This document shows positions 1 through 64,000 of a stretch of DNA of 64,000 nucleotides, in pieces. A program made the position numbers and the translations under genes. Source of the stretch: SAR202 cluster bacterium bin22. GTDB taxonomy: Bacteria > Chloroflexota > Dehalococcoidia > Lucifugimonadales > UBA3495. The notes beneath the pieces are model-generated. The model was not told the origin of the DNA and ran no database searches. It saw nothing but the letters and a program-made list of their open reading frames with translations. Within the stretch, counting starts at the first letter, position 1; each line of letters starts with the position of its first letter. The DNA is taken from assembly GCA_002238505.1 (NCBI GenBank), contig MPMM01000014.1, positions 19,845-83,844 of the forward strand. Direction: 5' to 3'.

Positions 1-150
1 TTGGGGTTCAACCGTCTTTCCGGCGAAAGCCGGAATCCAGAGCCCCTCTAGTACCCTGCAGTTGACCATTCGCAACCTGTCTGGATTCCGGCTCAAGGCC
101 GGAATGACGATACAGATTTAGCAGTCATCATTTCCAACCTGTTGGCCTAC
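1..150. repeat. MITE-like repeat family A, copy 1 (cut by window edge)
   Basis: About 90 bp (approx 58-150) closely match 31460-31560, and match 40919-41066 in inverted orientation. Internal 13-bp inverted arms gccggaatccaga / tctggattccggc. The element ends directly at the obg stop codon. Confidence 0.6.
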
Positions 151-1472
151 TAGAACCATTCCATTTCTGAGCGGCCGATGCGGATGGTGTCTCCCGGCTC
201 GATGCCGGCCTCTTCAAGGCGGCGGGCGATGCCAAGGCGGGTCATTTCCCGCCACAGCTGCAGAAGCACGCGGTAGTCCCTGGTGTCGGCCAGGGCGCTG
301 AGGCGTTCGAGTTGCTCGGACTTGACCACGAACACGCCTCGGTCTTTGTAGAAGGAGACGGGCTCGGCGGACGGACGCCGGCGGTCAGGACCGGTGGGAG
401 CCTCGTCCGCCACAGGTTCGGCCACCTCAGCAGCCTGGGCCTCGGAGACGGAGACGCGCTCCATAATTTCGATTACCTGTCCCAGCATGGGGTCAACGCC
501 TTCGCCGCTGACTGCCGAAATGAAGAAGACCGGGGTGTCGGCGCCGTTGGGGAGGACCGGCGATTCTGCGGCGGCTTCTCTTAGGGAGGCTGCCAGGTCT
601 TCCCTGCGTTCCCGGACCTCGGTTACGTCGATCTTGTTGACGGCGATGACCTGGGGTTTGTGGGCGAGGGCAGGGTTAAACTCCTGCAGTTCCCGGTTAA
701 TCATGTGGAAGTCGGCCACGGGATCTTCAGAGAGGCCGTCCAAAACGTGGACGTAGAGGCGGGCCCGCTCGGCGTGGCGGAGGAACTGGTCACCGAGACC
801 AACGCCCTCGTGAGCGCCCTCCAGCAAGCCGGGCACTTCCATCATCACGAAGTCCTGGCCGCGGGTGCTTACCACGCCCAATACCGGTTCCACCGTGGTG
901 AAGGGGTAGTCGGCAATACGGGGTTTGGCCGCCGAACAACGGGATATAAGCGTGGACTTACCGGCGTTGGGCCTGGCCAGCAGTCCCACGTCGGCCAGGA
1001 GCTTCAGTTCGAGGAAGAGGACAACGTAGTCGCCGCGTTCACCGCGCTGGGAGAGCATTGGTTCCTGGTTGGTGGGCGACACATAGTGTTCGTTGCCCCA
1101 GCCACCGGCGCCGCCCTGGGCGACCAGCCGGGGTGTATCATCGGTGACGTCAGTGAGAAATTCCTTCTCGCCGCCCTTGAGCATGCGCCAGATGACCGTG
1201 CCGAGCGGGACCTTGATGTAAGTGTCCTCGCCGTTGCCGCCGCGCTGGCCCTTGCCCTTGCCGTGACCGCCCCGGTCCACGTACATGGTGCTGTTGTACT
1301 TGAGGTGGAGGAGAGTGTTCAGGGATCCATCGCCGACCACGTAGGCGTTGCCACCGTTGCCACCATCACCGCCGTTGGGTCCGCCCTTGGGCCGGAATTT
1401 TTCCCTGAGGAAACTGACGCAGCCGTTGCCACCGTCACCGGCTTTAATGTTAAGTCTAACTGTATCTATCAT
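150..1472 (-). CDS. obg: GTPase Obg/CgtA
   Basis: Gly-rich Obg N-domain (DGGNGCVSFLREKF, GGPNGGDGGNGG). G1 NAGKST, G3 VPGLLEGA, G4 NKID. C-terminal OCT-like tail. Confidence 0.95.
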   Translation of the reverse strand: MIDTVRLNIKAGDGGNGCVSFLREKFRPKGGPNGGDGGNGGNAYVVGDGSLNTLLHLKYNSTMYVDRGGHGKGKGQRGGNGEDTYIKVPLGTVIWRMLKGGEKEFLTDVTDDTPRLVAQGGAGGWGNEHYVSPTNQEPMLSQRGERGDYVVLFLELKLLADVGLLARPNAGKSTLISRCSAAKPRIADYPFTTVEPVLGVVSTRGQDFVMMEVPGLLEGAHEGVGLGDQFLRHAERARLYVHVLDGLSEDPVADFHMINRELQEFNPALAHKPQVIAVNKIDVTEVRERREDLAASLREAAAESPVLPNGADTPVFFISAVSGEGVDPMLGQVIEIMERVSVSEAQAAEVAEPVADEAPTGPDRRRPSAEPVSFYKDRGVFVVKSEQLERLSALADTRDYRVLLQLWREMTRLGIARRLEEAGIEPGDTIRIGRSEMEWF

Positions 1473-1760
1473 GTGTCAATTGTAGAATAGATAACAGGAA
1501 TAATAAAGGCGTAGATAAGTGGACAATCAGGTTCAGGGTTATGTAATAGGTTAGTTTACATCTGCCTTAAGGGACTGGGCTGGCGGGGGTGGTTTGTGGA
1601 TAAGTAGGGGTTATTTGTGGATATGGGAAATGAGGGCGGAGGCGGGAAAATTTTGTCCACGGAGGCAGGTGTGGAAATTAACGGGCTTTGGAGTGTTATC
1701 CCCGGATTAGAACGGGTTATCCACAGTTTACCGGGAGTTATCCACTATATAGGGGGAAAT
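1473..1760. other. Candidate chromosomal replication origin (oriC): AT-rich stretch plus DnaA-box cluster
   Basis: Perfect TTATCCACA boxes at 1717-1725 (+) and 1595-1603 (as tgtggataa). 8/9 boxes at 1738-1746 (ttatccact) and 1616-1624 (tgtggatat). 7/9 boxes at 1653-1661 and 1670-1678. AT-rich 1473-1560 could serve as the unwinding element. Lies immediately downstream of dnaA. Confidence 0.75.
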
Positions 1761-1793
1761 GGTCGGTGGCGGGAGGGCTGAGGGGAAGGGTTT

Positions 1794-2061
1794 GATGCCC
1801 TTCGGCAGGCTCGGGGCGACATGACTTGGGGTTTGGGATGTCGGCCATTTGTCAGGGAGATTGGCCTTCCGCGCAGAGACCATCCCGAAAACCAGCTTTC
1901 GGACCCGTAACCGGATAGTCGGGAAGGGTTGTAGGCCCTTCGGCAAGCTCAGGGCGAACGGGGGTAGTTGTACACGAAGGGGGGCGAATTGTCGCGAATT
2001 GGGTTGGTTGAATGGGCAGCAGCCAGGGCAGACACGCAGGTCTGCCCCTACCGTGGTTTGG
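1794..2061. repeat. Dispersed repeat copies: family R1 at 1794-1832 and 1931-1964, palindromic family B variant at 2034-2061
   Basis: R1 core cccttcggcaRgctcRgggcgaMMt recurs at more than 15 sites in the window. The B variant is cagggcagacacgcaggtctgcccctac. Confidence 0.7.
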
Positions 2062-2089
2062 GTGAATGGGCGGCGCTCACGCGGGCTAA

Positions 2090-3463
<1,374 letters not shown>

Positions 3464-3892
3464 GGTGCTTACCCGGTGGTGGAAAGTGGTCGGAAGGGAA
3501 CAGTGGCGAAAAGCTTACCCGCCGGGGTAGGGCGGCGCAAGACAGCCCGGCAGGCCGTGGGAGGAGGCGTCCAGGTATGGAACGGGTACCAACACGGCAC
3601 GAAAACGTGGCTGACGTATCTGGCTTACCCCTCTGCTGCCCCCCGCGAGTTCCGCGAAAATTCACCGAAACTACACGACATGGGGCGCCGACGGAGGGTC
3701 TTTTCCCGGCGACCGGGAAGAGGGAGGGTTCTTTCGGTCACCCGCCGGGCGCTGCCGCTGGCTGCTGCGCCAAGCAGCATCGCCGTTGGAATTAAAGGTG
3801 AAGTGTGATTAACTCTATCTGAGAGAGGACATTTCTTTGGGTAACATAACAATGCAAAGCATTCTCACTTCGCCGGGAGGCTGAATTCAACT

Positions 3893-6016
3893 ATGCCAGA
3901 ACAGAGACCCCATGTTCCACCGGATGCCACTCCACAAGCAGCCAGTCCGCCGGTGGCCCCGCAGCTGCCCTACAGCTATACCCGTCACGGCGTCACTATT
4001 GACGACCCGTGGCGGTGGCTGAGGGACCTGGGCTACCCCACCGTGGAGGACGAGGAGATACTGGCGTACCTAAACGCCGAGAACGCCTATTTCGAGGCCC
4101 GGATGGCGCCCTACAAGGGGCTGACGGACACCATCTTCGAGGAGATTAAGGGTCGCCAGCAGCCCGACCTGGCCAGCGTGCCCTGGAAGGACGGCGACTG
4201 GTATTACCAGTGGAGATTCGCCGAGGAGAGCCAGTATCGGGTGTGGCTGCGCTGGCCGGCAACGGGCGATAATGCACGGGAGGCCCCCACGGCCGAGGCC
4301 GAGACCATCCTGGACGAGCCGGCCCTGGCCGAGGGACTGGAGTATTTCCGCCTGGGCTCCCTGAGCGTCAGCCACGGCGGCAACCTGATGGCATACGGCG
4401 CCGACACCGACGGCTCAGAGCGGTTCCGGCTGGTAGTGAAAGACCTGGAGACGGGGAAACTGCTGCCCGAGGAGATACCGGATACCACCAGCCGCGTGGT
4501 TTGGTCGGCCGACGATTCGTCCTTCTTCTATACCCTGGTGGACGAAAACTGGCGGCCCTGGCAGGTGCGCCGCCACGTATTGGGTCAGCCTGTGGAGCAG
4601 GACGCCGTGGTTTACGAGGAAAGCGACCCCGGCTTTTTCGTTGGCATAGGCGAGTCGTCATCGAGGGAGTACGTCATTATTGGCGCCGGCGACCATGTAA
4701 CCAGCGAGGTGCGGCTGGTCCCCACCGCGGACCCGGCGGCGGACCCGCTGGTGGTGGCGCCCCGCCGGACCAACCACGAATATTCAGTGGACCACCAGGG
4801 CGACCGCTTTGTGATCCGCACCAACGATACCCACAAGAACACTCGCCTGGCCGTGGCCCCGGGCGACGACCCCACCGAGGCCGCCTGGACGCCGCTGGTG
4901 GACGCCTCGGACACGCACTACATAACGGGGTTTGAAACCTTCCAGGACTTCATAGCCGTGGAGGAGCGGATTAACGGCCTGGACCACATATGCCTGATAG
5001 ACCGGGCGGGGGAGACCACCTACGTTGATTTTCCCGAGGATGCCTACACAACCGGCGTGGGCCAGAACCGGGAGTTTCAGACCGATACGCTGCGGCTGGA
5101 CTACACCTCCATGGTGACGCCCAATACCGTGTTCGACTACCACCTGGGCGCCGGTGAACTGGAAGTGAGGCAGGTGCAGGAGGTGCCCAGCGGGTATGAC
5201 GGGTCTGAGTACGTTACGGAAAGGGTGCTGGCCCCGGCCCGGGACGGCGCGGAGGTGCCGGTGTCACTGGTCCGGCGGCGGGAAACGCCGGTGGATGGCA
5301 CTGCGCCGGTTTACCTGTATGGATACGGCGCCTACGGGCACGCCATTCCGCCCTCCTTCTCCACTACCCGCCTGTCGCTGCTGGACCGGGGCTTCATCTT
5401 CGCCATCGCCCACATCCGGGGCGGAGATGACATGGGCTACCACTGGTACGAGGCGGGAAAGCTGGACCGCCGGACCAACACCTTCAATGACTTTGTTGAC
5501 GCGGCCCGCCACCTGGTGAAAGAGGGGTACGGCTCAGAAGGCCGCATAGCCATCGCCGGAGGCAGCGCTGGCGGGCAGTTGATGGGGGCGGTGGTCAACC
5601 AGGCCCCGGAACTGTGGGGCGCGGTGGCCGCCCACGTGCCCTTCGTGGACGTGCTGAACACCATGCTGGATGATTCGTTGCCGCTGACGCCCATCGAGTG
5701 GCCCGAGTGGGGGAACCCGATTGCGGACGAGGCCGCCTTCGAGTACATCCGGTCCTACTCGCCCTACGACCAGCTTGAGGCCAGGGACTACCCGCCCATC
5801 CTGGCGACGGCGGGCCTCAACGATCCCCGGGTAACCTACTGGGAGCCGGCCAAGTACGTGGCCAGGCTGCGGGCGCTGAAGACGGACGATAACCTGCTGT
5901 TGTTGAAGACCAACATGGGCGCGGGGCACGGGGGGCGCTCGGGGCGGTACGACCGGCTTTACGAAGTGGCGGAGGAGTACGCTTTCATGCTGGCGGCGAT
6001 GGGGCTGGCGGATTGA
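3893..6016 (+). CDS. ptrB: S9A family serine peptidase (oligopeptidase B / prolyl oligopeptidase type)
   Basis: N-terminal beta-propeller-sized region. Nucleophile elbow GGSAGG. Downstream NDPRV and GAGHGG (Asp/His of the triad). 707 aa. Confidence 0.8.
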   Translation: MPEQRPHVPPDATPQAASPPVAPQLPYSYTRHGVTIDDPWRWLRDLGYPTVEDEEILAYLNAENAYFEARMAPYKGLTDTIFEEIKGRQQPDLASVPWKDGDWYYQWRFAEESQYRVWLRWPATGDNAREAPTAEAETILDEPALAEGLEYFRLGSLSVSHGGNLMAYGADTDGSERFRLVVKDLETGKLLPEEIPDTTSRVVWSADDSSFFYTLVDENWRPWQVRRHVLGQPVEQDAVVYEESDPGFFVGIGESSSREYVIIGAGDHVTSEVRLVPTADPAADPLVVAPRRTNHEYSVDHQGDRFVIRTNDTHKNTRLAVAPGDDPTEAAWTPLVDASDTHYITGFETFQDFIAVEERINGLDHICLIDRAGETTYVDFPEDAYTTGVGQNREFQTDTLRLDYTSMVTPNTVFDYHLGAGELEVRQVQEVPSGYDGSEYVTERVLAPARDGAEVPVSLVRRRETPVDGTAPVYLYGYGAYGHAIPPSFSTTRLSLLDRGFIFAIAHIRGGDDMGYHWYEAGKLDRRTNTFNDFVDAARHLVKEGYGSEGRIAIAGGSAGGQLMGAVVNQAPELWGAVAAHVPFVDVLNTMLDDSLPLTPIEWPEWGNPIADEAAFEYIRSYSPYDQLEARDYPPILATAGLNDPRVTYWEPAKYVARLRALKTDDNLLLLKTNMGAGHGGRSGRYDRLYEVAEEYAFMLAAMGLAD

Positions 6017-6091
6017 GGGGGAGTTCTGATTCTATCCACGAAGGAGGACGAGAATCTGGCTGGAGACTATCGTTGCAGGAGCATTAGTCGT

Positions 6092-6361
6092 TTACTGTCG
6101 CGTCAAGAGCCTGTCGTATTCGTGATGGGGGCCGATCCAGAACCACACGATGTCGCCGCCGTCCAATATGCCAAGGGCGCGATAGTCGACCGTTATTCGA
6201 ACCGAATAGACCGCGCGGCGTCTGCCTACCCGTTTGAAATCCAGGCTCGGGTGATTGGGATTTGTCTCAAAAAAGCGGTAGGCCTCTCTCGCTTGTCTCT
6301 GAATTTGTGGGGGAAGTCTGTGGTACGCCTCCCAAAAGCCTCGTTGGGCAAAAGAGCGCAT
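6092..6361 (-). CDS. ParE-like toxin (RelE/ParE superfamily)
   Basis: 89 aa. Pattern NPNHPSLDFKRV...YSVRITVDYRALG...WFWIGPHHEYDRL is typical of ParE-like toxins. The 2-nt gap to the upstream small ORF suggests an operon. Confidence 0.7.
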   Translation of the reverse strand: MRSFAQRGFWEAYHRLPPQIQRQAREAYRFFETNPNHPSLDFKRVGRRRAVYSVRITVDYRALGILDGGDIVWFWIGPHHEYDRLLTRQ

Positions 6362-6363
6362 TC

Positions 6364-6588
6364 TTACAGGTCTTGGGAATCCAGGGGCGCCGTCTTTCCG
6401 GCGTTGTGGTCAGCCAATGCCGCATCCGCCATTTGGGTCAGCAGATCGTCCGATTCAGGACGGTCAAACAGTTCGGCCCATTGCCGTTCGGATTCCAGTT
6501 CTGCCAGAAGAAAGCGAGCGAACTTGTCCTGTTCGTCTTCAGGCAGTAATGATGCCTTCTCAAAAGCCTCTTTCAACAGCTGATTCAT
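6364..6588 (-). CDS. Putative cognate antitoxin of the ParE-like toxin
   Basis: Start moved to the internal ATG at 6586-6588 (MNQLLKEAFEKASLLPEDEQD...), preceded by ggaggcgc. Small acidic protein directly upstream of the toxin. Confidence 0.55.
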   Translation of the reverse strand: MNQLLKEAFEKASLLPEDEQDKFARFLLAELESERQWAELFDRPESDDLLTQMADAALADHNAGKTAPLDSQDL

Positions 6589-6721
6589 AGCGCCTCCAAG
6601 TAATACCGGCAGCACAGGGGCTAGCCGGGGAACAATAATCATCCGCGACTGCTCACGAATCGTCACTAATAGCTTTTTCTTGCATTCGTGACAATTTCCT
6701 CCGGTTCGTGGATGAATTCCT

Positions 6722-7756
6722 TTACTCCCCCGGGCCGAAGAGCTGGGGGAGGTCGGTAATCTGGGCGGTGCCGGTGGAGGGGGCGGCCAGGTTCAGGGTC
6801 TGGCCGGGGTTGGCGCTGGCGGTGCGGACGTAGCCCAGGCCAACCAGGTCTCCGGTGGAAGGCAGGGGAGACAGGGAAGTTACCTGTCCCACGCTGCGGC
6901 CATCCAGTTCCAGGGTAGCGCCCTCGGTCACCTGGGCGCCCTCGGAGAATACCAGGCGCACCAGGTATTTCTGCACTTTCTGGTAGGTATCGAGGCGGGC
7001 GATAACCTCCTGGCCGATGTAGCAGCCCTTGGCAAAGTCCACAGAGCCGATGAGCCCGGCCTCCAGGGGGTTGAAGTTGTCGCCCATTTCGCGGCCGTGT
7101 CGAGGTATGCCGCCATGGACCAGGGAGGCATTGAAGGCTTCGGTGCCCACGGGGGTTGCGCCCGAGGCCATAAGAGCTTCCCAAACACTGGCGGCGCCTT
7201 CCGAGGCCACGAGCACGTCAAAGGCCGTAATTTCGCCCATGGGACGGCGAAGGACAACCGTGTCATGGCCGCCTGTGGCGCATTGCAGGACCGAATAAGG
7301 AGGCAGGCTCTGCAGGGTGGCCCCGTCCGGTTCCAGTCCCGCCGCCCTGGCCACCGTCGCCGGGCTGTCGGGGCCGCAGACGGTGAAGAGGGCTGTCTCG
7401 CCGGTAATGTCCTCCACCTCCAGGTCTTCCATGATGGTGTACTTGTCGAGCCAGTCGATTACGGCCTGCTGGCAGTCGGGGCTGGTGATGAGGAGGGTGT
7501 AGTCGCCGGTATTGACCACGCCGAGGAGGTCGAGGATGCGTCCCCGGTCGGTGGTGAGGACGGTGGGGGCGCCCTGCCCCGGGGCGAGGTTGACGATGCC
7601 GTTGGTGGACAGGCGGTTGAGCAGGTCGAGGGTGTCTTCGCCGGTGGCCTTGAGCCGGCCGGTGGCGGAGTTGTCGTGGAGGCCGACTGCCTCGGTAATG
7701 GCCCGAAATTCGGCGGCGACGTCGGTATAGACGGCGGTAGTGGCGGGAGCGGTCAT
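6722..7756 (-). CDS. Folate-binding YgfZ/GcvT-family protein
   Basis: KGCYIGQE motif and GcvT-like fold length. Start chosen at ATG 7754-7756 (MTAPATT), 8 nt after GGAGG. Confidence 0.75.
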   Translation of the reverse strand: MTAPATTAVYTDVAAEFRAITEAVGLHDNSATGRLKATGEDTLDLLNRLSTNGIVNLAPGQGAPTVLTTDRGRILDLLGVVNTGDYTLLITSPDCQQAVIDWLDKYTIMEDLEVEDITGETALFTVCGPDSPATVARAAGLEPDGATLQSLPPYSVLQCATGGHDTVVLRRPMGEITAFDVLVASEGAASVWEALMASGATPVGTEAFNASLVHGGIPRHGREMGDNFNPLEAGLIGSVDFAKGCYIGQEVIARLDTYQKVQKYLVRLVFSEGAQVTEGATLELDGRSVGQVTSLSPLPSTGDLVGLGYVRTASANPGQTLNLAAPSTGTAQITDLPQLFGPGE

Positions 7757-7860
7757 AAGGCTAACCTCCTTTGGAGGGGGAGATTTGGCTTTCATATTAG
7801 TCCAGCCCTATTCTACCATTGCCCACTCACTCGGGGGTGCCGAGCGCCATGTGCAGGGTC

Positions 7861-8250
7861 TTACCCTTGACTGTGCGCGCTGAGCCTGTCTATTAGGTGC
7901 GCTCCCACCCGTTCGCCCTGAGCTTGTCGAAGGGCCACCGCGTGCCTTCCTTGCTCCCTTCCCCTTCCCTTAATCCTTTCCTCGTGAAAGTTCAACGAGC
8001 CTTGACCAGTCTGTTCAATCAGTGACCGTTTCTTGGCTTTGCTCCATTTCTTCAGTTGACGTTCCCGCGCTAACGCATCCTCGCGTGTGGGGAATTCCTC
8101 GGAGAAAACGAGCTTTATGGGTCGGCGGGACTGGGTGTATCCGGGAATCTGGCCGAACTGGTGGGCGGCGACTCGGGATTCGAGGTTCTCGGTGTGTCCG
8201 GTGTAATAGGAGTTGTCAGAACAAAGGAGGATGTATACGTAGAATGGCAT
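7861..8250 (-). CDS. GIY-YIG domain protein (small UPF0213-type), 3' end extended by a repeat insertion
   Basis: FYVYILLC...YYTGHT...L..R...H motif. The last ~35 codons read through an R1 repeat copy (LRQAQGERV). Confidence 0.8.
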   Translation of the reverse strand: MPFYVYILLCSDNSYYTGHTENLESRVAAHQFGQIPGYTQSRRPIKLVFSEEFPTREDALARERQLKKWSKAKKRSLIEQTGQGSLNFHEERIKGRGREQGRHAVALRQAQGERVGAHLIDRLSAHSQG

Positions 8251-8395
8251 GGTTTGCAGGTTGGGTCATGCCCTTCGACAGGCTCAGGGCGAACGGGTGT
8301 AGTTGACTGGCTCCTCTAATGAACTTCTGGGGAATGGCATTTGACCTACGGTCACCCCCCCCCGACTAAACGAGGGGAGGCAAGCGGCCCTGCCG

Positions 8396-8860
8396 TTAAT
8401 TGCCGGTGGTGGGCAGGGCTGCGGAGTAGAGTTCCCGCGATATGGCCTGGCGGACGGGGCGCAGGTAGGGACGGGAGGCCCGCATCTGCTCCAGCAGGGT
8501 AGCCAGGGGCAGCCAGTGGGCCTGGTCTATGCCTTCATTCAGGTCAGGCTGGAGGGGGTCGGACAGATCGCCGTTGTAGTCCAGCAGGAACCACTGGACT
8601 GTCTTGTTGACGGGGCCGATCTTGTAGTAGGAAATGTAGGTGGTGCGACAGAGGGGAGAACGGATGGAAAGAGAGGGGGATGGGAGGCCGGTCTCTTCGG
8701 AGATTTCCCGGAGAGCGCAATTTTCGTAGGGTTCGTCGAGGTAGTCCAGTTTGCCCTTGGGCAGGTCCAGGAGGCGGTGTTTGCGAATAACGAGGGCATG
8801 GCCGCCGCAGAGGACGAGGCCTCCGGCGGCAAACATTTGGGGCAGCTCATCTCTATTCAT
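8396..8860 (-). CDS. NUDIX hydrolase
   Basis: Nudix-box-like GKLDYLDEPYENCALREISEETGL. Overlaps the ppk2 stop by 8 nt. Confidence 0.85.
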   Translation of the reverse strand: MNRDELPQMFAAGGLVLCGGHALVIRKHRLLDLPKGKLDYLDEPYENCALREISEETGLPSPSLSIRSPLCRTTYISYYKIGPVNKTVQWFLLDYNGDLSDPLQPDLNEGIDQAHWLPLATLLEQMRASRPYLRPVRQAISRELYSAALPTTGN

Positions 8861-9746
8861 GTATCAGGATGCGCTCCAGGATACCAATTTGGTCTCGGTT
8901 AAGGCCGGTGAATAACACGCCGTCCACCACCACGTCGGTGAGCATATCCGTGTCGGGCGCCTGGTAGATGACCTCGGGTCGCAGGTCCTTACCCTTGTAC
9001 TCAAACCGGGTGAGGATGTAGTGGATGGCGTTGAGCCGGGCCTGCTGCTTATTGTCCGACTCTATGATAACCCACGGGGCATAGTCGGTGGAGGTGACGG
9101 CGAACATTCTTTCCTTGAAGTAGGTAAGAAGCTGCCACCGCTCGGCCACCTTGCGGTCGTTGGGGGAATACTTCCAGTACTGGAGGTCGCTGTCCTGCCG
9201 CATGCGGAAGCGCAGGTCCTGGGACTCACGGCTCACCGACAGGTAAAGCTTGATGAAGGTGACGCCCTCGTCCACCAGTTCCCGTTCCCAGTCGTTTACC
9301 TTGTTTATGAAGTAGTGGTACTGGCGCATGGTGCAGTAGCCCATGGCCGGCTGGATGAGGGCGCGGGAATACCAGGAGCGGTCGAAAACCATCATTTCGC
9401 CGGCTTTGGGCATCAGCTTGTAATGGTGCCCCAGCCAGTTGCGCATTTCCTGGGGAGTGGGAATGCCCTGGGTGATGATTCCCGAGGTCCTGGGGTTGAG
9501 GTAGTGGGTAATGGCCGAGGCGATGTTTCCCTTGCCGGCGGCGTCCCGGCCCTCGAGGACTATGGCGACCCGCTGGTCCGTATCCACCACCCATTCCTGG
9601 AGGGCCAGGAGCTGGCGGCGGAGGACGCGAAGCTCGGCGCGGTATTCCAGGTATTCGATGCCCCGAAAGGCCGGCACATCATGACTGATCGCCCGGGTTT
9701 CGGGCAGGATATTGTTATTTTCCAGCTTTACGTCGTACGCAACCAT
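8853..9746 (-). CDS. ppk2: Polyphosphate kinase 2 family protein
   Basis: Walker A-like GRDAAGKG, FDRSWYSR lid motif, ~300 aa single-domain PPK2 size. Confidence 0.9.
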   Translation of the reverse strand: MVAYDVKLENNNILPETRAISHDVPAFRGIEYLEYRAELRVLRRQLLALQEWVVDTDQRVAIVLEGRDAAGKGNIASAITHYLNPRTSGIITQGIPTPQEMRNWLGHHYKLMPKAGEMMVFDRSWYSRALIQPAMGYCTMRQYHYFINKVNDWERELVDEGVTFIKLYLSVSRESQDLRFRMRQDSDLQYWKYSPNDRKVAERWQLLTYFKERMFAVTSTDYAPWVIIESDNKQQARLNAIHYILTRFEYKGKDLRPEVIYQAPDTDMLTDVVVDGVLFTGLNRDQIGILERILIHE

Positions 9747-9887
9747 CAGAAAATAACCGCCGCACCGCCAGAAAGGCGGGTATTCAACCTTGCTGTCCCT
9801 AGTCTATCGTAAATAATGGCCGGGAAGGATGTCAATCGTATGCGCTTTCAGGGAAGTTGCGGATCCGGAGGGGTTAAGGAAGCCGGG

Positions 9888-10220
9888 TACCATCCCGCTG
9901 ACCGGGTTTCGAGCCTGTAGCCGGACAGTGGGGAGGGATTTCAGGCCCTTCGGCTGCGCTCAGGGCGACATTGACTTGGGGGTTGGCGGGGCCTACAGCA
10001 TCCCGCTGACCGGGTTTCGGGCCCGCAGCCGGACGGTGAGGAGGGATTTGAGGCCCTTCGGCAGGCTCAGGGCGACATTGACCTGTGGGTTGGCGGGGCC
10101 TACAGCATCCCGCAAAGCGGGTTTAGGGCCTGTAGCGGGATAGTGAGGAGGGATTTCGGGCCCGCAGCCGGATAGTGAGGAGGGATTTGAGGCCCTTCGG
10201 CAGGCTCAGGGCGACATTGG
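9888..10220. repeat. Tandem array of three ~109-bp units, each carrying an R1 core
   Basis: Units at about 9888-9991, 9992-10100 and 10101-10220 (tacagcatcccgctgaccgggtttcgggcc...ggcccttcggcaggctcagggcgacattgac). The third unit has an internal duplication. Confidence 0.8.
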
Positions 10221-10366
10221 TTGAATGCCTTAAGGGGGGTTGCCACCTGTTGTCTGAATGTAAGACGTGATTGGGTTGATGGGGCGCTGACCGGCCCTGC
10301 AAAGTTGTACGGTCGTGTGGTATGATTTAGTGCCAGCGGTCGAGGGAGACCGCCCGCGTTGTTTTG

Positions 10367-10458
10367 CCAGATACAGTCCCATTGGGACCACAAGAGAATG
10401 GCAGTTAGTTAGAAACCAGATACAGTCCTAATTGGGACCACAAAAGAAAGGCAGTTAG
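10367..10458 (+). repeat. Two tandem ~42-bp repeats forming the rplS leader
   Basis: ccagatacagtcccattgggaccacaagagaatggcagttag (10367-10408) and ccagatacagtcctaattgggaccacaaaagaaaggcagttag (10416-10458). The second ends 5 nt before the rplS ATG. Confidence 0.8.
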
Positions 10459-10463
10459 CTAAA

Positions 10464-10844
10464 ATGGAAGCCGCCCAGATACTCCAGCCAGAAACCAATC
10501 CCAACATACCCAACTTCGGCGCCGGTGATACGGTCAGGGTCAACTTCCGCATCAGGGAAGGAGAACGAGAGCGTATCCAGGCGTTCCAGGGCGTGGTCAT
10601 CCGCCGCCAGAACGGTACGGGGCCCTCGGCCAACTTTACCGTTCGCCGCATTGCCGGCGGGGGGGTGGGGGTGGAACGTATTTTCCCCCTGTATTCTCCG
10701 CTGATCGATTCGCTGGAAGTTACCCGCCGGGGCTCAGTGCGCCGGGCCAAGCTTTACTACCTGCGCGGGCTGCAGGGACGCGCCGCGCGTATCAAGGAAA
10801 AGACGGTGCCCCGCCGCCCCCGGGGAGAAGCTGCCCAGCAGTAG
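10464..10844 (+). CDS. rplS: 50S ribosomal protein L19
   Basis: [26 protein letters not shown]...[19 protein letters not shown] matches the L19 signature region. Confidence 0.95.
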
Positions 10845-11039
10845 GTGAATTCCGGATGGAGACTAGGGCCGCCTGAACGGTTACCTGCCTGAACTGCTGG
10901 CGACCAACGCCGTTTCCGGCTGGCCCTTCCCCTTCGACCAGAAAGTCGATTCCTGGCTTGACCGGGCATATCGCATGGGGGGATTTCTCCCCCGCCCATG
11001 CTGTCCGGCGCATGACAACCCAGCCGGTGGCCAGCGCCT

Positions 11040-13610
11040 ATGACCAGATACGCAGAAGTAGCGGTGGACGCTCCGGTTGGCCACTCCCGGACCTTTTCCT
11101 ACAGCATTCCCGAATCAATCCGCATCGAACCCGGCCAGTTGATCTGGGTCCCTTTCGGCCGCCGTATTCTGCAGGGCGTGGTAATGGAACTGGTACCCGC
11201 GCCCAGCGTGGAGGTTACCAGGGACATATTGCAGGCCATCGAACCGGGCCGCCTGCTGGACGATACGGCGCTGGCGCTGGCCCGGTGGATTGCCAGCTAT
11301 TACCTTTGCTCCCTCTATGACGCCCTGGCCCTTTTCCTTCCCCCGGGTTTCAAAGGCCAGGTGCGCTCCCGAATCCTGCCCCTTGCCGTTGACGTTCCCG
11401 ACGCGCAGGCCCTGAAGCCGGCTTCCAAAGAGGCCCTGGCCGCCCTGGCCGAGCAGGGACGGATGAGCGAGGCGGAGTTTGCCAGGCTGCTGGGCCGGGC
11501 CGGTATTCGCGAGGTCAACCGCCTGGTGGACCGGGGTTTCGTCCACCGTCGGGTGGACCTGCCCCGTCCCCGAACCTTCCGCTACGACTCGCGCCTGTTT
11601 CCCACCGGCTTGCCCGATGCCCTGGGCAACTGGCCCGAACTGTCCGTCAGGGTTTCTGCCAGGCAGGAGAACCTGCTGCAAACCGTACGGGAAGCAGGAA
11701 ACGGGTACTCCACCACGCTGGCCAACCGGGAGTTTGGGCCGGGCGTGGGAGACGCCCTGGTGGAGAAGGGGCTGGCGGGCCTGGAATGGGTTCGGCAGGA
11801 ATCGCGGTCGGTGGAGGGAGGAGGCGTCCCCGGGGAAGGCGCCGAAAGCTGGCCTGCTGCCGAGGTACCGCCGGTACTGAACCCGGACCAAGCCGCCGCA
11901 TTGCGGGCTGTCGAGGAATCCCTGGCCAACCCGTCATGGCAGCCCGGCACGTTCTTGCTGCACGGGGTGACGGGAAGCGGCAAGACGGAAGTGTACCTGC
12001 GCGCCATCGAGAGAACGGTGGCCCTGGGCAGGCAGGCCCTGTTCCTGGTGCCGGAAATCTCCCTGACTCCGCAGACGGTCCAGCGGGTGAACGCCCGTTT
12101 TCCCGGGAGAGTAGCGGTTACCCACAGCGGCCTAACCGACCGGCAGAGGTTCGACCAGTGGTGGCAGATACGGGATGGCGACTACGACGTGGTTGTCGGC
12201 CCCCGGTCGGCCCTGTTCGCGCCGTTGCCCAGGCTGGGCCTGATAGTCATAGACGAAGAGCACGAATGGACCTACAAGCAGGCGGAGGCCCAGCCCTACT
12301 ACCACGCCCGCACCGCCGCCCGGGAACTGGCCCGAAGGACCGGGGCCACCGTGTTGATGGGCAGTGCCACCCCGGACATCGAGACCTACTACCACGCCCT
12401 GCAGGGCAACCACAAGCTGCTGGAACTGCCCAGCCGGATTCCCTTCGGAATCAGGCCGGATGGCGGGCAGGGGAGCGGCCAAAGCGGTGAAACCGGCGAA
12501 GGGTCGGACTTGACCGACACCGGCGACTCCATCGACACCGCCGACACCGGCGACACCGGCGACTCGACCAACGCCGGAGGCCTGGCCCGGGTGGAGATTG
12601 CGGACATGCGGCAGGAACTGCGCCAGGGCAACCGGAGCATCTTCAGCCGGGCCTTGGCGGAAGGACTGTCCCAGTGCATTGAGCGGGGCGAGCAGGCCAT
12701 TTTGTTTCTCAACCAGCGGGGCAGCGCGCCCATAGTCCAGTGCCGCGACTGTGGCTACGTGGTCACCTGCAGCAGTTGTTCGGCCACCCTCACCTACCAT
12801 GCTTCAGAATCCAGGCTTCGGTGTCACCGGTGCAACCGGCGCAGTCGTACGCCCGACATTTGCCGCCGTTGCCAGGGCCGTCATATCCGGCAGCTGGGTG
12901 TGGGAACCCAGCGGGTGGTGGACGAGGTAAAGACCGACTTTCCCGGCGCGGTGGTAGAGCGGTGGGACTCGGACGCCGCCCGCTCGGGCATGGACCCGGA
13001 CGAGACCATGCGCCGCCTGGCCGGGGGCGAGGTACAGGTGCTGGTGGGCACCCAGATGGTGGCCAAGGGGCTGGACCTGCCCAACGTAACGCTGGTGGGG
13101 GTTATTCTGGCCGATGTGGGCATCTACCGTCCCGACTTCCGCGCTGGCGAGCGGGCCTTTGGGCTGCTTTGCCAGGTGGCCGGCCGCGCCGGCCGTGGGG
13201 CCAGACCAGGGCGAGTCATAATCCAGACCTATAATCCGGACCACTATGCCGTGACGGCGGCCGCGAACCAGGACTACGCCTCGCTGGCCCGGGCGGAAAT
13301 AATCACCCGCCGCCGCCAGGGCAACCCGCCCTTCAATCAACTGGTGCGCCTGCTCTACCAGGACTCCAACCCCACCACGTGCCAGCGGCAGGCCACCGTC
13401 GCGGCACGACTGATGCGGGAACGCATCCGGTCCCAGGGCCTCACGGACGTGAGCGTCCTTGGTCCCGCCCCCGGCATCCCCCCGAGGATACGGGGCCGGT
13501 ACCGGTGGAACGTGCTGCTGCGGGGCCGGAACCTGCACCGCTTCCTGGAGGGGCTGGACCTGCCAGCACGGGACGCGACGATAGATGTTGACCCCGTTGA
13601 CCTGCTGTAA
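11040..13610 (+). CDS. priA: Primosomal protein N' (replication restart helicase PriA) with a low-complexity insertion
   Basis: Walker A GVTGSGKT, DEEH box (VIDEEHE), Cys-rich zinc module (CRDCG..CSSC...CHRC...CRRC). Insertion at about 12450-12585. Confidence 0.93.
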   Translation: MTRYAEVAVDAPVGHSRTFSYSIPESIRIEPGQLIWVPFGRRILQGVVMELVPAPSVEVTRDILQAIEPGRLLDDTALALARWIASYYLCSLYDALALFLPPGFKGQVRSRILPLAVDVPDAQALKPASKEALAALAEQGRMSEAEFARLLGRAGIREVNRLVDRGFVHRRVDLPRPRTFRYDSRLFPTGLPDALGNWPELSVRVSARQENLLQTVREAGNGYSTTLANREFGPGVGDALVEKGLAGLEWVRQESRSVEGGGVPGEGAESWPAAEVPPVLNPDQAAALRAVEESLANPSWQPGTFLLHGVTGSGKTEVYLRAIERTVALGRQALFLVPEISLTPQTVQRVNARFPGRVAVTHSGLTDRQRFDQWWQIRDGDYDVVVGPRSALFAPLPRLGLIVIDEEHEWTYKQAEAQPYYHARTAARELARRTGATVLMGSATPDIETYYHALQGNHKLLELPSRIPFGIRPDGGQGSGQSGETGEGSDLTDTGDSIDTADTGDTGDSTNAGGLARVEIADMRQELRQGNRSIFSRALAEGLSQCIERGEQAILFLNQRGSAPIVQCRDCGYVVTCSSCSATLTYHASESRLRCHRCNRRSRTPDICRRCQGRHIRQLGVGTQRVVDEVKTDFPGAVVERWDSDAARSGMDPDETMRRLAGGEVQVLVGTQMVAKGLDLPNVTLVGVILADVGIYRPDFRAGERAFGLLCQVAGRAGRGARPGRVIIQTYNPDHYAVTAAANQDYASLARAEIITRRRQGNPPFNQLVRLLYQDSNPTTCQRQATVAARLMRERIRSQGLTDVSVLGPAPGIPPRIRGRYRWNVLLRGRNLHRFLEGLDLPARDATIDVDPVDLL

Positions 13611-13872
13611 GGGTAGTGAAGTGTTCCATGTGGGGGAAACACCGTTCGGCCCAGGCGACCGATATTCCTGACCGTTGGCGTTGAGCCGGCGGAAGGGTCG
13701 CCCCGCTGGCCCAGAGAAGGGCCGGGGCGCCCGCCAACCCGTCGATGGAGCCGCCGCGGACGGATGGCGGTCATGAGCATCACCACGCTATGTATGGACT
13801 GGGTCCGGCGGGGATGGTTACACTGGGTTCAAAGTCGATTCAGGGCATTCCACATGATTAGCGGTTACAACC

Positions 13873-14403
13873 ATGTCTCTTGCCAACGCAAATCGCCACG
13901 CGGAGCTGAGCCGGCGCCTGCTGGAGCAGGCCAACTACGAACTGCACACGCAGGGGGATCGAGTGCAGGCATCGGACAAGGCATCCGGCGCGGTGGCCCA
14001 GGCGGTAAAAGCCATCGCCGAGGACCGGAACTGGCGACACGGTTCCCACAACCTGCGGCGGGAGATTGTTGGGCTTATTGCCAACGAGTTCGATCAGCCA
14101 GATTTGGTGAATCTGCAGGGGATAGCCGACCAGTTGCATGAGAACTATTACGAAGACCGGATGAGCGATGCATTGGTCGGGTATTTGCTGGACCAAATCA
14201 ACGGTCATATTGAAGCCTTGTGGAACGTAAGGGAAAGGGCGGCCAGCCCCGACTTTTCCCCTTCCCCCGAGCAGCAACGCATCATCAACCGGCTGCTGGT
14301 ACCCGAGGCTGTGGCCCGGGCTGACGAGAGCATTGACTTTCCCCCTCCCATGCCACCGTTTAACCCGCCGTTCGATCCCCCGTTCGACCCGCCGGCGGGC
14401 TGA
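13873..14403 (+). CDS. PaREP1/HEPN-like helical protein with Pro-rich C-terminal tail
   Basis: The pattern QASDKASGAVAQAVKAIAE...GSHNLRREIV resembles the PaREP1 family signature as recalled. C-terminus is PPMPPFNPPFDPPFDPP. Confidence 0.4.
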   Translation: MSLANANRHAELSRRLLEQANYELHTQGDRVQASDKASGAVAQAVKAIAEDRNWRHGSHNLRREIVGLIANEFDQPDLVNLQGIADQLHENYYEDRMSDALVGYLLDQINGHIEALWNVRERAASPDFSPSPEQQRIINRLLVPEAVARADESIDFPPPMPPFNPPFDPPFDPPAG

Positions 14404-14567
14404 GGCCGGACGGGGCCCCGCTGCCGGTTTTGCAGGGAGTCCCCGCCGGAACAGGCACCCGACCATATCTTTGCCCTTTTCAGTCGCCTCGGCTATAATT
14501 ATGTGCCGAATCCGGCGTGAAGTTTCACGTCCTCAGCCCTTTGAACCGTCCCGGGAGGTAGCCCATC

Positions 14568-15260
14568 TTGGCGCTCTTGACCATGCGGCATGTTCCCGAC
14601 CCCATACTGCGGCAGCAGACGCGGCGCATTACCCAGATTCCGGCCAACATGAAGCAGTACACCGACGATATGGTGGAGACCATGCATGCCGAGCATGGCG
14701 TAGGCCTGGCCGCCAACCAGGTTGGGGGACTGCAGAAGGTAGCCGTAATCCAGTTGCCCGAGTGGGATGAACCGCTGATACTGATCAATCCGGAAATCAT
14801 CCGGCGGGAAGGGGAGCGTGAGGTGGAAGAAGGCTGTCTCAGCATTCCCGGCTATCGGGGAATGGTGAAGCGGTCCGAGCGGGTACGGGTCAGGGCCCTG
14901 GACCTAAACGGGAAGATGGTGCGAATCAAGGCCGATGGCCTGCTGGCCCAGGCTCTGGAGCACGAGACCGACCACCTGAACGGCGTTCTATACATCGACC
15001 ACCTGGTCTCGCGGGAAAGCTTCTGGAAGATTACCTACGAGGCAGACCCGCCCGAACCCACTGACGACGAGGCCACCGCCGAAGAAGCCCAGGAATCCCA
15101 GCAGCCCCAGGAAAGCCAGGAACCCGGGGAAAGCCAGGAACCCGGGGAAAGCCAGGAACCCGGGGAAAGCCAGGAACCCGGGGAAAGCCAGGAACCCGGG
15201 GAAAGCCAGGAACCCGGGGAAAGCCAGGAACCCGGGGAAACCAGGGAGGAATCGGAGTAA
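14568..15260 (+). CDS. def: Peptide deformylase with C-terminal acidic tandem-repeat tail
   Basis: All three PDF motifs are present: GVGLAANQ, EGCLS, HETDH. A non-ATG start is implied by the ORF track. Confidence 0.92.
   Translation: MALLTMRHVPDPILRQQTRRITQIPANMKQYTDDMVETMHAEHGVGLAANQVGGLQKVAVIQLPEWDEPLILINPEIIRREGEREVEEGCLSIPGYRGMVKRSERVRVRALDLNGKMVRIKADGLLAQALEHETDHLNGVLYIDHLVSRESFWKITYEADPPEPTDDEATAEEAQESQQPQESQEPGESQEPGESQEPGESQEPGESQEPGESQEPGESQEPGETREESE
15111..15236 (+). repeat. Seven perfect 18-bp tandem repeats (gaaagccaggaacccggg) inside the def 3' end
   Basis: Read directly from the sequence. Encodes (ESQEPG)x7. Confidence 0.95.
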
Positions 15261-15305
15261 CAGGCCTGGAGAGCAGGTTTTTCCCTGCCTGTTGCCAGGG
15301 CAGGG

Positions 15306-16928
15306 ATGCAAAAGGGCCTCCGGCAGTTACGCAGCCGCGACTTTTCCAGCACAGCAAAATCCGGTGAAGTGTGTCTTCACCCGCCAGGAAGCCCCGCCAT
15401 TCTTAATCAGATCGCCCAGTTCTTCTCCACTCGCTTTCCCGCCGGGGAAGCAGGCGCTTACCTGGTGGGCGGCTTCCTCCGCGATTCCCTTCTCCGGGGC
15501 GAAATTGCCGACTTCCGCAGCGCGTCCGGCCCTCGCGACATGGATATTGCCGTGCCCTCCACCGTGGCGTCGGTGGAGGAACTGGGCCGGGAAGTGGCTG
15601 CGCGCCTGGGCGGCGCCTGCCAGCCTCACAACCTGACCCGGGGCGTGTACCAGGTAATCGTACCGCCGCCGCCTGACGGGGAAGGCTCCGACGGGGGGTC
15701 GCTGGTGGTGGACCTGGCGCGCTACGAGTCCGGCATCAACGAGGATATGGACCGGCGCGATTTCACCGCCAATGCCATGGCCCTGTCCTTGGACCACCCA
15801 GCGCTGCTTAACGATGACCTGGACGAATGGCCCATTCCTGCTGCCGAGTGGGCCAATGACCTGGTTGACCCCTTCGGCGGTCGGCGGGATGTGTACCGCA
15901 AGCAGATAAGGACAGTGAACGACGAGGTGTTTCGCCTGGACCCGGGCCGACTGCTGCGGGGCGCGCGCCTGGCGGGACAGTTGCAGTTCATGCTGGCGCC
16001 GGAAACGGCCCGGCAAATCCGGCGGGACGCGCCCCAACTGGAGAAAACCGCCCCGGAAAGGGTGCGCGACGAGTTTATGACCATCCTGGCCGGGGAAGGG
16101 GCGCGCGGACAACTGGAGGTACTGGACCGGCTGGACCTGTTGTGCCGGATAATACCCGAGCTGGCATTGACCAAGGGCGTGGAGCAGCCCAGCGCCCACT
16201 ACTGGGACGTTTGGAACCACAACCTCCATACGGTGGAGTACGCGGAACTGATTACGCGCGGCCACCAGAACTCGGCAATTTATTCGCTAACTCCCTGGAA
16301 TGAAGAGGCGGCAGCCTACTTCGCCGAGGAAGTGGGCGACGGCTTTAACCGCCGTACCGTCCTGAAGCTGGCTGGCCTGCTCCACGACATTGCCAAGCCC
16401 CAGACCAAGGGGCCCGACAAGACGGGCCGCATCCGGTTTCTGGGCCACTCGGAACTGGGCGCGGAAATGGTTACGGAACGGCTGACCCAGCTACGGTTCA
16501 GCGCGAGGATAGTTTCCATGGTTGCCCGAATGGTGGAACACCACCTGAGGCCCTCCCAGCTTCGCCACGGCGATGAGGAGCCCACACCAAGGGCGGTGCA
16601 TCGTTACTATCGCGACGTGAACGACGTGGCCATCGACACGGTTTACCTGGCCATGGCGGACTACCTGGCGGCCAAGGGTCCGGAGGTTGTAGCCGACCGT
16701 TGGGCCAATCATGCTAGAATGTTAGGCAATTTGCTGGATGCCGGGCGGGAACAGGCCCCGGCGGAGGGGGCCCGTCGGCTCTTGACGGGTCACGACCTCA
16801 TGCAGCACCTGAACCTCCCGCCGGGGCCGCAAATTGGCCGCCTGCTGGAGCAGATTGACGAGGCGCGGGCCGCCGGCGAAATTTCCACCCGGGAAGAAGC
16901 CCTGGCCCTGGCTGATGGTTTGAAATGA
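15306..16928 (+). CDS. cca: tRNA nucleotidyltransferase (CCA-adding) / poly(A) polymerase family with HD domain
   Basis: YLVGGFLRD, RRDFTANAMA, HD motif LLHDIAKP. The true start may be downstream of 15306. Confidence 0.85.
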   Translation: MQKGLRQLRSRDFSSTAKSGEVCLHPPGSPAILNQIAQFFSTRFPAGEAGAYLVGGFLRDSLLRGEIADFRSASGPRDMDIAVPSTVASVEELGREVAARLGGACQPHNLTRGVYQVIVPPPPDGEGSDGGSLVVDLARYESGINEDMDRRDFTANAMALSLDHPALLNDDLDEWPIPAAEWANDLVDPFGGRRDVYRKQIRTVNDEVFRLDPGRLLRGARLAGQLQFMLAPETARQIRRDAPQLEKTAPERVRDEFMTILAGEGARGQLEVLDRLDLLCRIIPELALTKGVEQPSAHYWDVWNHNLHTVEYAELITRGHQNSAIYSLTPWNEEAAAYFAEEVGDGFNRRTVLKLAGLLHDIAKPQTKGPDKTGRIRFLGHSELGAEMVTERLTQLRFSARIVSMVARMVEHHLRPSQLRHGDEEPTPRAVHRYYRDVNDVAIDTVYLAMADYLAAKGPEVVADRWANHARMLGNLLDAGREQAPAEGARRLLTGHDLMQHLNLPPGPQIGRLLEQIDEARAAGEISTREEALALADGLK

Positions 16929-17025
16929 GGAGAGTTCCAGCGCGCGAAGGTACCGGGGTATGAACCGGCCGGTTCCTTCGCGCCTCTTTGTGTCCCCCTG
17001 GGGGCCAAATCAAAAGGAGTAACCG

Positions 17026-19050
17026 ATGCGCAGGCGCAGTGTCCAGCTTTCCATCCTTATCCTGATCATTCTGGGGCTTTCGGCGACGGCCCTGGGGTTC
17101 CGGGACATAAACATAGATGTCCCCGGATTTCCCGCCCTGGTTCGGGGCGGTGACGGCCCCCTGGGCCTGAAACTGGGCCTGGACCTGAGCGGCGGCGGCC
17201 ACCTGGTGTATCAGGCCGATACGGGCACCCGTATTGAGGTGGGCTTTGCCGACCCCACTCGCGGGGTGGTGGTTGAAAACGCCCTGGAAAGCTTCGGTGT
17301 GACCGGATACGACATCCGCCCGCTGGATGACCGCACCTACATCGTCACCACCGACCTGCTGGACGATGTGGTTAAGGAGGGGCTGGAAGACGCCATTAAC
17401 CTTACCCGCATTGAGTTCAGCTTCGACCCGGAACTGGAACTGCCCGAAGACCCTGCGGTGGACGACGTGGCCCAGGACCAGGGACTGGAGAACTATCAGG
17501 TAGAACAGACCGGCGTTGATAACTTTTTCCGAATCAGCACCACTTCCGCACTGGATGAAGTCCAGCAGGAAGAACTGGAAACCGCCCTGGCGGAAGGGGT
17601 TGGTGAGGTGACGGAGTTCTCAACGGAGACGGTGGGCACGGCTTCCTACTCCCTCAGCGAGATACAGCCGCCCACGGCAGACCAGATGGAAGGCGTGCTG
17701 GACCGGATAAATCGCCGGGTCAACCTGTTCGGTACCGAGGAGCCCATTATTCAGCTGTTTGGCGAGGATCGGGTTATTGTTCAGTTGCCCGGCGCCAGCG
17801 GTTCCATTTCCCAGGTTGCGTTCAGCGAACCCACCGACGCAGCGGCCGTTGAGGGTGTTCTGGTGGCCCAGGGCTACGAGGACTTCACCGTTGACGCCTC
17901 GTCGGATACCCAGTACGAAATTCGGACAATCTCCATCAATGTGAACCAGCAGAGCGCCCTGCGCAGCGCGCTGTCATCCAGCATCGGCGAGGTTGCTACC
18001 TTTGATACCACCGGTGGCATCGAGACGGCCAAGGCCCTCATTGGACAGACTGCCCAGCTGGTTTTCAAGGAGCGGACCTGCTCCGACGTCACCTGCTTCA
18101 CCTTTACCGATGCCGAGATCGGCCTTACCGGAGACGACCTGGAAAGCGCCTTCGCCTCCACCGACCCCAATACCGGGGAGTGGGAGGTCAACATCGCCTT
18201 CGGCGACCGGGGCACCGGCATCTTCGGAGACTTGACGCAGCGCATCGTAGGCATAGATACCAAGCGCATCGCCGTATTCCTGGACGATGAGCTTCTCATT
18301 GCCCCGGTATCGCTGGCCTGGATTCGCGATGGCCGCAGCTCGATCACCGGCAGCTTCTCGCGGGAAGAGGCCCGTACCCTGGCGATCCAGCTGGAGGCCG
18401 GCAGCCTGCCCGTACCGCTGGAACTGATCCAGGAGAGCGACGTGGACGCCCTGCTTGGCGAGGAATCCCTGAAGAAGAGCCTGCTGGCCGGCATCATCGG
18501 GCTGGGGCTGGTAATGGTCTTCATGGTCGCCTACTACCGCATGGCCGGAATTGTGGCCGCCGTGGCCCTGATCTTTTACACCGTAGTCGTGCTGGCGGTA
18601 TTTAAACTGGTGCCCGTTACCCTGGGCCTGTCCGGTATCGGGGCCTTCATCCTGTCCATCGGTCTGGCGGTGGATGCCAACATCCTGATATTCGAGCGGA
18701 TGAAAGAGGAAATTCGCATCGGCCGAACCCTGGCCTCTTCCATGGAGGTGGGATTCAACCGGGCGTGGCCTGCCATCCGCGACGGCAACTTCTCGACGAT
18801 CATTACTTGTATGGTGCTGCTGTGGCTGGGCAGCCGAACCGCCGACGACCTGGTAACGGGCTTTGCCTTCACCCTGTTCATCGGCGTGGTGGTCAGCATG
18901 TTCACCGCCATAGTACTCAGCCGCAACCTGCTGCAGCTTATGGCCTGGATTGGCCTAGGTCGGCAGTTGGCCCTGTTCAGTCCCGAAGGGTCGCCCCGCC
19001 CGGGCGCCTCGGCCAGGGCCGGCGCTGCGGGTCAGCCCCGCAACGTGTAG
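17026..19050 (+). CDS. secD: Protein translocase subunit SecD (large periplasmic domain)
   Basis: LGLDLSGGGHLVYQA motif, C-terminal 6-TM SecD/F domain, GGAG upstream of the ATG. Confidence 0.92.
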   Translation: MRRRSVQLSILILIILGLSATALGFRDINIDVPGFPALVRGGDGPLGLKLGLDLSGGGHLVYQADTGTRIEVGFADPTRGVVVENALESFGVTGYDIRPLDDRTYIVTTDLLDDVVKEGLEDAINLTRIEFSFDPELELPEDPAVDDVAQDQGLENYQVEQTGVDNFFRISTTSALDEVQQEELETALAEGVGEVTEFSTETVGTASYSLSEIQPPTADQMEGVLDRINRRVNLFGTEEPIIQLFGEDRVIVQLPGASGSISQVAFSEPTDAAAVEGVLVAQGYEDFTVDASSDTQYEIRTISINVNQQSALRSALSSSIGEVATFDTTGGIETAKALIGQTAQLVFKERTCSDVTCFTFTDAEIGLTGDDLESAFASTDPNTGEWEVNIAFGDRGTGIFGDLTQRIVGIDTKRIAVFLDDELLIAPVSLAWIRDGRSSITGSFSREEARTLAIQLEAGSLPVPLELIQESDVDALLGEESLKKSLLAGIIGLGLVMVFMVAYYRMAGIVAAVALIFYTVVVLAVFKLVPVTLGLSGIGAFILSIGLAVDANILIFERMKEEIRIGRTLASSMEVGFNRAWPAIRDGNFSTIITCMVLLWLGSRTADDLVTGFAFTLFIGVVVSMFTAIVLSRNLLQLMAWIGLGRQLALFSPEGSPRPGASARAGAAGQPRNV

Positions 19051-19198
19051 GCGGGGATATGAGGTCAACCGGCAAAACAGCCATCAGGCCGCTCGTCCTG
19101 AGCTTGTCGAAGGGCGGCAAACCCGGATGGGGTGGTCCGGCAAGTTCACGAGAAATGGCAAACAGCAACCCCGCAAGGTATGGGGAGGAAAGGACAAA

Positions 19199-20199
19199 TG
19201 TATAACATCGTAGGTAAGCGGGGTTGGTATTTCCTGTTCTCGGCCCTGCTCCTGATTCCCGGGATTCTTTCGCTGGCCCTGCCTCCAGGCGGGTGGGTTA
19301 CCGGCGGTTCCGGGCTGCGGCCGGGCATCGACTTCACCAGCGGTTCCGTAATGGACATTACCTTTCAGAGGGCAGTGTCCCAGGACGAGGTGCAGCAGCG
19401 CATGGAAGCCCTGGGCCATCCGGAGGCCCTGATCCAGCGCACCGGCAGCCGGACGCTTCTGGTGCGGACCAAGGTGCTGGGCGAGGATGCCAGTGAGGGC
19501 AAGTCGGAGCGCCAGATAATTGAAGACGACCTCACGCAGAATGTTGCCCCGGTGCTGGCCGTCAACTTCGATTCGACCTCGCCCATTGTGGCGCAGGAAA
19601 CTGTGCGCAACGCCATAATCGCGCTGGCGGCGGCCTCGGTGTTCATCCTGCTTTATATCTGGTACGCCTTCCGGCGGGTGCCCCGGGCCTACCGCTACGG
19701 CATCAGCGCCATCCTGACCCTGATTCACGATACGCTGCTGGTGCTGGGGGTGTTTTCCATACTGGGCCGGGTGCTCAACATGGAGGTCAACTCCATGTTC
19801 ATCGTGGGCATCCTCACCGTGGCGGGTTACAGCGTCAACGACACCATCGTAATCTTCGACCGCATCCGAGAGAACGTCATTCGCTACCCAGATCGGGCCC
19901 TGGACGCGGTGGTCAACCTGAGTATCGTGGAGACCGTGGGTCGGTCCATCAACACCAGCTTCACCACCCTCACCGTGCTGCTGGCCATGCTGCTCATCGG
20001 AGGATCCAGCATCCGGGAGTTGCTGCTGGTGGTGGCCATCGGCGTGATTGTAGGTACCTACAGTTCGATTTTCGTTGCCAGCCAGTTCGTGGTCATCTGG
20101 GAGCGGGGCGAATTCGGCCGCATCATCGGCCGGGGCCGCCGGGCCGGCGCCACCGCGGCCACGGGGCTGCTGTCCGTATTTGGGCTGCTGGGGCGGTAG
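19199..20199 (+). CDS. secF: Protein translocase subunit SecF
   Basis: GIDFTSGS motif and SecD/F membrane domain. Start moved to ATG 19199 (MYNIVGKRGWYF), which follows ggaggaaagg. Confidence 0.9.
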
Positions 20200-20261
20200 G
20201 GGGTTGTGCGGTCGGTTCCTGTAACCAATTGTTCGTGACCGGAATATTCTGCCTATAATCG

Positions 20262-20546
20262 ATGATTGCAGGATTTCGAAGCCGGGGGCTTCAGCGTCTG
20301 TACGAACGAGGGGACCGAAGGCGAATACCACCCGACCATCTTGAAAGAATTGAGGATATACTTGCACTATTGGATGTAGCCACCGGACCTCGCGATATCA
20401 ACAGGCCGGGGCTCAGGCTGCACCAATTGAGAGGAAACCTTGCAGGTTTCTGGTCGTTGACAGTTTCAGGAAATTGGCGAATCATCTTCCGTTTTAATGA
20501 TGGCGACGTGGTTGACGTGGATTACCTCGATTACCACAGAGGCTAG
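20262..20546 (+). CDS. higB: HigB-type toxin (RelE/ParE superfamily, plasmid maintenance killer)
   Basis: RLHQLRGNLAGFWSLTVSGNWRIIFRF..GDVVDVDYLDYH is the classical HigB C-terminal pattern. Confidence 0.85.
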   Translation: MIAGFRSRGLQRLYERGDRRRIPPDHLERIEDILALLDVATGPRDINRPGLRLHQLRGNLAGFWSLTVSGNWRIIFRFNDGDVVDVDYLDYHRG

Positions 20547-20552
20547 GTGTAT

Positions 20553-21350
20553 ATGCCAATGAAGAATCCGCCACACCCCGGACGGTCAATTTACAGGGAC
20601 TGCATTGAACCGCTGGGTATGAGCGTCGAGGAAGCCGCCAGGGTTATGGGGGTTGGCCAGAAAGAGCTGTGGAGTTTAATCCGTGGTGAATCTTCAATAA
20701 CATTCGCCCTGGCTGTGAGTTTGGACAAATTGTTCGGCGGTGGCGCTTCAACTTGGTATGAACTTCAGTCTCAATACGACAAGGCACAGGGTCAAGTAGA
20801 AGAGGATAGGCCCACCGAACCTGCGATTTCTATAGTCCACCAGCAGACAGCCACTGTTCCGCTGGCACATGGCCGAGTCGTTTATACGACTTACGACTCG
20901 GAAGTTGTAGCTCTCGACGTTGTGCCTTCCAACAACCCCACACTGTCGGGGGACCCAAACTATGATCGGGTAGAATTTCGTTTTGTGGGAGAGGGGCCCG
21001 GAGCGGTCCAGATTCAGATGATATATCAGCCCGGTGTCGATGCCACACCGAGAGTAGTGGCCGACGTTCTTTTCAGGGCGTACCTGCAATGGAATGCCGA
21101 AGCAGACGAGTATGTGGGTCACATTGACAGAGTAGAGTGGAATCGAGAGACCCAGAAACTGAATGAAGGTAGAGAAACAATGGATGCTCTCTATTATGAG
21201 ATTCAGGAGGATTCTCCGGTTGCCACACACAAAACCAAGAATCCTGCAGAGGGGCGCCCGGAAATCTACGTTGAAGCACTGAGGGAATCAGAAGCACTTT
21301 TGCAATATGGGACAGGTGTAGTACGTTCATTGGAACTGGCAGTGATTTGA
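20553..21350 (+). CDS. higA: HigA-type HTH antitoxin fused to a ~180-aa C-terminal domain of unknown function
   Basis: The N-terminal ~80 aa (HPGRSIYRDCIEPLGMSVEEAARVMGV...ITFALAVSLDKLFGG.ASTWYELQSQYD) form a HigA Xre-type HTH. The rest matches no family I can recognise. The start could be 20553 or 20559. Confidence 0.75.
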   Translation: MPMKNPPHPGRSIYRDCIEPLGMSVEEAARVMGVGQKELWSLIRGESSITFALAVSLDKLFGGGASTWYELQSQYDKAQGQVEEDRPTEPAISIVHQQTATVPLAHGRVVYTTYDSEVVALDVVPSNNPTLSGDPNYDRVEFRFVGEGPGAVQIQMIYQPGVDATPRVVADVLFRAYLQWNAEADEYVGHIDRVEWNRETQKLNEGRETMDALYYEIQEDSPVATHKTKNPAEGRPEIYVEALRESEALLQYGTGVVRSLELAVI

Positions 21351-21413
21351 TGACTGCCCTGGATGTCATGTCTTCCCGTCATCCCTCACTCTTTCCCCCG
21401 GAGAGGCTCCTAA

Positions 21414-22193
21414 TTGCAGTACACCAACATCATCCTTGAAACCGCCGACCGGGTTGCCACCATACGCCTTAACCGGCCCGATGCCCTGAACGCCCTGAAC
21501 CTGGAACTGCTGGCGGAGTTTTCCCACGCGGTGAAGGCGGTGGGCGAGGACGAATCGGTCAAGGCGCTGGTCATCCGGGGCGAGGGTCGGGCCTTCTGCG
21601 CCGGGGCGGACCTGCTTTTCTTCGACACCGTTTTTGATGAGATTTCCCTTTTGCCCCCCTACGTGAAGCTGCTGAATGAGTGCTTTTTCCAGCTTGAAGA
21701 CCTGCCCGTTCCGACCATTGCGGTAGTTCACGGGTTTGCCCTGGCCGGAGGACTGGAACTGGCGCTGGCCTGCGATATGACCCTTGCCGCCGAGGACGCA
21801 CGCCTGGGCGACCAGCACGCCAACTTTGGACTGATGCCCGGCGGGGGCTCTACCCAGCGTTTGCCCCGGCGTGTGGGGATGCAGCGGGCCATGGAATTGC
21901 TGACCACCGGCCGCTGGCTTTCCGGGAGCGAGGCGGTGGAATGGGGCCTGGCCTTGCGGGCGGCGCCGCAGGAAGAGCTGGATGCGGAACTGGAAGGGTT
22001 GCTGGGCCAGCTTCGGGGCAAGAGCCGTACCGGGTTAAGCTGGATAAAGTCCATTACCCGGCAGGGTCAGGACCTGCCGCTCCGGGCGGGAGTTGACCGG
22101 GAAGGGATGGATTTCGTGCAGTATTTCGCAACTTCCCCCCATCCCAGGGAAGGAATTCAGGCCTTTAAAGAGAAGCGGCAACCCGAATTCTGA
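21414..22193 (+). CDS. Enoyl-CoA hydratase/isomerase (crotonase) family
   Basis: RPDALNAL, GEGRAFCAGADL, GGGSTQRLPRRVG are typical crotonase motifs. Confidence 0.88.
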   Translation: MQYTNIILETADRVATIRLNRPDALNALNLELLAEFSHAVKAVGEDESVKALVIRGEGRAFCAGADLLFFDTVFDEISLLPPYVKLLNECFFQLEDLPVPTIAVVHGFALAGGLELALACDMTLAAEDARLGDQHANFGLMPGGGSTQRLPRRVGMQRAMELLTTGRWLSGSEAVEWGLALRAAPQEELDAELEGLLGQLRGKSRTGLSWIKSITRQGQDLPLRAGVDREGMDFVQYFATSPHPREGIQAFKEKRQPEF

Positions 22194-22257
22194 AGCGGAA
22201 TGCGGGCATTAAATGTAAATTAATTGTTACAAAATGTACAAAGGCGAAAAAATGCCC

Positions 22258-22285
22258 TTGACTTGATAAGAAAAATGGGTAGAAT
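22258..22285 (+). promoter_or_regulatory. Sigma70-like promoter for the SelW-like gene
   Basis: ttgact (22258-22263), 16-nt spacer, tagaat (22280-22285), in an AT-rich island. RBS aaggagg at 22312-22318. Confidence 0.55.
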
Positions 22286-22323
22286 TATAAGAACTCTAGA
22301 GCATGCCTAACAAGGAGGAACCT

Positions 22324-22608
22324 ATGGAAGGCAAAGTCCAGCTTGAGATCACCTACTGCGTACCTTGACAGCACCACGCTACCGCCACGTGGATGGCGAA
22401 TGAATTCTTCCGCACTTATGGTCCCGACGCTGCAATAACGATTTCCCCGCGCGGCCAGGGTATCATGGAAGTATTTGTGGACGGCGAGAAGATCTTCGAC
22501 AAGAAGGCCGAAGGCAACACCTACCCCGACCTGGCTCGGGTTCGCAAGATGAAGGAAGTAATCACCGAGCGAATTAGCAGCCTGGAAGCCGTTCCCGCTG
22601 ATAACTAG
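22324..22608 (+). CDS. SelW/Rdx-family protein, predicted selenoprotein (in-frame UGA at 22366-22368)
   Basis: The ATG at 22324 sits 5 nt after aaggagg. Translation reads MEGKVQLEITYCVP[TGA]QHHATATWMANEFF..., which gives the Rdx-family CxxU redox motif. The ORF track starts only at Met 22393. Confidence 0.65.
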
Positions 22609-22661
22609 CTTTTATAACGCCGGTCGGCCTCGGCAACCGGCTTAACGGAAGACCAACAAAA

Positions 22662-22686
22662 AGCCCCGCTACCTGGTAGCGGGGCT
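22662..22686. terminator. Bidirectional intrinsic terminator hairpin between the SelW-like gene and tmk
   Basis: agccccgctacc-t-ggtagcggggct, a 12-bp stem. An A-run lies on the left (T-run for the minus-strand tmk transcript) and tagcttt on the right. Confidence 0.7.
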
Positions 22687-22758
22687 TAGCTTTGTGCCTT
22701 TCTGGCCGGGAGGAATGTCCGTTCCGGCTCTCGCCGGGCCGGGTGCGGTGCGGTCAGG

Positions 22759-23514
22759 TCAAGTGGCCTGGGGCCACAACTCTCCCTGGGGGCCAGGGTT
22801 TACTGGGGTAGGAGATTCGGCCGTGGCGGCAGGCTCAGCCTCGTCCGGGTACAGGCGCTCCCTGGTCAGCTTCCAGACCTCTTCCTGGACACTCTCAATG
22901 GGCCCAAGGGCGTCTATCACCACCCATTTGTCATGGTGGGCTTCGGCCTGCGCCCGGAACCCCTCCCTGGCCTTGTTGTGAAACTCCAGGTCCAGGTCCT
23001 CAAAGCGGGTGCCTTCTGCGTTCCTTTGCATGGGCGCCAGGCCTCCGGAAGCGTCCGGGGAGAAGGATGTCTGGAAAGACATGGCCCTGCGGATACCGGC
23101 CTCCGGGGAGAGATCCAGGAGAATGGTCAGGTCCGGCGCTGCGGGTCCGGCAGCGAATCGGTTGAGGGACTCAATAACCTGCAGGTCCAGGCCGCGCCCG
23201 TAGCCCTGGTAGGCGATGGTTGAGCCGAAAAAGCGGTCGGCGATTACCACCTGGCCGGCAGCCAGCGCCGGCAGTATCTGGGAGGTGACCAGTTCCGTCC
23301 GTGCCGCCTCGAAGAGGAGGAGTTCCGCTTCCGGGGACAGGGGCCGCTCGCTTTTGAGGTACTCGCGGAGGTATTCGCCCAGTTCTGTGCCGCCGGGCTC
23401 TCGCACCAGCAGGTGAGGAGTCTGCCGCTCGGCAAGCCGTTCGGCCAGCAGCAGCGACTGGGTGGTCTTTCCGGCCCCCTCGCCGCCCTCAAAGGCTATG
23501 AACAGTCCGGCCAC
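22759..23514 (-). CDS. tmk: Thymidylate kinase (with ~40-aa C-terminal extension)
   Basis: P-loop FEGGEGAGKTT, DRF motif (IADRFFGST), lid region. Confidence 0.9.
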   Translation of the reverse strand: MAGLFIAFEGGEGAGKTTQSLLLAERLAERQTPHLLVREPGGTELGEYLREYLKSERPLSPEAELLLFEAARTELVTSQILPALAAGQVVIADRFFGSTIAYQGYGRGLDLQVIESLNRFAAGPAAPDLTILLDLSPEAGIRRAMSFQTSFSPDASGGLAPMQRNAEGTRFEDLDLEFHNKAREGFRAQAEAHHDKWVVIDALGPIESVQEEVWKLTRERLYPDEAEPAATAESPTPVNPGPQGELWPQAT

Positions 23515-23697
23515 CGGGCACCTCTTTTGACGCTGTTTTCGTCCATCCCCGGGGGCTGGCGGTGTCTGGTGGACAGACCTGGAAGGGGGCCGGCGTATAG
23601 AGCCCGTTCTTGCGCCCGTTGTTGGGCTGGTTTTGCCGGCGCCGGCATTGCATCGTTAGTAGACATTCGCGCTTATTCGTGGAGCAGTCCCGCGCCC

Positions 23698-25452
23698 CTA
23701 GGGCCGGTAAATGAGCACAGACCGTTCCGGTTCACGGCCCCGGCTGGTGGAGGCCAGGCTGAAACGTTCGGCGAGCAGGTGCTGCAGCCGGCGGACGTAG
23801 GCTCGCTGGGGGTTCAGCTGAACGCTGAATTCGCCGCCCATTATTCGCTGGGCCGCCTCTTCGGCTTCCATCATTGCCTGGTCCAGGGTTTCCCTGGGCG
23901 CCGTCTCATCGCGGGGGCGACCGCCCCGGACGGGCACGCCCTGTTCCCTGGCCAGCATCCGCAGGAAATCGTTTATCTGGGGCAGGGTATTCTTGCGAAG
24001 AACGTAAACCGGGGTGCCGGTGGACTCGGCGGAACGCACCAGTTGCGCGCCCCGGCGGTAGTGGGTCTTGGTAGTGAGGACCAGGGAGGCGCGGCGGAGT
24101 TCGTTGACGACGGACACGGTCAGTCCCATATCCGCCTGGGCCGAATCCATCTTGTCCCTGCTGACCCCGAACAGGAAGACCTGGGCATTCAGGTTGCGGG
24201 CGCCGTTCTCACTGACAGTTCCCGCCGGTTCGGCATCCGGGGTCTCCCCCGCTTCATCGTGAGTTCCGTTATCCAGGTAGCCCTGCCGGGCTTGAGAGGG
24301 AGGGTTGTAGGGCGGCGCCATTTGGCGGTCCTGTCCCCTGCCCTGGCGCCGGTCGGAACGGCGCCCCCGGTTTCCGTAGTCCTGGTTCCGGCCGCCAAAG
24401 TCCTGTTCCCAGGGAGCCGGTGGGTCTGCGTTGGGTCGGGGGTCGCCCTCGCGTTCAATAACCTCGCCCTCGTCGTCCAGGCTGCGAATGACCGGAACGA
24501 TGGGATAGCCCCGCAGCCACTGGTCCACCACCTGGGCGACGCCGTCGTGAACCGCCACCTGCTCCCAGCTTTGGATCTCGACCACCACGTCAAAGGTGGG
24601 GGGCGCCTTGCGTTCCAGCACCGTTTTCTGGGTGCCCCGGTAGCGAGCTTCCTGGTCGCCCAGGGTAACAGACTGGATGCCGCCCACCAGGTCGGAGAGG
24701 GTGGGGTTGAGGATAAGGTTGTCCAGGGTATTGCCGTGGGCCGTGGCGATGAGCTGAACGCCCCGCTCGGCGATGGTGCGGGCGGCGGCGGCCTCTTCCT
24801 CGGTGCCCATCTCGTCGATGATGATTGTCTGGGGCATGTGGTTTTCCACCGCCTCGATCATCACCCCGTGCTGCCTGGTGGGGGTGGCCACCTGCATGCG
24901 GCGGGCATGGCCGATGGCGGGATGGGGCACGTCGCCGTCTCCCGCGATTTCATTGGAAGTGTCAACGATTACCACCCGCTTGCGGGCGTTGTCGGCCAGC
25001 ACGCGGGCCACCTCGCGCAGCATGGTAGTTTTGCCCACGCCGGGCCGCCCCAGCAGGAGAATGTTCTTGTTGGCAAAGGCCAGGTCTTCGATAATCTTGA
25101 TGGTGCCGAATACCGCCCGGCCGGCGCGGCAGGTTATGCCCACCACCTGCCCCTTGCGGTTGCGAATGGCGGAGATACGGTGGAGAGTCCGTTCCATGCC
25201 GGCCCGGTTGTCGTCGCCGAAGTCGCCGATCTGCTTAACCAGGTAGTCCAGGTCTTCGCGGGTAACCTCGCGGTCGTCCAGTATGATGTCCCCGGTGGGG
25301 AAGCGGGCTTCCGGCAGGCGGCCCAGGTCGAGCACCACCTCCAGGAGGTCGGCCAGGTTCTCCTCACCGACCAGGCTGCTTTTCACCCGGGGCGGCAGGA
25401 CCTCCAGCAAACGCTCCATTTCTGCCTGTACCAGCTCTTGCGCTGCTACCAA
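23698..25452 (-). CDS. AAA ATPase of the SpoIIIAA/Ycf45 type with C-terminal R3H-like domain
   Basis: Walker A GRPGVGKTT, Walker B IIIDEMG. Disordered R/G/D-rich linker. C-terminal LNPQRAYVRRLQHLLAERF resembles R3H. Confidence 0.75.
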   Translation of the reverse strand: MVAAQELVQAEMERLLEVLPPRVKSSLVGEENLADLLEVVLDLGRLPEARFPTGDIILDDREVTREDLDYLVKQIGDFGDDNRAGMERTLHRISAIRNRKGQVVGITCRAGRAVFGTIKIIEDLAFANKNILLLGRPGVGKTTMLREVARVLADNARKRVVIVDTSNEIAGDGDVPHPAIGHARRMQVATPTRQHGVMIEAVENHMPQTIIIDEMGTEEEAAAARTIAERGVQLIATAHGNTLDNLILNPTLSDLVGGIQSVTLGDQEARYRGTQKTVLERKAPPTFDVVVEIQSWEQVAVHDGVAQVVDQWLRGYPIVPVIRSLDDEGEVIEREGDPRPNADPPAPWEQDFGGRNQDYGNRGRRSDRRQGRGQDRQMAPPYNPPSQARQGYLDNGTHDEAGETPDAEPAGTVSENGARNLNAQVFLFGVSRDKMDSAQADMGLTVSVVNELRRASLVLTTKTHYRRGAQLVRSAESTGTPVYVLRKNTLPQINDFLRMLAREQGVPVRGGRPRDETAPRETLDQAMMEAEEAAQRIMGGEFSVQLNPQRAYVRRLQHLLAERFSLASTSRGREPERSVLIYRP

Positions 25453-25453
25453 T

Positions 25454-26467
25454 TCATGCCTCCACCGGCGCCATTCCGTACTGCATGGCCGGAACGGTCA
25501 CCATTTTCACCATCATATTATATTCGCCGGCTGCCCTGCCTCCCCGGTCCAGCAGCCTGTCCGCAATGGGCGCCTGGTAGTCGGGCACCAGCCACCGCAG
25601 GCGCGAGGTTCGGGACGAGGCAAAAGCCACCAGTTGGTAGAGCAGTTCCGGATGGTCCGGGTGGGCCATAACCTCGGCCGCAGCGGACCCGGCCCGGCCG
25701 GAAAGTTTTACCCAGCCCTGAATCCGGCTGGATTCTTCTACTATCCACTCCTGCTGCCGCAGGGGAGCTACGCCCCGGGAACCGGGCTCACGAGCGTCTC
25801 GCCACTGTTCGAAGGTAAGCCCCATGGCCTGCCTCACCCGAATTGGCGTGGCAGCGCAGTAAAGCTGGAAGACGCCGTATTCGTCGGAGGGCAGCCTGGG
25901 CCTCAGCGCACCCGCCAATGGCTGGGAATCGTGGGCTGACGAGCCATTGGCGCCGGAAAGGACCGGTCCCTCCACCAGGGTTTCGCCGCATACGGCGATG
26001 AAGCCGCTCCGGCGCGCCAGGGGGATAACCGGGCTGCCGCCGGTCACCCGCAAGAACACCCGCTCACCGGCGCGTTCACCCACGGCCCGGAATGTTTCCT
26101 CCAGCAAGGCCAGGGCCTCTGCTTCTCCTTCACTCAATTCACGGCAATGCTCGCCGGCGCTGGCCGAGACGCCGCTGGACGTTGACGGGGCGACCGACGG
26201 CAGGTACAGGCCATCCAGTTCCCAGGCGCGGTGTCCTGACCTGGTGCGGGCAGATGCCAGCCCGGACAAGCGGGTACCCTGCCAGTGGGCCAGGGCCACC
26301 TGTCCCTTGGGTTGCAACACCGCGCTGCGCCACAGGCTGGCCCCGTTGTAGCGCGATTTGCTGATATTCAATGTTGGGCCGGGGCAAGCGAGGTTTGGCC
26401 CCCTGGGCGCGTTCAACAGGGTGCAGCGCAATGCGTCGGTAATGCGAAGGGACTGCACGCTCGACAT
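25454..26467 (-). CDS. Hypothetical protein (possibly tandem GNAT-like folds), translationally coupled to the ATPase
   Basis: 337-aa ORF with a coding-like third-position GC bias. Its stop is 1 nt from the ATPase start. No motif recognised with confidence. Confidence 0.5.
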   Translation of the reverse strand: MSSVQSLRITDALRCTLLNAPRGPNLACPGPTLNISKSRYNGASLWRSAVLQPKGQVALAHWQGTRLSGLASARTRSGHRAWELDGLYLPSVAPSTSSGVSASAGEHCRELSEGEAEALALLEETFRAVGERAGERVFLRVTGGSPVIPLARRSGFIAVCGETLVEGPVLSGANGSSAHDSQPLAGALRPRLPSDEYGVFQLYCAATPIRVRQAMGLTFEQWRDAREPGSRGVAPLRQQEWIVEESSRIQGWVKLSGRAGSAAAEVMAHPDHPELLYQLVAFASSRTSRLRWLVPDYQAPIADRLLDRGGRAAGEYNMMVKMVTVPAMQYGMAPVEA

Positions 26468-26493
26468 AGGTTCTATCGCCGCCAGCGCAGATT

Positions 26494-27108
26494 CTAGCCG
26501 CCCTGGCCGGAAGGTCCGGCCGGAACCGCCGCCAAATTCAGAAAATACTGGTGCAGACGGGTGTCGCTGGTCAGTTCGGGATGAAAGGCGGTGGCCAGCA
26601 GGTTGCCCTGCCTGACCGCCACGGACTGCCCGTCGGCAAGGGCTGCCAGGGTCTTTACCTTGTCTCCGACCCGCATCACCACCGGCGCCCGGATAAAAAT
26701 GGCGTGGAAGGGTTCGGGTTCCAGCCCGTTGGTGTCCAGCCCGTCGATGTCCAGGTCCTGCTCAAAGCTGTCAATCTGACGGCCGAAGGCGTTGCGCCGC
26801 ACTCCGATGTCCATCAGCTGCAGGGGGACGGGGTCGGCCTCGGTGATTTCGCTGGCCAGCATAATCATGCCCGCGCAGGTGCCCCAGACGGCCTTGCCGT
26901 CCCGGGCCATGGCCTGGACCGGTTCGCGAAGGTTGTAGATGCTCATGAGCCGGCTGAGGGTGGTGCTTTCGCCGCCGGGGATAATGAGGCCGTTGACGTC
27001 GTCCAACTGTTCCGGCAGGCGTACCTCGAGGCACTCCACGTTGAGCTTCCTCAAGATCGCGATGTGTTCCGCGAAATCACCCTGTACGGCCAGTACCCCA
27101 ATTCTCAA
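26494..27108 (-). CDS. pdxT: Pyridoxal 5'-phosphate synthase glutaminase subunit PdxT
   Basis: MRIGVLAVQGDF start, catalytic Cys in GTCAGM, C-terminal FHPELT. Confidence 0.93.
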   Translation of the reverse strand: MRIGVLAVQGDFAEHIAILRKLNVECLEVRLPEQLDDVNGLIIPGGESTTLSRLMSIYNLREPVQAMARDGKAVWGTCAGMIMLASEITEADPVPLQLMDIGVRRNAFGRQIDSFEQDLDIDGLDTNGLEPEPFHAIFIRAPVVMRVGDKVKTLAALADGQSVAVRQGNLLATAFHPELTSDTRLHQYFLNLAAVPAGPSGQGG

Positions 27109-27238
27109 TGCAACTCTGTCCGACGGTTAGGATGGTGAACCCCCTGCGCTGGCGCCACAGCCGGAGCCTTCGGGGCTGGTCCGGAAGGCGTGCCGGCCTC
27201 GCCGGGAGAGGCGAAGGGCCGGGCGCGCTGGCAAAGGG

Positions 27239-28159
27239 TCAGATGCTGCGGGGAGCCAGCAGTTCGTCCTGCGGGATGGAGCGGGCGCTGATGCCCACCA
27301 TCGGCTCTCCCAAATCCTTCGAAACATCGGCCAGAATCTTGGGGTCGTTGTAGTGGGTAACGGCCTGGACGATAGCGTACCCGCGCTGGGCAGGGTCGCC
27401 GGACTTGAAGATGCCGGACCCCACAAACACGCCATCGGCGCCAAGCTGCATCATCAGGGCGGCGTCGGCGGGAGTGGCTACGCCACCGGCGGCGAAGTTG
27501 ACCACCGGCAGACGGCCCTGCTCACGGGTCTGGGTCAGCAGTTCCAGGCTGACGGCCAGGTTGCGGGCCTCCACCACCAGTTCGTCCTCGGGCATGTTCT
27601 TGAGCTTGCGGATGGCGTCCTGCACGGCGCGCATGTGGCGGACAGCCTCAACTACGTCGCCGGTTCCGGCCTCGCCCTTGGTGCGGATCATGGCCGCGCC
27701 CTCCGAGATGCGGCGCAGGGCCTCTCCCAGGTCGCGGCAGCCGCAGACGAAGGGTACCTGGAAGTCGTGCTTCCAGACGTGGTGCACCTCGTCGGCGGGG
27801 GTGAGCACCTCGGATTCGTCGATATAGTCGATGCCGATGGCCTCCAGCACCTGGGCCTCAACGAAGTGCCCGATGCGGCACTTGGCCATTACCGGAATGC
27901 TGACCGTGTCCATTATGTTCTGAATGATGGAGGGGTCGGTCATGCGGGCCACGCCGCCGTCGGCGCGGATGTCGGCGGGGACGCGTTCCAGGGCCATAAC
28001 GGCTACGGCGCCGGCCTCCTGGGCAATCTTGGCCTGCTCGGCGTTCACCACATCCATGATGACGCCGCCCTTGAGCATCTGGGCGTGACCTGCCTTGACG
28101 GTATAGGTACCGGTTAGAACGTCAACCATAACCAACATCCTCCGAGGGGGATAGGGCAA
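27239..28159 (-). CDS. pdxS: Pyridoxal 5'-phosphate synthase lyase subunit PdxS
   Basis: [38 protein letters not shown] and FVGSGIFKS. The true start is probably a few codons inside the ORF. Confidence 0.95.
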
Positions 28160-28475
28160 ACTTAAGCTTCAAAGCTATATTCGAGTGTATTATACGGCCT
28201 GAACCCGTTGCTAATCAATTGCCTTTGGGACAGGGGCAATGGGGTCTTGATGACGGATGTGCGCCCAAGCGGGAGTCAGGCCGCCCTGGGCCTGCCGAAG
28301 GGGCTGAACTCCCTTGCTGCAGACCGGGACTCGGGTCCGGAAGGTGTTTTGGGGGATGGAGTTTTGATTCTTCGGCTACGCTCAGAATGACCGCCTTGCC
28401 AGTTCAGGGTGGCAATCCATTAAGGCGCGATTGCCCTGCCCCTTGGCCAGGACACTTGCATTCTCCAATGTCAGT

Positions 28476-29156
28476 TCAGCGTTCGAGGTCGTCGAGGATT
28501 CCACACCGCACCGCCCACACCACCATCTCCTGGTTCGAACCGGACGCCGTCTTGTCGTGAATCCGGTAGATGGTGTTCCGCACATTGGAGCGGCTGGTTC
28601 CAAACTCCTCCGCGATCTGAGCGTAGGACAACCCTTCGCAGAACTTAACCAGGATATCCCGCTCCCGGGGAGTGAGCACACTCGCCTCCGGGGAGCGGGA
28701 CCGGAGGTTGTCATGGCGTATGCGGCTGGCCGCGCGGCGCAGTTCGTTGGCCGTAAGCTGGAAACGCCCCTCGGCAACATCTCGCAGGGACTCCACCAGA
28801 CGGTCGGCGCTGGAGTCCTTGACCAGGTAGCCCGTCGCGCCCGCCGCCACCGACTCGACTACAGCCTCGGAAGAGTTGGAAGCAGTCAACATCAGCACCC
28901 GGATCTCCGGTTGCAGTTCCGTAATGTCGCGGCAGGCATCGATGCCATTCTTCACCGGCATGAGCAGGTCCATGACTATCACGTCAGGGTCCAACTCTCG
29001 CGCCATCTGGACTGCTTCCTCCCCGTCGTGGGCCACGCCGACAACGTCGAACTCGCCCGAGTGCCTGAGCACCTGCCGGATGCCCTGGCCCACTATCGGA
29101 TGGTCGTCTGCAACCAGGACCCGTTTTTTCCGATTACCTGACATATCAACCTCCAA
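28476..29156 (-). CDS. NarL/LuxR-family response regulator
   Basis: Receiver domain (VLVADDHP..., DLLMP) plus LuxR HTH (LTPRERDILVKFCEGLSYAQIAEEF). Confidence 0.9.
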   Translation of the reverse strand: MEVDMSGNRKKRVLVADDHPIVGQGIRQVLRHSGEFDVVGVAHDGEEAVQMARELDPDVIVMDLLMPVKNGIDACRDITELQPEIRVLMLTASNSSEAVVESVAAGATGYLVKDSSADRLVESLRDVAEGRFQLTANELRRAASRIRHDNLRSRSPEASVLTPRERDILVKFCEGLSYAQIAEEFGTSRSNVRNTIYRIHDKTASGSNQEMVVWAVRCGILDDLER

Positions 29157-30513
29157 CTGCCGCGCGGGGCAGAGGCACGCGGCAGGTTACAGTAGTACCC
29201 CCGTTCGGTTCCGCCGGTCCGACCTCAAGTCTGCCATCCATACGCGCGGCATCGGCTTCCATTCCGGTGAACCCGCGCCCCCGACGGGCATAGTCCTCCG
29301 GCAGACCGACACCGTTGTCCGTGATGGACAGGCGTATCCATTCTTGGCCGAAATCCAGGATGACCTCGACCCGGTCTGCCTCCGAATGAAGCAGGGCATT
29401 GGTGAGGGCGTTGTGCGCCACGGAGAACAGGCCAACCCGTACATCCACTGGCAGGGGGACCTCGTCCCCCAGTTGCACCACCTCGGCGGCCACCGACGCA
29501 ACCCTCCCGAAGGTCTCGGTGTGAACCCGCAGGGTTTCCGTTAGATCAGTTCCCACGAAGACCAGGCCGGTGTCAATGGGCCGTCTCAGTTCCCAGACGA
29601 TAGATCTGGAAAGCACGGACAGGGCTGCCAGGCTGCCGCTTAGCTCCTCATTGGCATCGCCTGCGAGTGTTCGGGCCGTGTCAACACCCAGCCTAAGGGT
29701 GTAGGCGGTCTGGGCCACGGTGTCGTGGATCACCTGGGACATTTCCAGACCCTGCTCCAACAGGGCACGCTGGCGTTCCTCCGAATGGTGACGCCTGGTC
29801 CGCTCGCGCCAGGCTACCAGGTTCACACTCGACATGACAGCGTACATACAGAAAAGTCGGAGGGCCAGCACTTCCTCTTCATTGGCCTGCAGATCCAGGC
29901 CGGAGCCCACGAACAGGGACAAAACCCCGTACACCGCCGCAATCACAGTCGCCCAGAGGATGCCGACGACAAAGGACGGGCAGGCCACCGCGACCAGGGC
30001 TAAAGACGGATAGTAGGCCAGGTAATAGAAGTTGTCGAAACCACCTTCTGCGAACACCGCCGATGTGACCAGCACAAAATCCATGGCGCTGAGCGCCAGA
30101 ACCGCCGCCCAGGAAACTGACCTGCCGGTGGCCAGTCGGTAGTGTACCAAGCCGTTGCCGGAGACGTAGAAGAGATGCAGTACGACAAAGGGAAGGTAAG
30201 TGCCCCCCTGGAGATCGGGTCGGTACACCGCCTCAGCAATCACCATCAGCCAACTGGCCCAGCGCCACCAGACGGACACCCAGGCGGCATAACTCAGTGC
30301 ACTGTCGTCGGACCACCCAGCCTCTACAATCTCCCGCCGCACGGACCGGAAACCCGCCTTCAAGAACGGAAGAAGAAACCGGTTGGGCCCGACTCTGGCA
30401 TCAGCAATCTGCTTGCTCACGATTCGCCCTCTGTCACCAGGAAAACTGGCAAGGGTAGCCAATACATAACACTGCCCGAGTATAGACCAACTGCCTGACA
30501 GACCGAAGGCCAA
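29146..30513 (-). CDS. Membrane sensor histidine kinase (HisKA_3 / NarX-like)
   Basis: Multi-TM N-terminus, H-box region IHDTVAQTAY, ATPase N-box AHNALTNALLHS, DNGVG. Overlaps the regulator start by 11 nt. Confidence 0.85.
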   Translation of the reverse strand: MAFGLSGSWSILGQCYVLATLASFPGDRGRIVSKQIADARVGPNRFLLPFLKAGFRSVRREIVEAGWSDDSALSYAAWVSVWWRWASWLMVIAEAVYRPDLQGGTYLPFVVLHLFYVSGNGLVHYRLATGRSVSWAAVLALSAMDFVLVTSAVFAEGGFDNFYYLAYYPSLALVAVACPSFVVGILWATVIAAVYGVLSLFVGSGLDLQANEEEVLALRLFCMYAVMSSVNLVAWRERTRRHHSEERQRALLEQGLEMSQVIHDTVAQTAYTLRLGVDTARTLAGDANEELSGSLAALSVLSRSIVWELRRPIDTGLVFVGTDLTETLRVHTETFGRVASVAAEVVQLGDEVPLPVDVRVGLFSVAHNALTNALLHSEADRVEVILDFGQEWIRLSITDNGVGLPEDYARRGRGFTGMEADAARMDGRLEVGPAEPNGGTTVTCRVPLPRAAVGG

Positions 30514-31399
30514 AAGACACGTGTCATATGTAAGTACAAAGTGACAGGTGCACTGTTCAGACGTTCAGGCCTTCAGCCAATAAGGGCGAGATGAAAGACT
30601 GTTTGGGTTGCAGAGAAGTCGTCCGCCGGCAGCTTGCCCCGGTCCAACTTCCCCGCGGGATCAGCGAGTCCTCAATCCGCCTCGAAGTCAACGTCGGAAC
30701 CAGTCACAAAGCTGAAAGCGTTTCCGTGATTGAGGGCAAGGCCCGCGGTGACAGCGCTCGCCGCTTTCGTGAGTTCACCATCGCCGGCTCCCTGCCGGCA
30801 GAAGCCGGTTACGTTGGCGTGGACACCAGCTTTTCCATGGGAACGACGGGCTGCGCGTAATGCATTTCCCAAGGGGCTATGGAAGGCAGCAAAAGGTAGT
30901 GGAGGGTAGTGAGGGGGTGTAGAAGTTGGGCACAAAATCCGTGCGGCTTAGCTTTGAGCCCGCGCCTGATGTTTCGAGCAGCCGGGTGATTGTTTACCTG
31001 GCAACGTGGGGCGTCTTCCTGATGGCTCTTGGCTTATACCAGCTTGTTGAAACCAACAGATGAGGGGAAAGGAGGAACCGTGGCAGGGCGGAGTAACAAA
31101 ATTTTCCAGGACAAAGTTCCCTATAGCGGGACGGTCTCGCCAGGGAAGAAACGACGCCGTCCTCTGCACCGCCGACGCGGGGGAGCAGAACAAAATACGG
31201 GCAATATTTTGCGGATGTGCGCCAGGGCGGGACGACTGTGGGTTCGGCATGTGACTACTTTCTTTGCGGGTTTCACAAGGTGACGCGGGTTTCGCGCCAG
31301 CAGCTGCGGATCGTCGTCATGGCCAATTGCCAAAGGCACATGTCAAAGACTGCGCCGAAAGCAGGGGGTAGCCCAGGGTGATTTGATTTGGCTCCCCTG

Positions 31400-31560
31400 C
31401 CCGGGCGTCAGATCAAATTCGGTTTATTGGCGTTGCACTTCGTTTGTGAATTTACCCCCTCTTGTACCCTTTAGCTGACCATTGGCAACCTGCCTGAATT
31501 CCGGCTCAAGGCCGGAATGACGATTCGGATTCAGCAGTCATCATTTCAAACCTGTTGGCC
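31400..31560 (+). repeat. MITE-like repeat family A, copy 2
   Basis: Nearly identical to the reverse complement of 40919-41066, and matches 58-150 over its right half. Ends 2 nt from the stop codon of the 31563 gene. Confidence 0.8.
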
Positions 31561-31562
31561 AG

Positions 31563-33599
31563 CTATGCTTCTACCACCAGCCACCGCGCCAGCATTTCCC
31601 CGGTTCGCGCCCGGGCAATAATTTCCATTCCCTCGATGAAGAAGTCCCCTTCAATGCTGGGGCTGCTGCTGACCACCCTTACCCGGTCCGACAAAGTTCG
31701 GTGTACCATCTGCGCCAGGTTCGGGCCGCCGCCGTTGGCCAGGGTAAGAACCAGGCGGGTCTTTGGCAGGCCCCTTTCCGCCAGCCGCGCCTCAGCCCCC
31801 ACCCGCGCCGCCGCATAGTTGTCGATGTACCGGCAGTCCACCACCGCATCCCGCAGGCCGTGGCTGGACTGGCTGGCTGGGTCTTCCGCCCGGTAGCTGG
31901 TGGGTTCTGGCGCCTCATACGTCCGGTCTGCCATCAGCCGCAGGAGAGTCAGGTAGGCGGTGGCGGATGCGTGTTTGTTGGTAACCCGCACCACCGTCCC
32001 CCGACCCCGGTACCGGTCCGACGGCGCGGCCAGCGAGCCGCCCGGCGCGTAGGGCAGGGTAACGGCAAGGCTGTCCGTCAGGTCGTCGCTCCCGCCATCG
32101 GGACGGGCATTGGCGGTGTAATCGGTGTCGGCTGCCGGCGCCTGGAAGGAGTCCACCACCTCGTACCTGTCGCTTTCCGCCAGGAAGTCCCGGCTGGCGC
32201 CGGCGGGTATGGCCGGAACATCCCGCAACCGCCAGATTTCCTGCGGGCCACGGCTGGCTGCCAGGCGGTAGCGGAAAGCCACCGAGTTTTCCACGCCGTC
32301 ACTGCCATTGTCCCAGGCCAGGTCCGAGAAGTAGGGCCCCGAACCACTGGTATCCCGCAAGGTGGCCCGCGCCGATGTGTGGGCGCCCACGTTGCGGTGC
32401 CCCGCGTCTTCCAGCAGCAGGTAGCCCCGCCCATCCAGGTAAAGGCGCCCGTTTTCTTCCTCTGCCAGTCCGGAAAGGGCCCGGTCTGCCGGAAGCCGCC
32501 ACATCGCCCTGGGTTCGGTGGCTACCAGGGTCTGTCCCTGGTCCAGCCTGCGGTGGGTGGGGCTGAAGCCGGCCCAGGTGAGGATGCTGTTGGCGATGCT
32601 GCCGGTGGAAAGGGAGGACTGGTTGAACAGGTTGTAAAGGGGCCACTGGGCCAGCAGGTGCAGGTCGTCCCGCGCCTCGCAGCAGGAAACGTACCCCAGT
32701 TGCGGGTCCCTTTCCGGCGACAGCTTGACCAGTGAGCCGTGAAAGAAGCTGCGCCAGCCTCCGAACTGACCCCACCGGTCTGCCGTGGCGGTAGCCGAGC
32801 CATCGTGCCACAGGCCGTGCCTGGTGGCGGTGGCATTGCCGGCGTTGCCCCCACCGTCGAGAATGGTCTTCCGGTCCGCGCTGCCCTCCGCGAGGTCGGT
32901 GGCAAACAGGCGCACCGAGCTTCCGTGCAGGGCAATTTCGATGAAGTAGTCGCGCCCCGCAACCAGCGGGTCTCCCCGCCGCAGGAAGGAGGGGAACCCG
33001 AAGGTGACTTCCTCCAGCACCGTGCCATCGTCGCGGAAGCTGACCTTGAGATAGTCCCACTGGCTGGCCACCCGCAGGGCAACCCCGCTGCCGCCGTTGC
33101 TGCCGCGCCGGAATATGAAGCCGACGTGGGCGTCGGGGTCGCCAAAGTCCAGGGTGTAGATGGCCCCGCCGCCACCGATGGCGGGTTTGGCCCGTCCCCG
33201 CTCCAGGACCACGCTGGCCGGCCCGGTGGACGCCTTGTTCCAGGTCAGGCCCGGTCCCACCGGCGCCGTCCGGCCGTTCAGGTCTGCGCCCTCGGCCCCC
33301 TGGAAATTATCCAGGGGCCAGGCGAAGGCCGCCCATACCCGTTTCCCCGCATTCAGGTGACCGTGCAGGGGCGACTGCGAATTGCCCGGGGTGTACCGCT
33401 GGTCCCGGTTGCCCAGGGTAAGGCGCAACTCCGCCGGTGGCAGCCCGCGCCGGGGCCGCGATGTCGCAACTCGCCTGCCCCACCGCCACTCCAAGTCCAG
33501 CACATCGTCCGTGACCTCTTCCCGGTATTCGCCGTTGCTTTCTCCCCAGGTGCCGTTGCCGTTCCAGTCCACCCAAATCCGCCAATGGGGACTAATCAT
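31563..33599 (-). CDS. Phage minor/distal tail-like protein with large central insert
   Basis: Start set at ATG 33597-33599, after ggaggt. The N-terminus (WRIWVDWNGNGTW...LRLTLGNRDQRYTPGN) and C-terminus (LVLTLANG...LSDRVRVV...GDFFIEGMEI) resemble siphovirus distal-tail (Dit-like) proteins as recalled. Sits last in the structural block. Confidence 0.4.
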   Translation of the reverse strand: MISPHWRIWVDWNGNGTWGESNGEYREEVTDDVLDLEWRWGRRVATSRPRRGLPPAELRLTLGNRDQRYTPGNSQSPLHGHLNAGKRVWAAFAWPLDNFQGAEGADLNGRTAPVGPGLTWNKASTGPASVVLERGRAKPAIGGGGAIYTLDFGDPDAHVGFIFRRGSNGGSGVALRVASQWDYLKVSFRDDGTVLEEVTFGFPSFLRRGDPLVAGRDYFIEIALHGSSVRLFATDLAEGSADRKTILDGGGNAGNATATRHGLWHDGSATATADRWGQFGGWRSFFHGSLVKLSPERDPQLGYVSCCEARDDLHLLAQWPLYNLFNQSSLSTGSIANSILTWAGFSPTHRRLDQGQTLVATEPRAMWRLPADRALSGLAEEENGRLYLDGRGYLLLEDAGHRNVGAHTSARATLRDTSGSGPYFSDLAWDNGSDGVENSVAFRYRLAASRGPQEIWRLRDVPAIPAGASRDFLAESDRYEVVDSFQAPAADTDYTANARPDGGSDDLTDSLAVTLPYAPGGSLAAPSDRYRGRGTVVRVTNKHASATAYLTLLRLMADRTYEAPEPTSYRAEDPASQSSHGLRDAVVDCRYIDNYAAARVGAEARLAERGLPKTRLVLTLANGGGPNLAQMVHRTLSDRVRVVSSSPSIEGDFFIEGMEIIARARTGEMLARWLVVEA

Positions 33600-33634
33600 C
33601 CCTTCAATTACCTCCAGCGAAAAACTCCTGCCCC

Positions 33635-34078
33635 TTAGCTCCAGACGTCCAGCGTCACCGGACCCGACTGCTGAAACCTGGCCGTGAACCGCACCAGCCC
33701 GACCCGGCTGCCGTCGGTGACGCTGCCGCTGACCTGGTAGCTGAGGCAAAGGAACCGGCCGGTGACCCGGCGCTGCCCCGTACCCCTGCCTGCCGGGCCA
33801 TAACTGACCGTTACCACCTGGCCCACTATGCCCGCCAGCACCGCGTCGGGACCCGTCACGGGCGTATCGTCGAACAGGCCTTGAAGCGTGAACTCCTGTA
33901 CGGGTTCAAGCCCGGCCACCAGTTGCCGCGCATCGTCATTCAGGCCCGTAACGTCCAGGGCCGCCACCAGCAGGCCCAGGGGACCCACCGCTTCGACGCA
34001 AGCGGACAGGTCCTGGGCCACCCCATTGACGTCGGTTACCTCGATGTAGCTGCGACCCGCCACCGGCGCCTTGGCCAT
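33635..34078 (-). CDS. Putative phage tail tube / major tail protein
   Basis: 147 aa. Position and size fit, and the pattern IEVTD..G...DLS..V..V......LDVTGL......G.....F.L.GLFDD is tail-tube-like. Weak, based on recall only. Confidence 0.4.
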   Translation of the reverse strand: MAKAPVAGRSYIEVTDVNGVAQDLSACVEAVGPLGLLVAALDVTGLNDDARQLVAGLEPVQEFTLQGLFDDTPVTGPDAVLAGIVGQVVTVSYGPAGRGTGQRRVTGRFLCLSYQVSGSVTDGSRVGLVRFTARFQQSGPVTLDVWS

Positions 34079-34131
34079 AAGTACCTCCCTCCCTGCCGGT
34101 TTCCCGGCTATCCTTGTTAGCGACGGCAGAC

Positions 34132-34614
34132 CTACCCACTCACATACCCCTGCACCTGGAAGGCGACGCCCCAGTAGCTGGCCTTGCCGTAGCTTACGCG
34201 TCCGCCCTCGGAGGCACGGGTCAGGCGGAACCAGTCCACCGCCCCTCCGGAACCGGTGGCGTCCTCCACCTGGGCCCTTACCGAACCCGGGCCGGTGGGG
34301 GCAACGTAGGCCGCCAGTTCGTCCCAGGCCTGGGCAGCGTCGCCGGAACTGGTGAGAATGAGCACCTCAAGACCGTAGGCAACATCGTCGCCGGCCAGCG
34401 TACCGTTGTATTCGGCCAGGGGACTGCCGGTCCGGATAATGGCGGCCGGCAATTCCGTGATCGCGTCCGGGGGCTCGCCATATACCCTTACTCCCGACAG
34501 ACGGCCCAGCCGCCTCGCCAGTTCATCCCTCACTGCAATCAATGCCACTTCAAACCCCCCAATTCCATTAGCGATTATTCGCGACTGTTGGTGACTGGTC
34601 GTGGATGAATACAT
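34132..34614 (-). CDS. Putative head-tail joining / tail terminator-like protein
   Basis: 160-aa ORF, 7 nt after the connector gene. Size and position match neck proteins. No strong motif. Confidence 0.35.
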   Translation of the reverse strand: MYSSTTSHQQSRIIANGIGGFEVALIAVRDELARRLGRLSGVRVYGEPPDAITELPAAIIRTGSPLAEYNGTLAGDDVAYGLEVLILTSSGDAAQAWDELAAYVAPTGPGSVRAQVEDATGSGGAVDWFRLTRASEGGRVSYGKASYWGVAFQVQGYVSG

Positions 34615-34620
34615 CCTTAA

Positions 34621-35460
34621 TCAAAGGGGCAGTTTCCGGTAAGCCGCCACCAGGGACTTCAACTCCCGCCCGGGGTCCACGGCCTCTCCCGCCGGACGGC
34701 GGGGGTCCTCAAACCCCCGCGCCGCCCGGTCGCGGGTGTGCCATAGCTGGACTGCCAGTTGCAGGCAGCCCTCGGATACCGGCCCGGGGTAGCGGTACAG
34801 CCTGATGGGAGTCGCCGTGGTGTGCGCCGCTGCCTCGGTGCCGTTGACGCCCCGTTCCAGCGTTGCTTCCGGCGCGGCCACGGCGGTCACGTAAACCTGC
34901 TCGTCGTCCAGCGCCAGCGTGTGGCCCGGGGCCAGGGCATCAGCGTCCGACAGCGTTACCGTGGTATCCCCGGCGGCCAGGGCGGCGCCGGTGGTCGCGC
35001 CCGTTTCCACCAGGTCCAGCCGGTAGCCCCAGCGGCCCGCAATTTCCACCAGGGCGTGGCAGTCCGTCCGGCGGCACAGGGGCGTGCATACCGGTTCAAT
35101 GGCCATGCGGGTGTAGGGACGCCCCCACGCCCTCTCGGGGGATGCATCCATGGGATAGAGCCGGTAGGAGGCCGTTCGCCACTTTGGCTGTCCCGCCCCG
35201 CCGTCAAACTTGGCCGCCACCCGCGCCGAGTCCACGGATATCAGGTCCGGCACCAGCAACTGCTGCAGCCCCGGCGACCACCAGTTGGCCTCAAACTGCC
35301 GGGTGGTCTCCAGCACGTAGAAATGGCGGTTGCAGTAACCGTCAATCAGCCGCGACGCTTCCTCCAGCAGGTTCAACAGCCGCCGGTCGTGGGCATTGCC
35401 GCTGATGTTCAGCGCCCCGGCGGATTTCAGCGTATCCAAATCACAATAGGCATTGGTCAT
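34621..35460 (-). CDS. Phage gp6-like head-tail connector domain protein (extended, 279 aa)
   Basis: Start moved to ATG 35458-35460. The N-terminus YCDLDTLKSAGALNISGNAHDRRLLNLLEEASRLIDGYCNRHF is the typical gp6-like connector signature. Confidence 0.6.
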   Translation of the reverse strand: MTNAYCDLDTLKSAGALNISGNAHDRRLLNLLEEASRLIDGYCNRHFYVLETTRQFEANWWSPGLQQLLVPDLISVDSARVAAKFDGGAGQPKWRTASYRLYPMDASPERAWGRPYTRMAIEPVCTPLCRRTDCHALVEIAGRWGYRLDLVETGATTGAALAAGDTTVTLSDADALAPGHTLALDDEQVYVTAVAAPEATLERGVNGTEAAAHTTATPIRLYRYPGPVSEGCLQLAVQLWHTRDRAARGFEDPRRPAGEAVDPGRELKSLVAAYRKLPL

Positions 35461-35611
35461 ATTCGCCAGTCTCCTGATTCTGTTCTCCCTGATTCGTCCC
35501 GTTCCGTAGGGGCGCACGGCCGTGCGCCCCTACCCCCAATCCCCCCGACCCTCCAATCACCCCCAACCCAACCATCACCCATCGGAGGGCGAAGGGATAA
35601 GGGAATGTGTC

Positions 35612-36943
35612 CTAGACCCCGGTGATGTTGTACTGGAGGGCCGTGTGGGTGGCGGTGCCGCGGCTGCCCGTCCGCTCCATGAAGGCCAGGCGCATGCTCA
35701 CCACCATCACGTTCTGACGCTTCTGAATGTCGCGGGTGGTCTCGATGAGCAGTTCCCGGCGGAACCCCAGCCGCCACTGGGTGCGGTTGGTAATGAGCAG
35801 ACGGCCCTTCGTGTTGGAGTTGGCCCCGTCGGTAACCTTGCCGTCGGCATCGGCGGCTGCCATCTGCTCCGAAACGATTACCGGAATTCCCTCAACCGCG
35901 CCCAGTTGCCCCCGCAGCAGGGTGGCGCTGTTGCCCATCTTGTCCAGGGTGCGGAAATTGCTGACGGTCAGGGACTTGATGTAGGTGCTGACGTCCATGA
36001 TGTACGCCAGTTCCGAGGGCCGTACCCCGTACCTGCCCAGCTTGCCCCGGATCTCGTTGAACATGCCGTCGCTGACCGCCGCGTTGTGGTTGTTGGCCTG
36101 GGTGGCGTTGTCCACCAGGGGCAGGTGCAGCAGGCCGTCGAAGCCCACCAGCCAGTGGCCCTTGCCGGCGGTGGAGGCCATGATGGTGGCCCCGTCGGCG
36201 TTGATGTTGTTGGTGGCGGTGGTGTCGGCGTTCAGCAGCACATCGTCAATCACCTCCACCGCGTTGCGCACCAGCGAACTGCGCACCTCCTCGGCCATGG
36301 CGATGACCGCGTCCTCGTCCAGGGTCAGCGACCAAGGCACCTCGGCCACCAGTTCGTGGGCGGTCAGGGTCTGCCGGGCGGTGGACGGAGCCGAGCCGGT
36401 AACCGCCGTATTCTCCGTCCCCGGGTACCAGTTGACCCCGCCCAGCTGCAGGGGAATCTCAAAGGGATTGGTGGGCATATCCACCCGCGAGAAGAGGGGA
36501 GCGATCAGGGTTTCCAGGTTGACGTCCGACCACAGGGCCGAGGCCTCGGCGGTGGCCACCAGTTCATCGCCCGAGCCGGCGGTGGCGCTGTCCAGGGCTG
36601 CCTTCAGGTTGTTCTGCCAGTCCTCCAGCATCCGCTGGTTCAGCCCGGCCGGTTCGCGAAGCTGGGCGTTTAGGACGCTGCGCACGTAGGCCAGCGACAG
36701 GGCGTCCATGCCCCGGTACTTGCCGTGGGTTACCCGGGGCCGGTCCTCGCCGCCGTACCGGGCCAGCAGGGCCCGCCGTTCCCCGGCCCGCCACTGCTCC
36801 TGCACCTGTCCCAGTTGTGCGGCGATGCGGCCTACCTCCTCCTGCAGGGGAGCCAGGTCCGAGTCCATCCGCGACTCATAGAAGTCCCGTATCCCTGCCA
36901 CTTCCCGCCTGATCAGTTCCAGGTCCTGTGTTCCCAGTGTCAT
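35612..36943 (-). CDS. HK97-family phage major capsid protein
   Basis: Start at ATG 36941-36943, after aaggag. N-terminal coiled-coil scaffold-like region, capsid core, and C-terminus LLITNRTQWRLGFRRELLIETTRDIQKRQNVMVVSMRLAF. Confidence 0.85.
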   Translation of the reverse strand: MTLGTQDLELIRREVAGIRDFYESRMDSDLAPLQEEVGRIAAQLGQVQEQWRAGERRALLARYGGEDRPRVTHGKYRGMDALSLAYVRSVLNAQLREPAGLNQRMLEDWQNNLKAALDSATAGSGDELVATAEASALWSDVNLETLIAPLFSRVDMPTNPFEIPLQLGGVNWYPGTENTAVTGSAPSTARQTLTAHELVAEVPWSLTLDEDAVIAMAEEVRSSLVRNAVEVIDDVLLNADTTATNNINADGATIMASTAGKGHWLVGFDGLLHLPLVDNATQANNHNAAVSDGMFNEIRGKLGRYGVRPSELAYIMDVSTYIKSLTVSNFRTLDKMGNSATLLRGQLGAVEGIPVIVSEQMAAADADGKVTDGANSNTKGRLLITNRTQWRLGFRRELLIETTRDIQKRQNVMVVSMRLAFMERTGSRGTATHTALQYNITGV

Positions 36944-37021
36944 GCAATTTCTCCTTTTCCACGTTTGTTTCATTCGTCTTTTCCCCGTTACGAGGACGCA
37001 CGGCCGTGCGTCCCTACGGCG

Positions 37022-37753
37022 TCAGGGGCCCGGAGTGATGGACCGCAACGCCTCCACCACGTCCTCCACCGTCACCCCGGGCCCTGGCGCCTCCGGCCCC
37101 CGCTGCCGCAGCAGGGCATTGCGGTTGGCGGGCACGGGCACCGCGCTCACCTCCACCAGTTCCTGCTCCAGGAACCGCACGCCCAGGAAGGCCCCCGTCA
37201 CCGGGTCCCGCCGCTCCTCGTACCGGAGGGGCTGGAACCCCACCGACACGCCCTGCTGGTAGCCGCTGCGGTACAGGGCCGCCACCTCGCGGGCGAAGGG
37301 GGCCGGGGCGAACTCCATCCGCGCCAGCAACTGCCCCGGCTCCGGCCACACCGCCAGCGCCCGCCCGATGGCCGGCAGGCCGTAGTTATGGGCCCACAGC
37401 AGCACCGGATTGCGCAGGTAGGCCTGCAGCCGCCACCCCTGGGCCACCACCACGTCGCCGTGCCGGTCCACCTCCTCGTTGGAAATGACAAAGGTCAGGG
37501 GCGGACCGCCCTCGCCGCCCTCGCCGTCCTTGCCGATGCTGGCCGCCACACCGCCCTCCTCCATCACCACCCCGTTGGCTGCCCCGTTTGCCACGTCCTC
37601 TGCCATATCGCGTCCGGCGGCCGGACCCGTCCCCAACTTCCGCAGCAGGGGCGCATCGGCCAGCCCCCGCCGGTACCGCTCCAGCGACTCCAGCAACTGC
37701 TCCCGTTCCGCCTCCCGGCCCTCACCCGACTCCCCCGGAAAATTCACCGTCAA
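37022..37753 (-). CDS. HK97-family prohead protease
   Basis: FVISNEEVDRHGDVV...LLWAHN protease core. A TTG start at 37751-37753 follows ggaggagg. The ORF-track N-terminus would run through a terminator hairpin. Confidence 0.8.
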   Translation of the reverse strand: MTVNFPGESGEGREAEREQLLESLERYRRGLADAPLLRKLGTGPAAGRDMAEDVANGAANGVVMEEGGVAASIGKDGEGGEGGPPLTFVISNEEVDRHGDVVVAQGWRLQAYLRNPVLLWAHNYGLPAIGRALAVWPEPGQLLARMEFAPAPFAREVAALYRSGYQQGVSVGFQPLRYEERRDPVTGAFLGVRFLEQELVEVSAVPVPANRNALLRQRGPEAPGPGVTVEDVVEALRSITPGP

Positions 37754-37808
37754 TCTCGTGCCTCCTCCTTTCCCGCCTTCCTGCCTTCTGCCCCGGGCAG
37801 GGATTGCG

Positions 37809-37847
37809 CAAAACAAAGAGGGACTAACCCACAAAGGTCAGTCCCTC
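37809..37847 (-). terminator. Intrinsic terminator-like hairpin just upstream of the prohead protease gene
   Basis: Minus strand: gagggactgacctttgtgggttagtccctc followed by tttgttttg. Confidence 0.55.
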
Positions 37848-38005
37848 GCGTACATCTGCGGACGCTGCCCGCGCCCCACTATTCGGTTGCCCGTAGTCCG
37901 TCGGCCGGGATACTCGAATCCTCCCCTGCCTGTTCCGACACTATTCAGGCTAGTGAGCCGTCATCTAGCTCGTCAATGACCAACTGTCACCTCAATAAAC
38001 CCCCA

Positions 38006-38436
38006 CCCCCCGTTCGCCCTGAGCCTGTCGAAGGGCCTGAGCCCCCACACCCGTTCACCCTGAGCCTGTCGAAGGGCCCATCCCCAAGTCATGTCGCCCT
38101 GAGCGCAGCCGAAGGGCCTGAACTCCACCGCGCCCAAAACGTCTCGGGCGCCGTTCCGCGCCTGGTAGGCCAGGATTTTAGACTCTTCGGCAGGCTCAGA
38201 GTGACATTGACTTTGGGCGTGGCTGGCTTGTTCTTTCAGGGCAATGGCCTTTCAACTTGCTGGCAAATTACACAGGAAGCTTTGGCAAGAAGTCATGTCG
38301 CCCTGAGCGCAGCCGAAGGGCCTGAACTCCACCGCGCCCAAAACGTCTCGGGCGCCGTTCGGCGCCTGGTTGGCAAGGACTTTAGACTCTTCGGCAAGCT
38401 CAGAGTGACATTGACTTTGGGCGTGGGTGGTTTGCG
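38006..38436. repeat. Composite R1 repeat block upstream of the methyltransferase (MITE-like units with inverted R1 arms)
   Basis: R1 cores at 38006-38036 and 38050-38075. The unit 38091-38207 has inverted arms atgtcgccctgagcgcagccgaagggc / actcttcggcaggctcagagtgacat. A second unit lies at 38293-38410. About 270 bp is repeated directly at 40197-40470. Confidence 0.85.
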
Positions 38437-38523
38437 CGCTCCCTTGCTCAACCCCCGCCCCTTCCCTCCGTGTTACAATCTCCCCGGCAAGCCGGATACG
38501 ACCATCACCGCGCTGAATCAAAA

Positions 38524-40152
38524 ATGACCAACGCCCTCTACTACGGCGACAACCTCCAGGTGCTGCGCGACCATATCCCCGACGAGTCGGTGGACCTGGT
38601 ATATCTCGACCCGCCCTTCAACTCCAACGCCTCCTACAACGTCCTCTTCCGCGAAAAGTCGGGCGAGGAGTCGCCGGCCCAGATCAAGGCCTTCACCGAT
38701 ACCTGGGAGTGGACGCTGGAGACGGAACGGACCTTCGAGGAGGACATCATCCTCAACCCCGGCACGCCCCCGGCGGTGAAGGAGATGATCAGCGCCTTCC
38801 GCGACTTCATCGGGCGCAACGCGATGATGGCCTACCTGGTGATGATGACGCCCCGCCTGGTGGAACTGCGCCGCGTCCTCAAGCCCACCGGCAGCCTCTA
38901 CCTCCACTGCGACCCCACCGCCAGCCATTATTTGAAGATTGTGATGGACACGGTGTTTGGGGCGAAGAGTTTCAGGAGTGAAATCATATGGAGGCGAACA
39001 AATTCAAAGGGTTTGGCCTTCAAGGGATTTCCTAACAACTCTGATACCTTGCTTTATTACTCCAAAGGCGACGCATTTGCGTGGAATCGGCCTTTCATTG
39101 CTCACGACCCTGAATATGTAGAAAGGTTTTATCGCCACGTAGAACCTGAAACTGGGCGGCGTTACAGGCTAAGTGATCTCACTAACCCAAATAAGAACAG
39201 GCCAAATTTAACGTATGAATGGAATGGTCACACCAGGGTTTGGCGGTGGACCAGAGATAGGATGCAGAAAGCCGACGACGATGGACTAATTCATTACTCC
39301 TCTACTGGACTGGCTTCTCAAAAGCGCTATCTCGACGAAATGCAAGGCAATCCAGTTGATACCATCTGGGAAGATATTGCGCCTATCCAAGCGCAGTCCC
39401 CCGAACGCCTCGGCTACCCCACCCAGAAACCCGAGGCCCTCCTCGAACGCATCATCCAGGCCTCCTCCAACGAGGGGGACGTGATTCTGGACCCCTTCTG
39501 CGGGTGCGGGACGGCGGTGGCGGCGGCGCAGAAACTCAACCGCCAGTGGCTGGGCATCGACATCACCCACCTGGCCGTCTCCCTGATGAAATCCCGCCTT
39601 AAGGACATGTTCAACCTGGATCCGGGCCGGGACTACGAGGTGGTGGGGGAACCCCGGGACGTGGGCAGCGCCCGGGCCCTCTTCGAGCAGGACCCCTTCC
39701 AGTTCCAGTTCTGGGCCGTCTCCCTGCTGGAGGCCGTGCCCCAGGACCAGCAGAAGCGCGGCGCCGACCGGGGCATTGACGGCCTCTTCTACTTCATTGA
39801 CGGCCCCCGCCGCACTCCCCAGAAGGTGGTGGTGCAGGTGAAGGGCGGCGGCGCCCAGGTGCGCGACGTCCGCGACCTCAAGGGGGTGCTGGAACGGGAG
39901 AAGGCGGCCCTGGGCCTGTTCATATCCCTGCAGGAACCCACCCGCCCCATGCGCGAGGAAGAGGCCTCCGGCGGCTTCTACCAGTCGGAACTGTGGCAGC
40001 GCGCCTACCCCAAAGTCCAGATCCGCACCATCGAGCAGTTGCTGGCCGGTCACGACTTCGACCTGCCCCCGCGCCAGTCCGCCTACCAGGCGGCCGCCCG
40101 AGTCCGCCGCCCCGAGGGCGAGCAGACCACCCTGGAAGAACTGGCAGGCTAA
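38524..40152 (+). CDS. Beta-class N6A/N4C DNA methyltransferase fused to a C-terminal Mrr-like (PD-(D/E)xK) domain
   Basis: Motif IV DPPF (LVYLDPPFNSN) precedes motif I DPFCGCGT, which is the beta permutation order. C-terminal GADRGIDG...VVVQVKGG is restriction-endonuclease-like. Start moved to ATG 38524 (MTNALYYGDN). Confidence 0.85.
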   Translation: MTNALYYGDNLQVLRDHIPDESVDLVYLDPPFNSNASYNVLFREKSGEESPAQIKAFTDTWEWTLETERTFEEDIILNPGTPPAVKEMISAFRDFIGRNAMMAYLVMMTPRLVELRRVLKPTGSLYLHCDPTASHYLKIVMDTVFGAKSFRSEIIWRRTNSKGLAFKGFPNNSDTLLYYSKGDAFAWNRPFIAHDPEYVERFYRHVEPETGRRYRLSDLTNPNKNRPNLTYEWNGHTRVWRWTRDRMQKADDDGLIHYSSTGLASQKRYLDEMQGNPVDTIWEDIAPIQAQSPERLGYPTQKPEALLERIIQASSNEGDVILDPFCGCGTAVAAAQKLNRQWLGIDITHLAVSLMKSRLKDMFNLDPGRDYEVVGEPRDVGSARALFEQDPFQFQFWAVSLLEAVPQDQQKRGADRGIDGLFYFIDGPRRTPQKVVVQVKGGGAQVRDVRDLKGVLEREKAALGLFISLQEPTRPMREEEASGGFYQSELWQRAYPKVQIRTIEQLLAGHDFDLPPRQSAYQAAARVRRPEGEQTTLEELAG

Positions 40153-40164
40153 TTCCCCCATCCC

Positions 40165-40475
40165 CCATTCACCCCGTGCCCGTCGAAGGGTCCATCCCCC
40201 ACCCCCCGTTCGCCCTGAGCCTGTCGAAGGGCCCATCCCCAAGTCATGTCGCCCTGAGCGCAGCCGAAGGGTCTGAACTCCACCGCGCCCAAAACGTCTT
40301 GGGTTCCCTTAAGATTTCATTGGGCCAGGCTTCTAGACTCTTCGGCAAGCTCAGAGTGACATTGACCTTGGGCGTGGGTGGCTTGTTCTTTCAGGGCAAT
40401 GGCGTTCTAAATTACACAGGACTCTTTGGCACAAAATCATGTCGCCCTGAGCGCAGCCGAAGGGCCTGAGCCCCC
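40165..40475. repeat. Composite R1 repeat block downstream of the methyltransferase (direct copy of 38046-38320)
   Basis: Long near-identical stretch: ccgttcgccctgagcctgtcgaagggcccatccccaagtcatgtcgccctgagcgcagccgaaggg...gactcttcggcaagctcagagtgacattgac...ttctttcagggcaatggc... Confidence 0.85.
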
Positions 40476-40603
40476 ACGGCTAACGCAACCCCCTCAAAGA
40501 AACCCCCGCCTATGTGATACTAGGTATTGACCGCCCTGGCGCTGCCTGATACACTTGATATAGCGATACTAATTATTCGTATTGGCAATGTTTTAGGGCA
40601 ATC

Positions 40604-40918
40604 ATGCTCTCGAGAAAGCTTAACCCGCAAAATCTGACGACTGCGATACCGGCCCTCGGCTCCGTCCGCCGCCTGCTGGGTGTGGCCGTGCTGTTGGCGG
40701 CCCTGGCGGTGGTTAGCCTGGCCGTGGGCGAATATCGCCAGCTCTACGGAGTAGCAGACTTCCCCACGTCCGACCATGACTCGGTTTCCGCCATGGACTG
40801 CCCACGGCTTTGCCTTGCCGACGAAACCGCCCCGGCCGCCGCCACGTCCGAGGCGCAAACCCCGGGTATCCTGAACCTGCGCGGCTTCCGCCACACCATC
40901 CCCTTCACCCCCGACTAG
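40604..40918 (+). CDS. Hypothetical small signal-anchored protein
   Basis: 104 aa with an N-terminal hydrophobic helix (LLGVAVLLAALAVVSLAV) and high third-position GC. No family recognised. Confidence 0.35.
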   Translation: MLSRKLNPQNLTTAIPALGSVRRLLGVAVLLAALAVVSLAVGEYRQLYGVADFPTSDHDSVSAMDCPRLCLADETAPAAATSEAQTPGILNLRGFRHTIPFTPD

Positions 40919-41133
40919 GGGCCAACGGGTTTGATCTGTCCCGTCATTCCGGCCCTGAGCCGGAATCCAGGCAGGTTGCCGAAGGTCAAATGCAGGGTAC
41001 AAGGGGGGTAAATTCCCAAACGAAGTGCAACGCCAATAAACCGAATTTGATCTGACGCCCGGGTAGGGGCGCACGGCCGTGCGCCCCTACGGTGCTTTGG
41101 TTTAGAACGGCAACGGGTTTGAAATGATGACGG
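40919..41133 (-). repeat. MITE-like repeat family A, copy 3 (inverted), interrupted by a family B palindrome
   Basis: 40919-41066 is the reverse complement of 31400-31560, with a ~16-bp deletion. The B palindrome lies at 41063-41090. A terminal A-motif fragment lies at 41109-41133. Confidence 0.8.
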
Positions 41134-41170
41134 TTAAACCCCGCCCCCAATTCGGTATAATCTCCCCAGC

Positions 41171-42475
41171 ATGAACCCCGAAGCCGAAATCCGCCGCCGC
41201 ATCGCCCTGGCGGGGGCCATCACCTTCGCCGAGTTCATGGACGTCGCCCTCTACTGGCCCGACGGCGGCTACTACTCGGCCATCACCACGACCACGACCC
41301 CTGCCAGGGGCGGCGCAACTCCCTTCGGAGCCCAGGGCGACTACTACACCGCGCCCCAGGCCCATCCCGCCTTTGGCGCCCTGCTGGCCGTCCAGCTTTA
41401 CCAGTTCTGGCTGCTGCTCGACCGTCCCAACCCCTTTCACGTGGTGGAACCGGGGTCGGGCAACGGCCAGCTATCCCGCGACATCCTGTCGGCGGCGCAC
41501 GGCTTGCCCGAAGCCTTCTCCCACGCTCTCCGCTACCTGTGTCTGGACCGCAATCCCCGGCCCGCAACGCCTGGCCAGCCCGCGGCCCATGCCATCGCCA
41601 CCGACGGCCTGCCCCTGCGGGGACTGCGGGGCTGCGTCCTGTCCAACGAGCTTATCGACGCCTTGCCCGTCCACCAGGTGCGCGTGGTGGACGGCCGGCT
41701 GAGGGAGGTATTCGTCACCCTGGAACGGGACAACGATCCGGAGGAATCGCCGCTGGTGGAAACGCTGGCCGACCCCTCCACGCCGGCCCTGGCAGCCCGG
41801 CTGGAGGAACTGAGGATCAGCCTGGCCGAGGGACAGACGGCGGAGATCTGCCTGGAACTGGACTCGTGGTCAGCGGCGGTGGCGTCGGCCCTGGACCAGG
41901 GTTTTGTCCTGACCATTGACTACGGCCGGCTTGCGGATGACCTCTATTCGGCCCAGCTTCGGCCCCGGGGCACGCTGGTAACCTATCACCGCCACACCCA
42001 GACCGATGCCCCCCTGCGCCGCATTGGCCAGCAGGACATAACCGCCCAGGTGGACTTTACCGCCCTGGTGAACTCGGGTCGCCGGGCCGGGCTGGAACCG
42101 CTGGGCTACACCACCCAGGCCGGGTTCCTGCGCAACCTGGACCTGGACCGCCTGCGCCGCCGCGTGACCTCCTGTCCATTGCCGGTGGAGGAAGGGGTTG
42201 CCAACCGGGCCGGCCTGCTGGCCCTGGCCCGCCCCGACGGCCTGGGCGACTTCAAGGTGCTGGCGCAGGGCAGGAATTTGCCCGCCGGTTCGGATGCTTC
42301 GCCGCAGCTTTGGGGACTGTCCCCATCGCCCGAGGTCCGCCCGCTGGTGGCGGCATTGCCCCTGCCCCTGCTCTCCCCCGACCACATATCCCTCCCTTCC
42401 GGCTGGCCCCAACCCCCCGTCCAGGAGTTCGACCTGACCGACCTGTGGAACAACCCCTTCACCGCCGACGCCTGA
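41171..42475 (+). CDS. MidA/NDUFAF7-family SAM-dependent methyltransferase (DUF185)
   Basis: ITFAEFMDVALYWPDGGYY N-terminus, EPGSGNG SAM motif, LSNELIDALP, and length all fit. Confidence 0.8.
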   Translation: MNPEAEIRRRIALAGAITFAEFMDVALYWPDGGYYSAITTTTTPARGGATPFGAQGDYYTAPQAHPAFGALLAVQLYQFWLLLDRPNPFHVVEPGSGNGQLSRDILSAAHGLPEAFSHALRYLCLDRNPRPATPGQPAAHAIATDGLPLRGLRGCVLSNELIDALPVHQVRVVDGRLREVFVTLERDNDPEESPLVETLADPSTPALAARLEELRISLAEGQTAEICLELDSWSAAVASALDQGFVLTIDYGRLADDLYSAQLRPRGTLVTYHRHTQTDAPLRRIGQQDITAQVDFTALVNSGRRAGLEPLGYTTQAGFLRNLDLDRLRRRVTSCPLPVEEGVANRAGLLALARPDGLGDFKVLAQGRNLPAGSDASPQLWGLSPSPEVRPLVAALPLPLLSPDHISLPSGWPQPPVQEFDLTDLWNNPFTADA

Positions 42476-42947
42476 CCCAATGACGCTCCCCCCTTCCCAT
42501 TCCGCCTGACTCCTGCCTACCATGAGAATTGCCGAGCGGAGAATTGCCAAGCGAAAGCCGTCCCCGGCCGGCAAGCCCAGGGGCCCCCACCCAATACCCC
42601 CCAGTGACTTGGGAGAAAGCCGGAATCCGGCGCCGGAATCCGATGCGCCCAAGAAAGCGCCAAATATGCTCTTCAGGCCCCATTCACCTATAGAGAAAAA
42701 CCCCAATTGCAGTCCAATATCCCACTCCTGCACCCACTCCCAGATACAAAATGGACTCAAACGGACTCACATTGCCCGGAAACAGAAATTTCCCCCCGAC
42801 GGGCTGCGAAAAATCCTTCCGGCGAACCGGTATCCCTGCCTGCGGTCAAAAACGTTTATAAAATTCGCAGAACAGCGAGGTACAATTCCCGGCACAAATG
42901 GGTATAATCCGGGGCATAGTGGCACTATACCTAACCGGTGAGGTGGA

Positions 42948-43499
42948 GTGATGTTGCAGCGAATGATTGGCGCGGCCCTTTTTAATGCCCAGACGTACGA
43001 GGAGGTGGAGGCTGACCAGAATGCCCTTGGTCAGGCGCTGACGGTGGTGGTTCTGGTCACCATCTGCGGGGCCATCGGTGGCCTCATCGGCGATATCCTC
43101 GACGGCGCGACGGCCCTGGGCCTCCTCGTGGGATTGTGCATCGGCCTGGCCTTTGGCATCGTCCGCTGGGCTCTGTGGGTAACCGTCATCCTGATGGTGG
43201 GACGCGGCCTGCTGCGGACCGGCAACACCGAGACAAACTGGTCGGAAGTGGGCCGGGTCCTGGGGTTCGCCTACACCCCCGGCCTGTTGTCCATCTTTTC
43301 CTGGATTCCGGGGATTGGCTGGCTCATTTGGCTGGTTGCTTTCTTCTGGACGCTGGCGGCAGCGATCATGGGCGTGCGCCAGGCCATGGACTATGACAAC
43401 ACCGGCCGGGCTATCCTGGTGGTGGTGATTGCCGGCGTCGTCGGTTTCATCCCGTGGGGCATCCTCATGCTGATCCAGCAGGCCATTCTCGCTGGCTGA
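42948..43499 (+). CDS. Yip1-domain membrane protein (paralog 1)
   Basis: 183 aa, 5 predicted TM segments, N-terminus MLQRMIGAALFNAQTYEEVEAD. Clearly paralogous to 43690-44241. Confidence 0.7.
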   Translation: MMLQRMIGAALFNAQTYEEVEADQNALGQALTVVVLVTICGAIGGLIGDILDGATALGLLVGLCIGLAFGIVRWALWVTVILMVGRGLLRTGNTETNWSEVGRVLGFAYTPGLLSIFSWIPGIGWLIWLVAFFWTLAAAIMGVRQAMDYDNTGRAILVVVIAGVVGFIPWGILMLIQQAILAG

Positions 43500-43689
43500 C
43501 CCGCCCGGAGCGTACCGGATAAATCAGGGGTAAGGGGGCCTCCCTCCCCTTTATAAGCGGCCAACTCTTTCCCTCATTCCGGCCGTTTCCCGCTTCGTCC
43601 CTACCGGGGAAGCGGACCAGGAAAGCCCGGCTGTTGACTGACCGGCTGTCTTCACCGGCAGGGAAATCGGGGAAAGGTACAGGCGATTA

Positions 43690-44241
43690 ATGCTGAAGCG
43701 GATGGTGGGGGCGGCCTTCTTCAACGCCCACACCTACGAGGAAATCGAGGCTAACCCCGGCACCATGCCGCAGGCCATTGCCGTGGTGCTGCTGGTAACC
43801 TTCTGCACCATCATCGGCGGCCTGGCCGACGATATACTGGGAGAGATCACGGCCCGCCAGGCCTTCCTTGAGCTGGCGGTCGGCCTCACCTTCGGCATAC
43901 TCCGGTGGGCCCTTTGGGTAACAATCGTCCTGATGGTGGGGGGCGGCCTGCTCCGCACCCACCATACCGAGACCAGCTGGGCGGAAATGGGGCGCATTCT
44001 GGGCTTCGCCCTGACCCCCGGCCTCCTGGCCCTCTTCGCCAGCGTCCCCTTTGCCGACTGGGTATTCTTCTGGGCCGCCATATTCTGGTCTGTAGCTGCG
44101 GCGGTCCTGGGCGTCCGGCAGGGCATGGACTACGAAAGCACGGGCCGGGCCATGCTGGTGGTCGCCATATCCGGGCTGATAGCCGCCATTCCCCTGGGCT
44201 TCACCTGGTACCTGGAGTTTGTCCTGTCCACCCGCTTCTAA
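43690..44241 (+). CDS. Yip1-domain membrane protein (paralog 2)
   Basis: 183 aa. MLKRMVGAAFFNAHTYEEIEAN... is collinear with paralog 1. Confidence 0.7.
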   Translation: MLKRMVGAAFFNAHTYEEIEANPGTMPQAIAVVLLVTFCTIIGGLADDILGEITARQAFLELAVGLTFGILRWALWVTIVLMVGGGLLRTHHTETSWAEMGRILGFALTPGLLALFASVPFADWVFFWAAIFWSVAAAVLGVRQGMDYESTGRAMLVVAISGLIAAIPLGFTWYLEFVLSTRF

Positions 44242-44353
44242 CCCGGGCGCGGGCGGCTACTGGCCAGGAACGCGAGTCCCCTGCTCCCCGCCTGTGGCCC
44301 CGTCTGTGGTCAGGCCATCGCCCCGCCGCCGCCCCGGTCTTCAGTCCTGGTTT

Positions 44354-45301
44354 TCAGTCCTGTGTGCCATCCGGCGCATCCGGGTCGGCGTTCATTGGCG
44401 GGGCGGGATTGTCCACCGTGCCGACTACCCTGGGCAGGCAGCGGACGGCCGTGGTCAGGAAGCCGCTGTGGGCCACCATCCGGTGTTCCGGCCGGACACT
44501 GCGCTCGGTGACGTGCCAGGGCCGCAGCAGGGTCTCCACGGTCTCCACCATCTGGAATCTGCCATCCTCCTGCAGTTGGCCCACCAGTTGGTGGACCTGA
44601 AGGATGGTGGGCAGGAAGCTGATCATTATGCCGCCCATTACCAGCGCTTCCGCCACGCCGGGTACGGCCTGCCAGGGTTCCGGCACGTCCAGCACCACCC
44701 GGTCCACCTCGCGCTCCGCTATGCCCTGGTAGATGTCGCCGATGGTAACCGTCAAGTTGGAAGGGTCGGGGATCACTTTGCTGATGTTCGACATGGCCCG
44801 GGGCGTCACCGATTCGTCGATCTCGTAGGTGATGACGCGGCCCTGGTCTCCCACCGCCCTCAGCAGGGCGGAGGTGAGGGATCCGGACCCCAGCCCCGAT
44901 TCCACCACGGTGGCGCCGGGGAATATGTCGGCAAAGGCCACAATGTTGCCCAGGTCCTTGGAGTAGATGATCTGCGGGCCCCGGGGCATCTGCCGCACGA
45001 ATTCGCCCAGCGTAGGACGCACCGCCAGCAGGGTGTGGCCGCGGTCCGTCCGGTACCAGCCCCCCACGCTGTGCCCGATGACAAAGTCGTGGGACAGGCG
45101 GCCCAGGTGGCAATGAAAGACCTGCCCGTCGGACAGGGTAGTCAGGTAGCGCCGGTCCTTGCGGTCCTGCAGCAGGACCATGTCTCCGCTGTGAAAGCGA
45201 TTCTTGTCGGTGTCCAATTCGTCCCCATTTACTCGAAGGTGCGTCAACGCGGGCAGGCCGATAAAGGTACGGGCGCAAGGGTTGCGGCCCTTTCCCGCCA
45301 C
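44354..45301 (-). CDS. trmI: tRNA (adenine-N1)-methyltransferase TrmI/GCD14 family
   Basis: PRGPQIIYSKDLG...VVESGLGSGSLT SAM-binding region. Start uncertain. Confidence 0.85.
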   Translation of the reverse strand: MAGKGRNPCARTFIGLPALTHLRVNGDELDTDKNRFHSGDMVLLQDRKDRRYLTTLSDGQVFHCHLGRLSHDFVIGHSVGGWYRTDRGHTLLAVRPTLGEFVRQMPRGPQIIYSKDLGNIVAFADIFPGATVVESGLGSGSLTSALLRAVGDQGRVITYEIDESVTPRAMSNISKVIPDPSNLTVTIGDIYQGIAEREVDRVVLDVPEPWQAVPGVAEALVMGGIMISFLPTILQVHQLVGQLQEDGRFQMVETVETLLRPWHVTERSVRPEHRMVAHSGFLTTAVRCLPRVVGTVDNPAPPMNADPDAPDGTQD

Positions 45302-46055
45302 GGCTCAAATCTGGGTGCAATGGTAACCGCTGGGAAATGGGTTGTCACCCGCACGGGCCGGAAGGTTGACGCAGCCTGTTGCGGTGAAACACCGAAGGGC
45401 ATAAAGAGCGCCGCCATACTCGGTTGCTTCATCGCGCTGGCCTGCCTCAGCCTCAAGTTGATCCAGCGTTAGAAGACCTCAGGAACGCCGGTTAATTCTC
45501 CTGGTTGACAATGACAGCGCCGGCGGTGTATGTTTTGATTTTGGTACTTCATATCATTACTGTCATCCTCAGATGTTTACTTTCGTCAGATGATTGATGT
45601 TTTAAGTGATATGAGATAGCAATATGGCCTAGAGAGGGGATTCAAAATGAACACGCAGCAAAAAGCGCTCGATACCATCATCTCCGGCGTACACGGTTCC
45701 GGCAAGGCGACCTTCCCCCATAGCGTCCTGGGTGAGCAGCGTGGAACTGGACGGGTACAAGCGCCCGAACAAGGGTACCGTCCCTGTGAGCACAGGTACC
45801 TTGAGGATCGTCGCCGGACCCAGCGGAGCAGGTAAGAGCGCCCGGTTCAACGCAATTGCCGGTCTGCTCCCCTTTCACCAGGGGTGAGTGAAGCCTGGCA
45901 AGACCAACCGGCGTAGGGGGCGCAAACCTGCGTCCCCCACTGGACAGCGCCGGAGTGCAATCCCCAACTGGCATGTCATTCAAACGGTTACATTGGCGGC
46001 AAATACAATCGTATATTGATACAGTATCGCATTACACACTGCAGGAGGATTCGAT

Positions 46056-47483
46056 ATGACCATGGAGCAAAGAGTACCTGTTACTATCCTCACCGGCTTT
46101 CTCGGCTCTGGCAAGACAACCCTGCTCAACCGGATCTTGACTGAACAGCACGGCAAGCGCATTGCTGTCATCGAGAACGAGTATGGGGAGGTCGGCATCG
46201 ATCAGGCCCTCGTCATCAACGCTGACGAAGAGGTTTTCGAGATGTCAAACGGTTGTATTTGCTGCACGGTGCGCGGAGACCTGATCCGGGTGCTCAACAA
46301 TCTCAATAAGCGCCGGGACAAGTTCGACTATGTGCTGGTGGAAACCACGGGGCTCGCCGACCCCGGTCCGGTTGCCCAGACGTTCTTCATGGACGAGGAG
46401 CTTCGCGCTGAATACGCGCTTGACGGTATAGTCACGCTGGTTGACGCAGCCCACATTGAGCAGCAGCTGGGCAGAAGCGACGAGAGCACGGAGCAAATCG
46501 CCTTCGCGGACGTTCTGGTCCTCAACAAGACGGACCTCGTCGACGGCGAGGCCCTTGATGGCCTGGAAGCTCGCCTCCGGGGCATGAACCGGATGGCGCG
46601 AGTAGTGCGCAGCGAGCGAGCGAACGTACCAGTAGAAACCGTGCTCGACCTCGGCGCCTTCAACCTGAACGAGGTGCTCGAGCGTCGCCCCACCTTCCTC
46701 GAGCCGGAGTATCCCTTCGAATGGACGGGGGTCTATTCGCTCGATGCCGGCCGCTACGAACTCAACCTCGCCGAGGGACCCGATCCGGCGATGTCGCTGG
46801 TTGTCGTGGCTGGCCAGGCCACGGATGACCCTGCCCTCCGGGAGGGTGCGGAGTGGTGTGTCCGGGAGTACGCCGAACCTGCTGAAATCATTCAGCCGGG
46901 GGGAGAGATTCCCTTCGACAAGCATGTGAGCCTCCGGCTCGATACCCCAGGACGCAAGTCGTTCTTCTTTGAGGTCGCTACCCCGGGGAGGGTTGGCCTC
47001 TACGCCCAGCACCTCGCGGAGGAATTCGAACTCCAACTGAGGAACGCGGATGGAGAGGCTTTCAAACTGGGGGGCAACTTTTGCTCCGAGCCTGCCTGCG
47101 AAGAGACAGAGACAGACATACAACGCGTCAAGGGAGCGGCGGTTCCCGCCGAAGCCGAGCGAACCTGGGTCGCCCAGCACGAGCACGACGACGAAGTTGG
47201 ATCAATCTCCATCGAGATATACGGCGACGCCGATCCCGAAAAGCTCAACGCTTGGCTTGGCCAACTGCTCCGGGATCGCGGGGTGGACATCTTCCGGATG
47301 AAGGGCTTCATCAGCGTTGCGGGAGAGTCGCGTCGCTTCGTCTTCCAGGGCGTCCACATGCTATTTGACGGCCAGCCGGATCGCGAATGGGGGGACGCGC
47401 CCCGCCTCAATCAGCTCGTCTTCATTGGCCGAAACCTCGATGGACAGAGTATGCGGGAGGGGTTCGAAGCATGCCTGATTTAG
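46056..47483 (+). CDS. COG0523 (CobW/YjiA/ZigA-type) G3E metallochaperone GTPase with ~170-aa internal insert
   Basis: GFLGSGKTT P-loop, CICCTVRGDL metal motif, ETTGLADP, NKTDL, C-terminal CobW_C (IFRMKGFISV...RFVFQGVH). Confidence 0.88.
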   Translation: MTMEQRVPVTILTGFLGSGKTTLLNRILTEQHGKRIAVIENEYGEVGIDQALVINADEEVFEMSNGCICCTVRGDLIRVLNNLNKRRDKFDYVLVETTGLADPGPVAQTFFMDEELRAEYALDGIVTLVDAAHIEQQLGRSDESTEQIAFADVLVLNKTDLVDGEALDGLEARLRGMNRMARVVRSERANVPVETVLDLGAFNLNEVLERRPTFLEPEYPFEWTGVYSLDAGRYELNLAEGPDPAMSLVVVAGQATDDPALREGAEWCVREYAEPAEIIQPGGEIPFDKHVSLRLDTPGRKSFFFEVATPGRVGLYAQHLAEEFELQLRNADGEAFKLGGNFCSEPACEETETDIQRVKGAAVPAEAERTWVAQHEHDDEVGSISIEIYGDADPEKLNAWLGQLLRDRGVDIFRMKGFISVAGESRRFVFQGVHMLFDGQPDREWGDAPRLNQLVFIGRNLDGQSMREGFEACLI

Positions 47484-48571
47484 ATGCCGGCAGCCCGATG
47501 GGAGTTCTTGGCCGGGGCTGGTCTGCGATGGTCGGCGACTACGCCATGGCCGGGGGTTGGAGCCAGGGCGGTGAATCCCTGGTGGTCGGCGATGCCGAGG
47601 GTGGCGTTTACGCCTTTGACGGCGAGTCTGGCGCGGCGACCTGGGGGCAGCGCGGAGTTCATGACGGCGGTGTGCTCTCGGTGGCAGTCCACCCAGAGGG
47701 AAGCGTGTTTGCTACGGCCGGCCAGGACGGACGAGTCTTGCTCTGGAATGCCGTCGAGGGCCAGGTAACCCGGGCTATCGACGTCGGAAGCGGTTGGGTG
47801 GACAAAGTGACATGGTCGCAGGACGGTCAAAGATTGGCGGCTTCCTGCTCCCGGCAGGTTTGTGTCTATGACGTGGACGGCGCCGAGGTCTGGCGGTCTG
47901 ATGATCATCCCAGCACCGTCAGCGCCATAGCCTGGTCAGGCCCAGAGGAACTGGCAACGGCCTGTTACGGTCGAGTCTCCTTCTTCGTCGCGGCCACCGG
48001 TGAGACTCGGCAGAAACTGGAGTGGCAGGGATCTTTGGTGTCGATGGTCCTGAGCCCGGACGGGGGCATCGTCGTCTGCGGCAGCCAGGACAACTCGGTG
48101 CACTTCTGGCGTCGCTCCTCGGGAGAGGACTCCGAGATGTTCGGATATCCTGCCAAGCCGTCGGCCCTGGCTTTTGATGATACCGGCACGCTTTTGGCCA
48201 CCGGAGGCAGTGATGCGGTGACGGTCTGGAGCTTCCGGAGAAAGGGACCCGAAGGCACGCGGCCCGGCGTTCTAAAGTTTCATGTTCTACCCATCACGAC
48301 GCTGGCCTTTGCGCCCGGCGCGATGCGCCTGGCATCGGGGGGACGCGATGGCGCAGTGGTTGTGTGGTCGGTGCAGAGAAATGGAAAAGGCGGACCAGTA
48401 GGGGCGGAGGATCTTGGGGCATCGGTGGCCGGATTATATTGGCGGCCTGACGGAAGCGGGCTCGCCGCCCTCGACGCCCGTGGCGGCGTGACGGTCTGGA
48501 AAGTAGGACAAGCAAAGGGCCGAATCAGACGTCCCCTCCCAGAGCAGGGTGCTAGTGAGGAGAGCGGCTGA
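47471..48571 (+). CDS. WD40/beta-propeller repeat protein
   Basis: Start moved to ATG 47471, overlapping the COG0523 stop region. Repeated ...SGG.DG.V.VW..-type blades. Confidence 0.75.
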   Translation: MPDLDAGSPMGVLGRGWSAMVGDYAMAGGWSQGGESLVVGDAEGGVYAFDGESGAATWGQRGVHDGGVLSVAVHPEGSVFATAGQDGRVLLWNAVEGQVTRAIDVGSGWVDKVTWSQDGQRLAASCSRQVCVYDVDGAEVWRSDDHPSTVSAIAWSGPEELATACYGRVSFFVAATGETRQKLEWQGSLVSMVLSPDGGIVVCGSQDNSVHFWRRSSGEDSEMFGYPAKPSALAFDDTGTLLATGGSDAVTVWSFRRKGPEGTRPGVLKFHVLPITTLAFAPGAMRLASGGRDGAVVVWSVQRNGKGGPVGAEDLGASVAGLYWRPDGSGLAALDARGGVTVWKVGQAKGRIRRPLPEQGASEESG

Positions 48572-48649
48572 CTGTCCGCCACCCTTACAGCAGCCACACC
48601 CGTTGCTCCAGAACCCGCATTAAGCGCAAACGAGGAAACCCAGAATAGA

Positions 48650-49468
48650 ATGCAAGCCATAAGCCAACAAGACGCCCAGCCTGATGGACCGGATGTCGCC
48701 GTCGTTCTGATCGGGAGGGGGAGTCTCTACACCCGGCAGCCCGCTGAGGAATTGTCCTCCCTGGCTGATGACCTTCGGTTGAAGCATCCCTCCTGGCTGG
48801 TAACGGAGGCCCTGCTCGAGCAGGGTGGGCCATCCCTGCCCCAGGCCCTGGAGGTCTCGCGCAGGGCCGGCGCCGGAACTGCGGTCCTCCTCCCGGTGTT
48901 CATGCCCGTCGAAGCCGCAACTCGGAAATGGCTCCAGTTCGTTGCTCGCCGGTGGCAGCGACAATCAGCCACCTCATTGCATGTCGGCTTTGCTGGCCTC
49001 TTCAACAACGGGCCTCAGGTGGCCGACGCCGCCACGGAGGCCGTTAGATTGGCCCTGGATACCAATGCCACCATTGCTTCCGGCAGCGGCCATGCCGGGG
49101 CGCCCGAACCCGGTTGGTCGGTTATCCCGCCGCACGCCCATCATGTGCTGTTCTGTCAGGGCCCCCGATGCACCGCAGCCGGTGCAGCCGAGGTCGGCGC
49201 GTGGTTGCGAATGCGCCTGAAGGAAGAAGGCCTGGACCGGGGTCCGGGGCACGTTTTGGCGGCTCGAACCGGATGCCTGTATCCCTGCAACCTGGGCCCG
49301 GTCATGGTGGTTTACCCCGAGGGCACCTGGTATTGCGGGTTGGACAAGGACACCGTCTCCCGGATCGTTGACCGCCACTTCCTGAATGGCGAGCCCGTAT
49401 CAGCCAGCGCACTTCGACCCTCTGCGGACCGCCAGTTGTTACCGAGTTCGCAAACACTACCTGAATAA
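48650..49468 (+). CDS. CbiX-like domain fused to thioredoxin-like [2Fe-2S] ferredoxin domain
   Basis: The N-terminus VVLIGRGS...VLLPVFM is CbiX-like in topology. The C-terminus HVLFCQGPRC...RTGCLYPCNLGPVMVVYPEGTWY carries the 4-Cys thioredoxin-like ferredoxin pattern. Confidence 0.7.
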   Translation: MQAISQQDAQPDGPDVAVVLIGRGSLYTRQPAEELSSLADDLRLKHPSWLVTEALLEQGGPSLPQALEVSRRAGAGTAVLLPVFMPVEAATRKWLQFVARRWQRQSATSLHVGFAGLFNNGPQVADAATEAVRLALDTNATIASGSGHAGAPEPGWSVIPPHAHHVLFCQGPRCTAAGAAEVGAWLRMRLKEEGLDRGPGHVLAARTGCLYPCNLGPVMVVYPEGTWYCGLDKDTVSRIVDRHFLNGEPVSASALRPSADRQLLPSSQTLPE

Positions 49469-49473
49469 TCACT

Positions 49474-50613
49474 GTGAGATTAGCAATGTTCACCAGGTCA
49501 CTAGCCCTCTTCGCAACATCCCTCGCCATAGCTTTGGCAGTTGTCGCCTGTGGCGCGGCGTCCACACCCGCGCCCGCTGAAATTCAGGCTCCGCCCGTCA
49601 ACGCGCCGATGCCGGTAAGCACGCCAGCGTCGCCCGTCAACACGCCGATGCCGGCGGTCACGCCGGCTCTGCCAACTGACACTCCCTTGCCCACTGCCGA
49701 AGCCACTTATGCCCCAGTCACCGTCGAGAGTTGTACCGCATTCAAAGACGAGGAGGGCGAGATACAGACCGGCACGGCAAGCTACATCTACTCCGAGCCG
49801 CCAACTCGAGCCATCACGCTCAACCAGCATGTGACGGAGATAATGCTGGCCCTGGAACTGCAGGATCACATGGTGGGCACCGCCTACATCGACGACGAGA
49901 TTCTGCCCCAGTACCAGTCGGCGTACCAGTCCATCCCGGTGCTGGCCGAGGAATATCCTTCCCGGGAAGTCATACTGGCCCATAATCCCGACTTCATTTA
50001 CGGCGGCTTCCTCAGCGCCTTCGGAGACGGCGCTGCTGGCTCCCAGGACACGCTCAACGAGCTTGACATCGGAACCTACTTGACCAGTGCTATCTGCAAT
50101 GTTGGCTCCGCAGACACCCTCGATGATGTTTACGCCGATATACGAGCCATCGGCGACATATTCGGCGTACCCGACCGGGCCGATGCCCTGGTGCAGGCCA
50201 TGTCAGAGGAGGTGGCCGAAGCCGCACCCCGGACCGACAGCCCAGGCGATCCATTGCGGGTTTTCATTTTCGACTCTGGGGATGACTCCCCCTACACTGC
50301 TGTCTGCTGCTCCATGTTCACGAACATGCTCGAGACCGCAGGAGGCTCTAATGTGTTCGATGACGTGGATGGCCGCTGGAAATCCGTCAGTTGGGAAGAG
50401 GTCATAGACCGGGACCCCGAGCTGATTGTGCTCACCGAGGCCGACTGGTCCACCTCTCAAGAAAAAATCGACCTTCTCCTGGGCGATGCTGCCTTGGCAG
50501 ACATCACAGCCGTGAAGGAGCAGCGATTCGTCGTGCTCCAGTTCAGTTCCCTCGTACCTGGAATCAGGAACGCCGCAGCCATCGCCGAACTCGCCGAAGC
50601 AGTCGGTCAATAG
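49474..50613 (+). CDS. ABC transporter substrate-binding lipoprotein (cluster 8: siderophore / cobalamin / heme type)
   Basis: Signal peptide with lipobox VVAC, Pro/Thr-rich linker, periplasmic-binding-protein type 2 core (DPELIVL...). Confidence 0.8.
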   Translation: MRLAMFTRSLALFATSLAIALAVVACGAASTPAPAEIQAPPVNAPMPVSTPASPVNTPMPAVTPALPTDTPLPTAEATYAPVTVESCTAFKDEEGEIQTGTASYIYSEPPTRAITLNQHVTEIMLALELQDHMVGTAYIDDEILPQYQSAYQSIPVLAEEYPSREVILAHNPDFIYGGFLSAFGDGAAGSQDTLNELDIGTYLTSAICNVGSADTLDDVYADIRAIGDIFGVPDRADALVQAMSEEVAEAAPRTDSPGDPLRVFIFDSGDDSPYTAVCCSMFTNMLETAGGSNVFDDVDGRWKSVSWEEVIDRDPELIVLTEADWSTSQEKIDLLLGDAALADITAVKEQRFVVLQFSSLVPGIRNAAAIAELAEAVGQ

Positions 50614-50771
50614 GAAACGGCCTCAATGTCGATGCGGAAGAAATGGGATTGCTGAGAGACCGCGTTTCCAAGTCAACTGGCGTGCAAGCCAGCAATAGGA
50701 AGGAGGGAGATTTTCAAGTCTCTGTAACCCCCCACCCCCATGCCTCGGGGTCTCCCGAAGAGACGCGGCGC

Positions 50772-51797
50772 ATGGGCCTGGGCGTGGTCCTGACAGCGCT
50801 GGGCCTTGGGGCGCTGCTCTCGATTACCCTTGCCATCACCGTTGGGCCGGTCTATATTTCGCCCGTCACGGTCTGGCACATCATAGCCTCGCATACCTTT
50901 GGCGTGTCCCCCGGGGACTGGACTGCTGGGCAGGATCACATCGTTTGGCTTATACGGCTGCCCAGGGTGCTCCTTGCCGGAATCGTCGGCGCCGGGCTTG
51001 CAGTTGTCGGCGCCACCATGCAGGCAACGGTACGGAACCCCCTGGCCGATCCCTACCTGCTGGGCACCTCCTCAGGGGCATCAGTCGGGGCAGTCCTCGT
51101 CATCATGCTGGGCATCAATTTCCTCGCGCCTTACTCGCTGTCCATACTGGCTTTCGTGGGTGCGGTTGGTTCCTTCGCCATCGTTTTTGTCATGGCCCAG
51201 ACCCGGGGTCGCGTCTCCCCCACACGGCTGATACTTGCCGGCGTCGCCACGGCCTATGTCCTTTCGGCCATCACCAGCTTAATCCTGTTCATGGGCGACG
51301 AAAGGGCCGTACGGGGAGTGCTCTTCTGGATGCTGGGGACGCTGTCCGGAGCGGAGTGGAGCTATCTCGGTTTGCCGGCGGCGGCGCTGCTGGTGGGCAT
51401 TTCTTTCCTGGTGCTGAAATACCGCGCCATGAACGCGCTTCTAGCGGGAGAAGAAACGGCGGTCACTCTTGGGGTGAACACCCAGGCCCTTCGCTGCCAG
51501 CTCCTCGTTCTGACTGCCCTGCTAACCGGCGTAATGGTGGCGGTATCCGGCGCCATCGGCTTCGTTGGGTTGATGATGCCCCATGTCGTACGGCTGGTGT
51601 CAGGCGCTGACCATCGCCTGGTCCTTCCCGCCAGCGCCCTTGCTGGTTCCATCTTCCTTATTTGGGTGGACGTCCTGGCCCGGACCATTGTTCAGCCCCA
51701 GGAAATTCCAGTCAGTATAATCACCGCCCTGGTGGGCGCGCCGTTCTTCCTGTGGCTGTTGCGTTGGCGTCGCCAGGCCTATGGAGGACAGGTCTGA
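50772..51797 (+). CDS. FecCD/BtuC-family ABC permease
   Basis: 341 aa from ATG 50772, with 9-10 TM segments and RLPRVLLAGIVGAGLA, PLADPYLLG motifs. An alternative start lies at 50643. Confidence 0.85.
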   Translation: MGLGVVLTALGLGALLSITLAITVGPVYISPVTVWHIIASHTFGVSPGDWTAGQDHIVWLIRLPRVLLAGIVGAGLAVVGATMQATVRNPLADPYLLGTSSGASVGAVLVIMLGINFLAPYSLSILAFVGAVGSFAIVFVMAQTRGRVSPTRLILAGVATAYVLSAITSLILFMGDERAVRGVLFWMLGTLSGAEWSYLGLPAAALLVGISFLVLKYRAMNALLAGEETAVTLGVNTQALRCQLLVLTALLTGVMVAVSGAIGFVGLMMPHVVRLVSGADHRLVLPASALAGSIFLIWVDVLARTIVQPQEIPVSIITALVGAPFFLWLLRWRRQAYGGQV

Positions 51798-52627
51798 TGC
51801 GCCTTCAGGCTGACCATGTTAACTGGAGCATTGATGGAAAGCCCATCCTGAGGGATGTTTCGCTGGCGGTGGAACCCGGCACCATTACCGGGCTTATCGG
51901 ACCCAACGGCAGCGGCAAGTCCACTCTTCTGCGCTGCATCTACCGCGCACAGAAACCCGATTCGGGAACCATCACCCTCGACGGGCACGACCTCATTCGC
52001 ATGGACAGTCGGGAATCCGCCCGCCGGATCGCGGTTGTCTTGCAGGAGTACCCCTCGGATTTCCAGTTCACGGTGGGCGAAATCGTTTCCATGGGGCGAA
52101 ATCCCCACAAGGGAATGTTTGACCGGGACACACCGGCAGACCGGGGCATCATAAGGGACGCCCTCGCCCGCGTTGGGCTCGCCGGATTTTCCCATCGGAA
52201 CTTCAATACCCTTTCCGGGGGAGAAAAGCAGAGGGTTATTATCGCCAGGACGCTGGCCCAACAGCCGAATTTCCTCGTTCTGGACGAACCCACCAACCAC
52301 CTGGACATCCGCTATCAGCTGGAGACCATGGAGCTGGTACGGGACCTGGGGCTGACCACGTTAGCCGCCCTTCACGACCTGAACATTGCCGCGGATTACT
52401 GTGACTTCATACATGTGATTGACGGGGGCAGGATAGTGGCGTCTGGGACTCCGGCAGAAGTCCTGCACCCGGACATTATCGCGGATGTCTTTGGGGTGGG
52501 CTCATCGGTGGGCGAGGATACGATGACCGGAAGGCTCCGCATCAGCTTCTACCTCAATGGCCATTCCTCCAGGGAGGCTGCGGCAGCCCGTTCCTCCCCG
52601 AACTGGCCCACCCCCTCGAGGCAATAG
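51797..52627 (+). CDS. ABC transporter ATP-binding protein (FepC/BtuD type)
   Basis: GPNGSGKST Walker A, LSGGEKQR signature, LVLDEPT Walker B. The ATG overlaps the permease TGA (tgatg). Confidence 0.9.
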   Translation: MRLQADHVNWSIDGKPILRDVSLAVEPGTITGLIGPNGSGKSTLLRCIYRAQKPDSGTITLDGHDLIRMDSRESARRIAVVLQEYPSDFQFTVGEIVSMGRNPHKGMFDRDTPADRGIIRDALARVGLAGFSHRNFNTLSGGEKQRVIIARTLAQQPNFLVLDEPTNHLDIRYQLETMELVRDLGLTTLAALHDLNIAADYCDFIHVIDGGRIVASGTPAEVLHPDIIADVFGVGSSVGEDTMTGRLRISFYLNGHSSREAAAARSSPNWPTPSRQ

Positions 52628-52741
52628 CCTGGGCGCGGTTTACCCGCACCTGGGGCAAACCGGTCGCCGGATTCGCCACCCCTTCCACAGAGTCCGCAGG
52701 CTCAAGGCAGCGGCCTGCAGGGTCCATTCGGCCAGGGCAGG

Positions 52742-53509
52742 TCAGGAAATTTCGATACCGACGGGGCAGTGATCGGACCCCATTACGTCGGGCATTATGA
52801 AGCCATTGGTCAGGTTGGAGGCGAAATCGCTGTCGGTGAAGAAGTAGTCGATGCGCCAGCCCACGTTCCGGTCCCGCGCGCGGGTCATCTGGTCCCACCA
52901 ACTGTAGTTGTTCGGTTCCTGGTTGAACCGGCGAAAGGTGTCAACGTAGCCGTGGTCAATGAAGGTATCTATCCAGGCCCGTTCCTCGGGGAGGAAGCCG
53001 GATATCTTCTCGTTCTCCTTGGGCCGGGCGAGGTCGATTTCCTTGTGGGCGGTATTTACGTCGCCGCACACAACCACATTGCGGCCGTCCTGTCGCAGCC
53101 TGTCCACGTAATCCAGGAAGGCGTCGTAGAACTCCATCTTGTAACGCAGACGCTCGGCGGACCGCTTGCCATTGGGGAAATAGATGCCCAGGAAGACGAA
53201 GTCATCGAAGTCGGCGACGATGGTGCGGCCCTCGCTGTCGAACCGCTCAACGCCCAGGCCGAAGCTGACGCTGCGGGGTTCGTGACCTTCGCGGGTGTAG
53301 AGGCCCACGCCGCTGTAACCCTTTCGCTCCGGAGTGGTGAACCAGCAGGAATAACCCTCGACCTGCGTCAGGGCGGCGGGCAACTGGGACTCGTGGGCCT
53401 TGGTTTCCTGGAGGCACAGCACGTCGGGCTGCGCTTCCTGAAACCACTCAAGGAATCCCTTCTTGTGAGCTGCCCGAATGCCGTTGACGTTCCATGAAAT
53501 CAGCTTCAT
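52742..53509 (-). CDS. xth: Exodeoxyribonuclease III
   Basis: [13 protein letters not shown] start, LQETK, C-terminal SDHCPV. Confidence 0.92.
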
Positions 53510-53889
53510 GCTCTGCTCCCTCAGCCACATCCACCCCAGAGAAAGTGGGGGAATTGCCGTTTAACGCCCATTTTAACAAATGCAGCGGCCCATTTGGGAA
53601 GCCGGGATGGAACTGGGTATCATTGTCCATAATCCTTTATGGTCGAACCCATGCTCCCTTCATTACAGCATCTAATGCACCAGTGAATGGAACGAGAGTG
53701 AAGGATTGAGCTTTGGCATGCCGGGCAAACCTTGCTGCGCCACTCGATTCCTTGCCCCAATAACGTTGTTGTTATACGCTTGTCGCAATACCGTGACTCT
53801 TGCTGCAGTACCCCTGCAGCAATTGCCGCGACATATAGCAGTGAGACAAAGGCCCGGGATTCCGGGCCGCACATGAAGGAGGAAGACAG

Positions 53890-54855
53890 ATGGCTACTTG
53901 GAAAGTCGCCTATTTCAGCGGCGTTGGCGGACGCCCTGCCACCATGCTTGAGCAGGCGCCGGATGAAATCGAGGTTACTGTAGTGGACCCGGCTCTGTCG
54001 GATTCAGAAAAAATCGAGCTTTGCCGCGATGCAGACGCCCTCGTCACCAGCGACGTCAGCACCGCCGTGCTGCAAGAGTGCCCCCGGGTAAAGCTGATCC
54101 AGACCCTGAGTGCAGGCTACGACCGGCTGGACCTGGAGGCCATCCTTGAGATGGGCATACCCGTGGCCAACAACGGCGGCGCCAACGCGATTTCGGTGTC
54201 GGAGCAGACCCTTGCCCTGATGATCGGCATCAACCGGAACCTGATGGCCCAGTGGGACAGCACCACCCGGCGGCGGGAGTGGCGAAGCGACCTCTACCAG
54301 ACTGACCTGTCGGAAGTTACCGACAAGACGGTGGGCATCGTGGGTTTGGGACGCATAGGCCGGCACGTGGCCAAACGGCTGGTCGGGTTCGATACCCGGA
54401 CCATCTTTTACGACGTGGAGGATATTCCGGAGGATGTCCAAAGCGAGGTCAAGGCGTCTCCTGTGTCCTTTGACGAACTGCTGGAGACCTCCGATATCGT
54501 CACCCTCCACGTTCCCCTCACCCGGCGAACCCGGGGCATGATGTCGGACCGGGAATTTGGCATGATGAAGGAGACGGCCTTCCTGATTAACCTCTGCCGC
54601 GGGCCGGTGGTGGACGAGGCAGCCCTCTACCGCGCCTTGACCGAGGGGAAGATTGCGGGCGCCGCAGTGGACGTTCTGGAGGTGGAGCCCACGCCCGCCG
54701 ACAATCCCCTGTTCGAACTGGACAACGTGATCATCACCCCGCATATGGCCGGTCAGAGCCAGGAGACCGCCCTGCGGGCAGCGCACTTCGCCTGCGGCAA
54801 TATCCTCCGCGTGCTGTCGGGACAGGAGGCCGAGTCCCTGGTAACACCGGAATAG
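53890..54855 (+). CDS. D-isomer-specific 2-hydroxyacid dehydrogenase family
   Basis: NAD motif GIVGLGRIGRHVA, catalytic region ...CRGPVVDE...ITPHMAG. Confidence 0.88.
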   Translation: MATWKVAYFSGVGGRPATMLEQAPDEIEVTVVDPALSDSEKIELCRDADALVTSDVSTAVLQECPRVKLIQTLSAGYDRLDLEAILEMGIPVANNGGANAISVSEQTLALMIGINRNLMAQWDSTTRRREWRSDLYQTDLSEVTDKTVGIVGLGRIGRHVAKRLVGFDTRTIFYDVEDIPEDVQSEVKASPVSFDELLETSDIVTLHVPLTRRTRGMMSDREFGMMKETAFLINLCRGPVVDEAALYRALTEGKIAGAAVDVLEVEPTPADNPLFELDNVIITPHMAGQSQETALRAAHFACGNILRVLSGQEAESLVTPE

Positions 54856-55034
54856 TCTAGGGGCCGGTGGCAGTCCCAGGTCAATCGGACGAAAGGGGCG
54901 GGCACGGAACGGCTGGCAAGGCACCGGCGTTCCCGCGCCGGCCAGCATCCCACTGACCTGCCCCCGAAAACTGGTCCAGTCTGAGTGCGAGTTTTCCGGG
55001 ATGATCTAAACTTACGGAATATAAGGATCATCCC

Positions 55035-55124
55035 GTGAAGAAATCCCGGTACAGTCCCGAGCAGGCGCTATTCGACCTGCGCCAGGCGGAGGAGGGCGCC
55101 CAAGTGGCCGAGGTCTGCCGCTAG
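55035..55124 (+). pseudogene. IS3-family transposase OrfA N-terminal stub (29 codons)
   Basis: VKKSRYSPEQALFDLRQAEEGAQVAEVCR-stop matches the start of the IS3/IS911 OrfA HTH. It is truncated where the next gene ends. Confidence 0.6.
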
Positions 55125-55867
55125 AGGCCGTCGAGCAGCCTCCCCCATCCGGCGCTGCGAGGCTTCGCGTCGATTGCCTTGAGGGTTGCCCAGAACAAGG
55201 CCAGGTCTCCTGCGACCACAGGCAGGCTCGTCGCCGCTTCAAGCTCCGCAGCGTGCCCGAGGAGACGGAGGCCCCCACCACAGACGACGATGGCGTCAAC
55301 GCTGGGTCCGGTGCGCTCTGCTGTCCTGAGGACGTGCGCCTTTGTGATTGCTGCGTCGTGTTCCCACGCGAGCCTGTCGGACTCTTCAACAGAAGCTACG
55401 ATACCCTGCTCGATCCAACTCTCCTGCAAGATGACTTCGAAGCCGTTGGACTCGAAGCCGCGCCTTGCCATGGAGGTCCAATCGTCCGTGGCGTAGTAGC
55501 CGCCGGCAATGGCGATACGGTGGATGCCCAGGTGGTCGAGTGCGTCGAGCATCGCAGCACCCATCAACACGACAGGTATGCCGGCTGCGTCCGCCACCCG
55601 GGACTGCGATTCCCGAGCGCGCTCCGCGTGGATGAGCGAAAACGGGATGCCGAACTGCGCTACGACGTCGGCTCCCGCTACAGCGAGGTCTTGGGCGGCT
55701 TCCTGAATTGTGGGGAGCGCCTCAACGATGCGGTCGAGGCGGAATTCGGCCATCGTCCGGCCCAGGCCGCGGGCAAGGAAGTATGCACCTGCGGCGCTCG
55801 TTCCGTCGGGGGCCACCCGCAGGAAATCAAGCGGAGTGTCGTTCCAGGGCTGCGTGGAACTGTTCAC
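55121..55867 (-). CDS. Asp/Glu/hydantoin racemase superfamily protein (maleate isomerase / arylmalonate decarboxylase-like)
   Basis: ~248 aa with the two-lobe pattern and conserved-looking segments VVLMGAAM and IVVCGGGLR. Family-level call only. Confidence 0.6.
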   Translation of the reverse strand: MNSSTQPWNDTPLDFLRVAPDGTSAAGAYFLARGLGRTMAEFRLDRIVEALPTIQEAAQDLAVAGADVVAQFGIPFSLIHAERARESQSRVADAAGIPVVLMGAAMLDALDHLGIHRIAIAGGYYATDDWTSMARRGFESNGFEVILQESWIEQGIVASVEESDRLAWEHDAAITKAHVLRTAERTGPSVDAIVVCGGGLRLLGHAAELEAATSLPVVAGDLALFWATLKAIDAKPRSAGWGRLLDGL

Positions 55868-56123
55868 TTGTCTGGGGCAGGACTATCACTTGGGAGTTCT
55901 CTGCCCAGGTTGCTACGGCTTCTGCGGTGATGCGGTGCCTCTCGCGCCCTTTCCTGCTGGCGTTATTAAGCAGTTCTGTCAGCACCATCTCGGTGGTAAC
56001 TGGCGTTGTAACTGGCGTTGCGCTCTGCAAGGTGAGACTGAGTTCTCTGGCCTTGGTGTTCAGGCTGTCATTGCTGTTGAGCAGTGCTATCCAGTAGCCG
56101 GTATCGGCAAAGACCTCGGGCAT
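55827..56123 (-). CDS. vapC: PIN-domain toxin VapC (short)
   Basis: Start moved to ATG 56121-56123 (MPEVFADTGYWIALLN...TEMVLTELLN), which carries the PIN acidic residues. Confidence 0.7.
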   Translation of the reverse strand: MPEVFADTGYWIALLNSNDSLNTKARELSLTLQSATPVTTPVTTEMVLTELLNNASRKGRERHRITAEAVATWAENSQVIVLPQTSEQFHAALERHSA

Positions 56124-56373
56124 TACTCTTCTCCCTCGGGTAGTCATACAGGTGATGCCTGTAATTTTTGGACTCGTCGGTGGGGGTGTTGTCCCACAGG
56201 CCTGCTGGCGCTGACAGGAGGACTCGGTCAGTGGCCTCCAATATGGTTTCATGTCGCCTTGCTTCCGGTGCTGGTGTAATCTCGAGGGTGACCAGTGTCC
56301 CCTCCTCGAGGTCCAGGGGCTCCAGGGGTATCAGTGATCCGTTGATGTATTCGGCTGTCAGTCGCAGGGCCAA
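56068..56373 (-). CDS. AF2212/DUF104-like antitoxin (VapB-type)
   Basis: TTG start at 56371-56373, 6 nt after gggagg. AEYINGSLIPLEPLDLEEGTLVTLEI matches the DUF104 signature. The 3' end overlaps vapC by ~56 nt. Confidence 0.55.
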   Translation of the reverse strand: MALRLTAEYINGSLIPLEPLDLEEGTLVTLEITPAPEARRHETILEATDRVLLSAPAGLWDNTPTDESKNYRHHLYDYPREKSNARGLCRYRLLDSTAQQQ

Positions 56374-56488
56374 GTTGATCCTCCCTTTTGGGGTTGTGCT
56401 ATCGGGCCTTATTACAGCGGCCTTATTACAACGGGTTGATGTTGCCTGCTGGCCGTTTGGGGGAGGCTGGCTGGTCAGGTCCGGCGGG

Positions 56489-56923
56489 TCAGCCCTTGAC
56501 GGGGACGGGTTTATGGACGTCGTCGACGATCTGGGAGTGGTGGCGGGCGGCGCGGGCGTATTCGGAGAGGGAGCCGTTGGGTTGGAAGTGGAGGTCGCGT
56601 TCCAGGGGGATGGGCGGGCCTGATATGACGGCGCCGTTACGCGGGTTACGGATTTTAATGCTGACGCGAATGTCGTTGAGTTCAGAGAGGGAGATGTAGC
56701 CGAGTTCGGGGCACTGGAAGCCGAGGTCGGCGAGGCCGAACATGGTGTCGTCGTCGTCGGGGTCGATGGCGAAGATGAGCCAAGTGGCGGGGCCGGTGGG
56801 GTCAAATATCTTGAGGACTGGGGGCATGTTGGCTCTCTGATCTGGCCAGTTTTCGTGGGGCTGATGGCTAGAGGTCTCATGGATGGGATTATGGGAGGTC
56901 ATGGCCTGGCAAGGAACTCCCAA
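56489..56923 (-). CDS. DUF2958-domain protein
   Basis: LKIFDPTGPATWLIFAIDPDDDDTMFGLADLG...ELGYISLSELNDI...LERDLHFQP is the DUF2958 core, common on plasmids and ICEs. Start uncertain. Confidence 0.75.
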   Translation of the reverse strand: MGVPCQAMTSHNPIHETSSHQPHENWPDQRANMPPVLKIFDPTGPATWLIFAIDPDDDDTMFGLADLGFQCPELGYISLSELNDIRVSIKIRNPRNGAVISGPPIPLERDLHFQPNGSLSEYARAARHHSQIVDDVHKPVPVKG

Positions 56924-57116
56924 ATTGGCGATCTCCTGACGGAAGTGTCGGCGCAGCCGCCGCGGGCGCCGTCTCTAATCAGTACGAGGGAGATCATATA
57001 GCTTAGCTGCGGCTATTGCTAGCTAGAGAGCTACATAGCGGAATCTCCACTTTTCTCTTAGTGAATTTAAGCTGTTGGAGCCTGGCTCCAACAGCTGGCA
57101 CTGCTGGTAAGAAGGA

Positions 57117-57344
57117 TCAACGTCTCCATGCGTCGGCCAACTTCTGAACCAGGACCTTGACGGCCATGGCAACGGTAACCGGCCATATGAGAATGAGCCC
57201 GGCGTAAGCGACGGTCCAGGCCAGGGGTCCGGGTTTTGGTCCAGGGGCCCGGCGCCGACGTTCATGGCGCCCTTTTCCAAAGGCAACCAAAAGGGCGACA
57301 CCGGTAGCAAGGTAAAGGATGAGGGCGAGGGCGACAGTTTCCAT
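57117..57344 (-). CDS. Hypothetical two-TM small membrane protein
   Basis: 75 aa with two hydrophobic helices separated by an R/P-rich loop. Coding-like codon bias. Confidence 0.4.
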   Translation of the reverse strand: METVALALILYLATGVALLVAFGKGRHERRRRAPGPKPGPLAWTVAYAGLILIWPVTVAMAVKVLVQKLADAWRR

Positions 57345-57873
57345 GGCCGCGTGCAGTCCTACTTTTTGCTGGGATGCAAATCCTCTCGCCGGAGAGTGTC
57401 ACGTTTTGCCTTGTCGGGTCTGAGACTATTCCCCATCGGTCCCTGCTGCCAACGCGTTAAGGGCCGTTTTCCGGCCTGGCGTAAACGCGGACCGGTGTTG
57501 GGGGCAGGAAAAACGGCCTGTTGAGCCTCCTGGGGCCTTTCAGGGCTGTTCTGGGGCGGGTCCGGTCCAGAACGGTTGAATTAATCCTGCCTCAAGCCCT
57601 TCCACCTGCAGGCCCTGCTGCAGGCGACGGCTCTTGAATGAATAGAGAGGGACCCTGTCGGTAGCCCGTTGTGGCCCGGGGCGGTTTCCATCGGAGGAGG
57701 TTGACGGCGATCACCGCCAATCGGTGTAGTCCACCGCCAGGCGGGCCTGAACTGGCGCTATAGATTCTACAATCCGGTGCTTCCGTCCGGTTGCAGGCCC
57801 ATTTCTCCAGGGATGTTTCGCAACCAGAAGGCCGCTATCGACTCGCCCAATGCGACGTTACTAGTCTACGGCG

Positions 57874-59172
57874 TGTGGACATTTAGCCCGCACACAGTCA
57901 GCGTTGCAGATCCCGAAGGGTCTGCGGTGCTATTCTCCGGTCCTTCGGGCCAGTTTCACCGGCGCTCGGGGCGTCGGTCAGAGCTTTCCCGTCACGGAGC
58001 GTTGGCCCCCTGCCTTGGGAAAGAGGTTCCTCAGCTTGATGGCGGCGTTGGCGTTTCTCTCGTGTCTTGTCCCGCAGGTCTCGCAGGTCCAGTACCTTTC
58101 CCGCTTGATTTTCGCGTTATAGGTCTGGCATGCGTTGCATAGCTTGCTGATGGGGTAGAACCGGTGGGCGACGACCACGTCGGTATGCCGCCAGTTGCAC
58201 TTGTATTCTAGTTGCCTGCGGATTTCTCCCATTGAAGCGTCCGCCTGGGCCTTGGGAGTGAGTCCCTGCTTCATTCCCTGGACGTTCAGGTCCTCGATTA
58301 CCAGGGTGTGGTACTTCCTGGTCAGGGTATGGGTCATTTGGTGAACGGCGTTCTGCCTTATGCCTCTTATCCTGCGGTGACATCTGTTGATGCGCCTCTG
58401 TGCCTCGTGCCAGCCCCGGGAACTCCGTTGTCGTCGGGCTTGGGCCCTCTGCCAGCGCCGGAGCCTGCGTTCGATCTGATAGTAGGCCTTGGGATTCTCG
58501 TAGGTCTGCCCGTCGGAGTCGGAGGCGTGGGGATTGATGCCGGAGTCCACAGCTCCTGTAATTCTTTGGTCCGGCTGCGGCCTGGCTTCCGGTTCCTTGC
58601 AGTACTTGAGGCAGAGATACCACCGGCCGTTCTGCAGCCTGATGTGGGCGTCGTGATATATGCCCTTCGGCAGGGTGTGAGCCAGCTTGGCAAAGCCTAT
58701 TACAGGCAGGCGGGCCCGCCGCTTGCCGTTGTAGCGGATCTGCTGTACTCCGCTGGCTGCCCTGAAGGATCCCTCGCCGGTGAGTTTCCTTTTTAGGAAC
58801 TTGGGAACCCGGGACTTGGTATTGGGGTTGCGCCAGTTGGCGACGGCTTTGCCGAATTCCATGAAGGCGCCCTCGGCGACGCGGCTGGCCATTTTCGTGA
58901 CGAAGGGGTAATCCTCGTGCTTGCAGGCGTTGAAGGCCTTGTATGTGTCTTGCCAACTGGGCCACGGGAGCCGGTTAATCCGGTGGAACCGGTGGGTGGC
59001 CACGGCCAGGTTGTAGCAGAAACGGCCTACTCCCAGGACCTGCCGGCAGTATTCTTCCAGGTTGCGTGTCAGCCGTAGGGGGATTCTGGTTCCTGCGGGA
59101 ACCCATCCTTCAAGGCATGACGATTTCCGTTCTGCTGCTTTCAAGATTTCTTCCTCGGTCTAAATGTCCACA
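57874..59172 (-). mobile_element. Solo tnpB element (IS200/IS605-IS1341-like, no tnpA) bounded by a perfect 13-bp inverted repeat
   Basis: tgtggacatttag (57874-57886) is the reverse complement of ctaaatgtccaca (59160-59172). The pair brackets only the tnpB ORF. Confidence 0.6.
57978..59144 (-). CDS. tnpB: TnpB (OrfB_IS605) RNA-guided nuclease homolog
   Basis: N-terminus ...GVGRFCYNLAV..., RuvC-I AVDSGIN, RuvC-II LVIEDLNV, zinc ribbon CNAC...CETCG. The final motif reads HERNANAAIKL where DRDxNAAxNI is expected. Confidence 0.85.
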   Translation of the reverse strand: MKAAERKSSCLEGWVPAGTRIPLRLTRNLEEYCRQVLGVGRFCYNLAVATHRFHRINRLPWPSWQDTYKAFNACKHEDYPFVTKMASRVAEGAFMEFGKAVANWRNPNTKSRVPKFLKRKLTGEGSFRAASGVQQIRYNGKRRARLPVIGFAKLAHTLPKGIYHDAHIRLQNGRWYLCLKYCKEPEARPQPDQRITGAVDSGINPHASDSDGQTYENPKAYYQIERRLRRWQRAQARRQRSSRGWHEAQRRINRCHRRIRGIRQNAVHQMTHTLTRKYHTLVIEDLNVQGMKQGLTPKAQADASMGEIRRQLEYKCNWRHTDVVVAHRFYPISKLCNACQTYNAKIKRERYWTCETCGTRHERNANAAIKLRNLFPKAGGQRSVTGKL

Positions 59173-59652
59173 GGCCCTAGATGAACGCCGTGGACCGCCA
59201 CCCGGTCCCGGTAGTATTCCGGACAATGCTTCAGGCTACCAGGCTGAGCTGGGCCGCTGCCACCACTGAAAGAATAGCAAGCAGAATGGCCATTGCAACG
59301 GTCCTTGGGAGCACAATTCAGGGGCTGAGCATGACCGCCAGTCGAATTGAGCCGCCCAACTGCAGACCGATTACAATGGTATGGTGAAGGGCGAGGCGCA
59401 AAAGGCCGGCCTGTCTTGCATCAGCCCGAATGCCGCTAACCCCGGGGCGCAAGTAGAGAGTCCCCACGGCGCCGGACGACAGAGACCGAAGCGGTCCGTG
59501 GAAAGACTTTCACCCAACGTCGGCACAGCAAAGATACGATATGACGGTAGCTGGACCTTGTTCTTCCTGCGGGCCAACTGCACCTGTCCCGCACTGTTTC
59601 CTCCAGCGCAAGACCATCACCTCCCGACGTAGAACGTTACTGACACTTTCAG

Positions 59653-60976
59653 TCAGACCAATAGTTGATGTTCATACTCTTCCAAGTATCTGCGCACCCT
59701 AGCAATTGAGGATGCCTCCCGGTCGGCGCCGATAAAGGCACAGCCCAGCTTCCGAGCAGCCAGGGCGGTACTGGCGCGGGACAGCATTAGTGGGTCGCAA
59801 AGGACCTGCCCGGGCCTGGCGAAACGCTGGGTTATCAGCTCCAGGCCAGCGTCGTTCCGCTGCCATGACCGAAGTTCCGGTGCGCCTTCCACGGAAAGGG
59901 GCACTTCAATGACGTCGTCTCCAGCGGGCATCCGAAAGCCTGGCTTACAGTAGACCAGAAGTGGCTTGCGCGGCATCTGAATTCGGTGCGGCGGACCGGA
60001 CCGATTTCCCGTGGCGTTGTCCCGATAGTCGAACTCGGACAGCCACTGGAGGCCTTCATGCTTAAGTCCCTCCAGGGTGTCTGGCAGCCGGTCAGCTCCA
60101 CTGATAACCACCAGTACGCCCTCGGGTCGCAGCGCGTGGCGGCAAAGGCGGCTAGGTCAGGCAGCAGGGGAAGGGATTCGGGTCCGTGGGGCGGATGAGT
60201 GATGATGGCGTCTACACTGGCGGGAGATACCAGTGCGTGGAGGTCGCCCAATCCGACCTGGTGCAGGGTGATCGCCTCATCGAGAGGTGTCGCCTGATCA
60301 ACTGCCAGAACCGCGTCATCCGCCTCTTTACGCCCCTCTTCGTTGAGCCGCCGAATGGCTGACGCCAGGCTTCTTGCCGTCCCGCTGGACACCAGTTCCA
60401 GGGCCCGATCCTGGACTTCCGTCGGCTGGGTCAGGGCATGCTTCGCATCGCTGATCTTGATGCGCCGTTCCCTGACCGCCCGCTGCAGGGCAACCGCGGC
60501 CGGCCACTCGGCCGACATTACCCTGCCGGCATCCCGCACCAGTGGGGGACTAACCGCCAGCCGTTCCGCGGCCTGCTGTTGGCTCAGACCATTAGGGGGT
60601 TTTGCCGAATGGTCTGGCTGGCTCCGGTATTCAGCGCTCCTGCGATCTCCGCCGGGCCTGGAGGCTTGGACAGTCCATGGGCGATCAACGCCCGCTGGGT
60701 AGCATCCAGGTGTCGTCAGGCAAGGTTCTTGGCGAGGATGTACTCAACAGGATCGGCCTCGGAGTCCAGGTGTATGTAAAGCGGAACCACGCCGACCGCG
60801 AGGCAGGCACGCTGGCGGTGGCGGCCGTCAATAACCTCGCCCCGCCAGACGGCGATTGGGTCCAGCAGGCCTTGCTCGCGGATGCTGGCCACCAGTTGCT
60901 GGTAGTCCTCGGGAGCCATCTCGGGAAAGAGCACGGCAAACTCACTGGTGGGGTATTCCCGCCTGGGTGTAGTCAT
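59653..60976 (-). pseudogene. ParB-domain / DNA methyltransferase fusion, disrupted by one in-frame stop and at least two frameshifts
   Basis: The ParB N-domain (60716-60976, IDGRHRQRA) ends in TGA where RRHL is expected, and the reading continues RHLDATQRALIA. The HTH GLSQQQAAERLAVS is in another frame. The methylase core DAIITHPPHG (59835-60539) and its C-terminal part (59653-60111) are in different frames. Confidence 0.75.
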
Positions 60977-61202
60977 CGGCTCCTCTCCTTCATCCAGGAA
61001 ACCTCGAGATTAGGTACACACCTTTACTCTAATTGATGGTGGCGGAAATCCCTTTTCCCTCCTTGTCCCCGGTGGACCGCCGCCGTCCTTTGACCGGCGG
61101 AAATGGTAGATTCGGGAATCAGGACAAATTGTGGCCTTTCTCAATGATGGAACAGACCTATGCCGAATCTTACGGGTTGGAATTTAGCCACTTCTTCATT
61201 GG

Positions 61203-61425
61203 TCACCGACAGAGTAAGTCTGGGGATTGTCCTTCGGCATCCTCAGGCTCGGCGCTTAGTTGCTGCAGGGAAGGGAAGAAGGTGGCCTGGCGCTTTTCCC
61301 TGAGACGGTAGCTTTCCCCCCGATTGTTAATCGCTTGGCTGTTCTGGAGCAGCCGGTCCAGGACGGCCCAAGCAATGACCGAAGGGCGGGCAATCGGCTC
61401 GCCAGCTCCTGGGCTACTATTGGAA
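61203..61425 (-). pseudogene. IS21-family IstB C-terminal fragment
   Basis: The minus-strand translation ...VIAWAVLDRLLQNSQAINNRGESYRLREKRQ matches the IstB C-terminus (AILDRLLHHS..I.GESYRLKEKR). No upstream AAA core is present. Confidence 0.65.
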
Positions 61426-61620
61426 CCTGACGTGCTGGGAGGCCACCGGTCTGGTTCTCACTCCCTTACCGGCGGTCATCAGCCTGACTGGCCCCAAATG
61501 CCGGTAGTCAGGAATTACCACGGTATCACCGTGTTCCATAGCCTCCCTGTTGCGGTGTTGCGGTGGCCATGGGACCTCTACGTTATCAAGCGGAAGATGG
61601 TCGAAGAACTGTCACCCGAC

Positions 61621-61822
61621 AGCGCCCCAGGCCTACAACGCTGCCGTGCACCGGTATTCCGGTGTACCAGTCCCGTTGAATTGCAACCCCACAGGCCTGT
61701 AGTTCCGCAGCGCCCCGACACTGGTGTATTACAGTGTTGTTGTGTTGCAAGACTGCAACTCTGCCGTGTGGCGGTGTCACGGTGTAACGGGCCCGTTAAA
61801 TTGCAACCCCACAGGCCTACGG
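61621..61822 (+). repeat. Two ~70-bp degenerate direct repeats rich in hairpins
   Basis: 61630-61700 versus 61750-61820 are about 80 percent identical. Both end in cccgttRaattgcaaccccacaggcct. Hairpins caccggtattccggtg and acactggtgtattacagtgt lie within or between them. Confidence 0.75.
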
Positions 61823-61829
61823 ACGGTGA

Positions 61830-62310
61830 TGGCAACTGGGTCCGATCCTGGCGGGCGTCCCTGGTGACTTATGGGAAGTCCCAGCATCAGGCGCAAGCCC
61901 TTATACGTGATGCGGTGGCATCCGTGGTGGCCTATGCTAAAGAAGCGGGCAAGCCCATCGTGCTGGAGAAGCTGGACTTCCGGACCAGGAAGGCCGCCCC
62001 GGAGGGGGAGTCTCCCCGCTACAACCGAATGCTCTCCAGCTTCAAATACAGCAATATAAGAGCCTGCTTCCTCTCCAGAGGCTGTAAGTATACCAGGTCA
62101 ACCCGGCCTTCAGTTCGGTCATTGGCCGGGTCAAGTTCATGGAGCGTTACGGGCTCAGTGTCCACCAGGCAGCGGCCCTGGTGCTGGCCCGACATTTGCT
62201 CGGCTGTTCCGAGCGCATCCCGCGCCGACGGGTCTGTCCTGTCGGCAATGGGGTCCAGGTCGCCTTCTCCGTACCTGTAAGGAAGCGGGTGAAGCACGTG
62301 TGGGCGTGCT
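61830..62310 (+). pseudogene. TnpB/OrfB-like (RuvC-II region onward) remnant with frameshift and stop
   Basis: ...AYAKEAGKPIVLEKLDF...RYNRMLSSFKYS (frame of ORF 61324-62280), then VYQVNPAFSSVIGRVKFMERYGLSVHQAAALVLARHLLG in another frame. No N-terminal half is present. Confidence 0.4.
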
Positions 62311-62621
62311 GAGGAGGGGTTCTGGGACAGCTGGGACCGGCGCTTACAGCGCAGCACCGGCTGGGAAAGCGGCGACGCAGACCCAATCCGGTTCAGGCTG
62401 TCCGGCGGGCCGAGGTTCGCGGGGTGGCTTGAACGGGGACCAGTTCGGTGTTCCCGGGTGAGAGTCACGGGCGGAACCGTCTTGTACTGTTGGGGCGGCG
62501 GCGCGGCTCAGACCGCGTCTTGAAAACTGTCTGACGTAAGTCCCGCTACTAAAATCAACTTTTTTTGCAACGGCTTGTAACTGCACGGCGAATAGCATGG
62601 TACCACGATAGGCGCCTGACA

Positions 62622-62849
62622 TCAGAAGCAACAGTCCGACAGGCGCGTCACCCCCGTCGCGTCCATGGCCTCTTGCAGGGTCCGGAACTCGCGGCTCCAC
62701 TCGGCTGTTTGGGCTTCAACATGCGGCCTCCGGTAGTGTCGACAGGAAGTCCTGTGGATTTTGCTGTCGTGGGCAAAGACCCTTTCGTTATAGACTACGA
62801 ACCCGGTTCCCCCAGGTGTTGGAGCAGGCGAGGGAGATTGCGAGAACAT
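62622..62849 (-). CDS. Hypothetical 75-aa Cys-containing protein
   Basis: ATG at 62847-62849, after gaggtg. GFVVYNERVFAHDSKIHRTSCRHY...LSDCCF gives a C...CC pattern suggestive of metal binding. Confidence 0.4.
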   Translation of the reverse strand: MFSQSPSPAPTPGGTGFVVYNERVFAHDSKIHRTSCRHYRRPHVEAQTAEWSREFRTLQEAMDATGVTRLSDCCF

Positions 62850-63121
62850 TGTGATCACCTCACGGCTGCCTGCGGTCATTCCGGCCAGGGTTAGGGCGGA
62901 CGAGTTCATAGTCCGCCCGGGACCGGGTTCTTCGCTCTTGGCCAGGCTCTTGGCGGTCGATCGCCCACAATCCTTCAGAGCTTCAAACCACAGGCGCCGT
63001 ATTGCAGAGAAGCCACTTGCCCGGCTCACATCTCGGTATAGGTGGTATTGCTGGCCATAGAGGGTCAACCAGCGTTGAGGGAAACGAGGGCCCCGAGTCA
63101 ATTTACAGATTCGGCGGCGGA

Positions 63122-63487
63122 TTACGTCACCAGCACAAAAGCCAGGACAGCTACCAAGGCAACTCCCAGGATAAAGGCAGGAGCTCCAATGCGAAACAAC
63201 CTTTCTCGCGTTGTAGTTTGGGGGGCCACAATCAAAAAAATGTACTGCGCATTGGCAGTCCCCCGAACCCCGGCATGACCGTGATACCGAAGGCCAATTT
63301 CGTTGGTAAGAACATCGGAGTCCAGAACATCGCAACATCGGGAATATCGGTTTGGGCTGTCACCTGGGGCTTTGCGGCATATCTCGCCCACATCCAGTAC
63401 TATCTGCCCCTGTCCCTGGGAACGGGCGCGCCGGGTGATTTGCCGAACATACCTGGAAATGGCGGCTGTCTCACGGTCGGTCCACAT
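63122..63487 (-). CDS. Hypothetical protein with C-terminal TM anchor
   Basis: 121-aa ORF in a lower-GC region. C-terminal LFRIGAPAFILGVALVAVLAFVLV. No family recognised. Confidence 0.35.
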   Translation of the reverse strand: MWTDRETAAISRYVRQITRRARSQGQGQIVLDVGEICRKAPGDSPNRYSRCCDVLDSDVLTNEIGLRYHGHAGVRGTANAQYIFLIVAPQTTTRERLFRIGAPAFILGVALVAVLAFVLVT

Positions 63488-63812
63488 GCTCTACCTCCGC
63501 GGCCCGTACCCGTAAGACTGGATGGATCCCTTTTTGCAACTTACGCTCGCTCTCTGGCGCCACCAAGAAATGGCAAAACTCACCGTTCTCCCAACCTGAC
63601 CTTTTCTGACGGCACACGCCGATTGACTCCCCGACGCCTATAGCTTCCACATCCCAAAGGTGCACACGGTTCTTCACAGCACCGCAGGCTGGCGTTCTAT
63701 TGTACGAATCTTTAGCTGGCCAAGTCTTGCAAGCACCCACTTCAGTTTCCTGGCTATCAGGGCAAGCCTTGGCGCCAATGTGGATCTTGGCCGCCTCTGA
63801 TCTAGACTGCAT
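63471..63812 (-). CDS. Hypothetical Cys-rich protein
   Basis: 113-aa ORF overlapping the next gene by 17 nt. Lower GC. No family recognised. Confidence 0.3.
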   Translation of the reverse strand: MQSRSEAAKIHIGAKACPDSQETEVGACKTWPAKDSYNRTPACGAVKNRVHLWDVEAIGVGESIGVCRQKRSGWENGEFCHFLVAPESERKLQKGIHPVLRVRAAEVEHVDRP

Positions 63813-64000
63813 CCGCCTTTAAAAGGGAAGGTAATGCGTCGAAACGAGGAGCGCAGAGTTTCTGAAACCGTACTCCGCAAAAGCCTCCCCCGCGGACTAA
63901 TACACTATTGTAAAACCGTAGGTGTATGAGCCATGTGTTTTAGGCGACATAAACTGTAGCAGTATTGCGGCAAAAGCCATCTTCAACTTCGTAGAGTTGG

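What the first reader, a model, noticed from the sequence alone, without database searches (positions are those of the whole stretch)
31563..37847. Intact-looking phage head-tail gene block that lacks terminase, portal, tape measure, lysis and integration genes
Six tightly packed co-oriented minus-strand genes appear uninterrupted. In order they are an HK97-type prohead protease, an HK97-fold capsid with an N-terminal coiled-coil, a long gp6-like connector, two ~150-aa neck/tail-tube-position proteins, and a 678-aa distal-tail-like protein with a large extra central domain.

Portal and terminase normally sit upstream of the protease. Here that position holds a terminator hairpin, a MITE block and an opposite-strand methyltransferase. 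No chaperone or tape-measure gene lies between the tube-like gene and the distal-tail-like gene.

A simple decaying prophage would be expected to show frameshifts, as the ParB-methylase at 59.6-61 kb does. This block shows none. Possible explanations are a recently truncated prophage, a domesticated particle module (GTA-like or satellite-like) whose other parts are encoded elsewhere, or a capsid-forming island that hijacks helper functions.
Basis: partly seen in the sequence, partly recalled or inferred. Interest (0 to 1): 0.7.

Follow-up and report, generated by a model that had tools for sequence, protein, structure and literature searches.

The report
Domesticated phage head-tail operon in Dehalococcoidia
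Six intact phage head, neck and tail-tip genes sit among housekeeping genes of an uncultured marine or sponge Chloroflexota bacterium and are conserved under selection across many related species, so they look like a gene-transfer-agent-like particle system rather than a dying prophage.

Summary
Six intact, co-oriented minus-strand genes (31563-37753) encode:
- an S78 prohead protease
- an HK97-family capsid protein
- a gp6-like adaptor
- a tail-terminator-like protein
- a tail-tube-like protein
- a 678-aa protein that is a gp27/Mu-gp44-type tail hub with an inserted lectin-like domain, not a distal tail protein

The 64-kb window contains no portal, terminase, tape measure, integrase or lysis gene. 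The surrounding genes are core host genes (DnaA, Obg, PriA, SecDF, PdxST).

The block is not a recent truncation.
- Capsid relatives occur in 250 species-level Dehalococcoidia genomes, and the 80 best are at least 70% identical.
- All six genes were detected in 21 of those 80.
- Pairwise dN/dS is 0.07-0.40.
- Divergence of the tube and hub genes tracks that of flanking host genes.

In relatives, terminase and portal exist but are detached: 24 kb away on one chromosome, and alone among metabolic genes on a contig whose composition matches the window. A sister clade still carries an integrase.

A promoter-like site followed by a terminator hairpin upstream of the protease is conserved across 14 species.

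Best reading: a domesticated, multi-locus, GTA-like particle system, new for this phylum. Particle production and DNA transfer are untested.

The parts
37947..37976 (-). Promoter-like site, TTGACG-N18-TAGCCT, upstream of the operon
   Evidence: Read directly from the sequence. The same motif lies upstream of the protease gene in 20 related loci. The simple sigma-70 scan did not report it, so promoter activity is inferred.
37808..37847 (-). Conserved hairpin GAGGGACTGACC-TTTGT-GGGTTAGTCCCTC followed by a T-run, about 55 nt before the protease start. Candidate attenuator, antitermination target or operator.
   Evidence: Reported by the terminator scan. In an alignment of 14 species, RNAalifold predicts 11 pairs, none broken, with one-sided changes only. 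The stem sequence also lies upstream of the protease in L025, L027, L029, L030, L063 and L087. No Rfam family matches.
37022..37753 (-). HK97-type (S78) prohead maturation protease, 243 aa as called by JGI. The first ~85 residues are poorly conserved.
   Evidence: Pfam PF04586 scores 27.8 bits (cut-off 21); phrog_80 and phrog_617 hit at E=1e-17 to 1e-20. His122 and Ser170 are conserved in 67 homologues. dN/dS is 0.32-0.40.
35612..36943 (-). HK97-family major capsid protein, 443 aa, with a helical N-terminal region of about 120 aa that resembles a scaffolding (delta) domain
   Evidence: Pfam PF05065 scores 38.5 bits; phrog_10 hits at E=1e-14. The 120 best relatives are all 72-91% identical. dN/dS is 0.07. 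GC3 is 0.88 against a window mean of 0.76. The AF2 model was poor (pLDDT 41), so the fold was not verified by structure.
35504..35535 (.). GC-rich palindrome (core 28 nt, GTAGGGGCGCACGGCCGTGCGCCCCTAC) just after the capsid gene. A variant lies at 36990-37019 between the protease and capsid genes.
   Evidence: Found. The same palindrome sits next to the capsid gene in L019, L021, L049 and L095. Its function is not tested.
34621..35460 (-). Head-tail adaptor, 279 aa: a gp6-like N-terminal domain plus a C-terminal extension
   Evidence: phrog_442 hits at E=2.8e-8. Pfam PF05135 scores 18 bits, below its cut-off. Homologues were detected in 72 of the 80 genome loci. dN/dS is 0.32-0.35.
34132..34548 (-). 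Tail-terminator-like neck protein, 138 aa
   Evidence: phrog_17840 gives a full-length match at E=5e-21. A PDB profile search found nothing meaningful. dN/dS is 0.13-0.17. The gene is absent in one sub-lineage, type D.
33635..34078 (-). Tail-tube-like protein, 147 aa
   Evidence: phrog_10528 major tail protein gives a full-length match at E=4.6e-11. There is no match in PDB sequences or in cultured phage records. dN/dS is 0.20-0.21.
31563..33599 (-). Tail hub (gp27 / Mu gp44 / Tal-like), 678 aa, with a ConA/CBM66-like lectin domain inserted at about residues 125-270
   Evidence: The AF2 model has pLDDT 91.4 and pTM 0.89. Foldseek against PDB hits 3d37 (E=1e-10, target TM 0.63), Mu gp44, VgrG, T5 pb3 and 80alpha Tal, with CBM66 at TM 0.66-0.70. 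Against BFVD, A0A1B1IPF7 matches at TM 0.75-0.79. In the profile search many hits lack the central domain. dN/dS is 0.18-0.19.
31391..31565 (.). Dispersed repeat of about 170 nt just downstream of the hub gene. An inverted copy lies at 40934-41141, so the pair brackets the block plus the methyltransferase. A third copy lies at 43-152.
   Evidence: Found. A related copy (87.6% over 105 nt) lies 1.6 kb upstream of the terminase gene in L197. Probably a MITE- or REP-like repeat rather than an element end.
28476..30513 (-). Histidine kinase and NarL/LuxR-type response regulator directly downstream of the hub gene. A possible regulator, not shown to be one.
   Evidence: The pair is absent at this position in the closest relatives L010 and L011. 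A homologous pair (46-48% identity) lies 1.1 kb from the portal gene in L171.

Best explanation
**What it is.** The block is the head, neck and tail-tip operon of an ancient phage-derived element. The element has been fixed in the chromosome of a large Dehalococcoidia (Chloroflexota) clade and is kept by selection. It is a domesticated, multi-locus, gene-transfer-agent-like particle system (a 'viriform').

**How it would work (inferred steps marked).**
1. The conserved promoter fires, and transcription pauses or ends at the conserved leader hairpin unless a trans-acting factor lets it through. This is antitermination- or attenuation-type control, as at lambda PR'-tR' or in the Caulobacter GTA (inferred).
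2. Read-through makes the protease, the capsid protein (the most constrained gene, with the strongest codon bias), the adaptor, the terminator-like protein, the tube protein and the hub.
3. The capsid protein assembles on a portal, and a terminase fills the head. Both are encoded at a separate locus (shown in relatives, inferred for this genome).
4. The protease removes the N-terminal scaffold-like domain (inferred by analogy with HK97).
5. The adaptor and terminator-like protein join the head to a very short, tape-measure-less tube. The trimeric hub caps the tube, and its lectin-like domains bind a cell-surface glycan (inferred).

Whether the particles carry random host DNA is not known.
For: **Breadth and integrity**
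- Capsid relatives were found in 250 species-representative genomes. The 80 best are all Dehalococcoidia, SAR202 or Chloroflexota, at least 70% identical, and many sit on 2-4.7 Mb chromosomes.
- Gene order is conserved, and all six genes were detected in 21 of the 80 loci.

**Selection**
- dN/dS is 0.07-0.40 against the closest relatives, at dS 0.3-0.7.
- Compared copies are free of stop codons except one adaptor copy in L020.

**Vertical descent**
- L010 and L011 share the downstream PdxS/PdxT synteny, and host-gene identities (74-97%) bracket block identities (77-95%).
- In eight species where the block lies next to DnaA-Obg, tube and hub identity correlates with Obg identity (rho 0.85 and 0.81).

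**Only structural genes, in a host setting**
- No integrase homologue occurs in the window or in the 80 loci.
- Neighbouring genes are heterogeneous host genes plus a few IS transposases.
- The window is otherwise housekeeping genes.

**Split loci in relatives**
- Terminase and portal lie 2-9 kb upstream in one sub-lineage.
- They lie 24 kb away on the L087 chromosome.
- They lie downstream of the hub gene in L172.
- In L197 they stand alone among metabolic genes. Its tetranucleotide signature correlates 0.944 with the window, above the closest relatives, and it shares a window repeat.

**Regulation and origin**
- The promoter-like site and leader hairpin are conserved across species.
- Capsid and protease have the highest GC3 in the window.
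- An integrase-bearing sister clade and canonical phage relatives give a plausible ancestor.

**Literature**
- A GTA review states that GTAs look like remnant phages made only of packaging and structural genes, are encoded at several loci, and arose several times (PMC11841831).
- Searches found no Chloroflexota GTA report.
Against: - No particle, expression or DNA-content data exist.
- Terminase and portal were not shown in the window's own genome. The L197 link rests on composition and one repeat.
- No tape measure, distal tail protein, small terminase or lysis gene was identified for this lineage, so a complete particle cannot be reconstructed.
- Some relatives carry split or truncated copies (hub gene in L018, L065, L082 and L172; adaptor gene in L020). 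This could be decay or long-read sequencing error.
- Several sub-lineages lack detectable tube and hub genes near the capsid.
- Genes other than the capsid evolve faster than flanking host genes (72-82% against about 90% identity).
- The block's chromosomal position differs between sub-clades.
- The capsid gene shows at least one inter-lineage replacement, so inheritance is not purely vertical.
Confidence: 0.6

Rival explanations
1. The block is part of a phage satellite or helper-dependent element (a capsid-forming island) that is still selfish. It makes its own head and neck and relies on a helper phage or other loci for the remaining functions. Selection on its own transmission keeps it intact.
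For: - A sister clade (capsid 58-64% identical) forms elements of about 15 kb. They carry a tyrosine integrase, small and large terminase, portal, protease, capsid and adaptor, with or without tube and hub genes. This layout resembles capsid-forming satellites.
- The block's position differs between sub-clades.
- The capsid gene was exchanged between lineages.
- About 170-nt inverted repeats bracket the block plus the methyltransferase.
Against: - No integrase, excision, replication or regulatory module lies in the window or next to any of the 80 main-clade loci.
- No tRNA gene was found in the window.
- Host housekeeping genes abut the block directly.
- Terminase and portal are separated from the block by tens of kb of host genes in relatives.
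- Tube and hub genes are present, which capsid-forming satellites as described lack (own knowledge of cf-PICIs).
- The bracketing repeat has further copies elsewhere, so it is a dispersed repeat.
Confidence: 0.15
2. The block is a domesticated particle used for something other than gene transfer, for example a killing or adhesion particle, or a protein- or cargo-carrying shell. The retained head and lectin-bearing tip serve a host function unrelated to DNA exchange.
For: - Conservation and selection are as described for the best explanation.
- The lectin-like domain on the hub suggests binding to cell surfaces.
- The absence of a tape measure suggests an atypical tail that may not be competent for DNA injection.
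Against: - A large terminase and a portal of the same lineage are conserved in at least 816 protein clusters on host chromosomes.
- They stay paired in every locus seen, which argues that DNA packaging is retained.
- The prohead protease and scaffold-like capsid N-terminus indicate a normal HK97-type maturation pathway.
Confidence: 0.17
3. The block is a decaying remnant of a prophage or integrative element, recently truncated, with no function. It looks intact only by chance.
For: - Portal, terminase, tape-measure, lysis and integration genes are all missing from the locus.
- MITE-like repeats and a mobile-looking methyltransferase sit where upstream genes would be.
- A few relatives have frameshifted copies.
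Against: - The same reduced gene set is intact in many species-level genomes, with dN/dS of 0.07-0.40 at dS up to above 1.
- A non-coding regulatory leader is conserved.
- Codon bias is the strongest in the window.
- The same junction appears in several independent assemblies.
Confidence: 0.05

Closest known systems
Gene transfer agents (RcGTA of Rhodobacter capsulatus and alphaproteobacterial relatives; CcGTA of Caulobacter; other independently derived GTAs such as Bartonella BaGTA, Brachyspira VSH-1, Desulfovibrio Dd1, Methanococcus VTA)
   Same: - A phage-derived head-tail gene cluster holding only structural (and, elsewhere, packaging) genes.
- No integration or replication module.
- Encoded at more than one locus.
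- Conserved across a whole host clade under purifying selection.
- Elevated GC and codon bias.
- Gene order of protease, capsid, adaptor, tube, hub.
- A leader terminator suggests antitermination control, as reported for CcGTA (title and abstract seen; general features from PMC11841831).
   Different: - Different phylum. No Chloroflexota GTA was found in the literature searched.
- No detectable close sequence relationship to cultured phages (capsid at most 25% identical). Homology to RcGTA proteins was not tested.
- No tape-measure, chaperone or distal-tail genes between tube and hub.
- Terminase and portal are detached from the head genes, whereas in RcGTA they head the same cluster (own knowledge).
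- Particle production and DNA transfer are untested.
Capsid-forming phage-inducible chromosomal islands (cf-PICIs) and similar phage satellites
   Same: - A small element encoding an HK97-type capsid, prohead protease and head-tail adaptor, and missing many phage functions.
- The integrase-bearing sister clade (L094, L095) has a comparable size and content.
   Different: - The window's clade has no integrase, no replication or regulation module, and no identified att site.
- It carries tube and hub genes.
- Its packaging genes are dispersed among host genes.
- It is embedded next to core genes near dnaA.
HK97-like temperate siphovirus late operon (terminase, portal, protease, capsid, connectors, tube, tape measure, hub)
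   Same: - The families of the six proteins and their relative order.
- Relatives with capsids 37-50% identical show the canonical order of portal, protease, capsid.
- A promoter followed by a leader terminator resembles the lambdoid late-operon PR'-tR' arrangement (own knowledge).
   Different: - Terminase, portal, tape measure and its chaperones, distal tail protein, fibres, lysis genes and all early genes are missing.
- The block is conserved as this reduced set across species rather than being a unique deletion.
Baseplate or tail hub proteins: T4 gp27, Mu gp44, Neisseria prophage tail protein 3d37, VgrG, siphovirus Tal (T5 pb3, 80alpha)
   Same: The 678-aa protein shares their fold (Foldseek E=1e-10 to 1e-6, target TM 0.55-0.63).
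   Different: - It carries a ConA/CBM66-like domain of about 150 aa inserted in the hub, and has no gp5-like needle.
- Sequence identity is 6-11%.
- Its nearest full-length structural match is an unnamed protein of an uncultured virus (A0A1B1IPF7, 22% identity).

Membership tests
Gene transfer agent (functional class) | Phage-derived structural and packaging genes without integration, replication or lysogeny genes | tested here: met
   The six genes are all structural. No integrase homologue occurs in the window or in the 80 related loci. Neighbours are host genes.
Gene transfer agent (functional class) | Conserved in a host clade by mainly vertical descent under purifying selection | tested here: met
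   Capsid relatives occur in 250 species genomes. dN/dS is 0.07-0.40. Synteny and host-like divergence are shown. Caveat: the capsid gene was replaced between lineages at least once.
Gene transfer agent (functional class) | Genes for one particle spread over several chromosomal loci | tested here: inconclusive
   Shown in relatives: terminase and portal lie 24 kb from the capsid gene on one chromosome and are detached in L172 and L197. For the window's own genome the only evidence is a composition match and a shared repeat with L197.
Gene transfer agent (functional class) | Particles package essentially random host DNA, too little to carry the encoding genes, and transfer it to recipients | not testable with these tools
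   This needs particle purification, sequencing of the packaged DNA and transfer assays.
Gene transfer agent (functional class) | Production controlled by host regulators | tested here: inconclusive
   A conserved promoter-like site and leader hairpin exist. A two-component system is adjacent, and its homologue lies next to a portal gene elsewhere. No regulator was identified.
RcGTA-like GTA family (homology group) | Sequence homology of head-tail proteins to RcGTA g1-g15, or classification by GTA-Hunter | not tested
The nearest cultured-phage capsids are at most 25% identical.
Capsid-forming PICI / phage satellite | Integrase with att sites plus regulatory and replication modules | tested here: not met
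   No integrase is present. No tRNA gene occurs in the window. No such genes lie in the flanks. They are present only in the sister clade.
Capsid-forming PICI / phage satellite | Encodes head and packaging genes but no tail genes | tested here: not met
   Tube-like and hub genes are present. Packaging genes are absent from the locus.
Defective (decaying) prophage | Pseudogenes, relaxed selection, and a patchy or unique occurrence | tested here: not met
   The ORFs are intact, dN/dS is well below 1, and the same reduced set recurs across species.
Encapsulin nanocompartment | An HK97-fold shell gene with cargo genes, and without a prohead protease, portal or connector or tail genes | tested here: not met
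   An S78 protease, adaptor, terminator-like, tube and hub genes accompany the capsid gene.
Tailocin / contractile injection system | Tail and baseplate genes (a sheath if contractile) without capsid genes | tested here: not met
   Capsid and protease genes are present. No sheath or baseplate wedge genes were found.

The most novel reading that the evidence does not exclude
This is an independently domesticated gene transfer agent of Chloroflexota. It is fixed near the replication origin and inherited across a large clade of marine and sponge-associated Dehalococcoidia, including SAR202-type genomes. It builds an HK97-type head with an unusual tape-measure-less stub tail tipped by a lectin-bearing hub. 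Its packaging genes lie at a separate locus, and it is switched on by antitermination at a conserved leader hairpin. The sharp capsid-gene replacement between lineages would then be a trace of the exchange it mediates.
Probability: 0.35. Interest if true: 0.8.

Novelty: new member of a known kind. Interest (0 to 1): 0.66.

Why it matters
Experimentally verified gene transfer agents are few, and they are best studied in Alphaproteobacteria. How often phages have been domesticated in this way is an open question (PMC11841831).

Dehalococcoidia of this type, including SAR202-type genomes, come from marine and sponge metagenomes and are known here only as metagenome-assembled genomes.

A conserved particle system in at least 250 of their species would point to a route of gene exchange in these populations. 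It would give a new, independent case for studying domestication, because an integrase-bearing sister clade is still available for comparison. It would also supply concrete targets for metatranscriptomics, for virome read mapping and for heterologous expression: the capsid gene, the leader hairpin and the detached terminase-portal locus.

It also matters for annotation. Virus-detection pipelines already list fragments of this locus as viral contigs (IMG/VR hits), which may inflate counts of Chloroflexota 'prophages'.

Tried and rejected
1. **Capsid structure.** Prediction with 19 close homologues failed (pLDDT 40.9), so no fold search was run. The HK97 assignment rests on Pfam and PHROGs.
2. 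**PDB profile searches.** The tube-like and terminator-like proteins gave nothing meaningful. tblastn of the tube protein against cultured phage records found no match.
3. **Tape measure in relatives.** In type D relatives a 2-3.6 kb gap between the tube and hub genes was checked. It holds an opposite-strand VWA gene and antisense ORFs, not a tape-measure gene.
4. **Portal in the window's own genome.**
   - The portal family search listed only its top 120 of at least 816 clusters. None matched a contig length of the window-like chromosomes.
   - The portal of L187, from a sample that also holds the window population, is not among the listed proteins and could not be looked up. Its composition does not match the window (0.77).
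   - Extending the window's left end by 10 kb found ribosomal and NAD genes only. The look-up for the right end failed.
5. **Shared regulation of the two loci.** The leader motif was not found near any terminase-portal locus, so co-regulation through the same element is not supported.
6. **Rfam.** No family matches the leader.
7. **Lost downstream genes.** Remnants of the small genes that follow the hub gene in relatives (clusters 35 and 49) were sought in the 1-kb gap after the hub gene. None was found.
8. **Inverted repeats as element ends.** The ~170-nt repeats bracketing 31391-41141 were considered and rejected as ends. The repeat has a third copy at 43-152 and a relative in L197.
9. **Literature.** Searches for a Chloroflexi, Chloroflexota, SAR202 or Dehalococcoidia GTA found nothing relevant.

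Full report
**1. The observation**

The six minus-strand ORFs are real, intact and tightly packed:

| Gene | Coordinates | Size |
|---|---|---|
| protease | 37022-37753 | 243 aa |
| capsid | 35612-36943 | 443 aa |
| adaptor | 34621-35460 | 279 aa |
| g4 | 34132-34548 | 138 aa |
| g5 | 33635-34078 | 147 aa |
| g6 | 31563-33599 | 678 aa |

Gaps between them are 35-151 nt.

- Protease: Peptidase_S78, 27.8 bits (cut-off 21).
- Capsid: Phage_capsid, 38.5 bits (cut-off 24.2); phrog_10 at E=1e-14.
- Adaptor: phrog_442 head-tail adaptor, E=2.8e-8. Pfam gp6-like scores only 18 bits, below its cut-off.
- g4: phrog_17840 tail terminator, E=5e-21, full length.
- g5: phrog_10528 major tail protein, E=4.6e-11, full length.

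The protease keeps a conserved His122 and Ser170 in 67 homologues, in a sequence context I take to be the HK97-type catalytic pair (own knowledge).

g6 has no Pfam or annotated PHROG match. An AlphaFold model built on 47 homologues is confident (pLDDT 91.4, pTM 0.89).
- Against the PDB it matches baseplate and tail hubs: Neisseria prophage tail protein 3d37 (E=1e-10, target TM 0.63), Mu gp44, MuSo2 3cdd, VgrG, T5 pb3, 80alpha Tal and lambda tip proteins.
- A separate match to the CBM66 jelly roll (TM 0.66-0.70) covers the central part.
- Against predicted viral structures, the best match is a 716-aa protein of an uncultured virus with the same overall architecture (TM 0.75-0.79, 22% identity). 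Next come siphovirus minor tail proteins, several annotated as ConA-like lectin.
- An exhaustive profile search finds 5389 representatives. Many are about 500 aa long and match only the parts that flank the central domain.

So g6 is a tail hub (Tal/gp27-like) with an inserted lectin-like domain, not a distal tail protein.

**2. What is missing, and the setting**

- tblastn with portal and terminase proteins of relatives finds nothing in the 64 kb.
- There is no tRNA gene.
- The rest of the window encodes core host functions: Obg and DnaA at the left end, prolyl oligopeptidase, GcvT, PPK2, PriA, Def, CCA-adding enzyme, SecD/SecF, Tmk, PdxS/PdxT, a two-component system, methyltransferases, CobW, FecCD, dehydrogenases and one TnpB.
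- Tube and hub genes are 35 nt apart, so no chaperone or tape-measure gene fits between them.
- Identical proteins and the same methyltransferase-to-protease junction occur in two JGI metagenome assemblies, an ENA assembly and NCBI MAG GCA_026710505.1. The 37.8-38.0 kb junction is therefore not an assembly artefact.

**3. Distribution**

- The capsid protein has more than 1351 database relatives. The top 120 are all 72-91% identical and about 444 aa long, and many lie on Mb-scale contigs.
- A scan of one genome per GTDB species found relatives in 250 genomes. The 80 best (at least 70% identity) are all titled Dehalococcoidia, SAR202 cluster or Chloroflexota, and many are closed 2.6-4.7 Mb chromosomes.
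- tblastn of the six proteins shows a conserved order of protease, capsid, adaptor, (g4), (g5), (g6).
- All six were detected in 21 of the 80 loci. Five of six were detected in a further 17, counting one cut by a contig edge.
- The capsid is always the best-conserved gene (70-95%). The others are protease 44-77%, adaptor 30-77%, g4 32-84%, g5 49-84% and g6 34-85%.
- Clustering of flanking ORFs defines sub-lineages with different downstream content and different, lineage-specific host flanks.
- A Pfam census of 149 non-redundant neighbouring ORFs shows a heterogeneous set of host enzymes plus a few IS transposases. No phage family recurs.

**4. Selection and descent**

- Against the closest relatives (L010 and L011, sponge MAGs; dS 0.3-0.7), dN/dS is 0.07 for the capsid, 0.13-0.21 for g4, g5 and g6, and 0.32-0.40 for the protease and adaptor. 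More distant comparisons give 0.1-0.5. Compared copies have no internal stops except one adaptor copy in L020.
- L010 and L011 share the downstream synteny with the window: PdxS 97%, PdxT 89%, further genes 74-94%. Their block identities (77-95%) fall in the same range.
- In eight species where the block lies directly beside DnaA-Obg, pairwise identity of tube and hub correlates with that of Obg (Spearman 0.85 and 0.81). Host proteins are more conserved (about 90%) than block proteins other than the capsid (72-82%).
- This refutes a recent truncation with neutral decay. It supports long residence with function.
- Two caveats apply. Block genes evolve faster than their neighbours. The capsid gene does not follow the pattern: between L012 and L017 it is 96.6% identical at the nucleotide level exactly over the ORF, while both flanks are 72-83%. 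That indicates a recent allelic replacement.
- In general the capsid's dS is about half that of its neighbours.
- Capsid and protease also have the highest GC3 in the window (0.88 and 0.91, against a mean of 0.76, SD 0.07, maximum 0.865 for 39 other ORFs).

**5. Where the packaging genes are**

- In one sub-lineage (type B) a 465-aa protein and a 416-aa protein lie 2-9 kb upstream of the protease, sometimes inverted. The first matches Terminase_6C weakly in Pfam; a homologue in L172 (60% identical by tblastn) hits phrog_2 terminase large subunit at E=5e-38. The second matches Phage_portal at E=3e-66.
- The portal family has at least 816 clusters at E<1e-20, again often on Mb-scale chromosomes.
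- One portal lies on the same 1,031,507-bp contig as locus L087, whose capsid locus has no portal within 10 kb. The look-up places the terminase-portal pair at about 692 kb and the capsid at about 667 kb. That is 24 kb apart, with MFS, oxidoreductase, dehydrogenase and transposase genes between them.
- In L172 the order is adaptor, g4, g5, g6, a few genes, FAD-binding oxidoreductase, terminase, portal.
- A metagenome scan found terminase-portal pairs without capsid genes on long contigs.
- One of them, L197 (164-kb contig), holds an intact 460-aa terminase and 435-aa portal (PF04860, E=8e-71) among Nuo51, aldehyde ferredoxin oxidoreductase, luciferase-like and molybdopterin enzymes.
- L197's tetranucleotide signature correlates 0.944 with the window. 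That is just below the window's own thirds (0.949-0.972) and above the closest relatives (L010 0.929). It also carries a copy of a window repeat (87.6% over 105 nt).
- This makes a detached packaging locus in the window's genome, or in a very close relative, likely. It does not prove it.

**6. Relatives outside the clade**

- IMG/VR holds short contigs with the same dispersed genes (capsid 57-83% identical). This shows that virus-detection pipelines pick this locus up.
- Capsids at 37-50% identity lie in the canonical phage order of portal, protease, capsid.
- A sister clade (capsid 58-64%) carries several extra genes:
  - a tyrosine integrase 1-2 kb upstream of the protease (phrog_1, E=3e-41)
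  - the portal immediately after the adaptor
  - then small and large terminase genes (phrog_4102; phrog_2, E=1e-37)
- On one 14.9-kb contig (L094) these genes lie together. The layout looks like a small integrative element, either a minimal prophage or a capsid-forming-satellite-like island.
- Integrase homologues are absent from the window and from all 80 main-clade loci.
- The nearest cultured-phage capsids are at most 25% identical.
- A reasonable history follows (inference): an integrative element of this family lost its integrase and early genes, its remaining genes were scattered by rearrangement, and they were kept.

**7. A conserved control region**

Upstream of the protease, reading along the minus strand, the window has:
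- TTGACG-N18-TAGCCT (37976-37947)
- a leader of about 100 nt
- the hairpin GAGGGACTGACC-TTTGT-GGGTTAGTCCCTC with a T-run (37847-37808)
- about 55 nt
- a GGAGG-type ribosome-binding site and a TTG start

The non-coding stretch is better conserved with L010 and L011 than the start of the protease ORF.

In an alignment of 14 species, the -35-like and -10-like hexamers, an ACAACCGAATAG motif and the hairpin are nearly invariant. The sequence between them varies and includes a GC hairpin whose sequence differs between species.

RNAalifold predicts 11 pairs for the terminal hairpin. None is broken and all changes are one-sided.

The promoter-like motif recurs upstream of the protease in eight further loci. 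The hairpin stem recurs in six more, with a different or inverted loop. The palindrome is therefore conserved as sequence: it could be a terminator or attenuator, or a protein-binding operator. No Rfam family matches.

A promoter followed by a short leader and a terminator ahead of late structural genes is the lambdoid PR'-tR' arrangement (own knowledge). Antitermination control is reported for the Caulobacter GTA cluster (title and abstract). I therefore propose conditional read-through as the switch. This is inference.

**8. Interpretation**

The features match what a recent review gives as typical of GTAs (PMC11841831):
- they resemble remnant phages made only of packaging and structural genes
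- they are encoded at several loci that can be far apart
- they are vertically inherited within a clade
- they have multiple independent origins

No paper linking GTAs to Chloroflexi, Chloroflexota, SAR202 or Dehalococcoidia was found.

I therefore file the block as a candidate new, independently derived GTA-like (viriform) system. Functional criteria (particles, random DNA, transfer) are untested.

| Reading | Confidence |
|---|---|
| Domesticated, multi-locus, GTA-like particle system | 0.60 |
| Domesticated particle with a function other than DNA transfer | 0.17 |
| Still-selfish satellite-like element | 0.15 |
| Functionless relic | 0.05 |

Open problems:
- There is no tape measure, distal tail protein, small terminase or lysis gene for this lineage.
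- Several sub-lineages have no detectable tube and hub genes near the capsid.
- A few relatives have split copies.
- The portal and terminase of the window's own genome are not directly shown.

**9. Scores**

- The finding is real, and more interesting than a truncated prophage.
- It is best rated a new member of a known kind.
- Interest is 0.66.
- The most novel reading (a bona fide Chloroflexota GTA with a tape-measure-less, lectin-tipped stub tail and antitermination control) has a probability of about 0.35 and would merit about 0.8.

Noticed in passing
window 37808-37976 (minus strand); alignment A10 of 14 species: A promoter-like site (TTGACG-N18-TAGCCT), a leader of about 100 nt and an invariant hairpin with a T-run lie ahead of the protease gene. 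They are conserved across species more strongly than the start of the coding region. No Rfam family matches. This is a candidate attenuator, antitermination site or operator.
   Followed up: yes
L012:9991-11332 versus L017:9990-11332: The capsid gene alone is 96.6% identical at the nucleotide level between two species whose flanking genes are 72-83% identical. The boundaries are sharp at the ORF ends. This is a recent allelic replacement of just the capsid gene. More generally the capsid's dS is about half that of its neighbours.
   Followed up: partly
window 35504-35535, 36990-37019, 41061-41092; also L019:11357-11384, L021:62-89 and 1524-1551, L049:9850-9877, L095:4169-4196: A 28-nt GC-rich palindrome (GTAGGGGCGCACGGCCGTGCGCCCCTAC) recurs, often with identical sequence, immediately before or after the capsid gene in divergent species, and at a few other sites. 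It is a REP-like element. It may act as an mRNA-stabilising or attenuating hairpin that sets capsid stoichiometry.
   Followed up: partly
window 31391-31565 and 40934-41141 (inverted); third copy at 43-152; L197:6718-6822: A dispersed repeat of about 170 nt, in inverted orientation, brackets the six-gene block plus the methyltransferase (a segment of about 9.75 kb). A related copy lies 1.6 kb upstream of the terminase gene in L197.
   Followed up: partly
window 38000-38434 and 40155-40474; related units at 1756-1962 and 9850-10220: MITE-like repeats of 145-156 nt, in tandem pairs, flank both sides of the N6/N4 methyltransferase gene, which also has an Mrr-like nuclease domain (38470-40152). 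The gene looks like a mobile insertion. A 51% identical homologue lies about 3 kb from a portal gene in L199.
   Followed up: partly
window 28476-30513; L171:8962-10672: The histidine kinase and NarL-type response regulator next to the hub gene are absent at this position in the closest relatives. Homologues of both genes (46-48% identity) lie 1.1 kb from the portal gene in another genome. This may be a regulatory link or may be coincidence.
   Followed up: partly
L094 (14.9 kb), L095, L097, L099, L198, L210, L213: A sister clade (capsid 58-64% identical) forms small elements. They carry a tyrosine integrase, small and large terminase, portal, protease, capsid and adaptor in a permuted order with the portal after the adaptor, with or without tube and hub genes. 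These are candidate capsid-forming satellites or minimal prophages of Chloroflexota.
   Followed up: partly
L170:4395-5888, L172:5517-7013; cluster 8 in 16 genome loci (e.g. L023, L050, L069): A FAD_binding_2 oxidoreductase gene of about 500 aa recurs between the hub gene and the terminase-portal pair, or just downstream of the hub gene, in many relatives. It is either a conserved neighbour marking the ancestral arrangement or cargo of the element.
   Followed up: partly
window 150-3463; L012-L020 positions ~1-9000: The window's left end holds obg and dnaA. In several relatives the block lies directly beside DnaA-Obg. The element therefore sits in the origin-proximal housekeeping region of the chromosome.
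   Followed up: partly
L018:14737-15828, L065:14643-16729, L082:14700-16745, L172:1975-3950, L020:11399-12265: Some relatives carry split or truncated hub or adaptor genes. This is either real decay in those lineages or frameshift errors in long-read assemblies.
   Followed up: no
window 15066-15263 (within ORF 14568-15260): The peptide deformylase gene ends in a tandem array of an 18-nt unit (about 9 copies). It encodes a low-complexity C-terminal extension.
   Followed up: no
window 57978-59144 (minus strand): This is a TnpB-like gene (OrfB_IS605 plus a Cas12f-like TNB domain).
   Followed up: no
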